From Rhodanobacteraceae bacterium (GTDB taxonomy: Bacteria; Pseudomonadota; Gammaproteobacteria; Xanthomonadales; SZUA-5): a stretch of 64,000 nt of DNA. Made by a program: the position numbers and the translations under genes. Below the pieces are notes generated by a model. The model ran no database searches. It was given only the letters and a program-made list of their open reading frames with translations, and had not been told where the DNA came from. Location of the stretch: the NCBI GenBank assembly GCA_016717705.1, contig JADKFD010000003.1, positions 73,892 through 137,891 on the forward strand. Direction: 5' to 3'. Positions 1-64,000 of the stretch are shown one piece after another (the stretch's first letter is position 1; each line of letters starts with the position of its first letter).

Positions 1-228
1 GCGCCGACCTTGCTTGGCAAACTGACCACGCTGGCGATGCTGCTGCTGGTGGTCACCCTTCTGTGGCACAACATCAGCGGCGACGTGGTGGTCTGGTTGG
101 TCGACGGATTGATCTATGTTTGTACCGCCCTGCTGCTCGCCAGCGGGATCGATTACGTGCGCCGCTGGAGCGGCAAGGCGCGCCGCATTGCCAGGCATGC
201 GGCAAACCAATCGGAGAGACGCCCATGA
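1..228 (+). CDS. 3' fragment of a CDP-alcohol phosphatidyltransferase-like membrane protein (gene starts upstream of the window)
   Basis: Frame 1 is open from base 1 to the stop at 226-228. The hydrophobic C-terminal helices (LTTLAMLLLVVTLLW, LIYVCTALLLASGIDYV) resemble PgsA-type C-termini. The family call is tentative. Confidence 0.4.
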   Translation, partial: APTLLGKLTTLAMLLLVVTLLWHNISGDVVVWLVDGLIYVCTALLLASGIDYVRRWSGKARRIARHAANQSERRP

Positions 229-1457
229 GTGCGACCCATCGTTGGCAACTGCTGGCCATCCTCATCGGCATCGGCGTCCTGCTGTATCTGCTCGGGCCGG
301 TGCTGACGCCATTTGCGATGGCGGCACTGCTCGCTTATCTCGGCGACCCGCTGGTCGATCGCCTGCAGACGCGCGGCCTGAGCCGCAGCGCATCGGTGTC
401 GATCGTGTTTGCGGCGATGACTTTGGCGCTGCTGCTGCTGCCGTTGATCCTGATTCCACTGCTGGAAACGCAGATCACCACCTTGGTCGAGAAATTGCCG
501 CAGTACCTGGGCTGGATTCGCGAACGCCTGATGCCACTTTTGGTCGAACGCCTCGGCGTCGACCCGGCGCTGCTCGGCACCGACCAGATCGTCGACATGC
601 TGAAAGCGCACTGGCAACAGGCCGGCGGCATCGCCACCACGGTGATCAAGTCGGTGTCGCAGTCGGGTCTCGCCATCATCGGCTGGATCATGAATCTGCT
701 GCTGATTCCAGTTGTCACCTTCTATTTCCTGCGCGACTGGGACCAGATGATCCTGCGTGTACGCGAACTGCTGCCGCGCAACGTGGAGGCCCGTGTGGCC
801 GAACTTGCACGGCAGTCCGATGAGGTGCTGAGCGCCTTCCTGCGCGGCCAGATCGCGGTGATGCTGGCGCTGGGGCTGATCTATTCGATCGGCCTGTGGC
901 TGGCCGGCCTGAAGCTGGCATTCCTGATCGGCATGGGTGCCGGCCTGCTCAGTTTCGTGCCCTACCTCGGCGGCATCCTCGGTGTCGGCGGCGCCGTGAT
1001 CGCGGCGCTCGTCGAGCATCATGACGTGATCCACGTGGTCTACGTCCTGATCGTCTTTGGCATTGGCCAAACACTGGAAGGCTTCGTGCTGACGCCGTGG
1101 CTGGTCGGCGATCGCATTGGACTGCATCCGGTAGCCGTGATCTTCGCCATCCTCGCCGGTGGCCAACTGTTCGGTTTCATCGGCGTTTTGCTGGCGCTAC
1201 CGGTCACCGCGGTGCTGATGGTCATCCTGCGCCATGTGCATGAGCGCTATGTGCAGAGCGATTTGTATCGGGAGGGAGCGACCAAACAGCCGGGACTCGG
1301 GACCCGGGACCCGGGACCCGGTCCGAGCCCGCAAGAGACCAGTGACACGCCAAGCCCAAGCGTCCAGACGCTCGGCATGCCCGCGGATTCAGGAGCGGCG
1401 GGTCCCGGGTCCCGGGTCCCGGGTCCCGGCGACGGCACGCCGGCAGACACCCAATGA
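225..1457 (+). CDS. AI-2E family transporter (PerM/YdiK-like permease) with an unusual ~50-aa Gly/Pro-rich C-terminal tail
   Basis: Internal ATG at 225 (MSATHRWQLLAILIGIGVLLYLLGP...) starts a polytopic membrane protein typical of AI-2E transporters. The stop overlaps the hda start (ATGA at 1454-1457). The tail is encoded by the GGGACCC/GGGTCCC arrays. Confidence 0.8.
   Translation: MSATHRWQLLAILIGIGVLLYLLGPVLTPFAMAALLAYLGDPLVDRLQTRGLSRSASVSIVFAAMTLALLLLPLILIPLLETQITTLVEKLPQYLGWIRERLMPLLVERLGVDPALLGTDQIVDMLKAHWQQAGGIATTVIKSVSQSGLAIIGWIMNLLLIPVVTFYFLRDWDQMILRVRELLPRNVEARVAELARQSDEVLSAFLRGQIAVMLALGLIYSIGLWLAGLKLAFLIGMGAGLLSFVPYLGGILGVGGAVIAALVEHHDVIHVVYVLIVFGIGQTLEGFVLTPWLVGDRIGLHPVAVIFAILAGGQLFGFIGVLLALPVTAVLMVILRHVHERYVQSDLYREGATKQPGLGTRDPGPGPSPQETSDTPSPSVQTLGMPADSGAAGPGSRVPGPGDGTPADTQ
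1290..1429. repeat. Inverted pair of heptamer arrays: (CGGGACC)n at 1290-1323 and (CGGGTCC)n at 1399-1429, inside the perM-like 3' coding end
   Basis: Read directly: ccgggactcgggacccgggacccgggacccggtcc ... cgggtcccgggtcccgggtcccgggtcccgg, about 75 nt apart. The arms are reverse complements. Confidence 0.8.
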
Positions 1458-2122
1458 ACCAGCTCCCCCTCGCCCTGAGCGGGCTGGGTCCGCCGGGTTT
1501 CGAGCAGTTCTGGGCTGGCAACAACGAGCTGGCGCTGGCGCGCCTGCGCGCACTGGCGCAGCGACCGGGCGCGGATCAGGTGCTGCTTGGCGGCGCCGAG
1601 GGCAGCGGCAAGACGCATCTGCTGCTCGCCACCTGTGACGCGGCGCGCCAGGCGGGATGCAGCGTCGCCTATCTGCCCTTGTCCCGGCTGGAGCCCGAAT
1701 CGCTCACCGAACCGGTCGATGCCGACCTGATCGCTGTCGATGATGTCGACCTTGCCCTGGCCGGGCGCGGATTGGCACAGTGGCTGTTCACCCAGATCAA
1801 TCGACAGCACGACCGCGGCCACGCACTGCTGCTGGCCGCGCGCGGTCAGGTCTCCGACGCCGTCCTGCCGGATCTGGGATCACGCCTGGCGCAGGCGCAG
1901 GCGTTGTACCTGAATTCGCCGGACGATGCCGCGCGCAGAGCCATCCTGTTGCACCGCGCCAGCTGCGCCGGGATTCCGCTGGAGCCCGCCGCAGCCGACT
2001 ACCTGATGCGGCACGCGCATCGCGACTTGCGCTCGCTGCTGGCGCGACTGGCCGAACTCGATCGCGAAGCACTCGCGCGCGGCAGGCGCATTACGGTGCC
2101 GCTGTTGCGTGAGCTGGGCTGA
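1454..2122 (+). CDS. hda: DnaA regulatory inactivator Hda
   Basis: 222 aa with a Walker A-like GAEGSGKTHLL and overall Hda/DnaA-domain III likeness. It sits beside an AI-2E permease, a pairing I recall from many gammaproteobacteria. Confidence 0.85.
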   Translation: MNQLPLALSGLGPPGFEQFWAGNNELALARLRALAQRPGADQVLLGGAEGSGKTHLLLATCDAARQAGCSVAYLPLSRLEPESLTEPVDADLIAVDDVDLALAGRGLAQWLFTQINRQHDRGHALLLAARGQVSDAVLPDLGSRLAQAQALYLNSPDDAARRAILLHRASCAGIPLEPAAADYLMRHAHRDLRSLLARLAELDREALARGRRITVPLLRELG

Positions 2123-2947
2123 GGGTGATCGGCGGCGCATAGATGCGCCCGGCTGGGCGTGGACGGAAGCACGGCGCCGTGGCGATGAACTCGGGATCAT
2201 GGTTGCGCGTATCCCAGGCCGGAACCGCCGCCAGCGGCAGCGTCGACTGGTCCTTGGGATCGGCCGCCGCCTGTCCCGAGGCAATCGCCAGCGCAACGCG
2301 CCGATCCAGCATGGCCAGCCGTCGGCTGGCATCCAGCCGATGCCAGCCGGCATCGCAAAGATGAACTGCGATCACCTTGCTGGCCTGCAGATCATGCGGG
2401 CGACAATGGCGCAACTCGAACAGCGCGTGGCCGATCACGTAGACCTGCGCGCGTTCCCAGCGCGCGCGCCGCTCGGTCAGCAGACCGAGCCAATCGTGCG
2501 CCTGCAAGGCCTCGATCAGCGCGCCATCAGCGCTGACCAGCACCGTCCCGGCCTCGTCGATATGGGTCAGCGCCTGCTGGCGCCGGGTGCGCTGCTTGGG
2601 GCCGACCGCGCGGATACCGTCCAGCTGGGCTTGATGAATCGCCCACTTGGTGCACGGCCATTGCAGCCACATCAGCGCACCGTAGAGATCGTGCAGCGAG
2701 TCGCGGCGCATCGCGATCTGGCGCCGCTCGCCGATGCGCTGCTCGTAGCTCAGACCGTCGTCGAGCAGACGCCCGTCCTGCTCGACAAAACGCAATCGCC
2801 CGGCATCGCCGTCTGTGCGCGCCGATTGAACTCCGCGAGGGCTGCGTCCCAGGGCAGTTCGAACAGTCCGGCGAATTCGGCAAGTTGCGCGAACAGCGGA
2901 TCTGAAGCCGGGAATCGCGGACTGGTCGGCGTTGGGCTGGAATCCAT
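2091..2947 (-). pseudogene. DUF3025-family protein, split by a frameshift near 2797-2806
   Basis: ORF 2750-2947 (N-terminus, ...ELPWDAALAEFNRRAQTAMPGD) and ORF 2091-2795 (LRFVEQDGRLLDDGLSYEQRI...HDLYGALMWLQWP...IGHALFEL) read as one protein if one base is added near ccgggcga. Confidence 0.65.
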
Positions 2948-2971
2948 GTTCAGGCAGCGAGGCAGGACGTC

Positions 2972-3033
2972 GTGAGCGCAGCGAACCGCATCGATGGCCG
3001 CCTTTCTCGATCGATGCGGTTCGCTGCGCTCAC
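2972..3033. repeat. REP-type hairpin: perfect 24-bp inverted repeat gtgagcgcagcgaaccgcatcgat / atcgatgcggttcgctgcgctcac
   Basis: The arms at 2972-2995 and 3010-3033 are exact reverse complements with a 14-nt loop. The hairpin lies just downstream of the rimO stop. Single arms recur at 36809, 55287 and 58161. Confidence 0.8.
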
Positions 3034-3040
3034 CGGCACC

Positions 3041-4426
3041 CTACGCCAGCACACCGTGCAGATCGTGCTCGTCGGCGTCGAGGATCCTGACGTCGACGAA
3101 TTGGCCGACCTGCAAGACCCCGTCGCCACGTGCGATTTCGGCTTTGCGCGCCGTCGACGCTGGTGCCGACTTGCTGGCCTTGCTGCGCCGCCCGAGCTTG
3201 ATCACGACCGTGCCATCGATCTCCGGCGCATCGGCGCTGCTGCGGCCGATGGCGACGCTCGGGCCGACTTCGTCGAGCAGCACCCGCTGCACGCTGCCGA
3301 TCTTGGCCTGCAGGCGCTGCGCGCTGATCGCGGCCTGTTTCTCCATGAAGCGCTGCAGGCGTTCCTGCTTGAGTTCCTCGGGCACCGGATCGGGCAAGGC
3401 ATTGGCCGCAGCGCCTGCAACCGGCGAATAGGCGAAGGCGCCGACGCGGTCGAGCTGGGCCTCGTCGAGAAAATCCAGCAGTTCCTCGAACTCGGCCTCG
3501 GTCTCTCCGGGAAAGCCGACGATGAAGGTGCTGCGCAGCGTGATGTCCGGGCAGATCTGGCGCCAGGCGCGCACACGCTCGATGTTCTTCTCGCCGCTGG
3601 CCGGGCGCTTCATCAACTTCAGGATGCGCGGATTGCTGTGCTGCATCGGGATGTCCAGATACGGCAGCAGCTTTCCTTCCGCCATCAACGGCACCACCTT
3701 GTCGACATGCGGATAGGGGTAGACGTAATGCATGCGCACCCAGATGCCAAGCTCGCCGAGCGCGCTGGCCAGATCGAGAAAGCGCGTCTGCCGCTTGTTC
3801 CCGCGCCATTCGCGCTCGGCGTACTTGAGGTCGACGCCGTAGGCGCTGGTGTCCTGCGAGATCACCAGCAGTTCCTTGACGCCGCTCCGCGCCAGCTTTT
3901 CGGCCTCGATCAATACCTCGTCGATCGGCCGGCTCACCAGGTCACCGCGCATCGACGGGATGATGCAGAAGCTGCAGCGGTGATTGCAGCCTTCGGAAAT
4001 CTTCAGGTAAGCGTAGTGACGCGGCGTCAGCTTCAATCCTGCCGGCGGCACCAGATCCATGAAGGGATCGTGCTGTGGCGGCTTCTGCGTGTGCACCGCG
4101 TTGAGCACCGAAGCGTAGTCCTGCGGCCCCGAGATCGACAGCACGCCGGGAAACTTCTCGCGGATCAATTCCGCGCGCGCGCCCAGGCACCCGGTGACGA
4201 CCACCTTGCCGTTCGCCGCCATCGCCTCGCCAATGGCGTCGAGTGATTCCTCGACCGCCGCATCGATGAAGCCGCAGGTGTTGACCACGACCACATCGGC
4301 CGAATCGTAGCTGGGCACGATGGCATAACCTTCCGCGCGCAACTGCGTCAGGATGCGCTCGGAATCGACCAGGGCCTTGGGGCAGCCTAAGCTGACGAAA
4401 CCGATCTTGGGAACGACAGCAGACAT
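3041..4426 (-). CDS. rimO: Ribosomal protein S12 methylthiotransferase RimO
   Basis: [23 protein letters not shown]..., a radical-SAM CNHRCSFC motif and a TRAM-like C-terminus. ATG (cat) at 4424-4426. Confidence 0.9.
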
Positions 4427-4581
4427 CGGGTGCACCAGAAAAGTGGGGCGTGGAGTATAGCCGCCCGGCGGCACTGACCTGGCGGCGACTTTGGCGTGCG
4501 CCGGCTTGCCGCCGCTCCGGCGGCTCTTGCCGCGCAAGTGGGATCCCAGCCGTCGGCCACGAGGCCAAGCCGGCGCAGCAC

Positions 4582-5311
4582 TCAGAAAGCTGCTGGCCCA
4601 GGGGTACATCGGCGCGCGGCTGACGCCGCGCTCCGCTTCGGTCTGCGCCACCTTGTTGCGCAGGTACATCGGCAACGCCGCGTGCGCCGGCACGCCCAGA
4701 CCCGCGCGCAGCGCGCGCGCGCCGAGGCGGGCAACGGCAGCGGCATGCGGCATCGCACTGTGGCGGAAAGCATCCAGCCGGTAGCCAAAGCGCCGCTCCA
4801 GCGCGGCACGATGCACGCGAAAGCCCGGCCCGAGCGCGCACCAGACATCGTCGCCGGGAAGCGCCAGCGCATCGGGCGCCACCAGTTCCTCATCGCCGAT
4901 CGGCACCACCAATCCGTCCTCGTCGACCGCAAAGTAGCCGGCGTAGACCTCACCCATGCGCGCATCGGCCAGCGCCAGCATCGGCGTTGCCGCGTCGCGA
5001 TCGAAAGCACCCTGGGCCAGCGCCGCCAGCGACGAGATCGGCAGCGCCGGAATGTCCAGGCCATAGGCGATGCCCTGCGCCGCGGCGACCGCCATGCGCA
5101 CACCGGTGAAAGCGCCCGGTCCGCAACCGAAAGCCACCGCGCTGAGGTCGAGCTTGGACACCCGCGCATCCGCCAGCACCTGGTCGATCAGGGCGAGCAG
5201 GTGGTCTCCATGACGCGTTCCACGGTCCTCGATCTGCTCGTGGATCGACCCGCTGGCATACACCGCCACCGACAGGATTTCGGTCGAGCATTCGATCGCG
5301 AGGATGTTCAT
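4582..5311 (-). CDS. tsaB: tRNA threonylcarbamoyladenosine biosynthesis protein TsaB (3' end uncertain)
   Basis: [18 protein letters not shown]...[12 protein letters not shown]... As given, the frame has no stop and runs in frame into rimO (the 756-aa ORF). A -1 shift near 4620-4632 would end it at TGA 4582-4584, giving about 243 aa. Confidence 0.75.
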
Positions 5312-6666
5312 GGCGTGTCAGCGTTCGACTGCTCGGTGGGGGCGGCACTGTACCAGTCGAGACGCCGCGTCAGGTACATCGCCAGGGCCAGCAGCAACGC
5401 CAGGCCGATCGCACCGAGCAGCAGGGACAGTTCCTCGGCACGGATCAACACCAGCAGGAAGCCATATAGCGTCGCCAGCACCGTGGCGCTGAGGGCGCCG
5501 CGCCCCCAGCCGTGCAGCACCGCGGCCGAGTAGCCGCCGACCATCGCCACCACCGCGCCTGCGGCCAGCAGGTAGGCAAGGACGAAGCCGAGGTGCTCGG
5601 ACAGCGCCAGCAACAGCAGGTAGAACACCGCCAGCGCCAGGCCGACGAGGGCGTAGTGGAAGGGATGCAGGCGCACGCCGACCAGCACCTCGGTCAGGAA
5701 CAGCGCCGCCATCGTCAGCGCCAGTACCAGGATGCCGTATTTGGCGCTGCGCTCATTTTGCTGGTAGAGGCCACCGGGCTCGACCAGCGCCACGCCGACC
5801 GCCTGCGCGCCCCAGCCGGCCAGCGCATCGGCGCTGCTGATCACCGCGGGAATGCCGGTCGACAAGTCCATCAGGCGCCAGTCGGCGCTGAAGCCGGCGT
5901 CGCTGACCTCGCGCTGGCGCGGCAAGGCGCCACCGGCGAATCCGGGGTGCGGCCAGTCGCCGCTGATGGCGACCGCGAACTCGGCGGCATTGGGAATCAC
6001 GTCGAGCGCACGTGCGCCGGCCAGTTCCAGCTCGACGGCGAAAGGCAGCGCCTCGGCGGTCGCGGTCGTTGGCGCCAGCACACCGGCCAGTACCGGTCTC
6101 TGGTTCTGCGCGTAGTCGCCGGCCTGCAGATTCCAGCGCTCGGCGGTGGGCTTCAGTTGCAGGGCGACGCCGGCCACATCGAATCGTCGGATCTCGCGCA
6201 GTCCGGTCAGATCGCCCGGCGCAAACAGCAAGCTGAGCTGCTGCAGCGTCCAGGTGTCCGGTTCGTCGAGGTTGGCGGTCACCAGTTGCGGCAGGAAGCT
6301 GCCGTCGATGCGCATCTGCGCGGTGTAGATCGGCAACGCGTGAATGCCGAGCTTGCGTGTTTCCACCTTGAGGGTGGCCTTGACCTCGGCGCTGGCGGCT
6401 GACAACAAGCGCTCGCGACGTTCGCGCACCACCGCGCCATCCTTGTCCAGGCGATCCCGGAAGTACTCGAAGCGCAGCAGCGGCAGCAGCAGTTGCTGCT
6501 CACGACCCCAGCCCGCGGCAATCCGGTCTTCCGCTTCGCGCGCCAGACCGGCGCGCTCCTGCACCAGGTCGTAGATCAGACCCAGCGGGATCAGCAGCAA
6601 CAGCGACAGGACGCCGAGGACGAACAGCTTGAAGGTGGTCGAGGAGGCGAAGGCGATGCGGGACAT
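5308..6666 (-). CDS. creD: Cell envelope integrity inner-membrane protein CreD
   Basis: Internal ATG at 6666 ([38 protein letters not shown]...). The N-terminal anchor plus C-terminal multi-helix region match CreD architecture. The stop overlaps the tsaB start (ATGA). Confidence 0.8.
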
Positions 6667-6880
6667 GGGCGCGCTCAGGGCGGGAGTCGAGCACAACATG
6701 CGCCTTTCCTGCATGCCGTGTCTGGCCGCGAACGGTCTGCGAGCGGGCGAATGCGGGCGTGGTGCGGGCGCTGGCCATGCCGGTGACGATCGATGGTTCG
6801 CTGGCCGGCCAGTGAAGATCAGATGAAAGCCGACGACAGCTTTTCGGGTCTTGATCAGCACCCAGGCCCCGAGAACCGCC

Positions 6881-7531
6881 ATGACACCGCTGATCCTCAA
6901 CAGCTACGACGCCATTGTCGAACGCCTTCGCGGCATGGGCGAGTATGTGCCGCGACTGGTCATGCGCGTGGTCATGGGCTGGGAGTTCTTCGAGGCCGGA
7001 CTGGAAAAACTCCGTGGCGAAAACTGGTTCAGCAATATCCAGAGCGACTTCCCGTTCCCCTTCAACATGGTCCCGGCGGACTTCAGCTGGACGCTCTCGA
7101 CCTGGTTCGAACTGCTCGGTGCGATTGCCCTGTGGTTGGGCCTGGCGACACGCTTCTTCGCCTTCTCGCTGCTGTTTCTGACCTTCGTCGCCACCGCCGC
7201 GGTGCACTGGCCGGACATGTGGAGCATGTGGGGCGATCTGCTCAAGGGCTATTCGGTGTCCGACCACGGCCACGGCAATTTCAAGCTGCCGCTGCTGTTT
7301 GCCGTGATGCTGATCCCGCTGGTGTTCAACGGCGCCGGCAAGCTCAGCCTGGACCACCTGGTTCGCGTATTGATCAGCCGACCCGAACCGGCGCCGCGCA
7401 TGGATGGCTATGCCCTGGGTCTGGGCTTTGCGGTTCTCGGACTTCCGTTCCTGATGCTGCTGCCGAGCGTAGGCGCGGCGATGCTGGGCTTTGCTGCCGC
7501 AGCGACCGTGTATGGCTGGCGGCGCGCATAG
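6881..7531 (+). CDS. DoxX family membrane protein
   Basis: Four predicted helices and DoxX-like motifs (RVVMGWEFFEAGLEKL, FELLGAIALWLGLATRF). The start could be 6851 or 6881. Confidence 0.7.
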   Translation: MTPLILNSYDAIVERLRGMGEYVPRLVMRVVMGWEFFEAGLEKLRGENWFSNIQSDFPFPFNMVPADFSWTLSTWFELLGAIALWLGLATRFFAFSLLFLTFVATAAVHWPDMWSMWGDLLKGYSVSDHGHGNFKLPLLFAVMLIPLVFNGAGKLSLDHLVRVLISRPEPAPRMDGYALGLGFAVLGLPFLMLLPSVGAAMLGFAAAATVYGWRRA

Positions 7532-7721
7532 CACGCCAACGGTTGCGGCAAGCACGCGAGTCGCGAGCTCCGACAGCAACAGCTCGTCGCCCCTGTCGGT
7601 CGCTGCAACGAACATGCGTTCGCGCGCGCGAGCGCCTCCTACAATTGCTTGCCTGGACCCACGGCACTGGATGTTCGGCGAGGCACTCGCGCGCTTTGCT
7701 TTTCGCCGGTCGCGCCTGCGA

Positions 7722-8813
7722 TCAGACGTTGAAGCGGAAGTGCAGCACATCGCCTTCCTGCACGATGTACTCCTTGCCCTCCAGGCGCAGCTTGCCCTCG
7801 GCCTTGGCACCGGCTTCGCCTTTCAGACGGATGTAATCGTCGTAGGCGATGGTTTCGGCGCGGATGAAGCCCTTCTCGAAGTCGGTGTGGATCACACCCG
7901 CGGCCTGCGGCGCGGTGAAGCCGGCCTTGATCGTCCAGGCGTGCACTTCCTTCTCGCCGGCGGTGAAATAGGTGCGCAGGCCAAGCAACTTGTAGCCGGC
8001 ACGGATCACCCGGTTCAGGCCCGGCTCGGTCAGGCCCATGTCGGTCAGGAAAGCCTCGCGGTCGGCTTCGTCCAGTTGTCCCAGCTCTTCCTCGATCGAC
8101 GCGCACACCGGCACCACTTCGGCGCCTTCGGTGGCGGCGCGGGCGCGCACGGCATCCAGGTACGGGTTGTTCTCGAAGCCATCTTCCTTGACGTTGGCCA
8201 CGTACATCACCGGCTTCAGCGTCAGCAGGAACAGATCGCGGATCAGCAATTTCTCTTCGGCGCTCAAATCGACGGTGCGCGCCGGATTGCCCTGGTTGAG
8301 CGCAGCGCTGACCTTGGCCAGCACCGGACGCCGGGCGATGGCGTCCTTGTCGCCGGCCTTGGCGGCGCGCTCGGCGCGATTGAGCGCCTTGTCGACGCTG
8401 TCGAGGTCGGCCAGCGCCAGCTCGGTGTCGATGGTGTCGATGTCGGAGATCGGATCGATCTTGCCGTTGACGTGGACGATGTCCTCGTTCTCGAAGCAGC
8501 GCACCACGTGCGAGATCGCATCGACCTCACGGATATGCGCCAGGAACTGATTGCCCAGGCCCTCGCCCTGCGCGGCGCCCTTGACCAGGCCGGCGATGTC
8601 GACGAACTCGATCGTGGTCGGGATGATCTTCAGCGGCTTGGCGATCTTCGACAGCGCCTCCAGGCGCGGATCGGGCACACCCACCACCCCGACATTCGGG
8701 TCGATGGTGCAGAAGGGATAGTTCGCCGCCGGAATGCCCGCCTTGGTCAGCGCGTTGAAAAGCGTGGACTTGCCGACGTTCGGCAGGCCGACGATGCCGC
8801 ATTTGATGCCCAT
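7722..8813 (-). CDS. ychF: Ribosome-binding ATPase YchF
   Basis: [23 protein letters not shown]... 363 aa, full-length YchF/OLA1 likeness. Confidence 0.95.
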
Positions 8814-8865
8814 TTGGTTCTCCGCCGCGGGTTGCGCGGCTGGTTGAGGATTGAGGTTTCTTGGA

Positions 8866-9100
8866 GCAGTGAATAGTGAGTAGTGAGTGGTGAGTAAAAC
8901 CCGGCGTTGTCGTTGTAGGAGCGACGTGCACGTCGCGACTCAAAAGCAGCGGCAAATGCGCAGAAGCGACGGGTGCGCCGCTCCCACGAATCCGCGCTTT
9001 GCCCGTCGCGACGGACACGTCGCTCCTACAAAGGCGCCGAAGTGCCACGGAAATGCCGGCTTTTACTCACTATTCACTACTCACCACTCACTGCTTCTGA
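8866..9100. mobile_element. MITE-like element with GTGAGTA-heptamer terminal arrays (copy 1), between pth and ychF
   Basis: Left end gcagtgaatagtgagtagtgagtggtgagtaaaacccggcg (8866-8906). Inverted right end gccggcttttactcactattcactactcaccactcactgc (9055-9100). The 148-bp core holds a GTAGGAGCGACG..CGTCGCTCCTAC REP pair. Confidence 0.65.
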
Positions 9101-9672
9101 GGCGTATGCAACAACGTCATCGCCCGCTCCATCGCCCCTTCCCGACACAGCGGGAACACGGCGATGGCCGCATCGATGGCCGAACGAATCGCCTGGTCGT
9201 CGGTTACGCTCGGCCGACCAAGCACCCACGGCGTGACCAGTTCCTTGCGGCCGGGATGGCCGATGCCGATGCGCAAGCGGTAGAACTTGCCGTGGCCGAG
9301 TTGCGCCATGGTGTCGCGCAGACCGTTCTGCCCACCGTGTCCGCCGTCGAACTTCAAGCGCGCCACGCCGGGCGGCAGATCGAGCTCATCGTGCACGATC
9401 AGTGCTTCGGACGGATCGATCTTGTAGTAGTTCAGCACCGCACTGACCGCAATACCGCTCTTGTTCATGTAGGTGGTTGGCTTGACCAGCAGCAATCCGC
9501 CCGGTGCCTTGCCAACCTCCGCGTTGAGCTTCGATTCGTGCAACAGGCGCACGCCGAGCTGTTCCGCCAGCGCATCGGCGAACCAGAACCCGGCATTGTG
9601 CCGTTGCCGCGCATGTTCGGGGCCCGGATTGCCGAGGCCGAAGACCGCGCGGATGGAAGGAGAATTGGACAT
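9088..9672 (-). CDS. pth: Peptidyl-tRNA hydrolase
   Basis: 194 aa, ...FGLGNPGPEHARQRHNAGFWF...GHGGQNGLRD... The TGA stop at 9088-9090 lies in the last heptamer of the element arm. Confidence 0.95.
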   Translation of the reverse strand: MSNSPSIRAVFGLGNPGPEHARQRHNAGFWFADALAEQLGVRLLHESKLNAEVGKAPGGLLLVKPTTYMNKSGIAVSAVLNYYKIDPSEALIVHDELDLPPGVARLKFDGGHGGQNGLRDTMAQLGHGKFYRLRIGIGHPGRKELVTPWVLGRPSVTDDQAIRSAIDAAIAVFPLCREGAMERAMTLLHTPQKQ

Positions 9673-9682
9673 GCGGAAAGGT

Positions 9683-9749
9683 CAAACGTGAAACGTAAAA
9701 CGTCAATTCGCAGCGCGCTTCGATTGACGTTTTACGTTTGACGTTTCAC
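9683..9749. repeat. Hairpin built from GTGAAAC/GTAAAAC heptamers
   Basis: caaacgtgaaacgtaaaacgtcaat (9683-9707) pairs with attgacgttttacgtttgacgtttcac (9723-9749). It lies between the rplY terminator and the pth start. Confidence 0.75.
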
Positions 9750-9751
9750 CG

Positions 9752-9793
9752 CCCCCAAAACAACATCGGCCGACCGTCTCCGGTCGGCCGATG
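9752..9793 (-). terminator. Rho-independent terminator downstream of rplY
   Basis: On the minus strand, a 12-bp perfect stem CATCGGCCGACC/GGTCGGCCGATG with a 6-nt loop is followed by GTTGTTTTGG. It starts about 20 nt after the rplY stop. Confidence 0.7.
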
Positions 9794-9812
9794 CGCAACG
9801 CGACGATCGAGC

Positions 9813-10541
9813 TTACTTCTTCGCCGCAGGCTTGGCCGGAGCCGCCTTCGCCGGAGCCGCAGCCTTGGCCGGGGCCTTGCCAGCCGCAGCGGCCGGCTTC
9901 TTGCCAGCAGCCGCAGGTGCCGCAACAGCCGCCCCATCCGGCGCCACTTCCGGCGCCTCTTCGATACCCAGGCGGGCAACGACGAGCGCGACGTTGTGCT
10001 CGCGACCGAGCTTCAGCGACGGAATCTCGACGCCTTCCGGCAGCTTGATGTCGGCCACGTGCAGGGTGTCGCCGATCTTCAGTTCGGACAGGTCGACTTC
10101 CAGGAACTCCGGAAGATCCTTCGGCAAGCAGCTGATTTCGACGTCGTTGAGCTCGTGCAGGATCAGCGAGCCAGCGGTCTTGCCGGCCGGCGAGACTTCC
10201 TGGTTGAGGAAGTGCAGCGGCACGCGCAGACGCACCGGCTCGGTCTCGGAGACGCGCTGGAAGTCGATGTGCAGCAGGATCGGCTTGTACGGATGACGCT
10301 GCAGATCGCGCAGCAGCGCCTTCTGCGTCTCGTTGCCGACATCCAGTTCCAGGATCGAGGTGTAGAACCACTCGTTCTGGGCGTAGCGGTACGCCAGCAG
10401 CATGTCCATCTGCAGCGCGCGCGGCGTCTGACCGCCACCGTAAAGAATCGCCGGTACCTTTCCAGACGCGCGAAGGCGGCGGCTCGCACCCTTCCCTTCG
10501 TCAGCGCGGAATTCCACCGGCACGTTTCTAACCTTGGCCAT
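9813..10541 (-). CDS. rplY: 50S ribosomal protein L25 / general stress protein Ctc
   Basis: MAKVRNVPVEFRADEGKGASRRLRASGKVPAILYGGG... with an Ala/Lys/Pro-rich tail. An alternative start is at 10547. Confidence 0.9.
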   Translation of the reverse strand: MAKVRNVPVEFRADEGKGASRRLRASGKVPAILYGGGQTPRALQMDMLLAYRYAQNEWFYTSILELDVGNETQKALLRDLQRHPYKPILLHIDFQRVSETEPVRLRVPLHFLNQEVSPAGKTAGSLILHELNDVEISCLPKDLPEFLEVDLSELKIGDTLHVADIKLPEGVEIPSLKLGREHNVALVVARLGIEEAPEVAPDGAAVAAPAAAGKKPAAAAGKAPAKAAAPAKAAPAKPAAKK

Positions 10542-10713
10542 GTTCATAGTCCTTCATTTAGAGGCATTCCATCCCGGAACACCGTTGCAAGAAAGGTCGC
10601 AGCGATTCGTTCGCCACGCCTCACCACCACGCCACCGTCCGCGACCAGACGGTCCGAGGGTGAGTGCTGGGGCCGCGCTAGCAGCCCCAGGACTCAGCTC
10701 TCGGAGAAGCAGA

Positions 10714-10774
10714 GGAAAGTGTGAAACGCAGATTGAAGCGCCGGCCACTTCACGTTTCACATTTCACGTTTCAC
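10714..10774. repeat. GTGAAAC-heptamer array element between prs and rplY
   Basis: The minus strand reads GTGAAACGTGAAATGTGAAACGTGAAGTGGCCGGCG...GCGTTTCACACTTTCC: a 4-unit array, a CCGG junction and a short inverted partner. Confidence 0.7.
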
Positions 10775-10799
10775 CCATTCGACGAGGCACGAAGGTGCC

Positions 10800-11777
10800 T
10801 CAATCCACATACAACGAACTCACACTCTCCCCACCGGCGATGCGCCGAATGGTCTCGGCCAGCAGTTCCGCCACTGACAGCTGGCGGATGCGCGTGCAGG
10901 CGCGCGCTTCCGGGCGCAGGGCGATGGTGTCGGTGACGACCATTTCGTCGAGCGCCGAGTTGCTGATGTTGTCGACCGCCGCACCGGAGAGCACCGGGTG
11001 CACGCAGTAGGCGACGACGCGCTTGGCGCCGCGATCCTTCAACGCGCGCGCCGCGGAACACAGGGTTCCGGCGGTGTCGACGATGTCATCGACCAGGATG
11101 CAGGTCTTGCCGGCGACGTCACCGATGATGTTCATGACCACCGACTCGTTGGCTTTCGGACGACGCTTGTCGATGATCGCCAGATCCGCATCGTCGAGGC
11201 GCTTGGCCATCGCCCGGGCACGCACCACGCCACCTACATCGGGCGCGACCACGATCAACTCGTCGCCGGCGTAGTTGCGCCACATGTCGGCGAGCAGCAC
11301 CGGCGAGGCATAGACATTGTCCAGCGGCACGTCGAAAAAGCCCTGGATCTGGTCGGCGTGCAGATCAACCGTCAGCACGCGATCGGTACCGACGGTGCCG
11401 ATGATGTCGGCCACCACCTTGGCGGTGATCGGCACGCGCGCGTTGCGGGCGCGACGATCCTGGCGGGCATAGCCGAAGTACGGCATCACTGCGGTCACCG
11501 ACGCCGCCGACGCGCGCTTGAGCGCATCGACCATCGCCAGCAGTTCCATCAGGTTTTCCGCAGCCGGCGGCGAGGTGGGCTGGATCAGGTAGACGTGCTG
11601 GCTGCGCACGTTCTCCATGATCTCGACGGCCACTTCGCCATCGCTGAAGCGCGCGACGTTGGCCTTGCCCAGGGGCACGCCGAGTTCGAAGGCAATGGAA
11701 CTTGCCAGGCGCGGATGCGAATTCCCGGTGAAAATCATCAATCCGGGTGGGGAGAGATCGGTTCGCTTGGAGCTCAT
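10800..11777 (-). CDS. prs: Ribose-phosphate pyrophosphokinase
   Basis: 325 aa, ...[10 protein letters not shown]...[11 protein letters not shown]...[11 protein letters not shown]... Full-length PRPP synthetase likeness. Confidence 0.95.
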
Positions 11778-11787
11778 GATCTGAAAT

Positions 11788-11863
11788 TGGCTGGGGCGCT
11801 AGGACTCGAACCTAGGAATGCGGGTATCAAAATCCCGTGCCTTACCGACTTGGCGACGCCCCA
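11788..11863 (-). tRNA. tRNA-Gln (anticodon TTG)
   Basis: The reverse complement TGGGGCGTCGCCAAGTCGGTAAGGCACGGGATTTTGATACCCGCATTCCTAGGTTCGAGTCCTAGCGCCCCAGCCA folds as a cloverleaf. The acceptor stem TGGGGCG/CGCCCCA and T-arm CTAGG/CCTAG pair, and CCA is encoded. One A31:A39 mismatch sits at the base of the anticodon stem. Confidence 0.85.
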
Positions 11864-11932
11864 AGCCGTCCGCAGCGGCTTCTTGCCTCGTCTGTCGACT
11901 CGGCGCAACGCATGCTACGGAGCCCGCTATTT

Positions 11933-12769
11933 TCAAGCGCCGCCTTGGTCATTGTCAAACCAATTCGTGATCGAGCGCGCGGCGCGGCAACTCCAGTGCT
12001 CGGGAACGCCGACCAGTGCCGCGTGCGCGGCTTCGATATCCGGGGCCTGCGCGAACACCGCGCTACCGCTGCCGGTCAGCTGTGCATGGCCCAGACGCGC
12101 CCGCAACCAGGCGGCTGCAGCGGCAATTTCCGTCGAGCGCATCAGTGCCACCGGCTCGAATACATTGCTCAGCGGCACGCCAGAGAGGTAGTCGGCGACG
12201 CCAATCGGTGCGCAATCCCGACGCAGCAGCGGATCGCCGAACATCGGGCCGGTGGCCAGGGCCACGCCGGGATGGATCACGGCGTAGCTGCGCGCAGCGA
12301 ACGGCAGCGGGCGCAGGATTTCACCGATGCCTTCGGCGAAAGCCGGTCGCTGGCCGATGAACACCGGCACATCGGCGCCCAGTTGCAGGCCCAGCCGGAG
12401 CAATTCCTCGACATCCAGGCGCAGTCGCCACAAGCGGTTCAGCCCCAGCAGCACCGCCGCGGCGTCTGCGCTGCCACCGCCCAGCCCGGCGCCGGTCGGA
12501 ATGTGCTTGGTCAAGGTCAGCGTGCAGCCGGCGCCCTCGGCGGCCAACGGCTGCAGCAAGCGCGCCGCGCGCACCACCAGATCGGATTCGGGCTCGACCC
12601 CGATGGCACCGCCGCGGCGTTCGATCACGCCGTCGGCGCGGTTTTCGATGACCAGTTCGTCGGTCCAGTCGATCAGCTCAAAAGCCGTTTGCAGCAGGTG
12701 ATAGCCATCGGCGCGACGGCCGACGATGTGCAGGAAGCGGTTGAGCTTGGCGGGCGGGCGGAGGAGCAC
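11933..12769 (-). CDS. ispE: 4-diphosphocytidyl-2-C-methyl-D-erythritol kinase
   Basis: ...PPAKLNRFLHIVGRRADGYHLLQT...IPTGAGLGGGSADAAA... The likely GTG start at 12769 gives about 278 aa. The long-ORF start at 12940 would translate the repeat element. Confidence 0.85.
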   Translation of the reverse strand: MLLRPPAKLNRFLHIVGRRADGYHLLQTAFELIDWTDELVIENRADGVIERRGGAIGVEPESDLVVRAARLLQPLAAEGAGCTLTLTKHIPTGAGLGGGSADAAAVLLGLNRLWRLRLDVEELLRLGLQLGADVPVFIGQRPAFAEGIGEILRPLPFAARSYAVIHPGVALATGPMFGDPLLRRDCAPIGVADYLSGVPLSNVFEPVALMRSTEIAAAAAWLRARLGHAQLTGSGSAVFAQAPDIEAAHAALVGVPEHWSCRAARSITNWFDNDQGGA

Positions 12770-12772
12770 TTG

Positions 12773-12959
12773 GGTTTTCGGTTTTCGGATTTTTGTCGGT
12801 CTTCGGCCAATCACGGTCGACAGCCCGGAAGCCAGCTGCGGAGTGAGCGGCTTCGAAGGGGCCGGGCGCCTGTTCGGCCGCTCTGTGTATTGGCGGCTGT
12901 GCGAAGCGGCGCCACGGGCTTGCCGGCCTTTACTCACCACTAACTACTCACTATTCACC
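12773..12959. repeat. Chimeric array element: (CGGTTTT)n array at 12773-12799 plus a GTGAGTA-family arm at 12923-12959
   Basis: ggttttcggttttcggatttttgtcgg ... ccggcctttactcaccactaactactcactattcacc. The right arm and its subterminal CCACGGnnnTGCCGGC match the other GTGAGTA-family copies. The left array is a different unit. Confidence 0.65.
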
Positions 12960-12962
12960 GCT

Positions 12963-13571
12963 CTACCGAAACGTCCACTTGCGCACCGCGATGCGCACCT
13001 GATGCTCGCCGGAACGGGCAAAAACCTTGCGCGGCAGCGGTGGATCCTGGCTGCGATCGAACTCGACGTAACGAATCTCCCAGCCGGATTGCCGCAGCAG
13101 CGCCAGTTCGCCGTCGTCGCCAAATTCAAGTTCGCTGCTCGCACCTGGCGCACGCATGCCGAGCACCCAGTAGCGCAGCGCTTCCGCCGGCAGATGCCAG
13201 TGCAACTCGCGTTGCAACAACTCCTCGGCACTGTTGGCCACACGCACCGCACCGTTCGATTCGATCAGCAGCGCCTGTCCCGGCTGCACCTCGAGGCGCC
13301 AGCTGCGACCGCTGACCGGGGCGACGAAGCGCAAGGTGTAGGCCTGGCCACGCTGCTGCCATTCGAAACGACCGCTGCCACCATCGTCGCCATCGCTGAT
13401 GGCGATGCGACCGCCAAGATCGAACTCCGTGCGTTCGAACATGCGCGATTCGCGCTCCGAAAGTCGGCCCTCGCCAGCGACGACATCGACGCCGGCATCG
13501 GGCTTGACCACGCGTGGCGCGCACGCCGGCAACATCAGCAGGGCCGCGCACAGACACAGCCAGTTCTTCAA
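12963..13571 (-). CDS. lolB: Outer-membrane lipoprotein LolB
   Basis: Signal peptide with lipobox (LKNWLCLCAALLMLPAC) and a LolB-like body (...RFEWQQRGQAYTLRFVAPVSGRSWRLE...). The proposed TTG start at 13571 overlaps the upstream TGA (TTGA). Confidence 0.75.
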   Translation of the reverse strand: MKNWLCLCAALLMLPACAPRVVKPDAGVDVVAGEGRLSERESRMFERTEFDLGGRIAISDGDDGGSGRFEWQQRGQAYTLRFVAPVSGRSWRLEVQPGQALLIESNGAVRVANSAEELLQRELHWHLPAEALRYWVLGMRAPGASSELEFGDDGELALLRQSGWEIRYVEFDRSQDPPLPRKVFARSGEHQVRIAVRKWTFR

Positions 13572-15211
13572 GGCAGGAGCTCCGGCTGCAGCCGACGCAC
13601 GCTGTCGTGCAGCGGAGCACTGTCGGGCCAGCGTTTCAGGGCCTCGCGCCAATGCGTGCGCGCTTCTTCGTGCAAGCCGGCAGCCCACAGCACTTCGCCC
13701 AGGTGGGCAGCGACCTCACCGTCCGGCGCCATCGAGAATGCCCGCCGCAGATAGCGCAGCGCCTCGTCGAGATTTCCCAAGCGAAACTGGACCCAGCCCA
13801 TGCTGTCGACGAAAGCACCGTCGTCCGGATGACGCGCGATAGCCCGCTCGATATACCCCAGCGCTTCCTGATGGCGATCGGTACGATCGGCCAAGGTATA
13901 CCCAAGCGCGTTCAGCGCCTGCGGGTTGTCGGGATCGACGTTCAGAATGCTGCGCAGATCCTGCTCCAGACCGGAAACATCGTTGTCGCCGATGCGAAAC
14001 AGCGCGCGTGCGTAGCGCAGCCGCAGATCGCGCGGGTATTGATCGACGGCCTCGTCATAGACGGCACCGGCGGCGGGGCGATCGTCCGGCGTCAGCAATT
14101 CGGCCTCCAGCAGCCAGGCATCGACCCGCTGATCGACATCGTCGACCTGCTGGCGCAGGCCGGCCAGCAAGACCCGTGCTCCGGCCATGTCCTTGAGCTC
14201 GCGGGCGGTCAACACGCTGCGGCGCAGTTGCGCTTCGTGCCAGGCGGCTCCTGCGGGTTCCTTCGCATACCAGGACAAGGCCTTGTCGGGTTGCTCGCGC
14301 AATTCATACAGCTGGCCCAGCAAAAATGCCCGCGACTGCACCTCGCTGGTCTTGCTGCCGAGCAGGACGCGCTCGATGCGCTTGAGTGCTTTCGGGTCCG
14401 ACTTGCCGGCCGCATTGGCCAGACGAGCCGCCAGCGCACGGTCGTCCTGCGGCCTGGCCTGCGCCAGAACACGATCGGCAAGGTCCGGCCGTCCGGCGTC
14501 GGCATGCACGCTCGCCAGAGCCAGGCGCAGCTCGAAATCCTCCGGCGTCAGTTGCAGGGCGCGCTCCAGCGCCTTGCGCGCCGCCGCCTTGTCGCCAGCC
14601 GCCAGCGATGCCTGGGCACTGCGGCGCCAGGCCTCGGCGCTCTTGGGTTGCGCCCGGGTTTCCAGTTCGGCCAGGCGCACCGCCGTGCTGTAGTCGCCAA
14701 GGTTGCTCGCCACCGCTGACCAGCCCGGTCCGTTGCTCAGCGGCACCAGGACGCCGGCATCGGCCAGCCGCCGCAGACTGGCTGGCGCGCTCTCGCGGTT
14801 CTCGGCTGCCACCAGCACCTGGGCGATGGCACGCTGCGCCTCCAGTCCACCGATCGCCGCCAGCTCGGCCAGATAGCCATCGGCCAGTTCGCTGCGATTG
14901 CGCGCGAGTGCCGACCACGCCAGCGTCCGCCGCGCACCGATCGACTGCGGCTCGACGACCAGCCAACGCGCACCGACGCGATCGGCGGCCGGATAATCCT
15001 TGGCATACAGTGCCACGGTTGCGGCGCGTTCGATCAGCTGAACCTGGTCGCTGGCCACGGCCGCATCGGCGTATCCGCGTGCAGCCGTTTCAAGGTCGCC
15101 ACCCTGCAGGGCGAATTCAGCCTGCAGGGCAGAGCCAAGCACGTCGGCGCGCGCGCTATCATCGGCCGCTTGGAGTTGCGTCAGGAACAGCGCCATCGAC
15201 AGCGCCAGCAT
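13568..15211 (-). CDS. Tetratricopeptide-repeat protein (secreted/periplasmic), upstream of lolB
   Basis: Signal-like MLALSMALFLTQLQA from the ATG at 15211. TPR-like helical repeats run throughout. The position divergent from hemA fits the hemA/TPR-lolB-ispE arrangement as I recall it. Confidence 0.7.
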   Translation of the reverse strand: MLALSMALFLTQLQAADDSARADVLGSALQAEFALQGGDLETAARGYADAAVASDQVQLIERAATVALYAKDYPAADRVGARWLVVEPQSIGARRTLAWSALARNRSELADGYLAELAAIGGLEAQRAIAQVLVAAENRESAPASLRRLADAGVLVPLSNGPGWSAVASNLGDYSTAVRLAELETRAQPKSAEAWRRSAQASLAAGDKAAARKALERALQLTPEDFELRLALASVHADAGRPDLADRVLAQARPQDDRALAARLANAAGKSDPKALKRIERVLLGSKTSEVQSRAFLLGQLYELREQPDKALSWYAKEPAGAAWHEAQLRRSVLTARELKDMAGARVLLAGLRQQVDDVDQRVDAWLLEAELLTPDDRPAAGAVYDEAVDQYPRDLRLRYARALFRIGDNDVSGLEQDLRSILNVDPDNPQALNALGYTLADRTDRHQEALGYIERAIARHPDDGAFVDSMGWVQFRLGNLDEALRYLRRAFSMAPDGEVAAHLGEVLWAAGLHEEARTHWREALKRWPDSAPLHDSVRRLQPELLP

Positions 15212-15335
15212 CTGCACGATCGGCACCGCTCGCCGTGAACCGCCAGCGTTGCCTGGGGCTATCGACCATGGTCGCTTGATCTGGATGGCGGTCGCCACTG
15301 ACAATCCGTTGGTTGAATAGAGCATCCGGCATTCT

Positions 15336-16604
15336 ATGGCCATTCTGGCACTGGGCATCAATCACGCGACGGCACCGATCGCGCTGCGCGAACGCGTGGC
15401 GTTCGCGCCCGAGCACACGCCGGATGCCCTGCGCGATCTCAGCACGCTGCCGGGCGTAGGTGCGGCGGCCATCCTCAGCACCTGCAATCGCACCGAGTTG
15501 TACGTCGATCATGAGCCGGGGTCCGAACATACGGCACTCGGCTGTCTGGATCGCTTCCACGGCCTCGGGCACGCCGAACTGCTCACCGTCAGTTATCGTT
15601 ACCAGGACGAGCACGCAGTACGCCATGTGTTCCGCGTGGCGACTGGCCTCGATTCGCTGGTGGTCGGCGAGCCGCAGATCCTGGGTCAACTGAAGCAGGC
15701 CTATCGCATCGCCCAGGACGCGCGCACCTTGTCCGGTCCGCTGGAGCAACTGCTGCAACGCAGTTTCTCGGTGGCCAAGACGGTGCGCACCGAAACCCGG
15801 CTCGGTGCCAATGCAGTATCGGTGGCCTATGCGGCGGTGCGTCTGGCCGGCCAGGTGTTCGACGAGATGCCCAAGCGCCAGGCGTTGCTGGTGGGTGCCG
15901 GCGAAACCATCGAACTGGTGGCGCGCCATTTGCTCGGTGCCGGCGTACGCCGCACCACCGTGGTCAACCGCACGCTGGAGCGTGCCCGCGCGCTCGCCGA
16001 CCGCATCGGCGGCCAGGCCGCGCGGTTGGCGGATCTGGAGACGCATCTGGCTGATTGCGACATTCTGGTCACCGCCACCCACGGCAACGACCCGGTGATC
16101 CGCGCCGACGCGGTCAAGCGCGCCTTCATCGGCCGTCGCCGTCGACCGCTGTTTGCCGTCGACCTTGGCGTGCCGCGCAACATCGAAGCTGCCGTTGGTG
16201 ACCTCGACGACGTCTATCTCTATACCGTCGACGACCTGCGCAACGTGGTCGAAGAGGGCCTGCGCGGTCGGCGCGAGGCCGCGGTGCAAGCCGAATCGAT
16301 GGTCAGCCTGCATGTCGAGGAGTTCATGGCCTGGTGGCGCGAACGCGCCGCCGCCTCGACCATCGTCAGCATGCGCAAACGTGCTGACCGCGCTCGCAGC
16401 GACGTCCTCGATCGCGCCATCAAGCGCCTGCACAATGGCGCCACGCCGGAAGAAGCACTGGAATTTCTGTCGCATGCACTGACCAATCGCCTGCTGCACC
16501 GCCCCACGGTGGGCCTGCGCAGCGCCGCCGCCCTGGGCGACGAGGAGTTTCTGGAATTCGCGTCGAGGTTGTTGGCGCTGGAGCCCCTGAACAGCAGTGA
16601 ATAG
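15336..16604 (+). CDS. hemA: Glutamyl-tRNA reductase
   Basis: MAILALGINHATAPIALRERVAF...LSTCNRTELY... 422 aa. The last two codons and the TAG stop (16596-16604) lie in the repeat arm. Confidence 0.95.
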   Translation: MAILALGINHATAPIALRERVAFAPEHTPDALRDLSTLPGVGAAAILSTCNRTELYVDHEPGSEHTALGCLDRFHGLGHAELLTVSYRYQDEHAVRHVFRVATGLDSLVVGEPQILGQLKQAYRIAQDARTLSGPLEQLLQRSFSVAKTVRTETRLGANAVSVAYAAVRLAGQVFDEMPKRQALLVGAGETIELVARHLLGAGVRRTTVVNRTLERARALADRIGGQAARLADLETHLADCDILVTATHGNDPVIRADAVKRAFIGRRRRPLFAVDLGVPRNIEAAVGDLDDVYLYTVDDLRNVVEEGLRGRREAAVQAESMVSLHVEEFMAWWRERAAASTIVSMRKRADRARSDVLDRAIKRLHNGATPEEALEFLSHALTNRLLHRPTVGLRSAAALGDEEFLEFASRLLALEPLNSSE

Positions 16605-16980
16605 TGAGTAGTAAGTAGTGAGTAAAACCCGGCGCGACCGCAGCTTTGCGGAGGGTGCTGCGCCTGCGACGCCGCTTATGTCCTTCGCCCCCTAAGCGGG
16701 GAAATGGTATGGCGCTGCCCGTTGCCGAACGCACGGCACCGAGCGAGCTGGGCAATAGTTTTGTCCTCCCAACGACGTGCTGGTCGAATCTCCTATCAGC
16801 ACTCGCCGACCTTGCTATCTTCCGCGCGTCAAACATTGCAGAGACGGCTCGCCACGAGTCCTGCGATTCCTCGGGCTGACATGAAAGGCAGCGCAGCAGG
16901 CACTGCGCGCTCCACAAAGCCTCGGCAGCGCCGGGTTTTACTCACTACTCACTACTCACACTCTACTCACCACTTACTGC
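16596..16980. mobile_element. MITE-like element with GTGAGTA-heptamer terminal arrays (copy 3, largest), between hemA and prfA
   Basis: Left end agtgaatagtgagtagtaagtagtgagtaaaacccggcg (16596-16634). Right end gccgggttttactcactactcactactcacactctactcaccacttactgc (16930-16980). The 295-bp core looks lower in GC and has no convincing ORF. Confidence 0.65.
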
Positions 16981-16989
16981 TCTTCGGCC

Positions 16990-18078
16990 ATGAACCCCCG
17001 CATCCGCCACAAACTCGACGAAATGAGCGAGCGACTGCAGGAAGTGCAGTTGCTGCTGGCGCAGCCGGAGACGCTGTCGGACGGCACGCGCTTTCGCGAA
17101 CTGTCGCGCGAGTGCTCGCAGCTGGAGGGTCTGGCGCGCGACTACGCCGAGTTCCAGCGGCTGGAGGCCGATCTTGCCGCCACGCGCGCAATGGCCGAGG
17201 CCGAACGCGGCGAAATGCGCGAGATGGCGCAGGCGGAAGCCACCGAACTGGAGGGCCATCTGCAGGCGCTGGGCGATTCGCTGGCGCAGAATCTGGTCCC
17301 GGCCGATCCGCGCGACGAACGCAGCCTGTTCCTGGAGGTTCGCGCCGGCACCGGCGGCGACGAAGCTGCGATCTTTGCCGGCGACCTCTACCGCATGTAC
17401 GCGCGCTATGGCGAGCGCCGTGGATGGCGCATGGAGCTACTCAGCCAGAGCCCGGGCGAACGCGGTGGATTCAAGGAAGTGATCGCGCGGGTCGAAGGGC
17501 CCGGTGCCTATTCGGCGCTGAAGTTCGAGTCCGGCACCCACCGCGTACAGCGGGTCCCGGAAACCGAGGCCCAGGGGCGCATCCACACTTCGGCGTGCAC
17601 CGTGGCGATCTTGCCGGAGCAGGATGAGATCGACGCCACCCCATTGAATCCGGCGGACCTGAAGGTCGACACCTTTCGTGCGTCCGGCGCCGGCGGACAG
17701 CATGTCAACAAGACCGATTCGGCGATCCGCATCACCCATCTGCCCACCGGCGTCGTCGTCGAGTGCCAGGACGAGCGCTCGCAACACAAGAATCGGGCGC
17801 GGGCAATGAGTCTGCTGCAGGCGCGCCTGACCGACGCCGAACGCAGCAAGCAGGCGCAGGCACAATCGGAAGACCGCAAGCTGCAGGTCGGCAGCGGCGA
17901 TCGGTCGCAGCGCATCCGCACCTACAATTTCCCGCAGGGGCGCCTGACTGATCACCGCATCAACCTGACCCTGTATCAGCTTGGCGCCATCGTCGAAGGC
18001 GACCTCGACCAGGTGATTGCGCCGCTACAGCAGGAAGACCGCGCCCAGGCGCTGGATGCACTGCTCGGCAAGAGCTAG
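16990..18078 (+). CDS. prfA: Peptide chain release factor 1
   Basis: 362 aa with the GGQ motif ([23 protein letters not shown]) and PxT-type RF1 likeness. Confidence 0.95.
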
Positions 18079-18184
18079 GGGGGGGGCCCCGAAGAGGTCG
18101 GGGGGCGGGGGGCCCCGCCGGGGGGGGGGGGCCGGAGGGGGGGGCGGGCCGGGGGGGGGCCGGAGCGGGGGGGGTAGGGACCCT
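18079..18184. other. G-dominated low-complexity block (probable sequence artefact)
   Basis: It starts at the base after the prfA stop. Positions 18079-18180 contain 9 A/T in 102 nt, with runs of G broken by short C runs. Confidence 0.7.
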
Positions 18185-18394
18185 CTGCGCGCCCGTACAG
18201 TTGTGAAACATGGGAACGTCTCTGTGAAAGACGTGCCACCCGGCGCTTTGCCGAGGTTAAGAGATTTTCATACAACGAAGTGATTCGTGTAACCTTGAAG
18301 TGGGCGTATGAATCTGTGACCAGATTCGCAGCACGGCATTGGGGGATGCCGATGCCGCCGTCCGCTCGGGTTCCTGTTGATTGAGGTGAAGGCT

Positions 18395-19411
18395 ATGAAT
18401 GCATCGCGCGCGCAGAAACCCAGACTTCTGCCGATTGTCCTCATGCTGGCCGCGATTGCGGGCCTCGCGGGCTGCGGCGGCGAAGAATCCGCAACACCGG
18501 AAACCAGCTCGCCGGCCGGCGCCGCTCCGACTCCGGCAGCGCAGCAGGCAGCTCCGGCTGCCCCGGCGGAAGTGGCACCGCAGACCGTCGCCGAACTGCT
18601 CGACGCCGCCCGTGCGGCGATGCGTGAGCAACGGCTGATTCAGCCGGTCGGCAACAATGCCATCGAGTATTACCTCAAGGTGCTCGATGCCGAGCCGGAC
18701 AATCGCCAGGCCCAATTGGCAATTCTCGAACTGATGCCCTTGGCCCAGGGTGTCGCCGAAAAGATGATCGACGACGCCCGCCTGGACGAGGCGCAGGCGG
18801 CGGTCGGCCTGCTCAAGCGCGCCCAGCCAACCTCCGTGGTGGTCACCAATCTGGAGCAGCGCATCGTCATCCAGCGCCGCGCCGAAGATCAGAAGTTGAA
18901 GGCCGAGGAAGAGGCTGCAAAGCTGGCCGAACGCCAGGCGCGCGATCAGGCTGCGGCGCAGGCGCAGGCCGCCTCCCAGCCGGCAGCAGAGCCGGTGGCA
19001 TCGGCGCCGACGCCCGCCCCGGCGGCCGCCACGCAGGTTCCGCCGCCAGAACCGGTCGTCGAACCGCCGCCGCAGACCGCGCCGACCCAGGTGGCATCGG
19101 CGGCTCCGGCGACCTCGGTTGCCGCTTCGACCGCACCGAAGAGCAAGGATTTCCAACTGGTCAAGAAGGTCAATCCGACCTATCCGACGCAGGCCCTGCG
19201 CAGCCGCACCGAGGGTTGGGTCGAGCTCTCGTTCACCATCACCACGACCGGCGATGTCGAAGGCGTCGAGGTGGTCGATGCCGAGCCGCGCCGCGTGTTC
19301 GATCGCGAAGCTGCCCGCGCACTCGGCCAGTGGAAGTTCTCGCCGCGCATGGAAAATGGCAAGCCGGTAGCGGCGAAGGCGCGTCAGCGCCTGACCTTCA
19401 GCCTGAACTGA
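18395..19411 (+). CDS. Lipoprotein with a TonB C-terminal domain
   Basis: MNASRAQKPRLLPIVLMLAAIAGLAGC (lipobox), an Ala/Pro/Gln-rich linker and a TonB_C-like end (VNPTYPTQALRSRTEGWVELSFTITTTGDVEGVEVVDAEP...). Confidence 0.75.
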   Translation: MNASRAQKPRLLPIVLMLAAIAGLAGCGGEESATPETSSPAGAAPTPAAQQAAPAAPAEVAPQTVAELLDAARAAMREQRLIQPVGNNAIEYYLKVLDAEPDNRQAQLAILELMPLAQGVAEKMIDDARLDEAQAAVGLLKRAQPTSVVVTNLEQRIVIQRRAEDQKLKAEEEAAKLAERQARDQAAAQAQAASQPAAEPVASAPTPAPAAATQVPPPEPVVEPPPQTAPTQVASAAPATSVAASTAPKSKDFQLVKKVNPTYPTQALRSRTEGWVELSFTITTTGDVEGVEVVDAEPRRVFDREAARALGQWKFSPRMENGKPVAAKARQRLTFSLN

Positions 19412-19439
19412 GCCCAGCGCTTGGACAGGTAGCAATCAA

Positions 19440-19466
19440 GGGCGCCGCAGGGCGCCCCCTTTTGTG
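19440..19466 (+). terminator. Candidate rho-independent terminator after the TonB-domain gene
   Basis: Stem GGGCGCC/GGCGCCC (19440-46 / 19451-57), loop GCAG, then CCTTTTGTG. Confidence 0.45.
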
Positions 19467-19528
19467 CTGGGCAGCCGTTGACGGAGCGGACCGCGTCCAC
19501 CAAACTCGCAACACCTGAACGACATATT

Positions 19529-19627
19529 TGTCAAGGACGCAAAGACGCAAGGAAAGCAAGAGGCGCGCGGAGGCCGGTGGGCCTTGACAAACTTTGCTCC
19601 TTTGCGTCCTTAGCGTCCTTTGCGACA
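19529..19627. repeat. Inverted arrays of GACGCAA-type units around a GGCCGG core
   Basis: tgtcaaggacgcaaagacgcaaggaaagcaag ... gacaaactttgctcctttgcgtccttagcgtcctttgcgaca. The arms are largely complementary. Confidence 0.7.
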
Positions 19628-21022
19628 ACAACAGCTTTGCGGCCCTGCCCCAGTTGGTGCGTCGAACAAGCGCACCGACAGGAGCGACCTGACCTCGGCG
19701 AACATGCCGTAAGGCATTGATTTCGTGGGAGCGGTGACCCGCGGGCCGCGGGATGCCGCTGCCCCGCAAACAGCGCACCGCGGAGCGAGCACACCCTCAC
19801 CTCGCGGCTTGTGCACCTGGCGCTGCGCGGCGATCTGCAAGCGATTCAGGTCCAGCCAATCGGGCCCTTCCAGTTGCAACTGGCGGTCGAGGATGCGCGG
19901 CAACAAACCCGCCGGAACGCCGCTGTTCGAATTCCACAGGATGGCCACGCCGAAGCCCTGTTCCGGCAGCAGGCCGATCATCGCGCGATAGCCCTGGACG
20001 GCGCCGGCATGAAAGACCAGACGCGAACCGGCGTAGTCGAAGACGCGCCAGCCGAGCGCATACCCGGCCGCGCGCACGCGCTGGCGCCGCCATTGCGGGC
20101 CGAGCAGTTCGCCCGGCGTGTCGATCCTCGAGGTCTGCACCATCTGGATCACCGGCAAAGGCAGCACGTCGGGGCGCTCGCCGAGCTGCGCGCGCATCCA
20201 GGTGGCGATGTCGCCGATGCTGGCATTCACACCCGCGGCCGCCGGCAACTGGTAATAGGTCGGCTTGGGTTCGACTGGCACCCAGCCACCGCGGGCATAG
20301 ACGTGCGGGCGCGCCCAATTGCTGCCACCTATCAGGGCCTCGCGTCCGACCGAGGTATCGTTCATTTCCAGCGGCACCAGTACCCGGCGCGTGAGTTCGA
20401 CCGGGAAGAAGCTGCCGACGGCGCCAAAGGCCGCATCGGCGGCGACGTTGAACATCACATTCTGATAGGCGTAACACCCGCCGACGGCGCAGGCCGGCCG
20501 CACGCTGGGCAAGGATTGAATCAGGTCGATCAGCGGCGCATTGGCTTCGAGTTTCATGTCGAAGGTATGGTGCGGCAGCCCGGTCTGGTGACTCAGCAGC
20601 CGCTCCAGGGTCAGCGCCGTCGCCGCGTTCGGATCCGCCAGTTGCAGGCCGGGAACCAGTTCCACCACGCTCTGCTGCAAGGACAGGAAACCGGCGTCGG
20701 CCAGCAGACCGCACAAGGTCGCGGCAAAGCCCTTGGAGACCGAAGCCAGCCGGAACACCGTGTGCACGTCGACGACCTGTCCGGACCCGCTGTAGGTTTC
20801 GCCTGCCGTGAACAGCAAGTTGGGCTGACCGCTGCGAACGATGGCGACACCCAGCGCCGGCGTGGCGCCGCTGGCGGAGACCACGTCCACCCAGCCTTGC
20901 ACCTCGGCCGGCAACGCATCGACAACCAGCGCAGGCGCTGCCGAATCCACGCTCGCGGCGTCAATTGCGGTGGCGCCGAACACCAGCGCACAGAGTACCG
21001 CCTTGGCAAGCTTCCGAAGCAT
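19610..21022 (-). CDS. Serine hydrolase, beta-lactamase/PBP4-like family, secreted
   Basis: Signal peptide MLRKLAKAVLCALVFGATA, with GAGGGGG 5 nt upstream of the ATG at 21022, and an S-x-x-K motif (ASVSKGF). The C-terminal ~50 aa run into the repeat and may not be genuine. Confidence 0.75.
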   Translation of the reverse strand: MLRKLAKAVLCALVFGATAIDAASVDSAAPALVVDALPAEVQGWVDVVSASGATPALGVAIVRSGQPNLLFTAGETYSGSGQVVDVHTVFRLASVSKGFAATLCGLLADAGFLSLQQSVVELVPGLQLADPNAATALTLERLLSHQTGLPHHTFDMKLEANAPLIDLIQSLPSVRPACAVGGCYAYQNVMFNVAADAAFGAVGSFFPVELTRRVLVPLEMNDTSVGREALIGGSNWARPHVYARGGWVPVEPKPTYYQLPAAAGVNASIGDIATWMRAQLGERPDVLPLPVIQMVQTSRIDTPGELLGPQWRRQRVRAAGYALGWRVFDYAGSRLVFHAGAVQGYRAMIGLLPEQGFGVAILWNSNSGVPAGLLPRILDRQLQLEGPDWLDLNRLQIAAQRQVHKPRGEGVLAPRCAVCGAAASRGPRVTAPTKSMPYGMFAEVRSLLSVRLFDAPTGAGPQSCCCRKGR

Positions 21023-21097
21023 TCGCCCCCTCATGTTATTCTTTTTGACAACGCGTTGAATCGTAGCGCGTTTCCCCTTGCATGAGTGGAGACTGCG

Positions 21098-21688
21098 ATG
21101 CTCTCGACTGTGATCCTGCTGGTGTTTCTGGTCGTCGTTGCACTGTTTTTCGTCAGTATCTACAACGGGCTGGTCACCGCCCGCAACGGCTACAAGAACG
21201 CCTTCAGCCAGATCGACGTGCAACTGACGCGCCGACACGATTTGATTCCCAATCTGGTCGAGATCGCCAAGGGTTACATCAAGCACGAGCGCGAGACCCT
21301 GGAGGCGGTGATCCAGGCGCGCAACTCGGCGGTCAGTGGTCTGCGTGCGGCCAGCGCCAATCCGGGAGATGCGGGTGCCCTGCAGCAGTTGGCGGCATCC
21401 GAAAACCAGCTGACTGGCGCGCTCGGTCGGCTGTTCGCGCTGTCGGAGGCTTATCCGGATCTGAAGGCGAACACCACCATGATGCAGTTGTCAGAAGAAC
21501 TGACCAGCACCGAGAACAAGGTCGCGTTCGCGCGTCAGGCGTACAACGACGGCGTGCTCGGTTACAACAACAAGCGCGAAGTATTCCCGAACAACCTGGT
21601 CGCCGGCATGTTTGCTTTCGGCCCGGCCACTTTCCTGGAACTCGACGACAGCGCCAAGCGCGAAGTGCCAAAGGTGAGTTTCACCTGA
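21098..21688 (+). CDS. lemA: LemA family protein
   Basis: MLSTVILLVFLVVVALFFVSIYNGLV...QIDVQLTRRHDLIPNLVE... A GGAG lies 6 nt upstream of the ATG at 21098. Confidence 0.85.
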   Translation: MLSTVILLVFLVVVALFFVSIYNGLVTARNGYKNAFSQIDVQLTRRHDLIPNLVEIAKGYIKHERETLEAVIQARNSAVSGLRAASANPGDAGALQQLAASENQLTGALGRLFALSEAYPDLKANTTMMQLSEELTSTENKVAFARQAYNDGVLGYNNKREVFPNNLVAGMFAFGPATFLELDDSAKREVPKVSFT

Positions 21689-21766
21689 CGCGACAATCGG
21701 GAACCTCGTCGAGCCGGCCATGAGCGCAACCCGGTTGTGCATCCGGCGCAAGCCTGCGGAAACGCG

Positions 21767-23706
21767 ATGAACTTCTTCGCGCACCAGGCCGCTGCGCGCG
21801 CCAAGAGCCGGCGCATGTTGTGGCTGTTTGCGCTGGCGGTACTGGCCATCGTGGCCGCGATCAATGTGGTCGTGCTGCTGGTCTTCGGCATCGCCGTGGT
21901 ACCGGAAAGTCCCGAGCAACGGGATGCGCTGGTTCCAGCGCTGGTCGCGTCCACGGCGGTCACGCTGGCGGTCATCGGGCTGGGCAGCCTGTTCAAGACC
22001 TTGAGTCTGCGCGGCGGTGGCGGCAGCGTGGCGCGCTCGATGGGCGGCACGCTGGTGCCGGGCGATCCGCGCGATTTCCAGCTCAAGCGCCTGCGCAACG
22101 TGATCGAGGAAATGTCGATCGCCTCCGGCGTGCCGGTCCCGGAGATCTACGTGCTCGACCGCGAATCCGGCATCAACGCCTTCGCCGCCGGCTTCGCCCC
22201 GAGCGATGCGGCCATCGCAGTCACCCGCGGCGCGCTCGATCGCCTCAGTCGCGACGAACTGCAGGGCGTGATCGCGCACGAGTACAGCCATATCCTGAAT
22301 GGCGACATGCGCCTGAACCTGCGCCTGATGGGGCTGATCTTCGGCCTCTTGGTACTCGGCCTGACCGGGCGCAAAGTCCTCGAACACATGCGCTTGGGCG
22401 GCTCGAAGAAAGAGGGTAATGCGATCTTGCTGATCGCCCTGGCGGTGATGATCTTCGGCTACCTCGGCGTCTTTCTCGGCAGGATGATCAAGGCCTACAT
22501 CTCGCGCCAGCGCGAGTATCTGGCCGACGCGTCGGCGGTGCAGTTCACCCGACTGTCGCACGGCCTGTCGGGCGCGTTGATGAAGATTGCTGCCTTCGAG
22601 GCAGGCTCCAGGCTGACCGCCAATGACGGCGAGGAAGTCGCCCACATGCTGTTCGGCGACGGCGTGGGCTATGGCGCCCTGACCGCCACACATCCGCCAC
22701 TGATCGAGCGTATCCGGCGTATCGATCCGCGCTTCGACCCACAGTTGTTGGCGCGACTGGCCGCGACCGAGCGCAGCTTCGAAGGCGTGGACGAAGGAAC
22801 CGACCCGCCGGCGGCGTCTGCCTTGCTGGCGGGATTCGGCGCTACGCCGCGGGCCAACCGCCGGTCACCAGGCCACTCGATCAACGGATCAACGCCCCGC
22901 AGCCACAACAAGTGCTCGCCGATGTCGCCAATCCGGGCGCCCTTCACGTCGAATACGCGATCGCCATCCGCCAGTCGCTACCGCCCATCCTCACCGCAGC
23001 CGCGCACATGCGCGAGCGCGCCATCGATGTCGTGCTGGCGCTGCTCACCGCCCGCGAGGGCGATCCGGCCGGGCATCTCGCCGAGATCGGCCAGAGGCTC
23101 GGCCCGGTCCGCGCAAAGGGCACGGCAGATCTGGTCGACATCGCGCGCCAATTGCATCCGGCCCAGCGCATGCCGCTGGCCGCATTGGCACTGCCGGCGT
23201 TGAAGCGTCGGCCGGCGACCGAAGTGCATCTGCTGATCGACACCATCGACAAGCTGATCCAGCGCGATGGCCGGGTGGATGTCTTCGAATATGGCATTGC
23301 GCGCTTGCTGCGCCAGCAGATGGTCGAAGCGATGGAGCCGGCACGGGCCCGGGCAGGAAATGCCAAGTTGCCTGGCGTACGCCGCGAGGCACTGGCCTTG
23401 CTGGCGGTCCTCGCCCATCACGGTCATGGCGACAGCGAAAGCGCCCGCCGCGCCTACATCGCCGGTGCCGGCGTGCTGTTCCCGGGCGACGCTGACGCCT
23501 ATGCCCAACCCCGCGACTGGATAGCCGAACTCGACCGCGCGCTACCCGCGCTCGATGCGCTGGTGCCGGTCGGCAAGGAAACCCTGGTGCTGGCGCTGGC
23601 CACCACCGTCGGCCATGACGGCCAGATCGCCGTCTCCGAGGCCGAGCTGCTGCGCCTGACCTGCACCCTGCTGCACTGCCCGCTGCCGCCGATTCTGGGG
23701 GCGTAG
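21767..23706 (+). pseudogene. M48-family zinc metallopeptidase (LemA-associated type), frameshifted between about 22800 and 22912
   Basis: N-terminal part in frame 2 with HExxH (IAHEYSHILNGD). The C-terminal 264-aa part is in frame 1 (ORF 22912-23706). Frame 1 is already open upstream of 22912. The two parts join with a single-base correction. Confidence 0.7.
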
Positions 23707-23790
23707 GATGTGGTAACCGCAGCGAACGCAGCAACGGACTTGCGGCCGGCGAAGGTCGCTGCCGACTCCACCTAACCGGCTCCCGATCGA

Positions 23791-24207
23791 TCACTTCCAG
23801 ATCCCGCTGGCGAACGCGATGCGGCGCTTCTGGTCGAAGATCTCGCAGGCCGCGAAGATCAGCGAGCGCGTGCGTCTGAGGACGTGCGCCTCGCCGTAGA
23901 TCCAGCGATTCGGGAATGCCGCGGCGAGAAACTGGCAATGCAGATCGATCGTCGCGAAACGCTGTTCATGACCGATCTCGTCGCCGATCCCACGGTACAA
24001 CACATAGTCGGCGAAGGTGCTGATGACGCCGCCATGCACGACGTCCTCCGGACACAGATGGCGCTGGTCGAGCAGCAGCGCGCGGCGCACGCCGTGCTCC
24101 AGCACGATCTCGTAAAACGGCCCGACATGGGTGGAGAATCCCCGCTGCTGCGGCGCAATCTTCAACCGCGGCAACGCGGCGCCCTGGCGCTCGGATGGAC
24201 TGGACAT
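23791..24207 (-). CDS. PaaI-family (hotdog fold) thioesterase
   Basis: MSSPSERQG...HVGPFYEI...HLCPEDVVHGGVISTFADY..., 138 aa from the ATG at 24207. In the ORF track it appears only as the tail of the 777-aa fusion ORF. Confidence 0.75.
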   Translation of the reverse strand: MSSPSERQGAALPRLKIAPQQRGFSTHVGPFYEIVLEHGVRRALLLDQRHLCPEDVVHGGVISTFADYVLYRGIGDEIGHEQRFATIDLHCQFLAAAFPNRWIYGEAHVLRRTRSLIFAACEIFDQKRRIAFASGIWK

Positions 24208-24295
24208 CGATCGACGGCCCGACCAGACGGCATTGTAAGGAAAGTCGTGCCGCACTGGGCACGCGGCGCCGACCGCTTCCGCGCCCAGCGGCCCC

Positions 24296-24447
24296 TTGGG
24301 GGCGGGCGTCCGGGCGGCCCCCGCGCCGGCGCCCCCCCCCGCCCCCCCCCCCCGGGGGGGGGTTTTGCCGCGCGCGCCCCCGCCGAATCCCCCCCCCCCC
24401 CCAAAAAACCCCCCCCCCCCCCCCCCCCCCCCCCAAACCCCCCCCCC
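24296..24447. other. C-dominated low-complexity block (probable sequence artefact)
   Basis: It contains a 26-nt C run (24409-24434), a 14-nt C run, a 10-nt G run, and isolated tttt/aaaaaa runs. It replaces the GMC 3' end and the intergenic region. Confidence 0.7.
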
Positions 24448-26046
24448 GTGCGCAGCGCACGCATCGACCGCCAGGCCATCCGCCAGAATCAGATCGCTCG
24501 CCTTCTCGGCGATCATCACCGCAGGTGCGTTGGTGTTGCCGCTGATCAGCGTCGGCATCACCGAAGCATCGACCACGCGCAAGCCGTGCAGGCCGCGCAC
24601 GCGCAGTTCCGGATCGACCACGGCCTCGCCGTCGACACCCATGCGACAGGTGCTGACCGGGTGGTAGATGGTTTCGGCCTTGCGCCGGATGAAGGCGCTC
24701 AGATCGGCGGCGCTGGTGGTGCTTGCACCAGGCAGGATTTCATCGCCGGCATAAGGCGCCAATGGCGATTGCGCGAAGATCTCGCGGGTGATGCGCACGC
24801 CTTCCAGCATCATCTGCAGGTCCTCGGGTGCGCTCAGGTAGTTGGCGTGAATGCGTGGCGCCAGGAAGGGATCGGCCGACGCCAGTTCGATGTAGCCACG
24901 GCTCTTCGGTCGCAACTGGCAACTGTGCATGGTGAAGCCGTAACCCGGCAGGCGATTGCGGCCGTGATCGTCGAGCATCGCCGGCACGAAATGGAACTGC
25001 AGGTCCGGGCGCCCGTCGGTGGACCAGCGCGATGTGGCGAATCCGCCGGTTTCGGCGATGTTCGAGGTACCGGCGCCGGTGCGACCGAAATAGTATTGCA
25101 AGCCGATCTTGAGATCGTTGGTGCGGTCATAGGTGATCTTCTGCTTGCACTTGCGCAGCACGCACACATCCAGATGGTCGGTGAGATTGCGGCCGACACC
25201 CGGCGCGTCCAGGCGCACGCCGATGCCGTGCTGACGCAAGTGGTCGGCCGGGCCCACACCCGACAGCATCAACAGTTGCGGTGAGTTGATCGCCCCGCCG
25301 CTGAGCAGCACTTCCTTGCGCGCTTCGAAGCGTTCGATGCGCCGGCCCACGCGCGCCTCGATGCCGATGGCGCGGTCGCGGTCGAACAGCACGCGGGTGG
25401 CCTGTGCATGGGTGAGCACGCGCAGATTTGCGCGTTGCAGCGCCGGCGCCAGATAGCCGGCGGCGGTGCTGCAGCGGGCGCCATTGCGCTGGGTGACCTG
25501 GTAGCGGCCAAAACCCTGCTGCTCGACGCCGTTGAAATCGCCATTGCGGGCATGCCCGGCGGCGGCGGCAGCCTCGAGGAAGGCCAGGCTGAGAGGATTG
25601 ACGTAGCGCAGATTCTCGACCGACAGCGGCCCGCCAACCCCATGCAGGCTGTCGGACCCACGCTGGTTGTCCTCGGAACGGCGGAAGTACGGCAGCACCT
25701 CGGCCCAGCTCCAGCCACGATTGCCGGCAGCCGCCCAGGCGTCGTAGTCGGCGCGCTGACCGCGGATGTAGCACATGGCGTTGATCGAACTGGAGCCACC
25801 GAGCACACGACCGCGCGGCCAGTACATGCGGCGGCCGTTGAGTTCCGCTTCCGGCTCGGTCTGGTAACTCCAGTTGAGAAACTTGATGTTGATCAGCTTG
25901 GCCAGGCCAGCGGGCATATGGATGAACGGATGCCAGTCGCGACCGCCCGCCTCCAGCAACAGGACGCGATTCTTGCCGTCGGCACTCAGGCGATTGGCCA
26001 GCACGCAACCGGCAGAACCGGCACCGACGATGATGTAGTCGTACAC
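24448..26046 (-). CDS. GMC family oxidoreductase (choline dehydrogenase-like); native 3' end and stop lost in the low-complexity block
   Basis: (V)YDYIIVGAGSAGCVLANRLS... FAD-binding N-terminus with GGGAG 5 nt upstream of the GTG at 26046. A conserved GMC C-terminal motif (...NTNAPAVMIAEKASDLIL) ends near 24480. Confidence 0.8.
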
Positions 26047-26300
26047 GCAAACTCCCGCTGTTGGGCATGGCCTGAAGGGACGTGCGCGAGCTGTGACGAA
26101 TCGCGCTGACGCTTTCCAGATCAATCAGTTACATGCTGCACCGCAGCATCAACCGCGTACCTGGAGTGCACGCGGGGGCGATTGTTTGGCCCAGCGCTAG
26201 AGCAGTTATTCGGCAGGCGTCACGCTGTCGCGACAAAGCCGTCCGATTCGGTGACTGCGACAGGTCCATCGGGCACTGCACGACGACGAGCTCTCGCCGT

Positions 26301-27055
26301 TCAGGGAAATACCGGCTGCACCAGAGCCTCGAACCCGGGATGGGCAAACAGGTAACCCTGCATGTAGCGCACCCCAAGCGCGATCAGCACCTCGCGCTCG
26401 TCCACGCTCTCGATGCCCTCGGCGATCACCTCGATGTTCAGTCGCACGGCGACCTGGATGATGCCGGCGACCCCCAGCACACAACAACACAAAAAAAACG
26501 GCGGCCAGCGCCGCAACAAGCAAGAAAAAAAGCGGCCAAAAACGCCAGCAGAAAGCAACCCAAAAAAGCCGGCGCCAAAAACAAAGGCGGAAAAAAAGCC
26601 GCGCAAGCCGCACCACGCCAAAAAACCAGCCAAAACAAAAGCGAGGGAACGACAAACCGCTCAACCCCGGCCACCCCAGAAACAACAGCCGGCCGAGCGG
26701 AAAAAAAACCACACGGCGGCAACAAGCGAGGCAAAAACAGAAAACCGGGCGGAGGCAACCGTAAAAAGGGCAAAACACTGTGCTGCAGGCCGAGCCGGGA
26801 AGCGAGTTCAATCGCGCGGATGCGGCAGGCCTGGTCGAAGCGATAGCGATTGCGATCGTTGACCAGGGCCAGCACGCTGGCAGCCGATGCGCCATCGGTA
26901 CCGCGCACCAGCGCCTCGTACGCGAACAGCCTGCGCGTGCGCAGGTCGACGATGGGCTGGAACGCCATGGTGAAGGCGAAACCCAATGCCGCCGGATCGC
27001 GGCATTCGACGCAAGCTAGCGATCGGAAAGGACTTTCGAAGCGAGTACGGCTCAT
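26301..27055 (-). pseudogene. Stand-alone EAL-domain protein (c-di-GMP phosphodiesterase family), with its central part replaced by low-complexity sequence
   Basis: N-terminal part MSRTRFESPF...FTMAFQPIVDLRTRRLFAYEALVRGTDG... and C-terminal part ...NIEVIAEGIESVDEREVLIALGVRYMQGYLFAHP flank the block. The 755-nt span is not a multiple of 3. Confidence 0.7.
26471..26780. other. A/C-rich, T-free low-complexity block (probable sequence artefact)
   Basis: Only 2 T (26661, 26762) occur between 26463 and 26778. Runs such as aaaaaaaa are interleaved with gcc/ggc. The block lies where the EAL catalytic core should be. Confidence 0.7.
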
Positions 27056-27227
27056 CCATCGAGCATAGGCGAAGTCAGACGAGCGTCGGTCAAGGTCAGC
27101 GCAATGCATTGCGACCGTAACGTGTTGCACCGACAGCCCCACCCTCACGCGCTGTTGATCCCGACTGCACCGGGCATTGACTTCACCAATGTGAAGGTGC
27201 GCGCCTGCCCAACCCCGGAGTCTCCAC

Positions 27228-27953
27228 GTGATCAATCTCGCAATCTTTCACTCCACCCTGCCGCAGTACTTGAGCGCTACCGCGCAGGAAGCCGACCAGC
27301 GCAACATGACGGTGGCCGTGGCGACCGACGACCGCGCGGTGCTGATGAATGCCGCCGCCAAGGTCAAGGTCGACGCGCTGGTCGCCGATCTCGCTCTGCT
27401 CGGCGATACGCCAGACACCTCCATCGTCGAACTCGAGCGCGCGCTGAAGCCGGAATTGACCGTGATCGTCTACTCCTTTGCCAAATGGGACGTCATCGAG
27501 CGCCTGCGCGGACCGCAGCGTCAGCTGATGCGGGCACCGGTCAGCGCGCGTTCCTTGCGTTCGAATATGCTGGGGCTGATCGTCAAGCACCTGACGCAGA
27601 ATCCGCCGAAGACGGTCGAACCCTTCGAGACCGGTCTCATGCGTCTGGAGCAGCAGGCGCCGATGCGCCGCTACAGCGACATGCAACTGGCAGCGCTGCA
27701 GGACGTGCGCAGCATCGTCGATTGCGAATGCCCCAACCAGGTTGCCGATCTGGTGCTGCAGTTGACGGCCTTCGAGAAGTACTCGGCGCAATGCCAGAAC
27801 AAGAACGAGAAGGACGCGCAGATGCACCGATTGCTGGCGCGTGTCACCGGCCACGCCCGGGCGGTGATGGAATACGGCCTCAAGGAGCTGTGCGCGTTCG
27901 AGGGTCTGGATGCCGCGGAACTGGTCAAGCGCGGCCAGCGCGCGAGCGCCTGA
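27228..27953 (+). CDS. Hypothetical protein: receiver-like N-terminal region plus a Cys-containing C-terminal helical region
   Basis: 241-aa ORF divergent from the EAL gene. It has a CheY-like alternation (VDALVADLALLGDTP, LTVIVYSF) but no N-terminal acidic pair. The C-terminus has IVDCECPNQVADL...YSAQCQNKNEKD...LKELCAF. I do not recognise the family. Confidence 0.55.
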   Translation: MINLAIFHSTLPQYLSATAQEADQRNMTVAVATDDRAVLMNAAAKVKVDALVADLALLGDTPDTSIVELERALKPELTVIVYSFAKWDVIERLRGPQRQLMRAPVSARSLRSNMLGLIVKHLTQNPPKTVEPFETGLMRLEQQAPMRRYSDMQLAALQDVRSIVDCECPNQVADLVLQLTAFEKYSAQCQNKNEKDAQMHRLLARVTGHARAVMEYGLKELCAFEGLDAAELVKRGQRASA

Positions 27954-27972
27954 GTTACCGGTCCGATTGGCC

Positions 27973-28790
27973 TCAGTCCCGCGGCGACAACACGTCGACC
28001 GGGTCGCCCACCCTGATCGTGCCGCTGCCGCGCGCGATCAGGTTCTGACCGAAGGTGATCCCCTTGGGGCTGCGCCGATAGGATTTCAGGGTGGTGAGCG
28101 GCTGCCCGTCGGATTCGGCCACTCCACTGTCCGGATCGATGGTGGTGAAGACGCAGCGCACGCAGGGTTTGACCACGTCGAACGCGATCTTGCCGATGCG
28201 CACCCGGCGCCAGCCGTCCTCGGCATGCGCCGGCGCGCCGTCGATCAGCAGATTCGGCCGAAAGCGGCGCCAGCCGAGTTCGCGGCCGGCGCGGGCAGAC
28301 AGTTCATCAGCGGCCGCACGCGTCAACAGCAGCAGCGGATAGCCGTCGGCAAAGCTCACCTCGTCGCCGGGCAGGCTGTAAGCCGTATCCAGCGCTCGCT
28401 GCATGGCTGCATCGGCATGCACCAGGCGCACCGGACGGCCGAGATAGTCACTGAACCAGCGCGCTGCCTCCGGACCGCCATCGGCGGCACTGACGCTGCT
28501 GTCCCACACGGTCGCGGCAATCCGCGCAGCGCCGACAGCCGGCGTGATTTCGATGGCCGGCATCCCCGGCGCGTCGAGGCGCAAGCGATCGGGTTCCATC
28601 GGCGTCGCGCGCACCATCACCAACTGCGGCAATTGCCGGCCGGTCAGGAAGCGACCTTCGGCATCGACCAGCATCCAACGCCGGTCATGCATCAGCCCAC
28701 GCGGGCTCGACCTGCGCGCTGGTCAAATCGTTGCCGGCGCAGGATTTGACTGGATAGGCCGAGATTGGCGGCGAGTCGGGCGTTCCGGGA
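27973..28790 (-). pseudogene. MOSC domain protein (YcbX-like), frameshifted at 28703-28705, with its 5' end running into a low-complexity block
   Basis: Main ORF MHDRRWMLVDAEGRFLTGRQ...VKPCVRCVFTTIDPDSG... The upstream frame encodes ISAYPVKSCAGNDLTSAQVEP. Removing one C from a CCC run restores ...VEPRGLMHDRRW... Confidence 0.7.
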
Positions 28791-29090
28791 AGACGGTCAC
28801 GCGGGGGAGCACGCGAGGGGGCGGCCGCCGGCGCGCGGCGGCCGCCCCCCGCGCCGCCCCCCCGGCAGGTGACCCGAGCGCCGGCGAACGCCACCGCGCG
28901 GGGGCCCACACCGGCCACCGACCGGTCTGACATCCGACGCGTAGACGTGCCGCGCAGCGGGTAAGCGCGGCGCCGGAGCGCCACGGCCGGGGGGCGGACA
29001 AGGACCCGCGCGCGGCGCGCGGGCAGCCGGCCGCCGCGCGCGGAGTCCGCGCCGGAGCGGCACCAGGCGCCCTACCCGCGCAACCAAGCG
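28790..29090. other. Extreme-GC, T-poor low-complexity block (probable sequence artefact)
   Basis: 9 T in 300 nt (28801-29100). The block is built from gcgcgg/gccgcc units and occupies the divergent promoter region between the MOSC and DUF3293 genes. Confidence 0.6.
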
Positions 29091-29128
29091 CCAACGCCAG
29101 ATCCAGCGACCCAGCGAAGGAAGTCTCG

Positions 29129-29590
29129 ATGACCGCGCTCAGCAAAGATCAACTCGACGCCTACGTGGCGGCGGTCTATGAAGTCGAGATCGACGGTCGC
29201 TGGATCGAGGCATCGGCGTTGCCACTTGCCGACGTGGCAACGCCAGCTGCCTTGATCAGTGCCTGCAATCCGTACTCGCAACTCCTGCCCGAGAGCGAGA
29301 ACGCGCAGCGCCATCTGCGTCTGCAGCGTGAGATCGAGGCCGGCGGTCACCGTTGCTGGCCGGCGCGCGGGCGCTCGGTCGATGCATCGTGGATCGAGCC
29401 CGGGTTCCTGGTGCAGGCACCCTTGGCCCAGGTCGACATCTGGGCCCGGGACTACCGGCAGCATGCCGTATGGCTGGCGCCCGATGCGGCGCGCGCGGCA
29501 AGCTTGCGGGTCTATACGGCCTTCGCTGGCGCAGAGCCACCCCCGCAATGGGAGGGAATGGACGTCGTATGGGTGCCGACGGCGAGTTGA
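29129..29590 (+). CDS. DUF3293-family protein
   Basis: 153 aa, ...ALISACNPYSQLLPESENAQRHLRLQREIEAGG...WIEPGFLV... GAAGGAAG lies upstream of the ATG. Confidence 0.6.
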   Translation: MTALSKDQLDAYVAAVYEVEIDGRWIEASALPLADVATPAALISACNPYSQLLPESENAQRHLRLQREIEAGGHRCWPARGRSVDASWIEPGFLVQAPLAQVDIWARDYRQHAVWLAPDAARAASLRVYTAFAGAEPPPQWEGMDVVWVPTAS

Positions 29591-29692
29591 CGCTCATAAA
29601 GGCATCGCGCACGTCGCATCAGCCCGATTTGACCCAGCCGCGGCGCAAATCGGTAGGATGCGCGCTGCCTTTGACCGCCAGAACGCGCCTGC

Positions 29693-30346
29693 TTGACCAC
29701 GACTTCCCCACCTTCGACTCAGCTGGCATTGCTGCAGGCCGAGTCGCTGACCTGTCTGCGCGATGAAGAAGCGCTGTTCGCGCCGATCGACATCGACCTG
29801 CCGCCCGGCCACTTGCTGGTGCTGGAAGGCCGCAACGGCGCCGGCAAGACGACCTTGCTGCGCGCATTGCTCGGTTTGCATCCGCTGACCGCGAAATCGC
29901 TGCATTTTCGCGGCACCGACGTGCTGCGCGAGCGCCACGCGCTGTGTTCGGGTGCGCTCTGGCTGGGCCATCTGCTGGCGCTGAAGGGCGATCTGACGGT
30001 GCGCGAGAACCTGCGCTACAACCTGGCGATCGGCGACGAGGACGCAGCAGAGGACGTCGATGAGCTGTGTGCGAATCTGGGCATCGCCGGCTATGAGGAC
30101 ACGCCGACGCGCTCGCTGTCGGCCGGCCAGCGCAAGCGCGCCGCATTGGCGCGCCTGGCCGCCAGCCGGCGCCCGCTGTGGTTGCTCGACGAACCCTTCG
30201 CCAATCTCGACGGCCCCGGCATGGCGGTAGTCGAACGCCTGCTCGCCACCCATCTGGCGCGCGGCGGCAGCGCCATGCTGACCAGCCACGGCGTACTGCC
30301 GATCACCCTGCCGGCGACCACGGTGCGGCTGGAGCATGCGCGATGA
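29693..30346 (+). CDS. ccmA: Heme ABC exporter ATP-binding protein CcmA
   Basis: Walker A GRNGAGKTTLLR, signature LSAGQRKR, Walker B LWLLDEP. TTG start. First gene of the ccm operon. Confidence 0.9.
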   Translation: MTTTSPPSTQLALLQAESLTCLRDEEALFAPIDIDLPPGHLLVLEGRNGAGKTTLLRALLGLHPLTAKSLHFRGTDVLRERHALCSGALWLGHLLALKGDLTVRENLRYNLAIGDEDAAEDVDELCANLGIAGYEDTPTRSLSAGQRKRAALARLAASRRPLWLLDEPFANLDGPGMAVVERLLATHLARGGSAMLTSHGVLPITLPATTVRLEHAR

Positions 30347-31026
30347 CCGCCCTGCGCCCCTATCAGGCCCTGCTCGCGCGCGATCTGCGCCTGGCTTTCC
30401 GCCGCCGCGCCGACTTGTTGCTGCCGCTCGGTTTCGCCGTGCTGGTGGTGCTGCTGTTCGGCATTGCCCTGGGTGGCACGCCGGAACGGCTGGCGCCGGT
30501 GTCGGCGCCGGTGATCTGGGTCACGGTATTGCTCGCCGGTTTCCTTAGTCTCGACGGCCTGTTTCGCCCGGATGTCGATGACGGCACGCTGGATCAATGG
30601 CTGGCCGGACCGACGTCCATCGTCGGCTTGATGTACGCCAAGGCTCTGGCCCACTGGTTGCTGTACGGTGTCGGCTTGACGCTGTCGACCCCGTTGCTCG
30701 CCATGCTGCTGAACCTGCCCGTTGATCTGTTGCCGGTGATGTTGGCCGCGCTGGCCATCGGCACACTGGGCGCGACCCAGATCGGCATCATCGCGGCGGC
30801 GTTGACGGCGCGTCTGCGGCGCAGTGGTATTTTGCTGGCGCTGATCGTCATGCCCCTGTATTTGCCGCTGTTGATCTTTGGCAGCGGCGCGGTGGATGCG
30901 GTGCGCCTGGGCGAGTCGCCCAAGGGCGCACTGCTGTTGCTGGCCGCGCAGACCGTATTGCTGTTGACCCTGGCGCCACCGGCTGCCGCCGCGGCCCTGA
31001 GAATCGGATCGGACAATCCACCATGA
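30343..31026 (+). CDS. ccmB: Heme exporter protein CcmB
   Basis: MTALRPYQALLARDLRLAFRRRADLL..., a polytopic protein. ATGA overlap with ccmA. Confidence 0.9.
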   Translation: MTALRPYQALLARDLRLAFRRRADLLLPLGFAVLVVLLFGIALGGTPERLAPVSAPVIWVTVLLAGFLSLDGLFRPDVDDGTLDQWLAGPTSIVGLMYAKALAHWLLYGVGLTLSTPLLAMLLNLPVDLLPVMLAALAIGTLGATQIGIIAAALTARLRRSGILLALIVMPLYLPLLIFGSGAVDAVRLGESPKGALLLLAAQTVLLLTLAPPAAAAALRIGSDNPP

Positions 31027-31772
31027 ATCCTGTTTGGCGCTGGTTTCACCAGCTTGGTTCGCCGCCTTATTTCTATCGTTTCGCGACCCGCTGGATGCCG
31101 TGGTTCGGCATCAGCGCGCTGCTGCTGACCGTGATCGGCATGTACCTGGGCTTCGTCGAGGCGCCCGCCGATTACCTGCAGGGCGACAGCTTCCGCATCA
31201 TGTACATCCATGTTCCGGCGGCGTGGATGAGCATGTTCATCTACGGCGTGATGGCGCTGAACGGCGCCATCGCGCTGATCTGGCGCATCAAGTTGTCGGA
31301 ATTGCTGTTCCTGTCCTGCGCGCCGATCGGCGCCATGTTCACGGCGATCACGTTGATCACCGGCATGTTCTGGGGCAAGCCCACCTGGGGCGCCTACTGG
31401 GTATGGGACGCGCGCCTGACCAGCGAACTGGTGCTGCTGTTCCTCTATTTCGGCGTGATCGGACTGGCGTCAGCCTACGACGATCTGCGTCAGGGTGCGC
31501 GCGCCGCCGCCGTGCTGGCGCTGGTTGGCGTGGTTAATGTTCCGATCATCCATTTCTCGGTTAAATGGTGGAACACGCTGCACCAGGGCGAAACCGTCCG
31601 CATCATGGGCAAGAGCAGCATCGATTCCTCGATGTTGTGGCCGCTCTTGATCATGGCGCTGGCCACCAAGCTGTACTTCGTGTTCGCGCTGCTGCTGCGC
31701 ACGCGCAGCGCGCTGGCGGAGCAGGAACGCGGCAAGCAGTGGGTGCGCGAAGCCATGGTGGAGGCCGCCTGA
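31023..31772 (+). CDS. ccmC: Heme exporter protein CcmC
   Basis: 249 aa with the WGxxWxWD tryptophan-rich motif (WGAYWVWDARL). ATGA overlap with ccmB. Confidence 0.95.
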   Translation: MNPVWRWFHQLGSPPYFYRFATRWMPWFGISALLLTVIGMYLGFVEAPADYLQGDSFRIMYIHVPAAWMSMFIYGVMALNGAIALIWRIKLSELLFLSCAPIGAMFTAITLITGMFWGKPTWGAYWVWDARLTSELVLLFLYFGVIGLASAYDDLRQGARAAAVLALVGVVNVPIIHFSVKWWNTLHQGETVRIMGKSSIDSSMLWPLLIMALATKLYFVFALLLRTRSALAEQERGKQWVREAMVEAA

Positions 31773-31942
31773 TGCTCGCTTTCCTCGAAGCACACGGTCA
31801 TTGGGGCTACATCTACGCCTCGTTGGCGGTCACTGTGGTACTGGTACTCGCCGACCTGCTGCCGCCGTGGTTGCGACAGCGCAAGTTGCAGAACGATCTA
31901 CGCGCCCGCGCTCGTCGCGAACAACATCGGAGTGAGTCATGA
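31772..31942 (+). CDS. ccmD: Heme exporter protein CcmD
   Basis: 56-aa single-helix protein MLAFLEAHGHWGYIYASLAVTVVLVLADLL... TGATG overlap with ccmC. The position is diagnostic. Confidence 0.8.
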   Translation: MLAFLEAHGHWGYIYASLAVTVVLVLADLLPPWLRQRKLQNDLRARARREQHRSES

Positions 31943-32397
31943 ACCCCATCCGCCGCCGCCGTCTGTTGTTGATCCTGGGTCTGGTTGCGGGCATCGGCGC
32001 CGCCACCGGGCTGGCGCTGACCGCGCTGCAGGAAAACGTCAACCATTTTTACAGCCCGAGCGAAGTGCTCGCCGGCGGCACGCCTGAAGGCCGTACCTTC
32101 CGCCTCGGCGGCGTGGTGCTGGAGGGCAGTACCCGGCGCGACGGCACCTCGCTGAAGGCGCACTTCGTGGTGACCGACCGTTTCAAGGACCTGCCGGTCG
32201 AATACGAAGGCATCCTGCCCGACCTGTTCAAGGAAGGCCAGAGCGTGATCGCCACCGGCGCGCTGCAGGCTGGCGGCGTGTTCGTCGCCAGCGAAGTGCT
32301 GGCCAAGCACGACGAGAACTACATGCCCAAGGAAGTCGCCGAGGCGATCGCCAAGGGCAAGGCGCAGAAAGCCTCGCAAGGATCGCCCACGCCATGA
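31939..32397 (+). CDS. ccmE: Cytochrome c-type biogenesis heme chaperone CcmE
   Basis: 152 aa, ...FYSPSEV...FRLGGVV..., with the heme-binding His context (VLAKHDENYMPKEV). Confidence 0.95.
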   Translation: MNPIRRRRLLLILGLVAGIGAATGLALTALQENVNHFYSPSEVLAGGTPEGRTFRLGGVVLEGSTRRDGTSLKAHFVVTDRFKDLPVEYEGILPDLFKEGQSVIATGALQAGGVFVASEVLAKHDENYMPKEVAEAIAKGKAQKASQGSPTP

Positions 32398-34385
32398 TGC
32401 CCGAGCTCGGTCAAGTCTTCCTGATCCTGGCGCTGCTGCTCGCCGCGGTGCAGGCGGTGGTGCCGCTGATCGGCGCCCAGCTCAATGATCCGGCACTGAT
32501 GCGGGTCGCCCGCCCGGCCGCCTATGGCCAGTTCGTGTTCGTGGTCAGTGCCTATGCGGTGCTCACCTGGGGCTTCATCACCCAGGATTTCTCGATTGCC
32601 TACGTGGCCCAGAATTCCAATCTGCAGTTGCCCGAGGGCTACCGCATCAGCGCAGTGTGGGGTGCGCACGAAGGTTCGCTGCTGCTGTGGGTGCTCGCCT
32701 TGAGCATCTGGACCGTGGCGCTGGCGGCGCTCAGCCACAAGTTGCCGGAACGCTTCATGGCGCGTGCGCTGGCCACCCTCGGCGTGGTCGCGGTAGGCTT
32801 CATCAGCTTCACCGCCTTCACCAGCAACCCGTTCGAGCGCCATGTGCCGCCGCTGCCGGACGGCAACGACCTCAATCCGCTGCTGCAGGATTTCGGCCTG
32901 ATCGTGCATCCGCCGATGCTGTACATGGGCTATGTCGGCTTTGCCGTGGCCTTCGCCTTCGCCGTCGCCGCATTGATGGATGGTCGCGTGGATCGCCAGT
33001 GGGTGCGCTGGGCGCGCCCGTGGACCAACGTCGCCTGGTCCTTCCTGACCATCGGCATCGCGCTGGGCAGCTGGTGGGCCTATTACGAACTGGGCTGGGG
33101 CGGCTGGTGGTTCTGGGATCCGGTCGAAAACGCGTCGTTCATGCCCTGGCTGGTCGGCACCGCGCTGATTCACTCGCAAGCGGTCACCGAAAAGCGCGGC
33201 ACTTTCGCCGCGTGGACGCTGCTGCTGGCCATTGCCGCGTTCTCATTGAGCCTGCTCGGCACCTTCCTGGTGCGCTCGGGCGTACTCACCAGTGTGCATG
33301 CCTTTGCCAGCGACCCGACCCGCGGCACCTACATTCTGGTGTTCCTCGGCGTGGTCACCGGCGGTGCGCTGACGCTCTACGCCATCCGCGCGCCGCAGCT
33401 CAAGTCGGCACCGCCGGTCGGCCTGTATTCGCGCGAGAGCCTGCTGCTGCTCAACAACATCCTGCTCGCCACCGCCGCCGCCATGGTGCTGATCGGTACG
33501 CTCTATCCGCTGGTGGCAGAAGCGCTGGGCTGGGGCAAGATCTCGGTCGGCCCACCGTATTTCGGCCTGATGTTCTTCGTACTGATGGCACCGCTGGTGC
33601 TGATGATCCCGTTCGGCCCGCTGACGCGCTGGAAAGCAGATTCGGCCAAATCGGTGATGCTCGCTTTGCGCACGGCACTGGCACTGGCCGCGACCATTGC
33701 CGCGCTGGCGTGGATCTTCCAGCGTGAATTGCCGCTCAAGGCCGTGCTCGGCATCACCGCGGGTGCGTGGGTGCTGCTGGGCACGCTGGCCTTTATCGTC
33801 CGCCGCTGGCGCCAGGCCCAGCCAGGACGCCGCTTCACCGCCGAGATGATCGGCATGAGCCTGGCGCATCTGGGCGTCGGCATGTTCGTCATCGGCGTGA
33901 TGGTCACCGAATCGCTGAATGTCGAACGCGATTTGCGCATGAAGCCGGGCGATACCACCGAGATTGCCGGACTCGAAATCGCCTTCATCGCCCTGCGCAA
34001 TGAGAAGGGTGCCAACTACATCGCCGACGAGGGCGTCTTCGAGATCCGCAAGAACGGCAAGGTGCTGAGCGAACAGCATCCGCAGAAGCGCCAGTACCTG
34101 CGCGGTCAGGTGATGACCGAGGCGGCCATCGACGCCGGTTTCTTTGCCGACTTCTACATCGCGCTGGGCGAGCCGCTCGACAACGGTTCGGCCTGGGCCG
34201 TGCGCCTGTACTACAAGCCGATGATCCGTTGGGTCTGGCTCGGCGCCCTGATGATGATGCTGGGCGGACTGATTGCGGCCACCGAACGCCGATTGCGCCA
34301 GACGGTGGTTGAACGCGAGTCAGATCTCGTGCCAAACAAGGACAACGCGGCCATCGGCGGCAGGCCAGCGACGGAGTCCGCATGA
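32394..34385 (+). CDS. ccmF: Cytochrome c heme lyase subunit CcmF
   Basis: 663 aa, polytopic, with the WWxWDPVEN motif (WGGWWFWDPVENASFMPW). Confidence 0.95.
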   Translation: MMPELGQVFLILALLLAAVQAVVPLIGAQLNDPALMRVARPAAYGQFVFVVSAYAVLTWGFITQDFSIAYVAQNSNLQLPEGYRISAVWGAHEGSLLLWVLALSIWTVALAALSHKLPERFMARALATLGVVAVGFISFTAFTSNPFERHVPPLPDGNDLNPLLQDFGLIVHPPMLYMGYVGFAVAFAFAVAALMDGRVDRQWVRWARPWTNVAWSFLTIGIALGSWWAYYELGWGGWWFWDPVENASFMPWLVGTALIHSQAVTEKRGTFAAWTLLLAIAAFSLSLLGTFLVRSGVLTSVHAFASDPTRGTYILVFLGVVTGGALTLYAIRAPQLKSAPPVGLYSRESLLLLNNILLATAAAMVLIGTLYPLVAEALGWGKISVGPPYFGLMFFVLMAPLVLMIPFGPLTRWKADSAKSVMLALRTALALAATIAALAWIFQRELPLKAVLGITAGAWVLLGTLAFIVRRWRQAQPGRRFTAEMIGMSLAHLGVGMFVIGVMVTESLNVERDLRMKPGDTTEIAGLEIAFIALRNEKGANYIADEGVFEIRKNGKVLSEQHPQKRQYLRGQVMTEAAIDAGFFADFYIALGEPLDNGSAWAVRLYYKPMIRWVWLGALMMMLGGLIAATERRLRQTVVERESDLVPNKDNAAIGGRPATESA

Positions 34386-34906
34386 AGCCCCGCGCACTCA
34401 TCCCGCTGGTGGTATTCGTTGCCATCGGTTTCTTCCTCTACAGCGGCATCGGCAAGGACCCGCGCTACGTGCCCTCGCCGCTGGTGGGCAAGCCGATGCC
34501 GGAGTTTTCGGCGCCGGCGCTGCACGATCCGACGCGCATCGTCAGCAAGACCAGCCTGCTCGGTACGCCCTACCTGTTGAATGTATTCGGCAGCTGGTGC
34601 CCGAGCTGCCGTGTCGAGCACCCGATCCTGGCCGAATACGCCCGCCGCGGCGCCTTCAAGCTGGTCGGCTTCAACTGGAAGGACGAAAAGGCCGACGCCG
34701 AGCGCTGGCTGCAGCAGTTCGGCGATCCCTACGCCGAGATTTTCACCGACCTCGACGGTCGCCTCGGCATCGATTTTGGCGTCTATGGCGCCCCCGAAAC
34801 CTTCGTCATCGGCGCCGACGGCATGGTGCTGCACAAGCATGTCGGGCCGCTGGATGCACAGACCATCGAGAAAGAGATATTGCCGTTGCTGGCGGGGAAG
34901 CCGTGA
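34382..34906 (+). CDS. ccmG: Thiol:disulfide interchange protein DsbE/CcmG
   Basis: 174 aa with the thioredoxin motif WCPSC (NVFGSWCPSCRVEHP). Confidence 0.95.
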   Translation: MKPRALIPLVVFVAIGFFLYSGIGKDPRYVPSPLVGKPMPEFSAPALHDPTRIVSKTSLLGTPYLLNVFGSWCPSCRVEHPILAEYARRGAFKLVGFNWKDEKADAERWLQQFGDPYAEIFTDLDGRLGIDFGVYGAPETFVIGADGMVLHKHVGPLDAQTIEKEILPLLAGKP

Positions 34907-34963
34907 TGAGAGCAGAAACGGGGGGGCTGGGGCACGAGATGGCCGCAACCGGCCCCCGAGCAG

Positions 34964-35470
34964 TTGCGTGCCATTTCAGCGACGAGGCCCGCCGCCAGAC
35001 TCATTCGCGCCGCCCCCTGGCCCCGCCCCGCTTCGCACCCGCTGGCAGCCTGTTCGCCTTCGCACTGGCCTTGCCGCAACCCTGCCCTCGCCATCGACCC
35101 GATGCCGTTCGCCGATCGCGCGCAGGAAGTGCGCTATCAGAACCTGCTGCGCGAATTGCGTTGCCTGCAGTGCCAGAACCAGACGCTGGCCGACTCGGAT
35201 GCCGACATCGCGCGCCAGCTGCGCAATGAAGTGTTCCGCATGATCGGCGAGGGCAAGTCCGACGACGAGATCAAGGACTTCATGACCGCGCGCTACGGTG
35301 AATTCGTGCTCTATCGGCCCAAGGTCGAGAGCGGCACCTGGCTGCTCTGGTTCGGCCCTTTTGTGATTCTTGCCGGCGGCGCGTTGGCGCTGGTCCTGCA
35401 CTTGCGTAAACGCCGCACCGGTGCGACTGCGCCGGCTGCCACCGCGGCCCGAGACGAGGAAGATTGGTGA
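34964..35470 (+). CDS. ccmH: Cytochrome c-type biogenesis protein CcmH (NrfF-like); N-terminus unresolved
   Basis: The core RYQNLLRELRCLQCQNQTLADSDADIARQLR plus a C-terminal TM helix is clear. The frame as given has no signal peptide. A hydrophobic LFAFALAL segment lies in frame 1, which starts at ATG 34906 and overlaps the ccmG stop. Confidence 0.8.
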   Translation: MRAISATRPAARLIRAAPWPRPASHPLAACSPSHWPCRNPALAIDPMPFADRAQEVRYQNLLRELRCLQCQNQTLADSDADIARQLRNEVFRMIGEGKSDDEIKDFMTARYGEFVLYRPKVESGTWLLWFGPFVILAGGALALVLHLRKRRTGATAPAATAARDEEDW

Positions 35471-36771
35471 CCACAGCTTTCTGGATTTCCGCAGCGCTTC
35501 CCGTGGTGGTGGCGCTGGTTTTTGTCGCGTGGCCCTTGTTGCGCCAGCCGCGCGCCGGGGCAGTGGCGACGCAGACCGCGTTGCTGCGCGAACAACTCGA
35601 CGCGCTCAAGTCGGCGCATGCGAGCGGCCTGATCGACGACGCCACGTTCAAGACGCGGCAACAGACGCTGAGCGCCGCCGCACTGGCGCTGATCGACGCG
35701 CCCGCAAGCGCGCGGCCCGGCATTTCAGTCGCCGCCAAGCTGACCGCACTGGTGCTGCTGCTGGTGATCCCGTTCGCGACCATGCAGCTGTACCAGCGCA
35801 TCGGCACGCCCAATGCCATCGGCTTCAGCGGCCCGGGTGCGGGCACGCTGCAGACCCCCGAAGGTCCGGCGATGGATGCCAACAGCGCACCGGATCTGAA
35901 CAAGGCTGCCGACACGCTGGCCGCAAAACTGAAGGACAATCCGCAGGACGGCGCCGGCTGGGCCCTGCTGGCGCGCACCTATCGAGCTACCGAGCGCTTC
36001 GCCGAGGCCAACGACGCCTACACGAAGGCACGCGCGCTGCTGCCCGAGGAGCCCGATCTGCTGGCCGAATCGGCCGAGGCCATGGGCCTGTCGTCGACAC
36101 CACGCAGCCTGTCCGGCGAACCGGAAAAGCTGATTGCGCGCGCACTGGAACTCGATCCAAACAACCAGAACGCGCTGTTCCTGAAAGGACTGGCGCGCGC
36201 TCAGGCGGATGATCCGGCTGGTGCCGAGGCCACGTGGGAGCAACTGCTGGGGCTGATGGAAGCCGGCTCACCGTCGCAGATCGCGGTGGTGGAACAGCTC
36301 AACATCGTCCGCGAGCGACTGGGCAAGGCAGCGATGGAGATACCGGCCGCTGGACCCGCTGCAGCGCCGATGGCGGCGCCCGCGGCTGCGCCGATGGCCG
36401 CCGGCAACCAGGCGCCGGACCCGAATGCCGCCGGCGTCGACGTCAGCGTCAGCGTCGCGCCGGAACTCGCCGATCTGGTGCAACCCGGCGACACCCTGTT
36501 CGTGTTTGCGCGCGCCGAGGCTGGCCCGCCGGCGCCGCTGGCGATCCAGCGCCGCACCGCCAGCGAACTGCCGCTGACGCTGCGCCTGGACGAATCCATG
36601 GGCATGATCGCCGGCATGTCGATGGCGCAGTTTCCGCGCGTGATCATCGGCGCGCGGATTTCCCGCTCCGGCAATGCCATGCCGCAGCCGGGGGATCTCG
36701 AAGGACTGACGGCCGCGATGAGCTGGCGTGAAGCCGGCAAGGTCGATATCGTGATCGGCAGCGTGCGCTGA
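35464..36771 (+). CDS. ccmI: c-type cytochrome biogenesis protein CcmI (TPR-containing)
   Basis: An N-terminal TM helix (FWISAALPVVVALVFVAWPLL), TPR-like repeats and the last position in the ccm operon. Start is TTG 35464 or GTG 35467 (GTGA overlap). Confidence 0.85.
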   Translation: MVTTAFWISAALPVVVALVFVAWPLLRQPRAGAVATQTALLREQLDALKSAHASGLIDDATFKTRQQTLSAAALALIDAPASARPGISVAAKLTALVLLLVIPFATMQLYQRIGTPNAIGFSGPGAGTLQTPEGPAMDANSAPDLNKAADTLAAKLKDNPQDGAGWALLARTYRATERFAEANDAYTKARALLPEEPDLLAESAEAMGLSSTPRSLSGEPEKLIARALELDPNNQNALFLKGLARAQADDPAGAEATWEQLLGLMEAGSPSQIAVVEQLNIVRERLGKAAMEIPAAGPAAAPMAAPAAAPMAAGNQAPDPNAAGVDVSVSVAPELADLVQPGDTLFVFARAEAGPPAPLAIQRRTASELPLTLRLDESMGMIAGMSMAQFPRVIIGARISRSGNAMPQPGDLEGLTAAMSWREAGKVDIVIGSVR

Positions 36772-36850
36772 CCAAGGGCAGCGGCAATCCGCCACCCAAT
36801 CGATGCGGTTCGCTGCGCTCACCACATCCTCGGAGCTGCGAGTGGCACCC

Positions 36851-37086
36851 AGTGTAGTGCGGCGTAAGTAACTGACTTTTGTTTCCGATGCATTTTGGCC
36901 CGAGGCTAGGCGAGAGGAGGGTGAGAGCAGTCAAGCTTGCGCCGCATGCGGCGCGACTGCTCGAACGCACGCAACTTGTTGCGGGCCGGGACCGAAGGTC
37001 ATAGCTCTTCTATGGCGACGACGAACAACGACGCATCGGGTCAAAAGGCGCGGAAATAGTGGCAGTTCCTTATGCCGCACTACACT
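36851..37086. mobile_element. Candidate 236-bp MITE with 26-bp imperfect terminal inverted repeats
   Basis: Left end agtgtagtgcggcgtaagtaactgac (36851-36876). The reverse complement of the right end (37061-37086) is agtgtagtgcggcataaggaactgcc, matching at 23 of 26 positions. The interior looks lower in GC and has no ORF. Confidence 0.55.
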
Positions 37087-37182
37087 AGTCCCTTCGGGCC
37101 AACGTGGCCTGCCGCGGCGCTTCTCGTGACGTGCCGCCCGCCTGCATTCGAAGTCCCCGTCCCTCTCGAAAGTCCACCCGCC

Positions 37183-37746
37183 ATGTGCAACGCACTTCGA
37201 TGTGCCCTCGCAGCCACTCTGGTTATTCTGCTGGCGGCGTGCGCACCGCGGATCGAGCCGCGCGCGCAGCCGCAGGCGGTGCCCACTGCGGTGGAGACCG
37301 CCCAAAGCATCTTCGACCAGATCACGACCCTGCATGTCGATGGCTTGCCGAGCGACGAGCAGATGGGCGTGCTGGCCCCGCTGCTGACGACCGAACTGCG
37401 GCAAGCCCTGGAGGCCGCGCGCGACTGGCAACGCAGCGAGATCGAGCGCATGCAGCGCGCGGGCAGCGAGGACAAACCGCCGTTTGTCGAAGGCGATCTG
37501 TTCAGCAGCCTGTTCGAGGGCGCCCAGTCCGCGCGCGCCGTGTCGTCGCAGCCCGATCAGGATCGGATCGTGGTGACGCTCGATCGCAGCTACGGCGAAG
37601 GCGCGGATCGGGTGCAATGGCAGGACCGCGCCGTGCTCAAGCGCGTCGGCGATGCCTATCTGCTCGACGACATCGAATACGGCGGCGATTGGACCTTCCA
37701 GGCGGGCACATCGACGCTGCGCAAGACCCTCGGTCAGCGCGAGTAG
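37183..37746 (+). CDS. Lipoprotein of unknown function
   Basis: MCNALRCALAATLVILLAAC (lipobox LLAAC) from the ATG at 37183. 187 aa, no recognisable catalytic motif. Confidence 0.65.
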   Translation: MCNALRCALAATLVILLAACAPRIEPRAQPQAVPTAVETAQSIFDQITTLHVDGLPSDEQMGVLAPLLTTELRQALEAARDWQRSEIERMQRAGSEDKPPFVEGDLFSSLFEGAQSARAVSSQPDQDRIVVTLDRSYGEGADRVQWQDRAVLKRVGDAYLLDDIEYGGDWTFQAGTSTLRKTLGQRE

Positions 37747-37851
37747 GACCTCGGGCAGCCACGCGCCCGGCCCGATCCGAAGCGGCATCCTGCAACGACA
37801 GCGCCGCTCCGCCCCAGTAGACTGACGGTTTTCCTCACCGGAACCCACCCC

Positions 37852-38637
37852 ATGCAACTCGACCTCACCGGCCGCCATGCGCTGATCGGCGGCGGCAGCC
37901 AGGGCATTGGCCGGGCGGCCGCGCTGGAACTGGCAGCGCTCGGCGCCGACGTCAGCGTGATCGGTCGCGACCCGGCACGGCTCGACGCCACGCTGGCCGC
38001 GCTGAATGGCGTCCGCGCGGGCAATCATCACGCCCTGCTGGCCGACTATGCCGATCGCGCCAGTCTGGAGCGCATTGTCGGCGACTGGCTGGCGCAATCT
38101 CCGGCGCAGATCCTGATCAACAACACCGGCGGTCCGCCGCCGGGACCGATCGAGCTCGCCAGCGAAGCGGCCTTCCTCGACACCTTCGGCCAGCACCTGC
38201 TGTGCAACCAATTGCTGACGCGCCTTTGTCTGCCCGGTATGCGCGCCGCCGGATACGGCCGCATTGTCAACGTGATCTCGACCTCGGTGAAAGAACCGAT
38301 CAAGGGCCTCGGCGTGTCCAACACCGTGCGCGGCGCCGTGGCGTCGTGGGCGAAGACGCTGGCCACTGAACTGGCACCGGAGGGCATCACCGTCAACAAC
38401 GTGCTGCCCGGCTTCACCCGCACGGCGCGGCTGCAGGGTTTGATCGACGGCAAAGTCAAAAGCAGCGGCCAGGGTGAGGATGACGTGGCCAAAGGCATGA
38501 TGAGCGTGGTGCCGATGGGCCGCTTTGCCGATGCCAGCGAAGTGGCCAACGCGATCGCCTTCCTGGCCAGCCCGGCGGCCTCCTACATCACCGGAGTCAG
38601 CATCGCGGTGGATGGCGGGCGTACGCTGGCGCTGTAG
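37852..38637 (+). CDS. SDR family oxidoreductase
   Basis: 261 aa with a Rossmann motif GGGSQGIGRA and an SDR-like body (NVISTSVKEP...). Confidence 0.8.
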   Translation: MQLDLTGRHALIGGGSQGIGRAAALELAALGADVSVIGRDPARLDATLAALNGVRAGNHHALLADYADRASLERIVGDWLAQSPAQILINNTGGPPPGPIELASEAAFLDTFGQHLLCNQLLTRLCLPGMRAAGYGRIVNVISTSVKEPIKGLGVSNTVRGAVASWAKTLATELAPEGITVNNVLPGFTRTARLQGLIDGKVKSSGQGEDDVAKGMMSVVPMGRFADASEVANAIAFLASPAASYITGVSIAVDGGRTLAL

Positions 38638-38660
38638 CGGCGCGCTATGCTGCTTTGGTC

Positions 38661-38799
38661 CCCTCTCCCCGCGAGCGGGGAGAGGGTGGCGCCGCAGGCG
38701 ACGGGTGAGGGGCTGTCCTGACAAAGCAAACGCTTCGTGAGGGAATCCCCCTCATCCGGGTCCTTTGGACCCACCTTCTCCCCGCGCGCGGGGAGAAGG
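38661..38799. repeat. Two REP-type hairpins (CTCCCCGCGAGCGGGGAG type)
   Basis: ccctctccccgcgagcggggagaggg (38661-38686) and ccttctccccgcgcgcggggagaagg (38774-38799), both self-complementary. Confidence 0.75.
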
Positions 38800-38829
38800 A
38801 TTCAGGCTCCCTTTCGACGCGAACTACCC

Positions 38830-40284
38830 ATGCGCGATTCCCTGCTGCGACTGACCAATTTCATCGACGGTGACTACTGCGCGCCGTTGAGCAACGCCTA
38901 TCTGCCGGTGGTCGAACCGGCGACCGGCAAGAGCTTTGCCGAGGTGCCCGATTCGGGCGCCGCGGATATCGATGCCGCCGTCGCAGCGGCGACCCGCGCG
39001 CAGCGCGCCTGGGCGCAGACCGCGCCGAGTCAGCGCGCGGCGTTGCTCAGACGCATTGCCGATGTGATCGAAACGCGCCTGGACGCATTGGCCGAAGAGG
39101 AATCGCGCGACAGCGGCAAGCCGGTGAAGGTGGCGCGCAGCGTCGACATCCCGCGCGCGGTGAGCAATTTCCGTTTCTTTGCGGCGATGGCCGAGAGCTT
39201 CGTCTCCGAGAGCCATCAGGGCGAGGTCGGCACGCTGAACTACACGCTGCGCCAGCCGCTCGGCGTGGTCGGCTGTATCAGCCCGTGGAACCTGCCGCTG
39301 TACCTTTTGACCTGGAAAATCGCGCCGGCGCTGGCGGCCGGCAACTGCGTGATCGCCAAACCGAGCGAAGTGACGCCGGTCAGCGCCTGGTTGCTCGGCG
39401 AGATCGTGCAGGCAGCCGGCTTGCCGCCGGGCGTGCTCAACATCGTCCAGGGCGGCGGGCCGCGCTGCGGTCAGGCACTGGTCACCCACCCGAGAATCAA
39501 GGCGGTCTCGTTCACCGGCAGCACTGCCACCGGCGGCGCCATTGCCGCAGCCACCGCCACCCAGTTCAAGAAGCTGTCGCTGGAGATGGGCGGCAAGAAT
39601 GCCACCGTGGTGTTCGCCGACTGCGATTTCGAGCGCACCGTTACCGAAAGCGTGCGCGCCGCATTTTCCAATCAGGGCCAGATTTGCCTGTGCGGCTCGC
39701 GCATCCTGGTCGAGCGCTCGCTGCTGCCGCGTTTCCGCGAGGCCTTCCTGGCCAAGGTCGCCGAGCTCAAGGTCGGCGATCCGCGCGATCCGGCCAGCGA
39801 TATCGGCGCCGTCGTCTCAGCCGCGCATCTGGCCAAGGTACAGAGTTACATTGCGCTGGCACACGAAGAAGGTGGTCGACTGCTCACCGGCGGCGAGAGG
39901 CTCAAGATCGATGGCCGCTGCGGCGAGGGCTATTTCCTGGCACCGACGGTGTTCGACCAGCTCGACGCCCATTGCCGGGTCAATCAGGAAGAGGTTTTCG
40001 GCCCGTTGGCGACGCTGATCCCCTTCGACGACGAGGCCCAGGCGCTGGCCTTTGCCAACAGCACCCAGTACGGACTGGCCTGTTCCGTGTGGACGCGCGA
40101 CCTGGCCCGTGCGCATCGCTTCGCCGCCGCCGTGGAAGCCGGCGTGGTCTGGATCAACTGCTGGATGGCGCGCGACCTGCGCACGCCGTTTGGCGGAGTC
40201 AAGCACTCCGGCCTGGGTCGCGAAGGTGGCCTGGACGGCATGCGCTTTTTCACTGAGCCGAAGAATGTGGCGATTCATTGTTGA
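38830..40284 (+). CDS. NAD(P)-dependent aldehyde dehydrogenase
   Basis: MRDSLLRLTNFIDGDYCAP... with conserved ...LEMGGKNATVVF... and ...GQICLCGSR... (catalytic Cys). 484 aa from the ATG at 38830. Confidence 0.85.
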   Translation: MRDSLLRLTNFIDGDYCAPLSNAYLPVVEPATGKSFAEVPDSGAADIDAAVAAATRAQRAWAQTAPSQRAALLRRIADVIETRLDALAEEESRDSGKPVKVARSVDIPRAVSNFRFFAAMAESFVSESHQGEVGTLNYTLRQPLGVVGCISPWNLPLYLLTWKIAPALAAGNCVIAKPSEVTPVSAWLLGEIVQAAGLPPGVLNIVQGGGPRCGQALVTHPRIKAVSFTGSTATGGAIAAATATQFKKLSLEMGGKNATVVFADCDFERTVTESVRAAFSNQGQICLCGSRILVERSLLPRFREAFLAKVAELKVGDPRDPASDIGAVVSAAHLAKVQSYIALAHEEGGRLLTGGERLKIDGRCGEGYFLAPTVFDQLDAHCRVNQEEVFGPLATLIPFDDEAQALAFANSTQYGLACSVWTRDLARAHRFAAAVEAGVVWINCWMARDLRTPFGGVKHSGLGREGGLDGMRFFTEPKNVAIHC

Positions 40285-40287
40285 AGC

Positions 40288-40410
40288 GGTGAGTAGTAAG
40301 TAGTGAGTGGTGAGTAAAACCCGGTGATATCGGCGCCTACGGTAATCGCGACGAAGCGGGATGCCCACGGCTGTGCCGGCTCTTACTCACTACTCACTAC
40401 TCACTTATTC
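40288..40410. mobile_element. MITE-like element with GTGAGTA-heptamer terminal arrays (copy 4, smallest), between the aldehyde dehydrogenase and RidA genes
   Basis: ggtgagtagtaagtagtgagtggtgagtaaaacccgg (40288-40324), a 51-bp core, then ccggctcttactcactactcactactcacttattc (40376-40410). The ridA RBS AGGAG follows directly. Confidence 0.65.
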
Positions 40411-40421
40411 AGGAGCGAGCC

Positions 40422-40847
40422 ATGAGCGAGAGCGTCAACGCGACCAACGCCCCCAAACCCGTCGGCAACTACCCGCACGCACGCCGCGTGGGCGAGCTCT
40501 TGTTCCTGTCCGGCATCGGCCCGCGCACGCCGGGCAGCAATGCCATACCGGGCAACGAATACGCCGCCGATGGCAGCCTGACGCGCTACGACATCGCCGC
40601 GCAATGCCATTCGGTGTTCGCCAATGTGCGCGCGGTGCTGGAGGCATCGGGCGCCGGCTGGACCGATCTGATCGACGTGACCGTCTACCTGACCGACATG
40701 GCGCGCGATTTTCCGGTCTACAACCGCATCTGGGCCGAGTATTTCCCCGATCCGGCGACGGCGCCGTGCCGCACGACGCTGGGCATCACCGCCCTGCCGA
40801 CGCCAATCGCGATCGAGTTGAAGTGCGTGGCGCGGGCGGGCGCTTAG
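40422..40847 (+). CDS. RidA/YjgF family (reactive intermediate deaminase-like) protein
   Basis: 141 aa, ...PKPVGNYPHARRVGELLFLSG...DVTVYLTDM...PCRTTLGI...IELKCVA. Confidence 0.8.
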   Translation: MSESVNATNAPKPVGNYPHARRVGELLFLSGIGPRTPGSNAIPGNEYAADGSLTRYDIAAQCHSVFANVRAVLEASGAGWTDLIDVTVYLTDMARDFPVYNRIWAEYFPDPATAPCRTTLGITALPTPIAIELKCVARAGA

Positions 40848-40857
40848 CCGCAAGTGC

Positions 40858-40932
40858 GATCGCGCGCGAGCGCGCTCCTGCAAGCTTGCCGGAAGTCCAC
40901 GCAAGAATTGTAGGAGCGCGCTCGCGCGCGAT
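40858..40932. repeat. REP pair (TGYAGGAGCGCGCTCGCGCGCGAT type) between convergent genes
   Basis: gatcgcgcgcgagcgcgctcctgcaa (40858-40883) and ttgtaggagcgcgctcgcgcgcgat (40908-40932) are inverted copies. Related single copies occur near 7625, 45760 and 63500. Confidence 0.75.
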
Positions 40933-40939
40933 GCTCTAG

Positions 40940-42160
40940 TCAATCCGCTGCAAGCGCCAACCACTCGCGCAGCCGCTCGTAGACATCCGCCCGGCTGAGC
41001 AGATCGAAATGACTGCACTCGTGTGCCAGCCATTGATTCGACGGTGGGATGGCCAGCGCCAGTTCGGGATTGTGGTGCTGGCCGAGCGCGCTTTCGATCG
41101 GCACCAGACCATCGCTGGGCAGTTTTGCGACGTCCACGCCATGGCGGCCGCGAGTCGCTGCGATCGCATGCGCCCGCACGCCCTGCGGTAGCGGTACTGG
41201 CCGGCGCGTGTCGCGACGCTGGCGCCCGCGCGGCTGCGCATCGGTGACGTGGCCGAAACGCAGATCCTTGATGCCGGCGCTGCGGCTTTCGCCCAGGCGC
41301 ATCAACGGCGCGCTGTAAGGGCTGACGCCAATCGCCGTCTCGAACCAGTTGCCGGCCCGCTCCAGCGGCGCGCCGTGATGCGGTGTGCCCAGGAATACCA
41401 GCGCACTCAACTGCTTGACCCAGGCCAATCCTTCAAGCTCGGCCTGGTGCACGGCGCTGCGGGCAACCAACCCGCCCATGCTGTGACCGAGCAGGGTCAG
41501 CGATTCGACCTGGCACGGCCATCGATCCATCAGTTGCTGCAGCAAATGCGCCAGATCGCGACCGTTGTCGGCGACATGCCGCCCGCTGTTGTAGCGCAGA
41601 TACAGCGGCGCATAGCCAAACTCGCGGGCCAGTGCCGCGCCGTGGTCATGGCCCTGGCGCAGCCACTGGCGATCGGTCATGCACAGCCCGTGGATCAGGA
41701 TCAGCGGATGCGGCCCCAGCTCGGCGGGGGCGGGTCCACTCAAGTCCAACGGGTGATCACGCCAGATCAATTGCATCGGTTGCGCCAGCGGGTTGCCGCT
41801 GCGCTCCAGGTGGTCGCCGTAGACACCATTCAACGCGGCAACCACCGCCGCATGCAGCGGCGCCGGCTGCGACTGACCCAGCAGGGGCGTAGCCGCGGCC
41901 AGTGCGGCATCGACACCTTCGCCTACCAGCCGGGTGACACCACGCACGCTCTTGTAGACCAGACCGGCGATGCCCGTGGTCGGGCCGGAGAGCGGCTTGC
42001 CGACCGGCAGCGCGCGTCCGCTGATATTGCGATGCATGGCCTCGACCACATCCGTGACACCGTGCACGGCGTCGATCGCCAGACGACCGACACCACGCAG
42101 GTCATCGCCGTGGCGCCGCGTATGCGGCGGGCGTGTGGTGGATTCAGTCTTCGCGTTCAT
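40940..42160 (-). CDS. Alpha/beta hydrolase (lipase/esterase-like)
   Basis: Nucleophile elbow GHSMGG (LLGHSMGGLVARSA) and oxyanion-type LILIHGL. 406 aa from the ATG at 42160. Confidence 0.7.
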   Translation of the reverse strand: MNAKTESTTRPPHTRRHGDDLRGVGRLAIDAVHGVTDVVEAMHRNISGRALPVGKPLSGPTTGIAGLVYKSVRGVTRLVGEGVDAALAAATPLLGQSQPAPLHAAVVAALNGVYGDHLERSGNPLAQPMQLIWRDHPLDLSGPAPAELGPHPLILIHGLCMTDRQWLRQGHDHGAALAREFGYAPLYLRYNSGRHVADNGRDLAHLLQQLMDRWPCQVESLTLLGHSMGGLVARSAVHQAELEGLAWVKQLSALVFLGTPHHGAPLERAGNWFETAIGVSPYSAPLMRLGESRSAGIKDLRFGHVTDAQPRGRQRRDTRRPVPLPQGVRAHAIAATRGRHGVDVAKLPSDGLVPIESALGQHHNPELALAIPPSNQWLAHECSHFDLLSRADVYERLREWLALAAD

Positions 42161-42378
42161 GGATTGCCTTTCGATTTCGGCTTGGCGTACTTGTAGTCCG
42201 TGGGCTCTGGTGCGATTGCTCGACGGGAGCTTGCGAACGCGTCCAGACTCGGGTGCAACCGTGGTGCATTGCGCCGACGCCGCACAAGAAAGCGCACCAG
42301 AACGGTGCATGCCTCGTTCATTCCTTGACGCGCCGCCCGCGGCTGGGCACGCTCGGATCAGGCAGATGGAAACGTCCC

Positions 42379-43803
42379 ATGCTCGAGAAAGCAGCTTGTT
42401 TCGATGAGATGCTGGGAGACGATGGCACGCGGGCGCCGTATGCGCTGGTCGATGCCTGGCTGAAGTCGCTGCCGCGCGATCAGCTGGAACTGAAACGACG
42501 TGAAGCCGAAGGCCTGTTCCGGCGCATCGGCATCACCTTCGCGGTGTACACCGAAGGTGGCGATCCGGAGCGCCTGATTCCCTTCGACCTGATCCCGCGC
42601 GTACTGGCGCAAGCCGAATGGCAACGCCTGAAGCTCGGTCTGGAACAGCGCGTCAAGGCGCTGAACGCTTTCATCCACGATGTCTATCACGGCCGCGAGA
42701 TCCTGCGCGCCGGCCGCGTGCCCGAGCGCCTGGTGCTGCACAACTCGCAGTTCCGACCGGAAATGGCCGGCTTCGATCTGCCCGGCCACATCTATTCGCA
42801 CATCGCCGGCATCGACATGGTGCGCACCGGCCCCGACCAGTACTACGTGCTGGAGGACAACTGCCGCACGCCGTCCGGCGTGTCCTACATGGTCGAGAAC
42901 CGCGAGGTCATGTTGCGCCTGTTTCCCGACCTGTTCCGCCGTGCCGCGGTAGCGCCAGTGGCCCACTACCCCGACGAATTGCTGGAAACGCTGCGCTCGG
43001 TGCCGCCGCCGAACTGTCGCGGTGAACCGACGGTGGTGCTGCTGACGCCCGGCATTCACAACAGCGCCTACTACGAGCACGCCTTCCTCGCCGACGAGAT
43101 GGGCATCGAACTGGTGGAGGGCGAGGACCTGCTGGTGCAGGGCGACGTCTGCTACATGCGCACCACGCGCGGCCTGGCGCGCGTCGACGTGATCTACCGG
43201 CGCATCGACGACGAATACATCGACCCTTTGGTGTTCCACCCCAACTCCATGCTCGGCGTGCCCGGGCTGTACTTCGCCTATCGCGCCGGCAACGTCAATC
43301 TGGCCAACGCGATCGGCGCCGGCATCGCCGACGACAAGGCGGTCTACATCCATGTGCCGGAGATGATCCGCTTCTATCTCGGCGAGGAACCGTTGCTGTC
43401 GAATGTACCGACTTACGATTGCCGGCTGCCGGATGACCTGAAATACGTGCTGGCGCACCTCGATGAACTGGTGGTCAAGGCGGTGCACGGCTCGGGCGGC
43501 TACGGCATGCTGGTCGGCCCGCACGCCACGCAGGGGCAACTGGCGGAATTCAGGGCGCTGCTCAAGGCGCGTCCATACGACTACATCGCGCAACCGACGC
43601 TGTCGCTGTCGACGGTACCCACCTTCGTCGAGCAGGGCATCGCGCCGCGCCATGTCGATCTGCGTCCCTTCGTGCTGTCAGGCGGTGATCGCATCCGCAT
43701 CGTCCCCGGCGGACTGACGCGGGTGGCATTGCGCGAAGGCTCGCTGGTGGTGAATTCCTCCCAGGGCGGAGGCACCAAGGACACCTGGGTGTTGGAGGGC
43801 TGA
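42379..43803 (+). CDS. Circularly permuted type-2 ATP-grasp protein
   Basis: MLEKAACFDEMLGDDGTRAPYALV...GITFAVYTEGGDPERLIPFDLIPRVL..., 474 aa from the ATG at 42379. The family is recognised by overall sequence pattern and the conserved neighbourhood with the alpha-E and transglutaminase genes. Confidence 0.8.
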   Translation: MLEKAACFDEMLGDDGTRAPYALVDAWLKSLPRDQLELKRREAEGLFRRIGITFAVYTEGGDPERLIPFDLIPRVLAQAEWQRLKLGLEQRVKALNAFIHDVYHGREILRAGRVPERLVLHNSQFRPEMAGFDLPGHIYSHIAGIDMVRTGPDQYYVLEDNCRTPSGVSYMVENREVMLRLFPDLFRRAAVAPVAHYPDELLETLRSVPPPNCRGEPTVVLLTPGIHNSAYYEHAFLADEMGIELVEGEDLLVQGDVCYMRTTRGLARVDVIYRRIDDEYIDPLVFHPNSMLGVPGLYFAYRAGNVNLANAIGAGIADDKAVYIHVPEMIRFYLGEEPLLSNVPTYDCRLPDDLKYVLAHLDELVVKAVHGSGGYGMLVGPHATQGQLAEFRALLKARPYDYIAQPTLSLSTVPTFVEQGIAPRHVDLRPFVLSGGDRIRIVPGGLTRVALREGSLVVNSSQGGGTKDTWVLEG

Positions 43804-44744
43804 TGCTCGCGCGCACCGCCGAAAGTCTGTTCTGGCTGGCCCGCTACCTGGAGCGCGCCGACTACGTGGCGCGTCTGCTGCAAGGTGCCGCGCACATGAG
43901 CGCGGCGCGCGTGGATGCCGATCGCAGCAGCGAATGGGAGTCGGCGATCATCGCCGCCGGCTGCCAACCGGCATTCGCTGCCGAACATGCACAGGTTTCG
44001 GCGGCAGCGGTCATCCACTACCTGGCCTTCGACACGCGCAATCCGTCGTCGATCGTCAGTTGCATCGAGACCGCGCGGCGCAATGCGCGCACCGTGCGCA
44101 CGGCGCTGACGGCCGACATGTGGGACGCGGTCAACGGCACCTGGCTGGAACTGCGAGGTTTCGATCCGAGCCAGCTCGACGACGATCGCGTGGCGGCTTT
44201 CCTGGACTGGGTCAAGCTGCGTTCGCGGCTGTTCCACGGCGTCTACACCAGCACCATGCTGCGCGCCGACGGCTTCCATTTCACCCGGCTCGGACAATTC
44301 CTGGAGCGCGCCGACAACAGCGCGCGCCTGCTCGACGTCAAGTACCACGTGCGCCTGCCGAATCCGGAGGACGTCGGTGGACTGGTCGACTACTACCAGT
44401 GGCTGGCGATCCTGCGTGTGGTCGGCGCCAGGCGCGCCTACCGCGTGCTGTTCAAGGGCCAGGTGACCCCGATCCACGTCGCCGAACTGATGATTCTGCG
44501 CGCGGAATTTCCGCGCTCGCTGGTGTTCTGCTTCGAGCAGATCACCATGCAACTGGATCAGATCAATGGACAGGATCCGCTGCGTAGCGCCGAGGGCAAG
44601 CGCCTGGCGCACTCGCTCTACGCGCAACTGCGCTTTGGCCGCATCGACCACATCTTCAGCAGCGGGCTGCACGAGTATCTGACCGATGTCATCGAGCGCA
44701 GCGACGAACTGGGGCGGGAGATTGCCAATGGGTATTTGTTCTGA
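43803..44744 (+). CDS. Alpha-E domain protein
   Basis: MLARTAESLFWLARYLERADYVARLL... is the typical alpha-E N-terminus. TGATG overlap with the ATP-grasp gene. Confidence 0.8.
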   Translation: MLARTAESLFWLARYLERADYVARLLQGAAHMSAARVDADRSSEWESAIIAAGCQPAFAAEHAQVSAAAVIHYLAFDTRNPSSIVSCIETARRNARTVRTALTADMWDAVNGTWLELRGFDPSQLDDDRVAAFLDWVKLRSRLFHGVYTSTMLRADGFHFTRLGQFLERADNSARLLDVKYHVRLPNPEDVGGLVDYYQWLAILRVVGARRAYRVLFKGQVTPIHVAELMILRAEFPRSLVFCFEQITMQLDQINGQDPLRSAEGKRLAHSLYAQLRFGRIDHIFSSGLHEYLTDVIERSDELGREIANGYLF

Positions 44745-44908
44745 GCATCGGCGGTTCGTAGCGTCGAACAACTCGTTGCTGCATGCGCGAGCCGGGCGCT
44801 TGCGCGCGAACGGGGTGCCCGCGTCGGCCATCGCGCGCCAGCACGTGCCCTACGGGTTGCAGCCGGGCGGAAGCCCTGGCATCGCCCATCCCAGCCCCGA
44901 GGCGCCCG

Positions 44909-45712
44909 ATGCACCTGACCATCCACCACGACACGCTGTATCGCTACGGCGAGGCCGCCCATCGGGTGTTCCAGGCTTTGCGCCTGTGGCCGATTCCGGG
45001 TGGTGGCCAGGTGATCCGCGACTGGCGCGTCGAGATCGATGGTCGCAAGCTGCGCCCCACCTGTCGCGATGGATTCGGCAATCCGGCGGCTACGCACGTG
45101 ATCGACGGGCCGGTGGCGGCGCTGTCGATCGTGGTCCACGCCGAAGTCGACACCCAGGACCGCCAGGGCGTGCTCGGCGATGCCATCGAGTCGCTGCCGC
45201 CGCTGTTCTATCTCAATGCGAGCGAGCTGACGGCGATCGACCCCGCGCTGCAAGCACTGGCCGATGAACAGGCCGACCCCAGCGGCGGCGAGATCGCCCA
45301 GTTGCACCGGCTTTGCGCCAGCGTGCGCGAACGCGTCGACTATCGAACGGACAGCACGCATGTGGCCACCTCGGCGGCCGAAGCGCTGGCCAACGGCGCC
45401 GGTGTCTGCCAGGACCACGCCCACGTGCTGATTGCATCCGCGCGCGCGCTGGGATTCCCCGCGCGTTACGTCAGCGGCTATCTGTGCGCCAATGCCGAAG
45501 GCGCCGCTGCCAGCCACGCCTGGGCCGAAATCCACGTCAACCACCTCGGCTGGGTCGGCTTCGACGCCGCCAACCAGATGTGCCCCGACGAGCGCTACGT
45601 GCGCGTCGCCGTCGGCCGCGATTATCGCGATGCCGCCCCGGTGCGCGGCGTGCGCATGGGTGGGCTGGCGGAAACCCTGGACGTGCAGGTGCGGATTGGC
45701 GAAGGGCAGTAG
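44909..45712 (+). CDS. Transglutaminase-like cysteine peptidase family protein
   Basis: MHLTIHHDTLYRYGEAAHRV... with a Bact_transglu_N-like start and a catalytic-core-like GAGVCQDHAHVLIASARALGFPARYVSGY. 267 aa from the ATG at 44909. Confidence 0.8.
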   Translation: MHLTIHHDTLYRYGEAAHRVFQALRLWPIPGGGQVIRDWRVEIDGRKLRPTCRDGFGNPAATHVIDGPVAALSIVVHAEVDTQDRQGVLGDAIESLPPLFYLNASELTAIDPALQALADEQADPSGGEIAQLHRLCASVRERVDYRTDSTHVATSAAEALANGAGVCQDHAHVLIASARALGFPARYVSGYLCANAEGAAASHAWAEIHVNHLGWVGFDAANQMCPDERYVRVAVGRDYRDAAPVRGVRMGGLAETLDVQVRIGEGQ

Positions 45713-45821
45713 CGCTATCGGTTGCCGGATTTCGGATTTCGGTTGACGGAACAACGCCATCGCGCGCGAGCGCGCTCCTGCAATTCTTGCGTCCTGGCGA
45801 GGTTGTAGGCAGCGCTCGCTG

Positions 45822-45873
45822 CCCCCCCGGGGGGGGGGCCGGGGGGGGGTTGGGGGGGGGGGGGGGGGGGGGG
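45822..45873. other. Homopolymer block (C7, G10, G9, G22); probable sequence artefact
   Basis: Read directly: gcccccccggggggggggccgggggggggttgggggggggggggggggggggg. The G run is 22 nt (45852-45873). It ends 22 nt before the stop of the minus-strand gene at 45895. Confidence 0.7.
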
Positions 45874-45894
45874 ACCGCCCACAGACAGCGCGGA

Positions 45895-46944
45895 CTACGC
45901 CTTCTTGTCCATCTGCTTGACCATGCCCGACATGCCACCGGCCAGCGCGAACGCCTCGAAGCCGAGCTTGGTCAGGATGTAGGCGGCCGCCGCGCTGCGC
46001 TCGCCGGTGTTGCAGTAGCAGACGTAGGAACGATCCTTGTCCAGATCCGGCGTGTATTCGCGCAAGCGGTAAAGCGGCATGTTGATCGAACCCTTGATGG
46101 CGCGCTCGTCGAATTCTTCGGGCAGGCGCACATCGACGATGCCGGCGCCTTGGCGCACCAGGATCGAAGCTTTGCCGGGGGTGAGCCATTCCACCGTCGG
46201 TTGCTTCAGCAACTCGCTGAAATCGCTCTTGCGCAAGCGCATCAGCTTGCCGTCTTTCATCATCGTGACCGAGGCGTTGCGTACGCTGTTGGATAGCAGC
46301 GCGTCCTCGCCGAAACTGTCACCGCGCACCAGATAGGCGACCACCGCCGGATCGCCGTCGCCCGACTGCAGCACACTGGCGGCGCCATCCTTGATGACAT
46401 AGAAGTAGTCGCCGTCGTCGCCCTCGCGAACGATCGTCTGGTCGGCCTTGACGCTGATTTCCTCGAAGCGCGCGAACAGCCGCTCGAGGTTGCCCGCGGG
46501 TACCCGGCGCATCGCGTTGTTCTGCAGCAGACGGAATATCCAGCGATTGCCTTCGGGGTTCTTGTCGAGCAGCTTGAAACCGGAAGTGCGCGTCAGTTGG
46601 TCGAAGGTGATCACCTTTTCCAGGAATCGGCGATCGAGCGACACGATGGTCGCGGTCAGCGACTCGACAGTCGCGGTGAAGCGCCGCGGCATCAGATCGC
46701 CGATCGGATAGCGCCCCTGCAAGGAGTCAGCGCTGATGTCCTTGCGCTTGCCGTCGGGGTAAGCGCCGCTGATGATGCCGGCGAGCAGGTAATGGGTGAC
46801 TTCATCCTGATCGCCCGCTCGAAACAGGGCCTGTTGATGCGCGTATTCGGCCGATTCCGCCTCGCGCGCGATCACGTCGAGATGATCCGGGCGCAAGGAG
46901 TCGAGCGGGTACAAGTGCTTGAGCTGACTGGCGTCGATCGACAT
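45895..46944 (-). CDS. Protein with two cyclic-nucleotide-binding-like domains and a C-terminal rhodanese domain
   Basis: cNMP-binding-like segments (...LFRAGDQDEVTHYLLAG... and ...IVREGDDGDYFYVIKDGAA...FGEDALL...). The rhodanese-like end has an active-site-loop Cys (YVCYCNTGERSAAAA). Confidence 0.75.
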   Translation of the reverse strand: MSIDASQLKHLYPLDSLRPDHLDVIAREAESAEYAHQQALFRAGDQDEVTHYLLAGIISGAYPDGKRKDISADSLQGRYPIGDLMPRRFTATVESLTATIVSLDRRFLEKVITFDQLTRTSGFKLLDKNPEGNRWIFRLLQNNAMRRVPAGNLERLFARFEEISVKADQTIVREGDDGDYFYVIKDGAASVLQSGDGDPAVVAYLVRGDSFGEDALLSNSVRNASVTMMKDGKLMRLRKSDFSELLKQPTVEWLTPGKASILVRQGAGIVDVRLPEEFDERAIKGSINMPLYRLREYTPDLDKDRSYVCYCNTGERSAAAAYILTKLGFEAFALAGGMSGMVKQMDKKA

Positions 46945-47131
46945 GGGTGCACCCGCGCAGCGTAGTAGCGCGAATATAGCCCGATGCAGCCCGCGGCAGA
47001 GCGCGTGGACAGATCGTTGCAGGTGGCCTTTGCCTGTGGTCGGACGCGCGCCCGCAAGCGTCGCACCTCAGGAGCGACGCGCACCCGCGACCTTCGTCCT
47101 CCGCGAGAACGCAAGAGCCTGACTTTCGCCG

Positions 47132-48677
47132 TCACCGGCGAAATCCGCAAACGCGCAAGAACTGCCGCACCACCGGGTTATCGGTCTCGTCGACGCAATC
47201 GAAGCCCAGCGCATCCAGGCTCTGGCGCAGCTCGGCCGCATCACTGGCGTCGGCGACCTCGATGCCGGCGAACACCCGCCCATAGGCGGCGCCGTGGCTG
47301 CGGTAGTGAAACAGCGTGATGTTCCAGCGCGTGCCCATCTGTTCGAGGAAGCGCAGCAGCGCGCCGGGGCGCTCCGGGAAACTCGAAGCGGTAGACGCGC
47401 TCGCGGCCATTGATCGCGGCGCGGCCGCCGACCATGTGGCGCACGTGCAGCTTGGCCAGCTCGTTGTCGGTGTAATCGCTGACCGCGTAGCCGGCGCCGC
47501 TCAGTTGCGCGGCGATCTCGGCACGTTCGGCAGCGCCACGGCGCAACGCAATGCCGACATAGATCTGCGCCGAGGCATCCGGGGTATAGCGGTAGTTGAA
47601 CTCGGTGACACTGCGCGGCCCCAGCGCGCGGCAGAAGCCGAGGAAGCTGCCGGGCTGTTCCGGAATGGCAACGCCAAACACGGCTTCAAGCGCTTCGCCG
47701 ATCTCGGCGCGCTCGGCGATATGACGCAGTCGGTCGAAATTGACGTTGGCGCCGCTGGCCACCGCGCACAGCGTCGCGCCCGGATGCGTCAGCTGCTCGG
47801 CGTAGCGCTTCAGACCCGCCAGGGCCAGGGCGCCCGCCGGCTCCAGCACCACCCGGGTATCGTCGAACACATCCTTGATGGCCGCGCAGATCTCGTCGGT
47901 ATTGACCAGCACCATCTCGTCGATGTGTTGCTTGAGCACCTTGAAGGTGTGGTCGCCGATGCGCTTGACCGCCACGCCGTCGACAAACAACCCGACCTGG
48001 TCGAGTGTGACCGGCTCACCCGCCTTGAGTGCGGCATCCAGACACGCAGCGTCGATCGGCTCCACACCGATGACCTTGATCTCCGGACGCAAGGCCTTGA
48101 TGTAGGCCGCCATGCCGGCAGCCAGGCCGCCGCCGCCGACCGGAATGAACACCGCGTCGAGCCTGCCGGCGTGCTGGCGCAGCAGTTCCATCGCCACCGT
48201 GCCCTGCCCGGCAATGACCGCCGGATCATCGTAGGGATGGACGAAGGTCAGTCCGCGTTCAACGGCGATGCGCTTGCCCACCGCCGCTGCCGCGTCATAG
48301 CCATCGCCCTCAAGGATGATCTCGGCGCCATAGGCGGCAACCGCATCGACCTTGATCGAGGGCGTTGTGGAGGGCATCACGATGGTCGCCCTGCAGCCGA
48401 GTTCGCGTGCCGCCAGCGCCACGCCCTGCGCGTGATTGCCGGCCGAAACCGCAAGCACGCCGGCCGCGCGTTCCGCCGGAGTCAGGCTGGCCATCTTGTT
48501 GTAGGCGCCGCGCAGCTTGAAGGAAAACACCGGCTGCAGGTCTTCACGCTTGAGCAGCACGTGATGACCGATGCGTCGCGACAAGCGACTGGCCACGGTC
48601 AACGGCGACTCGATCGCCACTTCGTAGACACGCGAGGTCAGTACCGCGCGCAGGTAATCGGGCATCGAATCAGGCAT
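47132..48677 (-). pseudogene. ilvA: Biosynthetic threonine ammonia-lyase IlvA, frameshifted at 47376-47378 (likely sequencing error)
   Basis: N-terminal part MPDSMPDYLRAVLTSRVYEV...FSFKLRGAYN (PLP Lys) ends ...YRFEFP. The C-terminal ORF 47132-47410 continues ERPGALLRFLEQMGTRWNITLFHYRSHGAAYGRV. Removing one C from TTTCCCGGAG joins them to about 514 aa. GGAGGA RBS lies before the ATG at 48677. Confidence 0.85.
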
Positions 48678-48787
48678 GAGGTCCTCCGGGTCGCCGATGT
48701 TGCATTGCAACAGGCGAAGGCGCAACCGTACGCGACTCAGGTTCGTGGATGTCTGCGGTTTGCGCGGCTGACCGCAGATGCTGCGCG

Positions 48788-49045
48788 TCAGGCGCGCTTG
48801 AGGACGCCGATCACCGCCAGCACGATCACCGCACCGATAGTTGCGTTGATGATCGCCGCAAGCAATCCGCCGCCGATGGCGATGCCGAGCACGCCGCCCA
48901 GCAGCCAACTGCCGACGAATGCACCAAGAATGCCGACGACGATGTTGCCGACCAGACCCAATCCACGACCACGCATCAGCAAACCCGCCAGCCATCCGGC
49001 AATCGCGCCAATCAGCAGCAGGATCAACAGGGAAGTCACGGTCAT
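48788..49045 (-). CDS. GlsB/YeaQ/YmgE family small membrane protein
   Basis: 85 aa, [49 protein letters not shown]... Confidence 0.8.
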
Positions 49046-49224
49046 GTCCAGGCTCCAGAAGGGTTGTTTGCCGATGACGATGCGACGATAGGCGGGACTT
49101 CGCAAGGGTGCCGGATCAGGGCCCAAGCGCTATCGACGACGCACATGCCGCCCGTCCTCACTGGCTCTTGCCCGCGTGCTCTCGTAAAGTCGCGTACCCA
49201 CTCCGCCCTTCGTCGAGACAGCCC

Positions 49225-50544
49225 ATGCCGTTGGCCGATTTGTACCTCGATCACCTGCGCGAGCAGATGCGCCGCGCCGACGCCGCGCTGGAGCGCGCCG
49301 GCCTTGAACACCTGCTGATTCCGAGCGGCGTCGAGCACTATGGTTTTCTCGACGACCAGACCTACCCCTTCCGCGCCAATCCGCATTTTCTGGCGTGGCT
49401 GCCGCTGACCCGGCACCCGTCCTGCTGGATTGCCTACACGCCGGGCAAAAAACCGGTGCTGACCTACTATCAGCCGGAAGACTACTGGCATGAACCGCCG
49501 GCGGCGCCGGCCGGATTCTGGGTCGAGCACTTCGACCTTCGCGTGATCCGCGAACCCGGGCAAGCGCGCCAGCATTTGCCCGCAACGCTCGACCGCGCCG
49601 CGATCATCGGCGAAGCCAACGCCGCAATCGGCGACTGCGTGCCCAACAACCCGGACGCGGTGATCAACTACCTGCATTACCACCGCGCCTGCAAAACGCC
49701 CTACGAACTCGCGCGCATGCGCAATGCGAGCCGGCGTGGCGCCAGCGGCCATCTGGCGGCGCTCGAAGCCTTTCGCGAAGGTGCCAGCGAACATCAGATC
49801 CACCTGGAATATTGCGCGGCCGCCGCGCACACCGAGCATGATCTGCCCTACGCCAATATCGTCGCGTTGAATGAGCATGGTGCCATCCTGCACTACCATC
49901 ACTCGCCGACGCCAAGGCCACCGCATTCGCGCAGTTTCCTGATCGACGCCGGCGGCAGCGATGCCGGGTACGCCAGCGACATTACGCGCAGCTACGCGCG
50001 AGAATCCGGCGCTTTCGCCGATTTGATCACGCGCGTCGACCAGATGCAGATCGGCCTGGCGGCAGAAGCGCGCGCCGGCCGTGACTATGGCGACCTGCAT
50101 GTCGAATGCCACCGCCAGATTGCCGGCATCCTCAAGGAAGCCGATATCGTGCGCATGTCCGCGGAAGCGCAGCTCGAACGCGGCGTCACCAGCGTATTTT
50201 TCCCGCACGGCCTGGGGCATTTCCTCGGACTGCAGGTGCATGACGTCGGCGGCTTCCAGCGCGACGAGAGCGGTGGATTCATCGAGCGGCCTGTCGGGCA
50301 CCCGTATCTGCGGCTGACGCGCAAGCTCGAAGCCGGGCACGTGGTGACCATCGAACCCGGCATCTATTTCATCCCGATGCTGCTCGCCAAGCTGCGCGAA
50401 TCGGCCGACGCCCAGTCCATCAACTGGAATCAGGTCGAGGCGCTGCTGCCTTTTGGCGGCATTCGCATCGAGGACGATGTGCATGTCACGCGTGGCGCCC
50501 CGGAGAACCTGACCCGCGACGCGTTCCGGGCGGTGGATGCGTAG
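49225..50544 (+). CDS. pepQ: Xaa-Pro dipeptidase
   Basis: MPLADLYLDHLREQMRR... with M24B metal-ligand contexts (FLIDAGG, YASDITR, HGLGHFLGLQVHD, TIEPGIY, GIRIEDD). 439 aa. Confidence 0.85.
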   Translation: MPLADLYLDHLREQMRRADAALERAGLEHLLIPSGVEHYGFLDDQTYPFRANPHFLAWLPLTRHPSCWIAYTPGKKPVLTYYQPEDYWHEPPAAPAGFWVEHFDLRVIREPGQARQHLPATLDRAAIIGEANAAIGDCVPNNPDAVINYLHYHRACKTPYELARMRNASRRGASGHLAALEAFREGASEHQIHLEYCAAAAHTEHDLPYANIVALNEHGAILHYHHSPTPRPPHSRSFLIDAGGSDAGYASDITRSYARESGAFADLITRVDQMQIGLAAEARAGRDYGDLHVECHRQIAGILKEADIVRMSAEAQLERGVTSVFFPHGLGHFLGLQVHDVGGFQRDESGGFIERPVGHPYLRLTRKLEAGHVVTIEPGIYFIPMLLAKLRESADAQSINWNQVEALLPFGGIRIEDDVHVTRGAPENLTRDAFRAVDA

Positions 50545-50641
50545 GAGCGACGTGTACGTCGCGACCGACGAACTCGCCGCATCACCGATCGCGACGCACG
50601 CGTCGCTCCTACCACGCAAACGGGGCCCTGAGGCCCCGTTC
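50541..50641. repeat. REP pair (GTAGGAGCGACG...CGTCGCTCCTAC) followed by a small GC hairpin between convergent genes
   Basis: gtaggagcgacgtgtacgtcgcgac (50541-50565) and gcgacgcacgcgtcgctcctac (50591-50612), then aacggggcc-ctga-ggccccgtt (50619-50640). Confidence 0.7.
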
Positions 50642-50658
50642 GTCACCCGCGCGACGTC

Positions 50659-52452
50659 TTATTTCGCAACCGCAATTTGCGCCGGCGCCTCGCCGTTGAT
50701 CGCCGCCGCCTTGCCGATCAGTTCGACCAGTTCGGCATTCATGCCATAGGGATCGCGACCGAGGTGCGCTTGCGCCAGCGCGGCGATCGCCGCGTAATCG
50801 TAGCCATCCAGATATTTGCCGCCACGCAGCGCCTCGCCGAAGGCTGCCACGGCCGCGGCAAACTGCAGTTGCGCCGAACCCGCTCCGATCTCACGCGGGC
50901 GGGCGACCGCCTGCTCGATCAAGCGACTCTGGTCCTGGTCGGGCTTCTTGTAGCGCAGCTTCAGGAAGGCAATCTCGTTGCCGGCTGCCTTGGCCTGGTC
51001 GTTCGCTGCGTAACGCAGTGGCGGCAGGCGCGTTGCCTGTGACCCGACCGGCGTCAGCTCGTACAGCGCAGTGACCGTATGGCCGGCGCCGATCTCGCCG
51101 GCATCCACCGCGTCGTTGTTGAAATCCTCGCGCGCCAGCATGCGGTTTTCGTAGCCGATCAAGCGATATTCGGCGACCACCGCCGGGTTGAATTCGATCT
51201 GGATCTTGACGTCCTTGGCGATGGTCAGCAGGTTGGCGCCCAGTTCCTTGACCAGCACCTTGCGCGCCTCGCGCTCGCTGTCGATGTAGGCGTGGTTGCC
51301 ATTGCCCAGATCCGCCAGGCGCTCGGCGACTTCATCGTTGTAGTTGCCCTGACCGAAGCCGAGCGTGGTCAGCGCGATGCCGCTCTTGCGTTCGCGCGTG
51401 ACCAGGTCCTCCAGGTCCTGCTGATCGACCAGACCGACATTGAAGTCGCCGTCGGTGGCCAGGATCACGCGATTGACGCCGCCGTCGACGAACTGCTCGC
51501 GCGCCACCTGGTAAGCCAGCTGGATGCCCTCGCCACCGTTGGTCGAACCGCCGGCTTCCAGCGCGGCCAACGAGGCGAGGATGGTCGCCTTGTCGCTGCC
51601 CTTGGTTGCCGGCAGCACCAGACCCGCGGCACCGGCATAGACGACGATGGCGATGGTGTCCTGCGGGCGCATCTGCTCGACCACCATGCCCAGCGCGGTC
51701 TTCACCAGCGGCAGCTTGTTCGGTTCCATCATCGAACCGGAGACGTCCAGCAGGAACACCAGATTGCTCGCCGGCAGCTGGGCGAACGGCACCTCATAGC
51801 CCTTCAGACCGACCTGCAGCAGCCAGCGGTCGGCATTCCACGGCGCCTTGGCCAACTCGGTGCTGACGGTGAACGGCTGATCCACGCTGTCCGGCGTCGG
51901 ATACTGGTAGTCGAAGTAGTTGATGAACTCCTCGATGCGCACCGCATCGCTCGGCGGCAGCTGGCCCTGGTCGAGGAAACGCCGCGCGTTGCTGTAGGCA
52001 CCGGTATCGACGTCGATCGAGAAGGTCGATACCGGGGTTTCCGCCGCGGCGATGACCGGGTTCGGCGCCAGGTCGGCGTAGCGTTCGGTATCGGTCGGCT
52101 GGTCGATGCCGGCGCGGTTGGGCGGGCCGGCCGGCGGCGACGCCGGGGCGATCATGCCGGTGGCTACCGACTGCTGGGCCGATATGGCATCGGCAACCAT
52201 CGGCGCTGGCGCCACCGCTGGCTGGCTCGTGGGCTTGAGCGCCAACTGGTTCTGCGCTTCACGCTTGGGCATTGCTGCGCCGCTGGTCGACACCTTGCTT
52301 GCATCTGCCTCTTCCGCAATCCGGGTGCGCTCAGGCTGTTCCTTGCGCTGGGCGGCGCCGACTTCCGGCGTCGCCGAATTGCGCGCACAGGCGCCGAGTG
52401 CAAGGGCGCCGGCTATGGCCAATACCAGCGGCAGGGGACGAATGGTGATCAT
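50659..52452 (-). CDS. von Willebrand factor type A domain lipoprotein (YfbK-like)
   Basis: MITIRPLPLVLAIAGALALGAC (lipobox) and a VWA MIDAS context (LVFLLDVSGSMMEPNKLPL). 597 aa from the ATG at 52452. Confidence 0.8.
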   Translation of the reverse strand: MITIRPLPLVLAIAGALALGACARNSATPEVGAAQRKEQPERTRIAEEADASKVSTSGAAMPKREAQNQLALKPTSQPAVAPAPMVADAISAQQSVATGMIAPASPPAGPPNRAGIDQPTDTERYADLAPNPVIAAAETPVSTFSIDVDTGAYSNARRFLDQGQLPPSDAVRIEEFINYFDYQYPTPDSVDQPFTVSTELAKAPWNADRWLLQVGLKGYEVPFAQLPASNLVFLLDVSGSMMEPNKLPLVKTALGMVVEQMRPQDTIAIVVYAGAAGLVLPATKGSDKATILASLAALEAGGSTNGGEGIQLAYQVAREQFVDGGVNRVILATDGDFNVGLVDQQDLEDLVTRERKSGIALTTLGFGQGNYNDEVAERLADLGNGNHAYIDSEREARKVLVKELGANLLTIAKDVKIQIEFNPAVVAEYRLIGYENRMLAREDFNNDAVDAGEIGAGHTVTALYELTPVGSQATRLPPLRYAANDQAKAAGNEIAFLKLRYKKPDQDQSRLIEQAVARPREIGAGSAQLQFAAAVAAFGEALRGGKYLDGYDYAAIAALAQAHLGRDPYGMNAELVELIGKAAAINGEAPAQIAVAK

Positions 52453-52547
52453 GGCGGCATTCCTCGAGGGTCGAGCCGGTCGATCTGACCGGTGTGCAGG
52501 CAATAACGCCCCGACGCCACGAATGGGGTTAAGGACTTGAAGCCCTG

Positions 52548-52691
52548 GGTAAGCCGGGCGCGCGCATCCTTGGGCTCCGCCAACGCTGCAGGGCGGTTAC
52601 GCGCGACGTTCGCCGCTCTGGTAGGCCGGGCACGCGCGTCCTTGGGCTTCGCCAATGCTGGGGGGTGGTTACGCGCGACGCCCGGCGCTCT
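52548..52691. repeat. Tandem direct repeat, 2 x 72 bp
   Basis: Unit 1 (52548-52619) ggtaagccgggcgcgcgcatccttgggctccgccaacgctgcagggcggttacgcgcgacgttcgccgctct and unit 2 (52620-52691) ggtaggccgggcacgcgcgtccttgggcttcgccaatgctggggggtggttacgcgcgacgcccggcgctct are directly adjacent. Confidence 0.8.
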
Positions 52692-52862
52692 TGCGTCAGC
52701 GCGACGAAAAGCCGCGGCCGCCGGCGCGATCCAACCTTGATGCGCCAGTCAACACCGCGCGCGCCGGAGCCGCGCTACGTCGGAGTCCCCGGCACAACTT
52801 GCGACCCGCAACAGAAGCCCACCCGATTAGACTGGAACACTGATTCACAGGAGCCATCCGTC

Positions 52863-53474
52863 ATGCCGCATCTGCATCGCTCGCTGTGGCCGGTTGCCGC
52901 ATTCACCCTGGCCTATCTGACCGCCGCCGTGATCGGCGTGATCGTCACCGGCAACCGCGAGTTCGTGTTCTACCTGGTGGTGATGGCGGTGCTGATCGGC
53001 GTGGTGCTGTACGTCCATGCGCGCGTCAAGCTGTCCAATGGCTTGCTCTGGGCACTGTCGATATGGGGTGCCCTGCACATGGCGGGTGGACTGGTGCGAT
53101 TACCGCCGGGCTGGCCATACGACGGGCCGCACGCAGTGCTCTACAGCTGGTGGCTGATCCCCGATTTGCTCAAGTACGACCAGATCGTGCACGCCTATGG
53201 ATTCGGCGTCACCACCTGGGTGTGCTGGCATGGCCTGTCCAGCGCGGCCGCAACAGTCGGCGGCAAATTGCAGCCCACCTTCGGCGTACTCACCATTTGC
53301 GCCGCCGCCGGCATGGGATTTGGCGCCGCGAATGAAATCGTCGAGTTCATCGCCGTGCTGACCATCCCCAACACCAACGTCGGCGGCTACGAGAACACCG
53401 GCTGGGATCTGGTGTCGAACTTCGCCGGCAGCGTGATCGCGGCGGTGGCGATACGGTGGCAAGCAAGCCACTGA
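52863..53474 (+). CDS. Integral membrane protein, DUF2238/YjdF-like (tentative)
   Basis: 203 aa from the ATG at 52863 with 5-6 predicted helices. Motifs KYDQIVHAYGFG and ANEIVEF...WDLVSNFAGS resemble YjdF-type proteins. Confidence 0.5.
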   Translation: MPHLHRSLWPVAAFTLAYLTAAVIGVIVTGNREFVFYLVVMAVLIGVVLYVHARVKLSNGLLWALSIWGALHMAGGLVRLPPGWPYDGPHAVLYSWWLIPDLLKYDQIVHAYGFGVTTWVCWHGLSSAAATVGGKLQPTFGVLTICAAAGMGFGAANEIVEFIAVLTIPNTNVGGYENTGWDLVSNFAGSVIAAVAIRWQASH

Positions 53475-53938
53475 GACATGCTACGCCGCTGCTGTCGCTC
53501 CTCGTAGAGCGGAGCTTCCTCAGCTGCTGTGGCATTGCACCCGCGCTGGATTCGCGCGCCCGGATCAGAAGCGCATGGCAGATTGAAAGTCCAAACCTCA
53601 ATCGCTGATTCAATTTCGCGGGTCAACATGTAGGGCAGAACCCGCGCATCGAAAAACAACGGTAATGCCGATGTCCACCCGCGCGGATTCCGCCGACCGG
53701 GTCGCGACACAGCACTGTCCGCTGTGCCGTGCGCGTGGCGGTGGATTCCCCACGATGACGCGTGTGCAGGATCCACCTTACGTCGGGCGGGAATACGCCT
53801 TACGCGGGTTGCCAAAGCTCGCGACTCGACTCGATCCGCACAAACAACTCGACTGTTCTTGGGGATCGGACTTGTACACGATCAGCGTTTGCTCGCGGAA
53901 CGGGGAACGCCAGGCAGTCACCGGTTTCGCCGGCGCAC

Positions 53939-55231
53939 CTACTCGAAGCCGTTGGCAAACAACGGCGGGTCCAGGCATTGCCACTTGGTGATTCGGGGCG
54001 ACTGCAACGCGCCGGCACTCAAGAAAGCGCCGGTGGCATAGAGCGCCTTGCCGCTGCCATCGTCGTACTCGGCCAATGCGTAGATTTCGCCGTTGACGCC
54101 GTTCAGTGGACCGCTTCCCAGGGGCTCCCATGAGGCGCCGTTCCAGCGCCCGATGTTGCGCAAATTGACGCCAGGAATGTTGGGATTGGTGCTCGGTGCG
54201 CTGCTCAGATCTCCGGCGGCAAAGAGGGCCGGGCCGTTGCCGGGGTCGATCACCTCGAGCGCGTAGACGCCAAGTCCATTGAAGCCATCGCGCATTTCCA
54301 GCCACTGCAGAAAGCGATTGCGGCCAACGCGATTGAGTGGATTCAGCGATAGCGTGAACTGTCCGCCGATACGCAACGGCGACGACCCAGCTTCTTCGTC
54401 GAAGGCCGTAACGGCGCGCACCACGCTGTTCACACCGAAGTTGACATTGCCCCAGGTGCTGCCATTCCAGCGGGCGATATGCCCGTAGTTGAGGTATTGC
54501 GGCGTGCCGAGACTCAGGTCCACGCCGCCGGCATCGGTGAAAAAGCCCCCAACGAACAACTGCTGCGTCTGGTTGTGCAGCATCGGCCGCAACGCACGAA
54601 CTTCACAAGTGGCGATCAGGGTTTCGCAGGTGACGCCACCGCCGACACCACTCCAGTCGCTGCCGTTCCATCGCGCAATGCGATTGACGGTCTGCCCGCC
54701 CGCTTCCAGAAAGCGCCCGCCGACGTAGAGTTGCGAACCGCTGCCATCGTTGTGCACGGCCAACGCATGAACGGGCCCGCTGGTGCCCGCACCGAGTGGC
54801 TGCCAACTGCTGCCATTCCAGCGTGCGATGTGGTTGCCGGGTGCGCCGGAGCCGGTGTTGAAACGTCCGCCGGCGTAGAGCTTCGCGCCGGTGCCGTCAT
54901 CATAGAACGCCAGTGCATAGACCTCATCGCTGAGACCCGCACCCAACGCGTGCCAAGCGCTGCCGTCCCATCGCGCGACGCGACTGGCGGGCTGGGTAAA
55001 GCCGCCACCCACGTACAATGACGAGCCGTTGACGTCGGTGTGCGTGGTCAGGGCAAACCCGAAACCATCCAGTCCACGGCCGACGAAATCGGCGCGCCAG
55101 TCGCACTGCGCGAGAGCCGGCGAAAGTCCCAGCAGGCCTGACCAAATGGCAGCAGCAAACCAGCTGGTTCTCGTGATCAAGGATTTGGTCCTTGCGCCCG
55201 GGAGTTCGACGGATGGTAGCCCGAGCAGCAT
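53939..55231 (-). CDS. Secreted repeat protein, probable 7-bladed beta-propeller
   Basis: Signal-like ...SWFAAAIWSGLLGLSPALA, then about seven 45-65 aa repeats with the pattern ARWNGSxWxxLGxG...VxAL...G..LYVGGxF. It ends ...PLFANGFE. Confidence 0.65.
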   Translation of the reverse strand: MLLGLPSVELPGARTKSLITRTSWFAAAIWSGLLGLSPALAQCDWRADFVGRGLDGFGFALTTHTDVNGSSLYVGGGFTQPASRVARWDGSAWHALGAGLSDEVYALAFYDDGTGAKLYAGGRFNTGSGAPGNHIARWNGSSWQPLGAGTSGPVHALAVHNDGSGSQLYVGGRFLEAGGQTVNRIARWNGSDWSGVGGGVTCETLIATCEVRALRPMLHNQTQQLFVGGFFTDAGGVDLSLGTPQYLNYGHIARWNGSTWGNVNFGVNSVVRAVTAFDEEAGSSPLRIGGQFTLSLNPLNRVGRNRFLQWLEMRDGFNGLGVYALEVIDPGNGPALFAAGDLSSAPSTNPNIPGVNLRNIGRWNGASWEPLGSGPLNGVNGEIYALAEYDDGSGKALYATGAFLSAGALQSPRITKWQCLDPPLFANGFE

Positions 55232-55389
55232 GCGGTGAAAATAGCGAACCGCGTCGTTCGCGATGATTCCCCTCGACTGGCGCGATCGATGCGGCTCGCT
55301 TCGCTCATAACTCGGCGAGCGCAGCGAAGCAATCCAGTGACGAACCCTGGTTTCCCGCTCACCGGATCGATGCACCGCAGAAACGCTGG

Positions 55390-57846
55390 ATGGCTTCGTC
55401 TCTGCGCTCCTCGCAATGCCAAGGTTCACGGTTCGTGCGTCCGCACTGGGGTCGATTAGACTACGCCCCGACCGCTACGGAGCCAGGCGCGTTGGATCCC
55501 ACCCTCGAAACCGCTGCGAATCGGCTGCTCATTCAGGCATTGCAACACGCTCCTGCCGAGCGCGCGAGCTGGGTGCGCGGGCAATCGGCCCCTGTTGCGG
55601 TCATCGAGTGCGTACTCCGCCAGTTGCGGCTGGCTGAAGTCACCGCTGAAAGCCCGGCGACTGCACCTCAATTCGACGCTGCGCCGTCTGCGGATTTACC
55701 CAGGCCTGGCGCCCGGCTGGGTGCGTGGGAACTCATCCGCGAACTCGACGCTGGCGGCATGGGCGTCGTCTACCTGGCGCGGCGAGCCGATCAGAGTTAC
55801 GACAAACAGGTGGCGATCAAGTTCGTCCGCGTCGATCCCATGCTGCCGGCGTGGATGCGTGCCGACCTGATTGCGCGCTTCGAGAACGAGCGGCGCCTTC
55901 TGGCGCGCCTCGACCATCCGCACATCGCGCGTATTCTCGATGGTGGTCGCAGCCAGGCCGGCGTACCGTATCTGGTGATGGAGTTCGTCGATGGCGATTC
56001 GCTGACGGAATATTGCAATCGCGGCGGACTCGATATTCCGGCGCGGCTGGCCTTGTTCCGTCGCGTGTGCGAGGCGGTTCAAGCGGCGCACCGACATCTG
56101 ATCGTGCACCGCGACATCAAGCCGCAGAACATTCTGGTCGATCGCGAGGGCGAGCCGCGCCTGCTCGATTTCGGCATTGCGCGCCTGCTCGCGGAGGGTG
56201 GCGGCGACGAAATGCAGACCACCGGCATGGCGATGACGCCGACTTATGCCAGCCCTGAACAGTTGCGCGGCGAACCGCTGACGACGGCTTCCGATGTGTA
56301 TTCGCTGGGCGTGGTGCTGTTCGAGTTGCTCAGCGGCACGCGACCTTACGAACTGGCGGGATTGAGCCCCGCCGAAAGTGAACGCCTGGTCTGCGAGACC
56401 ACGCCGCCGACCTTGCGGCGCGCGCTGACGCAGGGCGAGTTGGCGCCGCAGGAACGCGAGGCGCGCACGCGCGCGGTGCGCGGTGACCTCGAGCGTCTCG
56501 TCGCCCAGGCGCTGCACAAGGATCCTTTGCTGCGGTATGGATCGGCCCAGGCGCTTGCCGACGATGTTGGGCGCTACCTGTCGGGAATGCCGGTGCTGGC
56601 GCATCCGGATTCGCTCTCCTATCGAGCCAGCAAGTTCTTGCGGCGACACAAGTTCGGCAGCGCAGCGGCGGCGGTCGCGCTGGTCCTGCTGCTGACCGCC
56701 GGGTCGATCGCCGCCTGGCAATGGCGCGAGGCCACCGGTGCGGCGCAGGACACGACTCAGGTCAACGCCTTCCTGCTCGACATCATGCGGGTTTCCAACC
56801 CCTACGCCAGCGGCTCGGAGATCACGCTGGCGCAGGCGCTCGACGAGGCCAGCGCGCTGGTAGATCAGCGCTTCAGTGGAAGACCCGACCTGGCCGTCGG
56901 CATCCGTACGGCATTGGGCGAAAGCTTGTTCGCACGCTATCGCCTGGACGCGGCCGAAGCGCAGTTGCGTCGGGCGACTGCCGACGGCGAGCGCTTGTTC
57001 GGGCGCGACGACATTCGCACCGTGCAGGCCTTGGCGACGCTTGCCAGCGTGGTCAAGGAGAGTAACCGCATCGACGATGCGCAGGCGCTGTTCGACGATG
57101 CGCTGGCGCGGCTGGAGCGGGCCGGCCATGCCGGGGATCCGCTATACGCCAGCGTGCTCAACGACCTCGGCGTGATGCACCTGTTGAACGAGAACTTCGA
57201 GACTGCACGGAAGTATCTCGAACGTGCGCTTGCCGTCGCTGCGGGAGCCACCGAGGAGCGCGCGCGCACGGTGGCCAATCTGGCCCAAGCGTCACGCGGT
57301 GTGGGTGATCTTGACCGCGCCGAGGCGCTCTATCGCGAAGCACAGCCTATTCTGCAATCGCTTTACCCGGACGGCGGACCGCACCTGGCGGTGTTGCTCA
57401 ACAACCGCGCGCGTCTGGCGTGGGAGCGCGATCGCCCGGAAGAGGCGATCGATTTGCAGAAGCAGGCGGTCGCCATGCACCAGCGCTCATTCCGTGGCGA
57501 TCACGTGATGATTCTGGTGCCGATGACCAATCTGGCCCGGATGGCGCTGGACGTGGGCGACACCGCAGTGGGCGTCGAATGGGCTGATCAGGCGGTCGCC
57601 ATGGCGGATCGTTTGTACGCGCAGGCGGCGCATCCGTATCAGATCAACGCGCTGGCCGCGCTGGTGGAGGCGCGCCTCGCGCAGCAGCGTGTCGACGAGG
57701 CGATCACCACGGCGGTGCAGATGCAAAGCGTCCTGGCGGGTCTTGACTCGGCGCCGGAATCGACCGTCCAATTTGCGGCCGACGTGGTAGAGCAGGCTTG
57801 CGCAGTCGCGACGGCGCCCAGTGGGCTGGTTTGCGAGGATCGATGA
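55390..57846 (+). CDS. Serine/threonine protein kinase with a transmembrane segment and a C-terminal TPR region (start uncertain)
   Basis: Hanks kinase motifs GAGGMGVVYLA, VAIKFV, HRDIKPQNILV, DFGIA and TPTYASPEQ. A TM helix (AAAAVALVLLLTAGSIAAW) is followed by TPR-like repeats. Confidence 0.85.
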   Translation: MASSLRSSQCQGSRFVRPHWGRLDYAPTATEPGALDPTLETAANRLLIQALQHAPAERASWVRGQSAPVAVIECVLRQLRLAEVTAESPATAPQFDAAPSADLPRPGARLGAWELIRELDAGGMGVVYLARRADQSYDKQVAIKFVRVDPMLPAWMRADLIARFENERRLLARLDHPHIARILDGGRSQAGVPYLVMEFVDGDSLTEYCNRGGLDIPARLALFRRVCEAVQAAHRHLIVHRDIKPQNILVDREGEPRLLDFGIARLLAEGGGDEMQTTGMAMTPTYASPEQLRGEPLTTASDVYSLGVVLFELLSGTRPYELAGLSPAESERLVCETTPPTLRRALTQGELAPQEREARTRAVRGDLERLVAQALHKDPLLRYGSAQALADDVGRYLSGMPVLAHPDSLSYRASKFLRRHKFGSAAAAVALVLLLTAGSIAAWQWREATGAAQDTTQVNAFLLDIMRVSNPYASGSEITLAQALDEASALVDQRFSGRPDLAVGIRTALGESLFARYRLDAAEAQLRRATADGERLFGRDDIRTVQALATLASVVKESNRIDDAQALFDDALARLERAGHAGDPLYASVLNDLGVMHLLNENFETARKYLERALAVAAGATEERARTVANLAQASRGVGDLDRAEALYREAQPILQSLYPDGGPHLAVLLNNRARLAWERDRPEEAIDLQKQAVAMHQRSFRGDHVMILVPMTNLARMALDVGDTAVGVEWADQAVAMADRLYAQAAHPYQINALAALVEARLAQQRVDEAITTAVQMQSVLAGLDSAPESTVQFAADVVEQACAVATAPSGLVCEDR

Positions 57847-58190
57847 GGGTTTCCGCTGCGCCTTGAGAACAGGGGACAACAACAGGGACTGTCGAGTTTC
57901 GGAAATTTCCTACGCGCCATCGGGCTAATCCCTGACTGTGGCGAAGCGCCGAAACCCGCGCAAGGCGTGCCCCCCGGATGTTGGGTGGTACCCGCACACA
58001 GCTTCACCGTGCGGATTCCACCGATTCGCGCACATTACCGTGGGCTCGCGGCGGTCCGAACGGCGGAATCCGCGGAGATGGAACGCGGCATTTCCGTTGT
58101 CAGAAGCAGCACGTCGGATGCGGTGAGCTCGCGCACCGTATCGATCGCGAACCGGCACCAATCGATGCGGTTCGTTCCACTCAACGCATC

Positions 58191-58814
58191 CTACTCAACG
58201 CGATTGCGCCGCATCGCCGGTGCCACCTGCGGCAACTCATCGGCGCGCTGGGCAATGGCGTACAGGCGCGGCGCATTCTGCGTGAACCACGGTCGGCGCG
58301 GACTCCAGGTGCTCATCACGGCGACGTAGGCGTCGAGCATGCTCGGCTGTTCGCCGCAGAACCATGGCGACAGCGCGGCCTGATCCACCTGTTGCAAGAG
58401 TGCCTTGCGCCGCGATTTGGTCGACGCCACCAGTTCGCGCTGCGCCGTCTCATCGGCTACGTAGCGCTGCGGGAAATCGCCGTAGCTGAAGGTCGGATAG
58501 ACGGTGGTCACCAGGAACATCAGCCAGCGCAGCGCATGCAGGCGTTCGGCGCTGCCGCGCGCGGGCAATAGCCCGGCGTCGGGACAGGTCTCGTCCAGCC
58601 ACAGCACGATGGCGGCGCTTTCGGTCAGCACCTGACCGTTGTCCAGAATCAGCGTCGGCAATTGATGCAAGGGATTGGCGACGAGCAGGCGCGAATGCGA
58701 GCGCGCCTGGACTTGCTCCCAGGTCATGACCTCGCGTTCGTAGGGAACCCCCGCCCAATCGAGTGCAATTTCGGCGAGGGCGGAGCCGGTTCCCGCAGCG
58801 GCATAGAGCAGCAT
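58191..58814 (-). CDS. Glutathione S-transferase family protein
   Basis: MLLYAAAGTGSALAEIALDWAGVPYE...NPLHQLPTLILDNGQVLTESAAIVLWL... An alternative GTG start is at 58820. Confidence 0.75.
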   Translation of the reverse strand: MLLYAAAGTGSALAEIALDWAGVPYEREVMTWEQVQARSHSRLLVANPLHQLPTLILDNGQVLTESAAIVLWLDETCPDAGLLPARGSAERLHALRWLMFLVTTVYPTFSYGDFPQRYVADETAQRELVASTKSRRKALLQQVDQAALSPWFCGEQPSMLDAYVAVMSTWSPRRPWFTQNAPRLYAIAQRADELPQVAPAMRRNRVE

Positions 58815-58826
58815 GAACACCTCACT

Positions 58827-59007
58827 CGTAGGTCACGCTGGCCCGAAGGGTCTACGTGACAATGACCGCGGCCGGTGTCACGTAGGCCCTTCGGGCCAAC
58901 GTGACCTACGGCTCGTCGTGGCCCGTGCCCGTAGGTTGGGCAGCGCTTCACCTGCTCAACACGGCAGCCGCCCGACGTTGGGCACGATGGAGCCGTGCCC
59001 AACCTAC
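58827..59007. repeat. Cluster of REP-type palindromes (CGTAGG...CCTACG types)
   Basis: cgtaggtcacgctggcccgaagggtctacg (58827-56), cgtaggcccttcgggccaacgtgacctacg (58881-910), cgtaggttgggca (58930-42) and gttgggcacgatggagccgtgcccaacctac (58977-59007). Confidence 0.75.
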
Positions 59008-59012
59008 CATTC

Positions 59013-61050
<2,038 letters not shown>

Positions 61051-61149
61051 TTGTAGCGCAGCGGACTGGCAGCGGCGATCCGGCCCGCCGCATGGAGACT
61101 TCGCCGCCGTTGGCGGCGCGCGCGGCTTTGGTAGCGCACCGCGCGGTGC

Positions 61150-61197
61150 GGGAGGGGGGGGGGGGGGGGGGGGGGGGGGCGCCCCGGGGCGCGGGCG
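61150..61197. other. Homopolymer block with a 26-nt G run; probable sequence artefact
   Basis: gggag followed by G x26 (61154-61179), then cgccccggggcgcgggcgg. It lies between the thiC leader and the stop of the S9 peptidase gene. Confidence 0.7.
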
Positions 61198-61216
61198 GTT
61201 CATGCGCGCACCCGAG

Positions 61217-63296
61217 TCACCGCAACTCGCGCGCGAAGAAGGTCCACGCCAGCGCGGTCATGAAGGCGCGCTGGGGGTTATCGGCGGAACCGGCGTGGCC
61301 ACCTTCCATGTTCTCGTAATAGAGCACGTCGTGGCCCTGGGCTTTCATCTTCGCCACCATCTTGCGCGCGTGGCCGGGATGCACGCGGTCGTCGCGGGTC
61401 GAGGTGGTGAACAGCGTGCGCGGGTATTTCACGTCCGCCTTGACGTTGTGGTACGGCGAGAAGGTCTGGATGAACTTCCATTCTTGCGGATCGTCGGGAT
61501 TGCCGTATTCGCCCATCCACGAAGCACCGGCCAGCAGCGTGTGGTAGCGCTGCATGTCGAGCAGCGGCACCTGGCAGACGATGGCGCCGAACAATTCCGG
61601 GTACAGCGTGAGCATGTTGCCCATCAGCAGGCCGCCGTTGGAACCGCCCATGGTGCCCAGGTGCGGGGTCGAGGTGACCTTGCGGGCGATCAGATCCATG
61701 GCGACCGCCGCGAAATCCTCATAGGCCTTGTGGCGATTGGCCTTGAGCGCCGCCTGATGCCATTTGGGCCCGAATTCGCCGCCTCCGCGGATATTGGCCA
61801 GCACGTAGACGCCGCCCTTGTTGAGCCAGGCATCGCCGATATTGGCCAGAGTAGTTGGGCGTCATCGACACTTCAAAGCCACCGTATCCATAGAGCACGG
61901 TCGGATTGCTGCCGTCGAGTACCAGGTCCTTTCTCGCCACCTGGAAATACGGCACGCGAGTGCCATCAGCGGATTTGGCCTCGTGCTGGCTGACTGTCAG
62001 TTTACTGGCGTCGAAGAAGGCCGGCAGCGACTTCAGCAGTTCCGGCTTGCCCTTGCCCACTTCACCGTAGAGCAGGCTGGTCGGGGTCAGAAAATCGGTC
62101 GCGGTGACAAAGTAGGCGTCGGAATCGCGCGCGTCGACGCCGTTGACACTGACCGTGCCGAACTCCGGCAAGCCGGGCAGCGCTTCGCGCGTCCAGCCCT
62201 TCTCGCCCGGCGTCCACACGTAGACGCGGTTCTTCACGTTGTCGAGTTCGTTGACGATGATGTGATGGCGCGTCGGCGAGTAGCCGGCCAGCGAGGAACG
62301 ATCGGTGGGCGTGAACAGCGATTCGAACTCGCGCTTGCCGGCCATGAAATCGTCGAGCCGGGTTGCCAGCAGCGATCCAGCCGGCCAGGTCTTGCCGGCA
62401 ACGGCGTAGTCATCGCGCAGTTCCAGCAGCAGCCACTCCCGGTGCAGATTGGCGTTGGCGCTGTCCGGCTTGTCGATCTTGACCAGCTTGCCATCCTGGA
62501 GCAGGAACATCTCGTTGCTGTAAAAAGTGACTCCACGCAGGATGCCCTGGCGCTCGAAACCCGGCGTGGTGTCGGCGAAGGCGCCGTCCCACACATCCTC
62601 CACCTGGCCCTCGTAGACGGTCTGCGCGGCCGTCAGCGGCGTACCGCGCTTCCAGCGCTTGGCGATGCGCGGATAACCGGAATTGGTCAGCGAACCGGTG
62701 CCAAAATCGGTGCCGACGAACAGCGTATCGGCGTCGATCCAACTGGCGCCACTCTTGGCTTCAGGCAATTCGAAGCCGCCCTTGACGAAAGCCTTGGCTA
62801 CGGTGTCGAACTCGCGCACGACGGTCGCATCGGCGCCGCCGCGCGACAGCGACAGCAGGCACAACCGGTTTTCCGGCTCCAGGCAATCGGCACCGGAAAA
62901 CACCCAGTTCTCGCTTTCCGCCGTCGCCAGCGCATCGACGTCCAGCACCAGTTCCCAGACGGGGTCGGCCTTGCGGTACTCGGCCAGCGTGGTGCGCCGC
63001 CAGATGCCGCGCACGTGCTCGGCGTCACGCCAGAAGTTGTAGTAGTACTCGCCCTGCTTGCCGACGTAGGCGATCTTCTCTTCCGAATCAAGGATCTCCA
63101 GCGTGCGCTTCTGGATGCGCTTGAAGTCGCCCGAGCGCGTCAATTCACTGACACTGTCGGCGTTCTGCTGCTTGACCCAATCCAGCGCCTTGGCGTCCTC
63201 GACACCCTCCAACCATTGATTCGGATCGGCTGCGGTCGTGTCGGCATAGGCATTCATGGCGAGCATCAAGGGGACGATCAAGGTCAACGGGCGCAC
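61217..63296 (-). pseudogene. Prolyl oligopeptidase (S9 family) with signal peptide, frameshifted at 61844-61847 (likely sequencing error)
   Basis: N-terminal ORF (GTG 63296) MRPLTLIVPLMLAMNAYA... ends ...YGYGGFEVSMTPNYS. The C-terminal ORF carries the catalytic GGSNGG, D and H contexts. Removing one G from TCTGGCCAAT restores NYSANIGDAWLNKGGVYVLANIRGGGEFG. Confidence 0.85.
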
Positions 63297-63378
63297 GTCG
63301 CGGCTCCGAACTGGCGTAAGGCGGGCACCCTAGTCTCCTGCGCGCGCCGCGTCCATGGGTCGGAGGTCCGGGGGGTTC

Positions 63379-63451
63379 GGCCGGGTGTTGTGGGGTCTTG
63401 GTTGTGGGTTGTGGGGTCGGTTGTTGGTCGTTGGTTGTTGGTTGTTGGTTG
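63379..63451. repeat. TTGGTTG/TTGTGGG heptamer array adjoining a GGCCGGG junction
   Basis: ggccgggtgttgtggggtcttggttgtgggttgtggggtcggttgttggtcgttggttgttggttgttggttg. It lies in the divergent region between the S9 peptidase and TetR genes. Confidence 0.75.
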
Positions 63452-63576
63452 AAGCGCTCGCGCGAGCCGCTCTCCACAAGTCTGGCGTGGATTCACGGCG
63501 AAATTGCAGGAGCGCGCTTGCGCGCGATGCCTTTCGCCATGCCATGGCGCACTTGCCAGCGCCTTGTCTCGGGAGT

Positions 63577-63598
63577 AAATTACTGACCAGTCAGTTAT
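63577..63598. promoter_or_regulatory. Candidate TetR operator palindrome
   Basis: AATTACTGAC-CA-GTCAGTTATT: 10-bp inverted arms with one mismatch, ending 17 nt upstream of the tetR-family start codon. Confidence 0.55.
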
Positions 63599-63614
63599 TA
63601 ATGCCATCCCACTC

Positions 63615-64000
63615 ATGCCGGCCTCCGCCAGATCTCGACCCCAAGCCGAAGCGCAGACGCCGACGCCAGCACCGACACACCGCCGACGCAAGGACGCGCG
63701 ACCGGGGGAAATCGTCGATGCGGCGCTGTCGCTGTTCGTCGAGCGTGGCTTCGCTGCCACGCGCCTCGACGACGTGGCCGAACGTGCCGGGGTCAGCAAG
63801 GGCACCGTCTACCTGTATTTCGACAGCAAGGAGGCCCTGCTGGCGGAAGCGGTGGGACGCGATATCGGCCCGATGCTGGGAGAATTTGCACGCCGGATCG
63901 ACGACGAGTCACTGTCGGCCAGCGCCTTGATCGAGATCTTCATGCGCCGCTGGTGGTCCTTGCTGAGCGCTTCGAAGCTGCAGGGCGTACCCAAGCTGAT
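63615..64000 (+). CDS. TetR/AcrR family transcriptional regulator (5' part; continues past the window end)
   Basis: Frame 3 is open from the ATG at 63615 to the window end. The HTH region is EIVDAALSLFVERGFAATRLDDVAERAGVSKGTVYLYFDSKEALL. It is absent from the ORF track because no stop lies in the window. Confidence 0.8.
   Translation, partial: MPASARSRPQAEAQTPTPAPTHRRRKDARPGEIVDAALSLFVERGFAATRLDDVAERAGVSKGTVYLYFDSKEALLAEAVGRDIGPMLGEFARRIDDESLSASALIEIFMRRWWSLLSASKLQGVPKL

Follow-up and report, generated by a model that had tools for sequence, protein, structure and literature searches.

Heptamer-armed palindromic elements at the 3′ ends of pth, hemA and other genes in a Rhodanobacteraceae bacterium

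The element between pth and ychF and its companions

The 64,000-nt stretch of Rhodanobacteraceae DNA analysed here (the window) carries, between the minus-strand genes pth and ychF, a complete palindromic element, denoted A, whose arms are built of GTGAGTA-type heptamers; it is listed in Table 1 together with its flanking genes, whose identities come from NCBIfam and Pfam profile matches, its sister copies, and two contrasting elements of other unit families. The inverted repeat of element A (8865-8913 / 9047-9095) is 84% complementary, AGCAG opens each of its arms, four GTGAGTA-type heptamers follow, and the predicted RNA fold reaches -152.9 kcal/mol (z -13.7). Nested in its core is a further inverted repeat of REP type (8913-8939 / 9005-9031), whose unit recurs at 50541-50612 and in the cores of comparison sequences L099 and L001 (L-numbers denote comparison sequences throughout). 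The pth stop codon lies inside the arm, in position and in frame as a previous reading of the bare sequence had placed it, and the same pth stop junction is found in L005. That reading had also remarked that the arm offers stops in all three frames in one orientation and none in the other, which can be read directly from the 20-mer AGTGAATAGTGAGTAGTGAG: in the GTGAGTA sense each of its three frames meets a stop within 16 nt (TGA, TAG and TAG), whereas its complement has no stop in any frame.

Table 1. Positions of the heptamer-armed elements and of the associated gene features in the window
Feature	Position	Strand	Remarks
GGGACCC-armed element (contrast)	1289..1430	.	Stopless; in 3′ tail of AI-2E transporter ORF
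ychF ORF	7722-8813	-	TIGR00092 (YchF), 526 bits
ychF start codon	8811..8813	-	51 nt past far end of element A
Element A	8865..9095	.	231 bp; complete GTGAGTA-armed palindromic element, pth/ychF
Element A, ychF-side arm	8865..8896	+	Plus strand G-rich; terminal unit AGCA, then GTGAATA, GTGAGTA, GTGAGTG, GTGAGTA
Element A, inner clamp	8897..8907	+	AAACCCGGCG; partner GCCGGCTTT at 9055-9063
Element A, core	8913..9031	.	Nested inverted pair of REP-type palindromes (GTAGGAGCGACGTGCACGTCGCGAC)
Element A, pth-side arm	9064..9095	-	Four heptamers and terminal AGCAG; G-rich on minus strand, the pth sense strand
pth stop TGA	9088..9090	-	Within the arm’s first full heptamer (…CAG AAG CAG TGA GTGG…)
pth ORF	9088-9672	-	NCBIfam TIGR00447, 180.8 bits
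AAACGTN-armed element (contrast)	9676..9750	.	rplY/pth
Element B	12770..12962	.	Hybrid; lolB/ispE
lolB stop TAG	12963..12965	-	Adjoins terminal unit AGCG of the arm
hemA ORF	15336-16604	+	
Element C	16593..16981	.	hemA/prfA; arms 16593-16624 and 16939-16981, core 314 nt
hemA stop TAG	16602..16604	+	Inside element C arm
prfA ATG	16990		8 nt past the other arm of element C
Aldehyde dehydrogenase stop TGA	40282-40284		Adjoins element D
Element D	40285..40411	.	Aldehyde dehydrogenase gene/ridA
Shine-Dalgarno AGGAG	40411-40415		Downstream of element D; ATG follows at 40422

At least five different heptamer unit families coexist in the 64-kb window, of which GTGAGTA is the commonest, with four of the roughly ten window elements and no fewer than 27 metagenome copies; GTGAGTAGTGAG, with one mismatch or fewer, has 18 matches against 0.08 expected by chance. 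All four GTGAGTA copies in the window sit between co-oriented genes. Element B combines a GTGAGTA arm on the lolB side (12931-12962) with a GGTTTTC/CGAAAAC arm on the ispE side (12772-12794). Element C, with a predicted RNA fold of -207.4 kcal/mol (z -10.5), has orthologous copies in L001 and L091, and the final codons of hemA (AGC AGT GAA TAG) fall within its inverted repeat, which begins at 16593, as expected from the earlier placement of the hemA stop and the codons before it in the arm. Element D and its counterpart in L106, from a 98% identical strain, are exactly one 7-nt unit apart, in the 3′ arm. The lolB and aldehyde dehydrogenase stops had been placed just before an arm, and each is indeed followed by AGCG and then by the array; because AGCG belongs to the conserved terminal unit, both stops directly abut their elements.

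The two contrasting elements carry other units. The GGGACCC-armed copy is translated throughout, in frame, up to an ATGA overlap with hda at 1454, and elements of the AAACGTN family occur upstream of pth also in L001 (9906-9989) and L004 (8985-9050), possibly at the same junction as the window’s rplY/pth copy, their flanking genes being unplaced.

Anatomy, polarity and turnover of the family

A metagenome scan with the arm-clamp junction as query returned 26 contigs, most of them from one sample (Ga0138256 names). Among the comparison sequences, L106 is 98.3% identical to window positions 36887-43769 and L091 about 83% identical to the hemA-prfA region. Short-read assemblies break at the arrays, as seen in a run of N in L039. 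The GTGAGTA arm consists of a terminal unit (consensus (G)AAGAGCR), usually four GTGAGTA heptamers (TRF assigns these arrays a period of 7), and an inner clamp, AAA(C/G)CCGG...CCGGGTTT, conserved in most of 27 copies. Four-unit arms make up 31 of the 63 GTGAGTA arms and 59 of 106 arms over all families. The two arrays of an element are convergent, on opposite strands, in 27/27 GTGAGTA elements, and in the same 27/27 the G-rich strand runs towards the core; this polarity (5′ arm G-rich, 3′ arm C-rich) is also that of about 51 of 53 pairs drawn from 12 unit families.

Between these regular arms the cores are locus-specific and range from 15 to 419 nt across the 27 GTGAGTA elements. All-against-all BLAST of the 27 cores found no homology between non-orthologous ones, except for separately inserted REP units of 16-25 nt, while orthologous cores are kept (88% identity over 329 nt for window C and L091, 100% for window D and L106). 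Because the cores are unrelated though orthologous cores evolve ordinarily, at 88%, a simple whole-element copy-and-paste fails to explain how the arms spread, and copies do not spread as classical whole-unit transposon copies. No target-site duplication was found: the longest flanking direct repeat measures 0, 1 or 2 nt in 14, 11 and 1 of 26 elements, respectively, equal to shuffled controls. Hybrid elements, with different unit families on their two sides, are known from window B and from L013.

The arms themselves change by slippage, gaining or losing whole units, since the window D and L106 copies differ in a single 7-nt unit only. Variant units are mirrored between the arms of an element, with same-element pairs matching at 24.0/28 positions as against 21.7/28 for arms taken from different elements (permutation p ~1e-4).

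Gene ends at the arms

The sequence-only reading had proposed that insertion of the element redefined the 3′ ends of hemA and pth, a proposal that can be judged against orthologues with and without it. For comparison, 80 pth orthologues were taken from Lysobacterales genomes together with flanks of 10 kb (best Pth match, 89%), and genes in the related loci were called by a crude GC3-based caller; the loci are phylogenetically related, and counts over them are not counts of independent events. HemA is conserved up to LLALEPL, beyond which the tail before the stop reads NSSE in the window, QGSE in L001, which carries the same hemA/prfA element, KSGES in L002, and DGN, followed by TAG, in L003 and L004. 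Without the element, as in L002, L007, L013 and L014 among others, the prfA ATG and the hemA TGA overlap as ATGA. The native hemA end of L002 (AGCGGCGAGTCATGA) resembles the arm terminus at 12 of 15 positions. At lolB/ispE, the lolB stop of L003-L005 overlaps (ATGA) or adjoins (TGATG) the ispE start, and in L008 and L011-L019 the same lolB TGA leads directly into ispE-like sequence, the ispE starts themselves not being placed. Because element-free relatives show overlapping or abutting stop and start codons, the elements split tight junctions, with the upstream ORF ending in or at an arm, and the junctions so split were probably once translationally coupled.

Pth is conserved up to LHT, downstream of which the residues differ in every genome; array-free genomes have 2-5 residues beyond it. 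The pth-to-ychF spacer measures -1 to 562 nt (median 53) in the 33 array-free loci with a placeable ychF start. In 34 array-bearing loci the median start of the 5′ arm is 15.5 nt ahead of the point where the pth stop ends, and the median distance from the 3′ arm to the ychF ATG is 11 nt, the arm end usually carrying GGAG. The interval taken up by the element is exactly that from the last constrained codon to the next ribosome-binding site. Aligned with their element-free orthologues, the element-bearing genes end neither on the same residues nor on the same stop-codon nucleotides, and their ORFs do end in element sequence, which bears out the proposed redefinition of the hemA and pth ends in a reduced form: the change concerns only 2-4 non-conserved residues, and protein length is essentially unchanged, LHT in Pth and LLALEPL in HemA being retained.

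Family-wide, ORF ends were assessed at the 63 GTGAGTA arms of the window and the 26 metagenome contigs. A credible ORF is open 15 nt upstream of 26 of them, and 25 of these 26 ORFs end between -15 and +21 nt of the first unit, a criterion reached by 2.2% of random positions. Sixteen of the 25 ends lie inside the repeat and nine at 8-15 nt before the first full unit; the in-array stops fall in frames 2, 0 and 1 in 8, 4 and 4 cases, and all entry frames are used. The expectation that arms abut or overlap stop codons across the family is upheld by these numbers, with the qualification that the statistic is circular in part: whichever ORF enters an arm with stops in three frames is ended by it. 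The independent part of the evidence is the nine stops lying outside the arm, together with flanking genes that are intact and of full length. A preference for one orientation next to ORF ends cannot discriminate here, because an inverted repeat reads alike from both sides.

Whether the three-frame stop array was designed, or defines the class, as a strong form of the sequence-only reading would have it, is a different matter. GTGAGTA holds TGA, plus TAG over the unit boundary, which gives a stop within two units in any frame; and because 7 is not a multiple of 3, any stop-bearing heptamer gives stops in all frames within 21 nt. Read in the outward sense, 5 of the 12 unit families bear stops, where base composition predicts 3.4; in the complementary sense none of the 12 does. 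The contrast between orientations follows from the class-wide G-rich polarity and from the absence of C from stop codons.

The pth end illustrates this across genomes. An array is present there in 44 of 80 genomes, and 36 lack any element at that place. The pth stop precedes the array in 7 of the 44, falls within it in 17, and follows it by 0-12 nt in 20; in 10 of the 17 in-array cases the consensus unit is stopless and a variant unit supplies the stop. A pth frame that enters an arm stops before the core in 37/37 cases and never inside it. The post-pth units elsewhere include GGAAAAG (L001-L003), AAACGTA (L004), GTGGTAA (L008), GGGAATC, GGGAACG, CCGGGAC, GGTGAGC, CGTGATT and more. Stopless heptamer arms occupy the same junctions in other Lysobacterales (GGGAACG, CCGGGAC, GGAAAAG, GGGAATC), and such arms are fully translated as Pth tails, among them LHTAGTGNGERGT and LHTNRDPGPGTRDP, each closed by a stop. 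With the three-frame property reduced to the arithmetic of one unit, no enrichment of stop-bearing units, stopless arms at the same junction, and the window’s own stopless GGGACCC element read through from end to end, the stop array does not stand as a designed or defining feature. Common to all families is a pressure that keeps the ORF end within the 5′ arm or immediately behind it; the stop that GTGAGTA offers in every frame may aid that particular family, though selection for it is not in the data.

Competing accounts and known systems

The GTGAGTA family is a variant, by unit, of a partly described class of heptamer inverted repeats of Lysobacterales, and each element is probably a copy of a dispersed palindromic repeat at an ancestrally tight junction, the stops being a by-product of the unit and of its polarity. 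The elements occupy ancestrally tight or overlapping junctions, from the last constrained codon up to where the next gene has its Shine-Dalgarno sequence; an upstream ORF must then run into the 5′ arm and end at the first in-frame stop, and the stops arise as a by-product of the GTGAGTA sequence and of the class-wide G-rich-outward polarity. Once transcribed into mRNA, the arms would pair into a long hairpin with the insert looped out, and the stop codon and the next ribosome-binding site would come to lie about 10-20 nt apart on the unpaired path. Such a loop-out would preserve coupling, and insertions between coupled essential genes would be tolerated. This by-product account leaves the universal G-rich polarity and the four-unit preference unaccounted for.

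REP/BIME stem-loops set the expression ratio of neighbouring genes in E. coli operons. They were reported by Newbury and colleagues in 1987 to stabilise upstream mRNA segments, and those within about 15 nt of a stop are said, by Liang and Deutscher in 2015, to lower translation of the upstream gene. These effects of REP stem-loops on upstream mRNA stability and translation speak for a host-beneficial RNA element, which would either terminate transcription partially, in both directions, or block 3′ exonucleases, and would set the expression ratio of the neighbours, with a regulatory meaning for the proximity of the stop. The predicted hairpins are very stable (-65 to -207 kcal/mol, z -4.8 to -13.7), in most copies the clamp CCGGG is followed by TTTT, and the position between co-directional genes is kept across the order; most of the Xanthomonas repeats are, furthermore, transcribed, and their gene contexts unusually stable (Rehm et al., 2015; PMC4692102). 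The terminator scan, however, picked up only the clamp of C among the elements (16921-16935 plus TTTT) and nothing in A, B or D, its total of 7 compared with 5.7 expected from shuffled sequence, and terminator and promoter scans together were not enriched over shuffles. The clamp halves are separated by cores of up to 419 nt, the 36/80 related genomes noted above do without an element at the pth end, and the turnover of unit sequence between genomes argues against a sequence-specific factor. Rfam 15 holds no family that matches the elements at gathering score, and the sub-threshold matches are generic miRNA-precursor hairpins only (e.g., MIR1437, 42 bits against a threshold of 168). On this balance a regulatory RNA function of the elements appears rather unlikely.

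That the arms were selected as outward translational stops, an insulator usable in any frame and from either side whose benefit drives the success of the family, is in our judgement unlikely. In its favour are the use of all three entry frames (8/4/4 in frames 2/0/1), the convergent gene pairs of L093 and L088, both of whose stops lie in arms, the early-stop pressure seen in every family, with pth avoiding the core in all 37 entries, and the standing of GTGAGTA as the commonest family. Set against these, the three-frame property is the arithmetic of one unit sequence, and stop-bearing families (5/12 against 3.4 expected) are not enriched; stopless families attain up to 186 copies per Xanthomonas genome (PMC4692102) and dominate at the pth junction; proteins tolerate tails of 10-13 residues and, in PerM, some 70 residues of read-through; and the asymmetry of orientation comes from the G-over-C polarity that stopless families share.

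A further account starts from what the by-product reading leaves aside. The inherited unit could be an arm module of about 45 nt, made up of terminal unit, four heptamers and clamp, and installed or maintained by a genome-wide, symmetric DNA process around unrelated DNA, for which templated addition of G-rich sequence at the 3′ ends of a break, hairpin-templated copying from arm to arm, or directed gene conversion would be candidates. It would cover the invariant G-rich polarity, the four-unit preference without a G-quadruplex, and the mirrored variant units, as also the missing target duplications, the unrelated cores, and the lineage-specific units at orthologous junctions. We regard it as distinctly unlikely; if true, Lysobacterales would possess a repeat-generating system of a kind not described before. 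A Chi-site-like role of the arms, whose orientation fits a break in the core, was dropped in view of the at least five unit families in 64 kb, and a G-quadruplex model is ruled out for a GTGAGTA unit without G-runs (neither GTGAGTA nor any of the variants GTGAATA, GTGAGTG and GTAAGTA contains three consecutive G).

Least probable, and very unlikely in absolute terms, is an ordinary MITE moved whole by a DDE transposase, its proximity to stops reflecting purifying selection on insertions: the terminal inverted repeats with a conserved outermost unit, the variable presence among relatives at hemA/prfA and lolB/ispE, and the many copies in one metagenome population would fit it, but the 26 elements have no target-site duplication beyond shuffled controls, their non-orthologous cores are unrelated apart from separately inserted REP units, hybrids (window B, L013) carry a different unit family on each side, and in 34 genomes both ends fall exactly at functional boundaries with the native spacer absent.

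Taken as a whole, the observation on the sequence from which this work set out is right and the evolutionary claim is right in modest form, and the framing as a stop device is unsupported. Heptamer repeats set the annotated C-termini of Pth, HemA and other proteins in many Lysobacterales, with differences between close relatives, and heptamer-encoded tails and element-supplied stops are to be expected in annotation and comparative work. Hairpins of -65 to -207 kcal/mol in formerly overlapping junctions of essential genes make a natural test bed for translational coupling past a looped-out structure. The more interesting part lies in the fixed polarity of the arms, their preference for four units, the mirroring between the two arms of an element, and the conservation of arms around unrelated cores.

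Among repeats known from other bacteria, cyanobacteria have the STRR heptamers reportedly described by Mazel and co-workers in 1990. The TAACTGA repeats of Beggiatoaceae, cyanobacteria and Bacteroidetes occur in 169 direct sets against 1 indirect (MacGregor, 2015; PMC4679880). Both resemble the GTGAGTA arrays as abundant intergenic 7-nt arrays of 2-6 units near gene ends, with a lineage-specific unit, but they are nearly all direct and lie just upstream of start codons, whereas the GTGAGTA arrays form inverted arms round a core beside stops. REP, BIME and REPIN sequences, which go with RAYT transposases, are likewise short, abundant, hairpin-forming, often in inverted pairs, 3′ of operon genes, and species-specific in sequence. 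The REP unit, however, is an imperfect palindrome of 20-40 nt with a GTAG head, whereas the GTGAGTA arm is a tandem array without self-complementarity and the distance from arm to arm varies widely; palindromes of true REP type (GTAGGAGCGACG...) are found separately in this genome, and nested in cores (8913-8939, 50541-50612). With bacterial MITEs (Correia, ERIC, RUP) the elements share terminal inverted repeats, small size, intergenic location, a transcript hairpin, and the occasional gift of stops or protein tails to neighbouring ORFs. They differ from MITEs in having neither target-site duplication nor a shared interior, and in arms that are simple-sequence arrays varying by unit. Their centre recalls a bidirectional intrinsic terminator, with an A-tract, a GC-rich stem and a T-tract (AAAACCCGGCG...CGCCGGGTTTT); unlike in terminators, the stem halves stand 15-419 nt apart, the T-tract of 3-4 residues is followed by another paired arm of 28 nt, and the elements lie inside operons of essential genes, with a terminator scan not enriched over shuffles.

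The closest relatives belong to the same order, and a search for later literature on heptamer repeats, GGGAATC included, from Xanthomonas, Stenotrophomonas or Lysobacter found none besides Rehm et al. (2015) and MacGregor (2015). The Xanthomonas genomes described each contain 183-186 arrays of GGGAATC heptamers, four being the preferred number of units, and some 70 convergent inverted pairs; the repeats lie mostly between ORFs of the same orientation, their G-rich strand being on the coding strand 0-50 bp from the upstream stop, overlaps included (Rehm et al., 2015, PLoS One; PMC4692102). As many as 83% of the repeats keep the same gene context between Xcc and Xac while varying in length and sequence; a G-quadruplex is taken both to define the class, GGGNATC, and to explain the four-unit preference, and the function is given as unknown (PMC4692102). 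Like these repeats, the GTGAGTA elements have 7-nt units, four preferred, in convergent pairs near an upstream stop, and the family shows the traits of the Xanthomonas class in its tandem units, its convergent pairs, and its co-oriented, intergenic, stop-proximal sites. Unlike the GGGNATC class, the GTGAGTA unit has stop triplets and no capacity for a G-quadruplex, which places it, with the same architecture, outside the G-quadruplex-defined family. The terminal unit, the inner clamp, the unrelated cores, the mirrored units, and the translated stopless arms found here are absent from that description. A heptamer without a G-quadruplex yet with the same architecture (four units, inverted, close to a stop) removes the only published rationale for that architecture, and reopens the question of how it originates and is kept.

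Repeat arrays across the window

Simple-sequence arrays and armed elements, the latter being inverted repeats in which two tandem arrays of short units surround a core, number about ten in the whole 64-kb window and are built from at least six unit types. They share it with palindromes of other, unrelated kinds, among which are a CCCTCTCCCCGCGAGCGGGGAGAGGG type and one with 42-nt arms and no spacer. The AI-2E family transporter ORF reads in frame through its GGGACCC-armed repeat to an ATGA overlap with hda at 1454, thereby acquiring about 70 extra low-complexity residues past the Pfam domain. One of the homopolymer-rich tracts lies immediately 3' of the prfA stop; these tracts could be genuine low-complexity elements or artefacts of sequencing or assembly.

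Repeats, palindromes and RNA features of the window
Feature	Position	Setting
GGGACCC-armed inverted repeat, without stop codons	1289-1430	C-terminal tail of AI-2E family transporter ORF
AAACGTN-armed inverted repeat	9676-9750	between rplY and pth
GTGAAAC/TTCACGT array	10720-10775	between prs and rplY
Armed element with GGACGCAAA nonamer arms	19532-19624	between convergent genes
Solo CGGATTT array	45726-45742	after a stop
GGTTGTT array, 65 nt	63387-63451	
Long G- or C-homopolymer-rich tracts	18079-18175, 24313-24447, 45829-45877, 61150-61179	intergenic
REP-type inverted pairs, GTAGGAGCGACGTG...CGTCGCGAC	8913-9031, 50541-50612	
REP-type inverted pair, related GTAGGAGCGCGCTCGCGCG variant	40859-40932	
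Palindromes of other kinds	2972-3033, 36851-37086, 38661-38799, 58827-58910	
tRNA gene, ordinary	11791-11863 (-)	
TPP riboswitch, ordinary	60948-61045 (-)	

Gene junctions in related Lysobacterales

Two relatives also have AAACGTN-family elements upstream of pth (L001, 9906-9989; L004, 8985-9050), possibly at the same rplY-pth junction as in the window, whereas the unit found on the other side of pth, at the pth-ychF junction, differs from genome to genome among these three. At the lolB/ispE junction, L001 and a further relative, L002, hold inverted repeats with hexamer arms (GTGTTG/CAACAC), so that armed elements are not strictly confined to 7-nt units. The hemA/prfA junction of L002 is native and free of any element, and its sequence, AGCGGCGAGTCATGA, matches the terminus of the GTGAGTA-type arm, AGCGGTGAGTAGTGA, at 12 of 15 positions, a likeness that may reflect target-site microhomology or coincidence. 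In a fourth relative, L039, the GGGAACG array 3' of pth contains a run of N (at about 10600), and the placement of this run exactly within the array suggests that heptamer arrays interrupt short-read assembly.

REP units within element cores

Element A, the GTGAGTA-armed palindrome between pth and ychF, has one of the REP-type inverted pairs (8913-9031) nested within its core, and the REP unit of this pair is also present inside the cores of elements in L001 and in L099, a metagenome contig with a GTGAGTA-armed element. From this recurrence, the cores of armed elements appear to accept secondary insertions.

Follow-up and report, generated by a model that had tools for sequence, protein, structure and literature searches.

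Four gene junctions in the window, i.e. the whole 64-kb stretch of DNA from an uncultured Xanthomonadales bacterium that was analysed, carry GTGAGTA-type heptamer arrays; reading of the sequence gave seven arms, which make up three inverted pairs (elements 1 to 3) and one solo arm. All four loci lie between co-oriented genes, and the housekeeping flanks named in the initial annotation were recovered by Pfam (YchF, Pth, LolB, GHMP kinase (IspE), HemA, RF-1, aldehyde dehydrogenase and RidA). That annotation had also claimed that the four loci share their ends, and the arms were found exactly where it had placed them, far above chance: GTGAGTAAAACCCGG with at most 3 mismatches matched 7 times in the window against 0.71 expected, a count reached by none of 100 shuffles, and AGTGAGTAGTGAGT with at most 2 mismatches matched 20 times against 0.11 expected. 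TRF placed period-7 arrays at 8864-8896, 9064-9092, 12931-12958, 16596-16624, 16939-16982, 40289-40316 and 40384-40405.

The arms are built in one order, from an outer AGCRG through 3-6 tandem heptamers GTRARTR (most commonly 4) to a conserved non-repeat inner end, which is either AAAACCCGGYG (type A) or its close variant AARAGCCGGCA-nnn-CCGTGG (type B). In a full copy two such arms, each about 40-55 nt long, face each other in inverted orientation; whole elements measure 125-390 bp and their inverted repeats span 30-72 nt with 82-87% complementarity, the inner ends being unlike in most pairs (one A, one B). On its outer side the arm shows a GTAG motif wherever two heptamers meet (GAGTAGTG), the heptamer places TGA and TAG across all three frames of the G-rich arm, and the unit is free of any run of two or more G. 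The outer AGCRG was present in 19 of 54 arms against a background of 6.8%, mostly in arms of the GTGAGTA family; outside this family it was seen, tentatively, in 4-5 GGAAAAG arms only.

Element 1 occupies the ychF-pth junction. Its left arm (8865..8906, plus strand), made of AGCA, four heptamers at 8869-8896 and AAACCCGGCG as its type A inner end, stands 51 nt before the ychF start (8813, minus strand), and its right arm (9045..9095, minus strand) runs from CCACGG-nnn-TGCCGGC (type B) through four heptamers (9064-9091) to TGCT, with the pth stop TGA (9088-9090, minus strand) inside the first heptamer. The cores had been described as unrelated, which needs qualification in two cases. Within the core of element 1 (8907..9044) a GTAG-headed REP-like inverted pair is nested (8913-8939 and 9005-9031, 93% complementary), together with a third, innermost hairpin; the orthologous elements of relatives L004 and L005 have homologous cores. 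The second case is the core of element 2, discussed below. At the lolB junction the solo arm with its type B inner end (12912..12962, minus strand) begins right after the lolB stop TAG (12963-12965, minus strand), and it was not found at this junction in any relative examined.

Element 2 fills the hemA-prfA junction. Its left arm (16593..16634, plus strand; AGCA, four heptamers at 16597-16624, AAACCCGGCG) includes the hemA stop TAG (16602-16604), and its right arm (16929..16981, minus strand; CGCCGGGTTT as type A inner end, two runs of 3 and 2 heptamers separated by 4 nt, TGCT) ends 9 nt before the prfA ATG (16990). The outer 40-45 nt on each side of the core (16635..16928) belong to an extended inverted repeat of 72 nt with 82% complementarity (16604-16675 vs 16888-16959), which runs 45 nt past the heptamers. 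The same core has a 25-nt block in common with the array-free hemA-prfA spacer of relative L006 (z = 4.7). A conserved TGCTATC-T motif in it resembles a -10 box by reading of the spacers, and a promoter scan gave this likeness no support. In element 3 the left arm (40285..40326, plus strand; AGCG, four heptamers at 40289-40316, AAACCCGGTG) begins right after the aldh stop TGA (40282-40284). Its short core (40327..40364) is the same in the 98% identical relative L132 and unrelated to that of L134, and the right arm (40365..40409, minus strand; CCACGG-nnn-TGCCGGC, three heptamers at 40384-40404, TTATT) is followed by the ridA Shine-Dalgarno sequence AGGAG and ATG (40422).

The left-end consensus given by the initial annotation was correct. 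Its right end CCACGGnnnTGCCGGCnnnTTACTCAC describes three arms (9045-9095, 12912-12962 and 40365-40409) but not the 16596-16980 copy, where the right arm has another inner end (CGCCGGGTTTTACTCAC). The reported lack of a transposase-like ORF stands as well, every core being too short to encode a transposase.

Position, polarity and pairing of the arms

The stop codons of the real upstream genes lie between -12 and +12 nt relative to the first heptamer, the arm itself often supplying the stop, and the prfA and ridA starts stand 0-16 nt past the arm end. In relative L010 the arm abuts the TTG start of prfA with zero spacer, and the prfA of the window has no visible Shine-Dalgarno sequence. Among pairs of arrays at most 1 kb apart 38 were convergent and none divergent, the G-rich arm always being 5', and over all unit families the G-rich arm came first in 27 of 27 pairs. 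When 142 arrays were chosen by the array alone, ORFs of at least 100 aa ended at the array in the G-rich direction 59 times against at most 9 in the opposite one.

Since the G-rich arm has TGA and TAG in all three frames, a gene reading into it stops at once. As a general reason for the period of 7, however, this was rejected: stops in all frames hold for GTGAGTA and GAAACGT, and the stop-codon reading fails for the class because GGAAAAG, GGGACCC, the 9-mer and GGGAATC contain none. Telomere-like addition of G-rich repeats at the two sides of a break was also rejected; the polarity fits it, but the conserved inner ends and the cores stay unexplained.

Read as sequence, a single arm is a tandem array plus a short inner end and shows no clear stem by self-complementarity, and the predicted folds of whole elements pair arm to arm. 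The pairing foreseen by the initial annotation was borne out by the folds predicted for the three paired elements (z = -4.8, -13.7 and -9.4), in which the arms are paired end to end. Over 12 elements 93.5% of cells pair, compared with 90.1% in shuffles, and double changes were counted in 10 pairs against 4.6 in shuffles, with none of 500 shuffles as high. In the ychF-pth element GTG has changed to GTA in three left-arm units, with matching C to T changes in right-arm units. It was shown, at the level of sequence, that the two arms stay complementary while their unit sequence changes. Folding energy had no sense-strand bias, the antisense strand being the more stable in 11 elements out of 20 and the sense strand in 9, and G-U use showed no sense-strand preference; this test gives an RNA-level role no support beyond the predicted fold itself.

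Copies in relatives and sister families

Copies are present in other genomes, beyond the window. The GTGAGTA arm pattern matched 3 contigs among species-representative genomes, and two MAGs, one of Rhodanobacteraceae and one labelled Burkholderiaceae, have the same arm with its inner end, the copies in these two being always inverted pairs with unrelated cores. No copy of the repeat was found in viral contigs.

The content of the aldh-ridA junction varies between relatives. Relative L135 offers a clean empty orthologous site, a spacer of about 30 nt from which the whole element is absent, core included; in L133 this junction is taken by a GTAG-REP pair, and in L134 by a GTGAGTA pair around a different core. 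Compared with the window, the sole difference in L132 (98% identity) is one extra heptamer (right arm 4 vs 3), which shows that, as read from this pair, unit number changes between near-identical strains. At ychF-pth the element cores align across the window, L004 and L005, and the arrays of L004 and L005 differ mutually. Copies at orthologous junctions are inherited vertically across relatives with 78-92% RF-1 identity, so that vertical inheritance of copies once in place was likewise shown by comparison of these junctions. The hemA-prfA ortholog in L004 has a type B right end where element 2 of the window has type A, and no array of any kind was found at this junction in L006 and L008, a further presence/absence difference among the relatives. 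In most lineages the same junctions carry some hairpin array, with differing families, and whole unit families replace one another at one site, the arms being conserved far better than the surrounding spacers. This shared occupancy of junctions in many lineages could equally mean that the host needs a hairpin there.

No target-site duplication, which had been named as a feature to look for, was present at about 15 junctions read in the window and in relatives, the empty-allele site included. Comparison of the junctions shows copies arriving at operon junctions as insertions which neither duplicate their target nor bring a gene of their own; mobility is deduced here from the distribution alone, since no mobilising gene, target-site duplication or donor-recipient pair was found. 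The 25-nt block of element 2 that recurs in an array-free spacer fits an addition of arms around native spacer better than the insertion of a compact unit. The other comparisons of cores with array-free spacers or with the L010 core were not significant, and the idea that the cores are native spacer, which comes down to this single window-L006 block, is tentative.

The architecture extends beyond one heptamer: 27 inverted tandem-array pairs of at least 8 unit families were found in about 190 kb. By their sequence, at least 7 unit families besides GTGAGTA share the same build in this Xanthomonadales lineage. In the window an inverted pair of (GAAACGT)n and (ACGTTTY)n arrays around a core of 20 nt (9676..9746) lies between the L25 terminator and the pth start, and a (GGGACCC)n and (GGGTCCC)n inverted pair (1290..1429), free of stops, is read through as the C-terminal tail of the AI-2E transporter ORF. 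A pair of the 9-mer family (CAAAGGACG and CGTCCTTTG; 19532..19624) is found also in L003, L004 and L133, and a solo or partial (GTGAAAC)n arm (10749..10774, minus strand) stands in the L25-prs spacer, which in relatives holds a 9-mer pair (L004) or GGAAAAG pairs (L008 and L010). The sister families GGAAAAG, GGGACCC, GAAACGT and 9-mer are without GTAG. The initial annotation had not linked the other families of this architecture in the window to the GTGAGTA loci.

Relation to known repeats

Cyanobacterial STRR heptamers are grouped with the intergenic tandem heptamers of the TAACTGA type, and pneumococcal BOX elements are built of modules, the internal units of which vary in number. The closest counterpart of the present repeat is found in Xanthomonas, where about 185 intergenic GGGAATC heptamer arrays per genome were described (Rehm et al. 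2015, PLoS One, PMC4692102), with 70-75 cases of convergent pairs, mostly of 4 units, close to the upstream ORF and transcribed; they have no known function and their length differs between species (PMC4692102). Like GGGAATC of X. campestris and X. axonopodis, which belong to the same order, GTGAGTA forms tandem heptamers of mostly about 4 units. The GGGAATC arrays are about 90% intergenic, mostly between co-oriented genes and nearest to the upstream ORF end (PMC4692102), many of their convergent pairs are able to form stem-loops, and length and sequence vary between related species. Unlike GGGAATC, GTGAGTA has no G-runs and contains TGA and TAG in all frames; its arms have conserved non-repeat outer and inner ends, unreported for GGGAATC as far as the published description allows the comparison; and its host is a Rhodanobacteraceae-like lineage with several unit families side by side. 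A G-quadruplex was therefore discarded for GTGAGTA, in which it is impossible without G-runs, so that quadruplex formation is not a property of the whole class. The initial annotation did not recognise a named family, which is true of the GTGAGTA heptamer but not of the class, since convergent intergenic heptamer-array pairs were already published for Xanthomonas (PMC4692102). On sequence grounds the GTGAGTA repeat is a new family of this class, of the same kind as the GGGAATC convergent pairs.

Resemblance to REP, BIME and REPIN sequences is also considerable: these are short extragenic palindromic repeats in inverted pairs with a short variable spacer, hairpins and no target-site duplication, present in high copy and associated with RAYT (TnpA-REP) transposases (Ton-Hoang 2012, PMC3333891; Bertels and Rainey 2011, PMC3116915; Corneloup 2021, PMC8266576). 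GTAG motifs lie on the outer side, perhaps comparable to the tag of REPs, and are often the stop of the neighbouring ORF, as described for REPs (Di Nocera 2013, PMC3733652), and genuine GTAG-REP pairs are found at, or nested within, the junctions that GTGAGTA elements occupy. A REP, however, is a single stem-loop of 20-40 nt with one GTAG tag, whereas the GTGAGTA arm is a tandem array that pairs with the other arm, and the sister families of GTGAGTA, unlike REPs, are devoid of GTAG.

The TAACTGA heptamers of Beggiatoaceae, cyanobacteria and Bacteroidetes are likewise intergenic, with 2-6 units near gene boundaries including those of essential genes (MacGregor 2015, PMC4679880). Their units contain two stop codons each and their function is not established (PMC4679880); since each unit has two stops, their overlap with gene ends is slight and in one orientation only. 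They form 169 direct sets against one indirect, just upstream of starts (PMC4679880), whereas GTGAGTA forms an inverted pair on the upstream stop. With MITEs and BOX elements the repeat shares small size, non-coding and intergenic character, pairing inverted ends, modular subunits and presence/absence between strains (the MITE class is reviewed in PMC3184786); it differs from them by the lack of target-site duplication, by a repeated unit of only 7 nt, and in that no related transposase-bearing element was found.

Two further known structures were rejected. The arm ends mismatch the integron attC cores RYYYAAC / GTTRRRY, and the flanks are syntenic housekeeping genes, not cassettes. An intrinsic terminator requires a short GC-rich stem, a loop of 3-8 nt and a U-tract, whereas the loops of the elements measure 20-300 nt; the consensus scan flagged just a 6-bp local stem at 16921-16935, with totals equal to those of shuffles, and the real L25 terminator (9794-9763) is separate from the elements. 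At the Rfam 15 gathering score a TPP riboswitch and tRNA-Gln were the only matches in the whole window, and none fell on the elements.

Origin and possible role

In our estimate there is about a 50% probability that the four loci are copies of one short, non-coding, palindromic intergenic repeat family, which is tolerated, self-spreading or copied by the host in a REPIN/BIME-like manner and is not a cargo transposon. The length of the arms would change by replication slippage, and the match between the arms may be maintained either by conversion, with one arm as template for the other (fold-back or template switch), or because pairing is selected; arm-to-arm copying is suggested by the inverted repeat of element 2, which extends beyond its heptamers, and by the type B end of the orthologous L004 copy. 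Within the operon mRNA, pairing of the arms is predicted to give a long hairpin with the insert looped out, and the upstream stop and the downstream start would then lie a few nucleotides from each other at its foot. The effect on the operon mRNA is probably modulating at most, through translational coupling, stability or shielding from Rho.

A further reading, which we consider unlikely, is that paired inverted arrays (period 7-9, G-rich arm first, anchored on a stop and mostly reaching the next start) would constitute a distinct operon-junction class with its own generating machinery and a real mRNA role in stop-start juxtaposition and/or masking of Rho sites. Were it true, the Xanthomonas GGGAATC arrays would be just one member of the class and the G-quadruplex idea a side issue. 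What suggested a machinery of their own is an AGCRG/GAAGCRG terminus that may be common to unit families.

A mobile element of the REPIN type would be moved as single-stranded hairpin DNA, with no target duplication, by a REP-associated tyrosine (HUH/Y1) transposase that takes the junction GTAG (GAGTAGTG) as the REP tag. The lack of target-site duplication and the predicted hairpin agree with this, as does the long stay at orthologous sites, described for REPINs in PMC3116915 and in the abstract of the RAREFAN preprint. GTAG ends of REPs often supply the stop of the flanking ORF and REP dimers have GTAG outside (PMC3733652), a GTAG-headed REP pair sits at the same aldh-ridA junction in L133 and another is nested in element 1, and TnpA-REP is active in Stenotrophomonas, also of the Xanthomonadales (PMC8266576). 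We still hold this mode of transfer to be improbable, given that single arms, by reading, seem to be without the stem-loop of REPs, that the four sister families have no GTAG, and that no RAYT gene was seen among the 10 window ORFs screened by Pfam.

Improbable to a similar degree is an origin in place without any mobility, in which slippage of a 7-nt unit containing the upstream stop codon would create the array and inverted duplication by template switching its partner arm. Since the inverted copy of a stop-anchored arm can land downstream only, such a model would explain the absolute polarity, and it accords with arrays that lie on the stop codon in sense orientation, mostly solo, in very diverse taxa. 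The one-unit slippage seen in L132, the inverted duplication past the array in element 2 and the core block shared with an array-free spacer point the same way. What it leaves unaccounted for are the non-repeat ends (AAAACCCGGCG; GCCGGCA-nnn-CCGTGG), which recur unchanged over 11-20 nt both at unrelated loci and in other genomes, the aldh-ridA element that is extra, core included, relative to the empty site, and the unlike A/B inner ends of most pairs, which simple inverted duplication would not produce.

We think it no likelier that the repeat is a cis-acting RNA element of the host, in which a long hairpin would tie translation of the downstream gene to termination at the upstream one, shield the transcript or direct its processing (RNase III), or keep a C-rich stretch out of reach of Rho. 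The abutting of arms on stops and starts, with the spacer-free TTG of prfA in L010 and the prfA without visible Shine-Dalgarno sequence in the window, would suit such a role, as would the recurrence of hairpin arrays of some family at the same junctions in most lineages, the conservation of arms over spacers, the arm covariation and the polarity itself, as the C-rich arm would be kept paired once made. Against it, however, stand the lack of any sense-strand preference in folding energy or G-U use, the junctions without arrays (hemA-prfA in L006 and L008, aldh-ridA in L135), the absence of an Rfam match, the terminator-scan counts equal to shuffles, and the fact that no regulatory effect was found for the Xanthomonas arrays (Rehm et al. 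2015, PMC4692102).

The elements had first been proposed as MITE-like, and as a description this is partly justified, the repeats being dispersed, small and non-coding, with conserved ends and strongly pairing arms. Transposases typically bind at multiple short subterminal repeats, which counts for this view. A classical MITE, i.e. an IS deletion derivative whose heptamer arrays would serve as TIRs for a DDE transposase acting in trans, is nonetheless very improbable: its imperfect terminal inverted repeats of 40-50 nt, its small non-coding body and its multiple, presence/absence-polymorphic copies are outweighed by the lack of target-site duplication at the junctions read, by the lack, among about 130 loci, of any class of convergent arrays 0.45-5 kb apart that could point to a parent IS, by heptamer number that varies freely and unit families that replace each other at one site, and by vertical inheritance, with orthologous copies stable across deep divergence.

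To our knowledge, heptamer repeats are the only class of long simple repeats that is over-represented in some bacterial genomes. On the preferred reading, as a palindromic intergenic repeat family, heptamer repeats in one Xanthomonadales lineage are organised hairpin elements and not loose microsatellites, with conserved ends, absolute polarity, stop-to-start placement in essential operons, family turnover and concerted arms. The question thereby moves from G-quadruplexes to three hypotheses: translational coupling over an insert that is looped out, avoidance of Rho entry sites and single-strand transposition. It should be emphasized that gene calling is concerned as well, since the arrays supply or displace stop codons and extend ORFs in these genomes.

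Arms, cores and predicted hairpins

As the initial annotation had proposed, GTGAGTA-type heptamer arrays are present at four loci of the window, and sequence reading resolves them into three inverted pairs of arms, namely element 1 at ychF-pth (8865-8906 with 9045-9095), element 2 at hemA-prfA (16593-16634 with 16929-16981) and element 3 at aldh-ridA (40285-40326 with 40365-40409), and one solo arm next to lolB (12912-12962). In the window the inner-end 15-mer occurs seven times against 0.71 expected (up to three mismatches) and a two-unit GTGAGTA probe 20 times against 0.11 expected, neither count being reached by any shuffle; TRF assigned period 7 to all seven arrays. The housekeeping flanks agree with Pfam (YchF, Pth, L25, IspE-type kinase, LolB, HemA, RF-1, aldehyde dehydrogenase, RidA). 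From outside to inside an arm consists of AGCRG, three to six GTRARTR units and a non-repeated inner end of one of two closely related types, A (GTGAGTA-AAACCCGGYG) or B (GTGAGTA-ARAGCCGGCA-nnn-CCGTGG). The right-end consensus described earlier corresponds to type B and holds for three arms, but the right arm of element 2 is of type A. AGCRG, often as GAAGCRG or AAGAGCRG, was also found before 19 of 54 arms in the window and in four contigs from relatives (L004, L006, L008, L010), against a background of 6.8%; these arms include four to five of the unrelated GGAAAAG family, a hint that the motif may be a terminus or target common to several unit families.

The cores are not cargo. That of element 1 contains two further nested hairpins, the outer one being a GTAG-headed REP-like pair, while the short core of element 3 merely belongs to the insertion. 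The core of element 2 has one significant 25-nt block in common with the array-free L006 spacer (z = 4.7, 0/300 shuffles); no other core or spacer comparison at hemA-prfA was significant, and array-free spacers from different genomes lose alignment even among themselves. By reading, a putative -10-box-like motif (TGCTATC-T) recurs in this core, L004 and L008. GTAG-headed REP-like palindromes (GTAGGAGCGACGTG..., GTAGGAGCGCGCTCGCGCGCG..., GTAGGTCACGTTGGCCCG...) were seen at 8913-9031 and about 40855-40935 in the window and at 5461-5530 in the relative L133; one pair lies inside the loop of element 1 and another at aldh-ridA of L133, where the window carries a heptamer element.

The pairing of the arms was borne out by predicted RNA folds, which join them end to end (z = -4.8, -13.7 and -9.4), so that the stop of the upstream gene and the start of the downstream one would meet at the foot of one stem. 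Such a hairpin may form in vivo, where it might influence coupling, stability or Rho. The hairpin is a real property of the sequence, but the remaining tests lent no positive support to a specific function or to selection at the RNA level: neither folding energy nor G-U use preferred the transcribed strand (in 11 of 20 elements the antisense fold was the stabler one), the consensus scan revealed no terminator likeness and no Rfam family matched.

Insertion and inheritance at orthologous junctions

By its RF-1 homologues the window belongs to an uncultured Xanthomonadales (Lysobacterales) lineage close to Rhodanobacteraceae; no RF-1 protein on record is identical to that of the window. Syntenic contigs at graded distances were collected through RF-1 and aldehyde-dehydrogenase homologues. 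At ychF-pth, L004, L005 and L010 have GTGAGTA-type pairs like the window, and L006 and L008 have GGAAAAG pairs in the same place; at hemA-prfA pairs are present in L004 and L010 and none in L006 and L008. The GAAACGT pair of the window at pth-L25 (9676-9746) is represented by two tandem GAAACGT-type pairs in L004 and L005, by a GTGAAAA pair in L010 and by none in L006 and L008. At L25-prs the window has a partial or solo GTGAAAC arm (10749-10774), L004 and L005 a 9-mer pair, L008 and L010 GGAAAAG pairs, and L006 none. At aldh-ridA, L132 (98% identity) contains the identical element plus one heptamer, L133 (89%) the GTAG-headed REP-like pair preceded by the shared TGAAGCGG, L134 (84%) a GTGAGTA pair whose core is unrelated and whose first heptamer includes the aldh stop, and L135 (82%) no element in a spacer about 30 nt long. 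It follows from this comparison that whole elements are insertions and that palindromic families alternate at shared permissive junctions. A wholly in-place origin could account for the one-unit change in length, but not as readily for the dispersal of identical ends and the empty orthologous site. The MITE-like description in the initial annotation was thus supported in part, by whole-element insertion, the empty site and conserved ends elsewhere; a classical MITE is disfavoured since target-site duplications are absent from every junction read in the window and the relatives.

The ychF-pth element has been inherited vertically, because its core aligns across the window, L004 and L005, and its arms have changed unit type jointly: three units of the left arm went from GTG to GTA, and the right arm changed to match. 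Among 12 elements, whose counts are not fully independent since L004 and L005 are orthologues, 93.5% of cells at the inner 28 positions are paired, compared with 90.1% after shuffling, and both-sided changes number ten pairs against 4.6 expected (0/500 shuffles as high). In element 2 the inverted repeat extends 45 nt beyond the heptamers into unique sequence, and the L004 orthologue has a type B right end; judged from the sequence, it looks as if one arm with its neighbourhood had been copied inverted to the other side. In L004 and L005 (9938-9996) the hemA-prfA right arm is tandemly doubled, and both of the resulting arms are complete, each including a separate AGCAGTGA outer end; therefore entire arms, not heptamers alone, can be duplicated.

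Several other features were recorded in the window. The adh_short-aldh spacer (38640-38800) contains another palindromic repeat in two copies, CCTCTCCCCGCGAGCGGGGAGAGG and CTTCTCCCCGCGCGCGGGGAGAAGG; in this spacer L133 has a 9-mer pair and L134 an 8-mer (GGGCACGA) pair. Blocks consisting almost entirely of homopolymeric G or C, in runs as long as about 30-55 nt, occur at 18081-18174, 24317-24447, 45826-45875 and 61150-61179, the first immediately 3' of the prfA stop codon and missing from that spacer in all relatives; they could be true insertions rich in G, or artefacts of sequencing or assembly. A TPP riboswitch (60948-61045, minus strand, 61.8 bits), a tRNA-Gln(TTG) between prs and ispE (11788-11863, minus strand) and a 72-bp tandem duplication (52548-52691, two copies, 84% matches) were also detected.

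Unit families and distribution

The class is already published and unexplained, and GTGAGTA is a newly found family within it. Rehm et al. (2015; PMC4692102) counted 186 GGGAATC heptamer arrays in one Xanthomonas genome and 183 in another, about 90% of them intergenic, mostly of four units, closest to the end of the upstream ORF and mostly between co-oriented neighbours; the arrays are transcribed, differ in length between the two species and form convergent couples, one array per strand, in 70-75 cases. G-quadruplex functions were sought there and no role was found (PMC4692102). In contrast, GTGAGTA is free of G-runs, thus G-quadruplex formation is not the trait that defines the class.

Other unit families share the architecture of GTGAGTA. 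Across some 190 kb of DNA from Xanthomonadales, the inverted tandem-array pairs with periods of 7-9 number 27. The window also contains a 9-mer CAAAGGACG pair (19532-19624) that recurs in L003, L004 and L133, a solo (CCGAAAA)n array immediately before the ispE start (12773-12792), a long solo (GTTGTTG)n array (63387-63451) and a (GGGACCC)n / (GGGTCCC)n pair (1290-1429) inside the ORF at 63-1457; the relatives contribute GGAAAAG, GTGAAAA, the 8-mer, GGTTGTT and GGGTTGT. The GGGACCC pair is free of stop codons, and the AI-2E transporter ORF runs through all of it to the ATGA overlap with the next gene. Stop-less arrays of this kind act conversely to stop-bearing ones, being read through. In the 464-residue product the Pfam domain stops at residue 391 and the repeat lies in the C-terminal tail; as it is read through, the repeat appears to have lengthened the protein.

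Copies of the conserved ends do exist outside the window: in about 185,000 species genomes a 22-nt arm pattern matched three contigs, two from one Rhodanobacteraceae MAG and a third, only 2 kb long and hence of uncertain binning, from a MAG labelled Burkholderiaceae. All three carry inverted pairs with unrelated cores, tight against gene ends, and no arm matched in viral contigs. A metagenome scan with three perfect GTGAGTA units returned more than 120 contigs of 28% to 73% GC, with arrays of 3-16 units, mostly solo and typically at an ORF 3' end in sense orientation. The stop-rich heptamer is widespread far outside Xanthomonadales; most of these arrays are without the specific ends of the window, consequently the paired type A/B element is a sub-family of a widespread unit. 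The orientation rule extends well past this lineage: ORFs of at least 100 aa end at the array in 59 of 142 cases in the G-rich (GTGAGTA-reading) direction and in at most 9 in the other, and on low-GC contigs ORF ends number 34 versus 6, with stops clustered at -2, +1 and +5.

Gene-boundary placement and polarity

For hemA, pth, aldh and lolB the stop codon falls at -12 to +12 nt relative to the first full heptamer, as it does for the ORF, which we take by reading to be dtd, running into an L003 arm at 7572; boundary stops are often inside the heptamer itself (TGA at +1, TAG at +5). On the other side, the distance from the arm to the prfA start is 9 nt in the window, 5 nt in L004 and 0 nt in L010, and the distances to ridA are 16 and 10 nt; the ychF-side arm of the window, 51 nt from the start, is an exception. 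In L010 (9950-9975) the right arm touches a TTG aligned with the prfA start codon of other genomes (MLPRIRH versus MNPRIRH), and the public gene call begins 11 codons downstream; if prfA starts at this TTG, the start would directly follow the arm with neither spacer nor Shine-Dalgarno sequence.

We consider it about an even chance that the GTGAGTA element, as a member of the Xanthomonas heptamer-pair class, is a palindromic intergenic repeat of non-autonomous type, with a lifestyle comparable to that of REPINs and BIMEs. It would enter operon junctions without target duplication; it might be tolerated since the G-rich arm would halt translation immediately and the insert would fold off as a hairpin, and it would then be long inherited while being reshaped by slippage and arm-to-arm copying. 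Of this picture, the spread of identical ends, the empty site, the length change by one unit, vertical inheritance, joint change of the arms, polarity and placement at gene boundaries are observed, and the way in which copying proceeds is inferred. Less likely rivals are a REPIN driven by a REP-associated tyrosine transposase (RAYT), in favour of which REP-like pairs lie at some of the same junctions, an origin wholly in place, a host RNA element under selection and a classical MITE.

The polarity of the pairs is absolute. At all loci compared, the G-rich array precedes its complement in 38 GTGAGTA-type pairs (gaps below 450 nt, mostly below 200 nt), and the opposite arrangement within 1 kb was not found at the same loci; over all unit families the G-rich arm leads in 27 of 27 pairs. 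The two arrangements are genuinely distinct, because an inverted repeat looks alike on the opposite strand. Absolute polarity is the most interesting rule of these elements, and there are three candidate explanations: the first arm might be anchored on a stop codon, a C-rich Rho entry site might be kept from exposure, or the arms might be transposon-like ends with fixed polarity.
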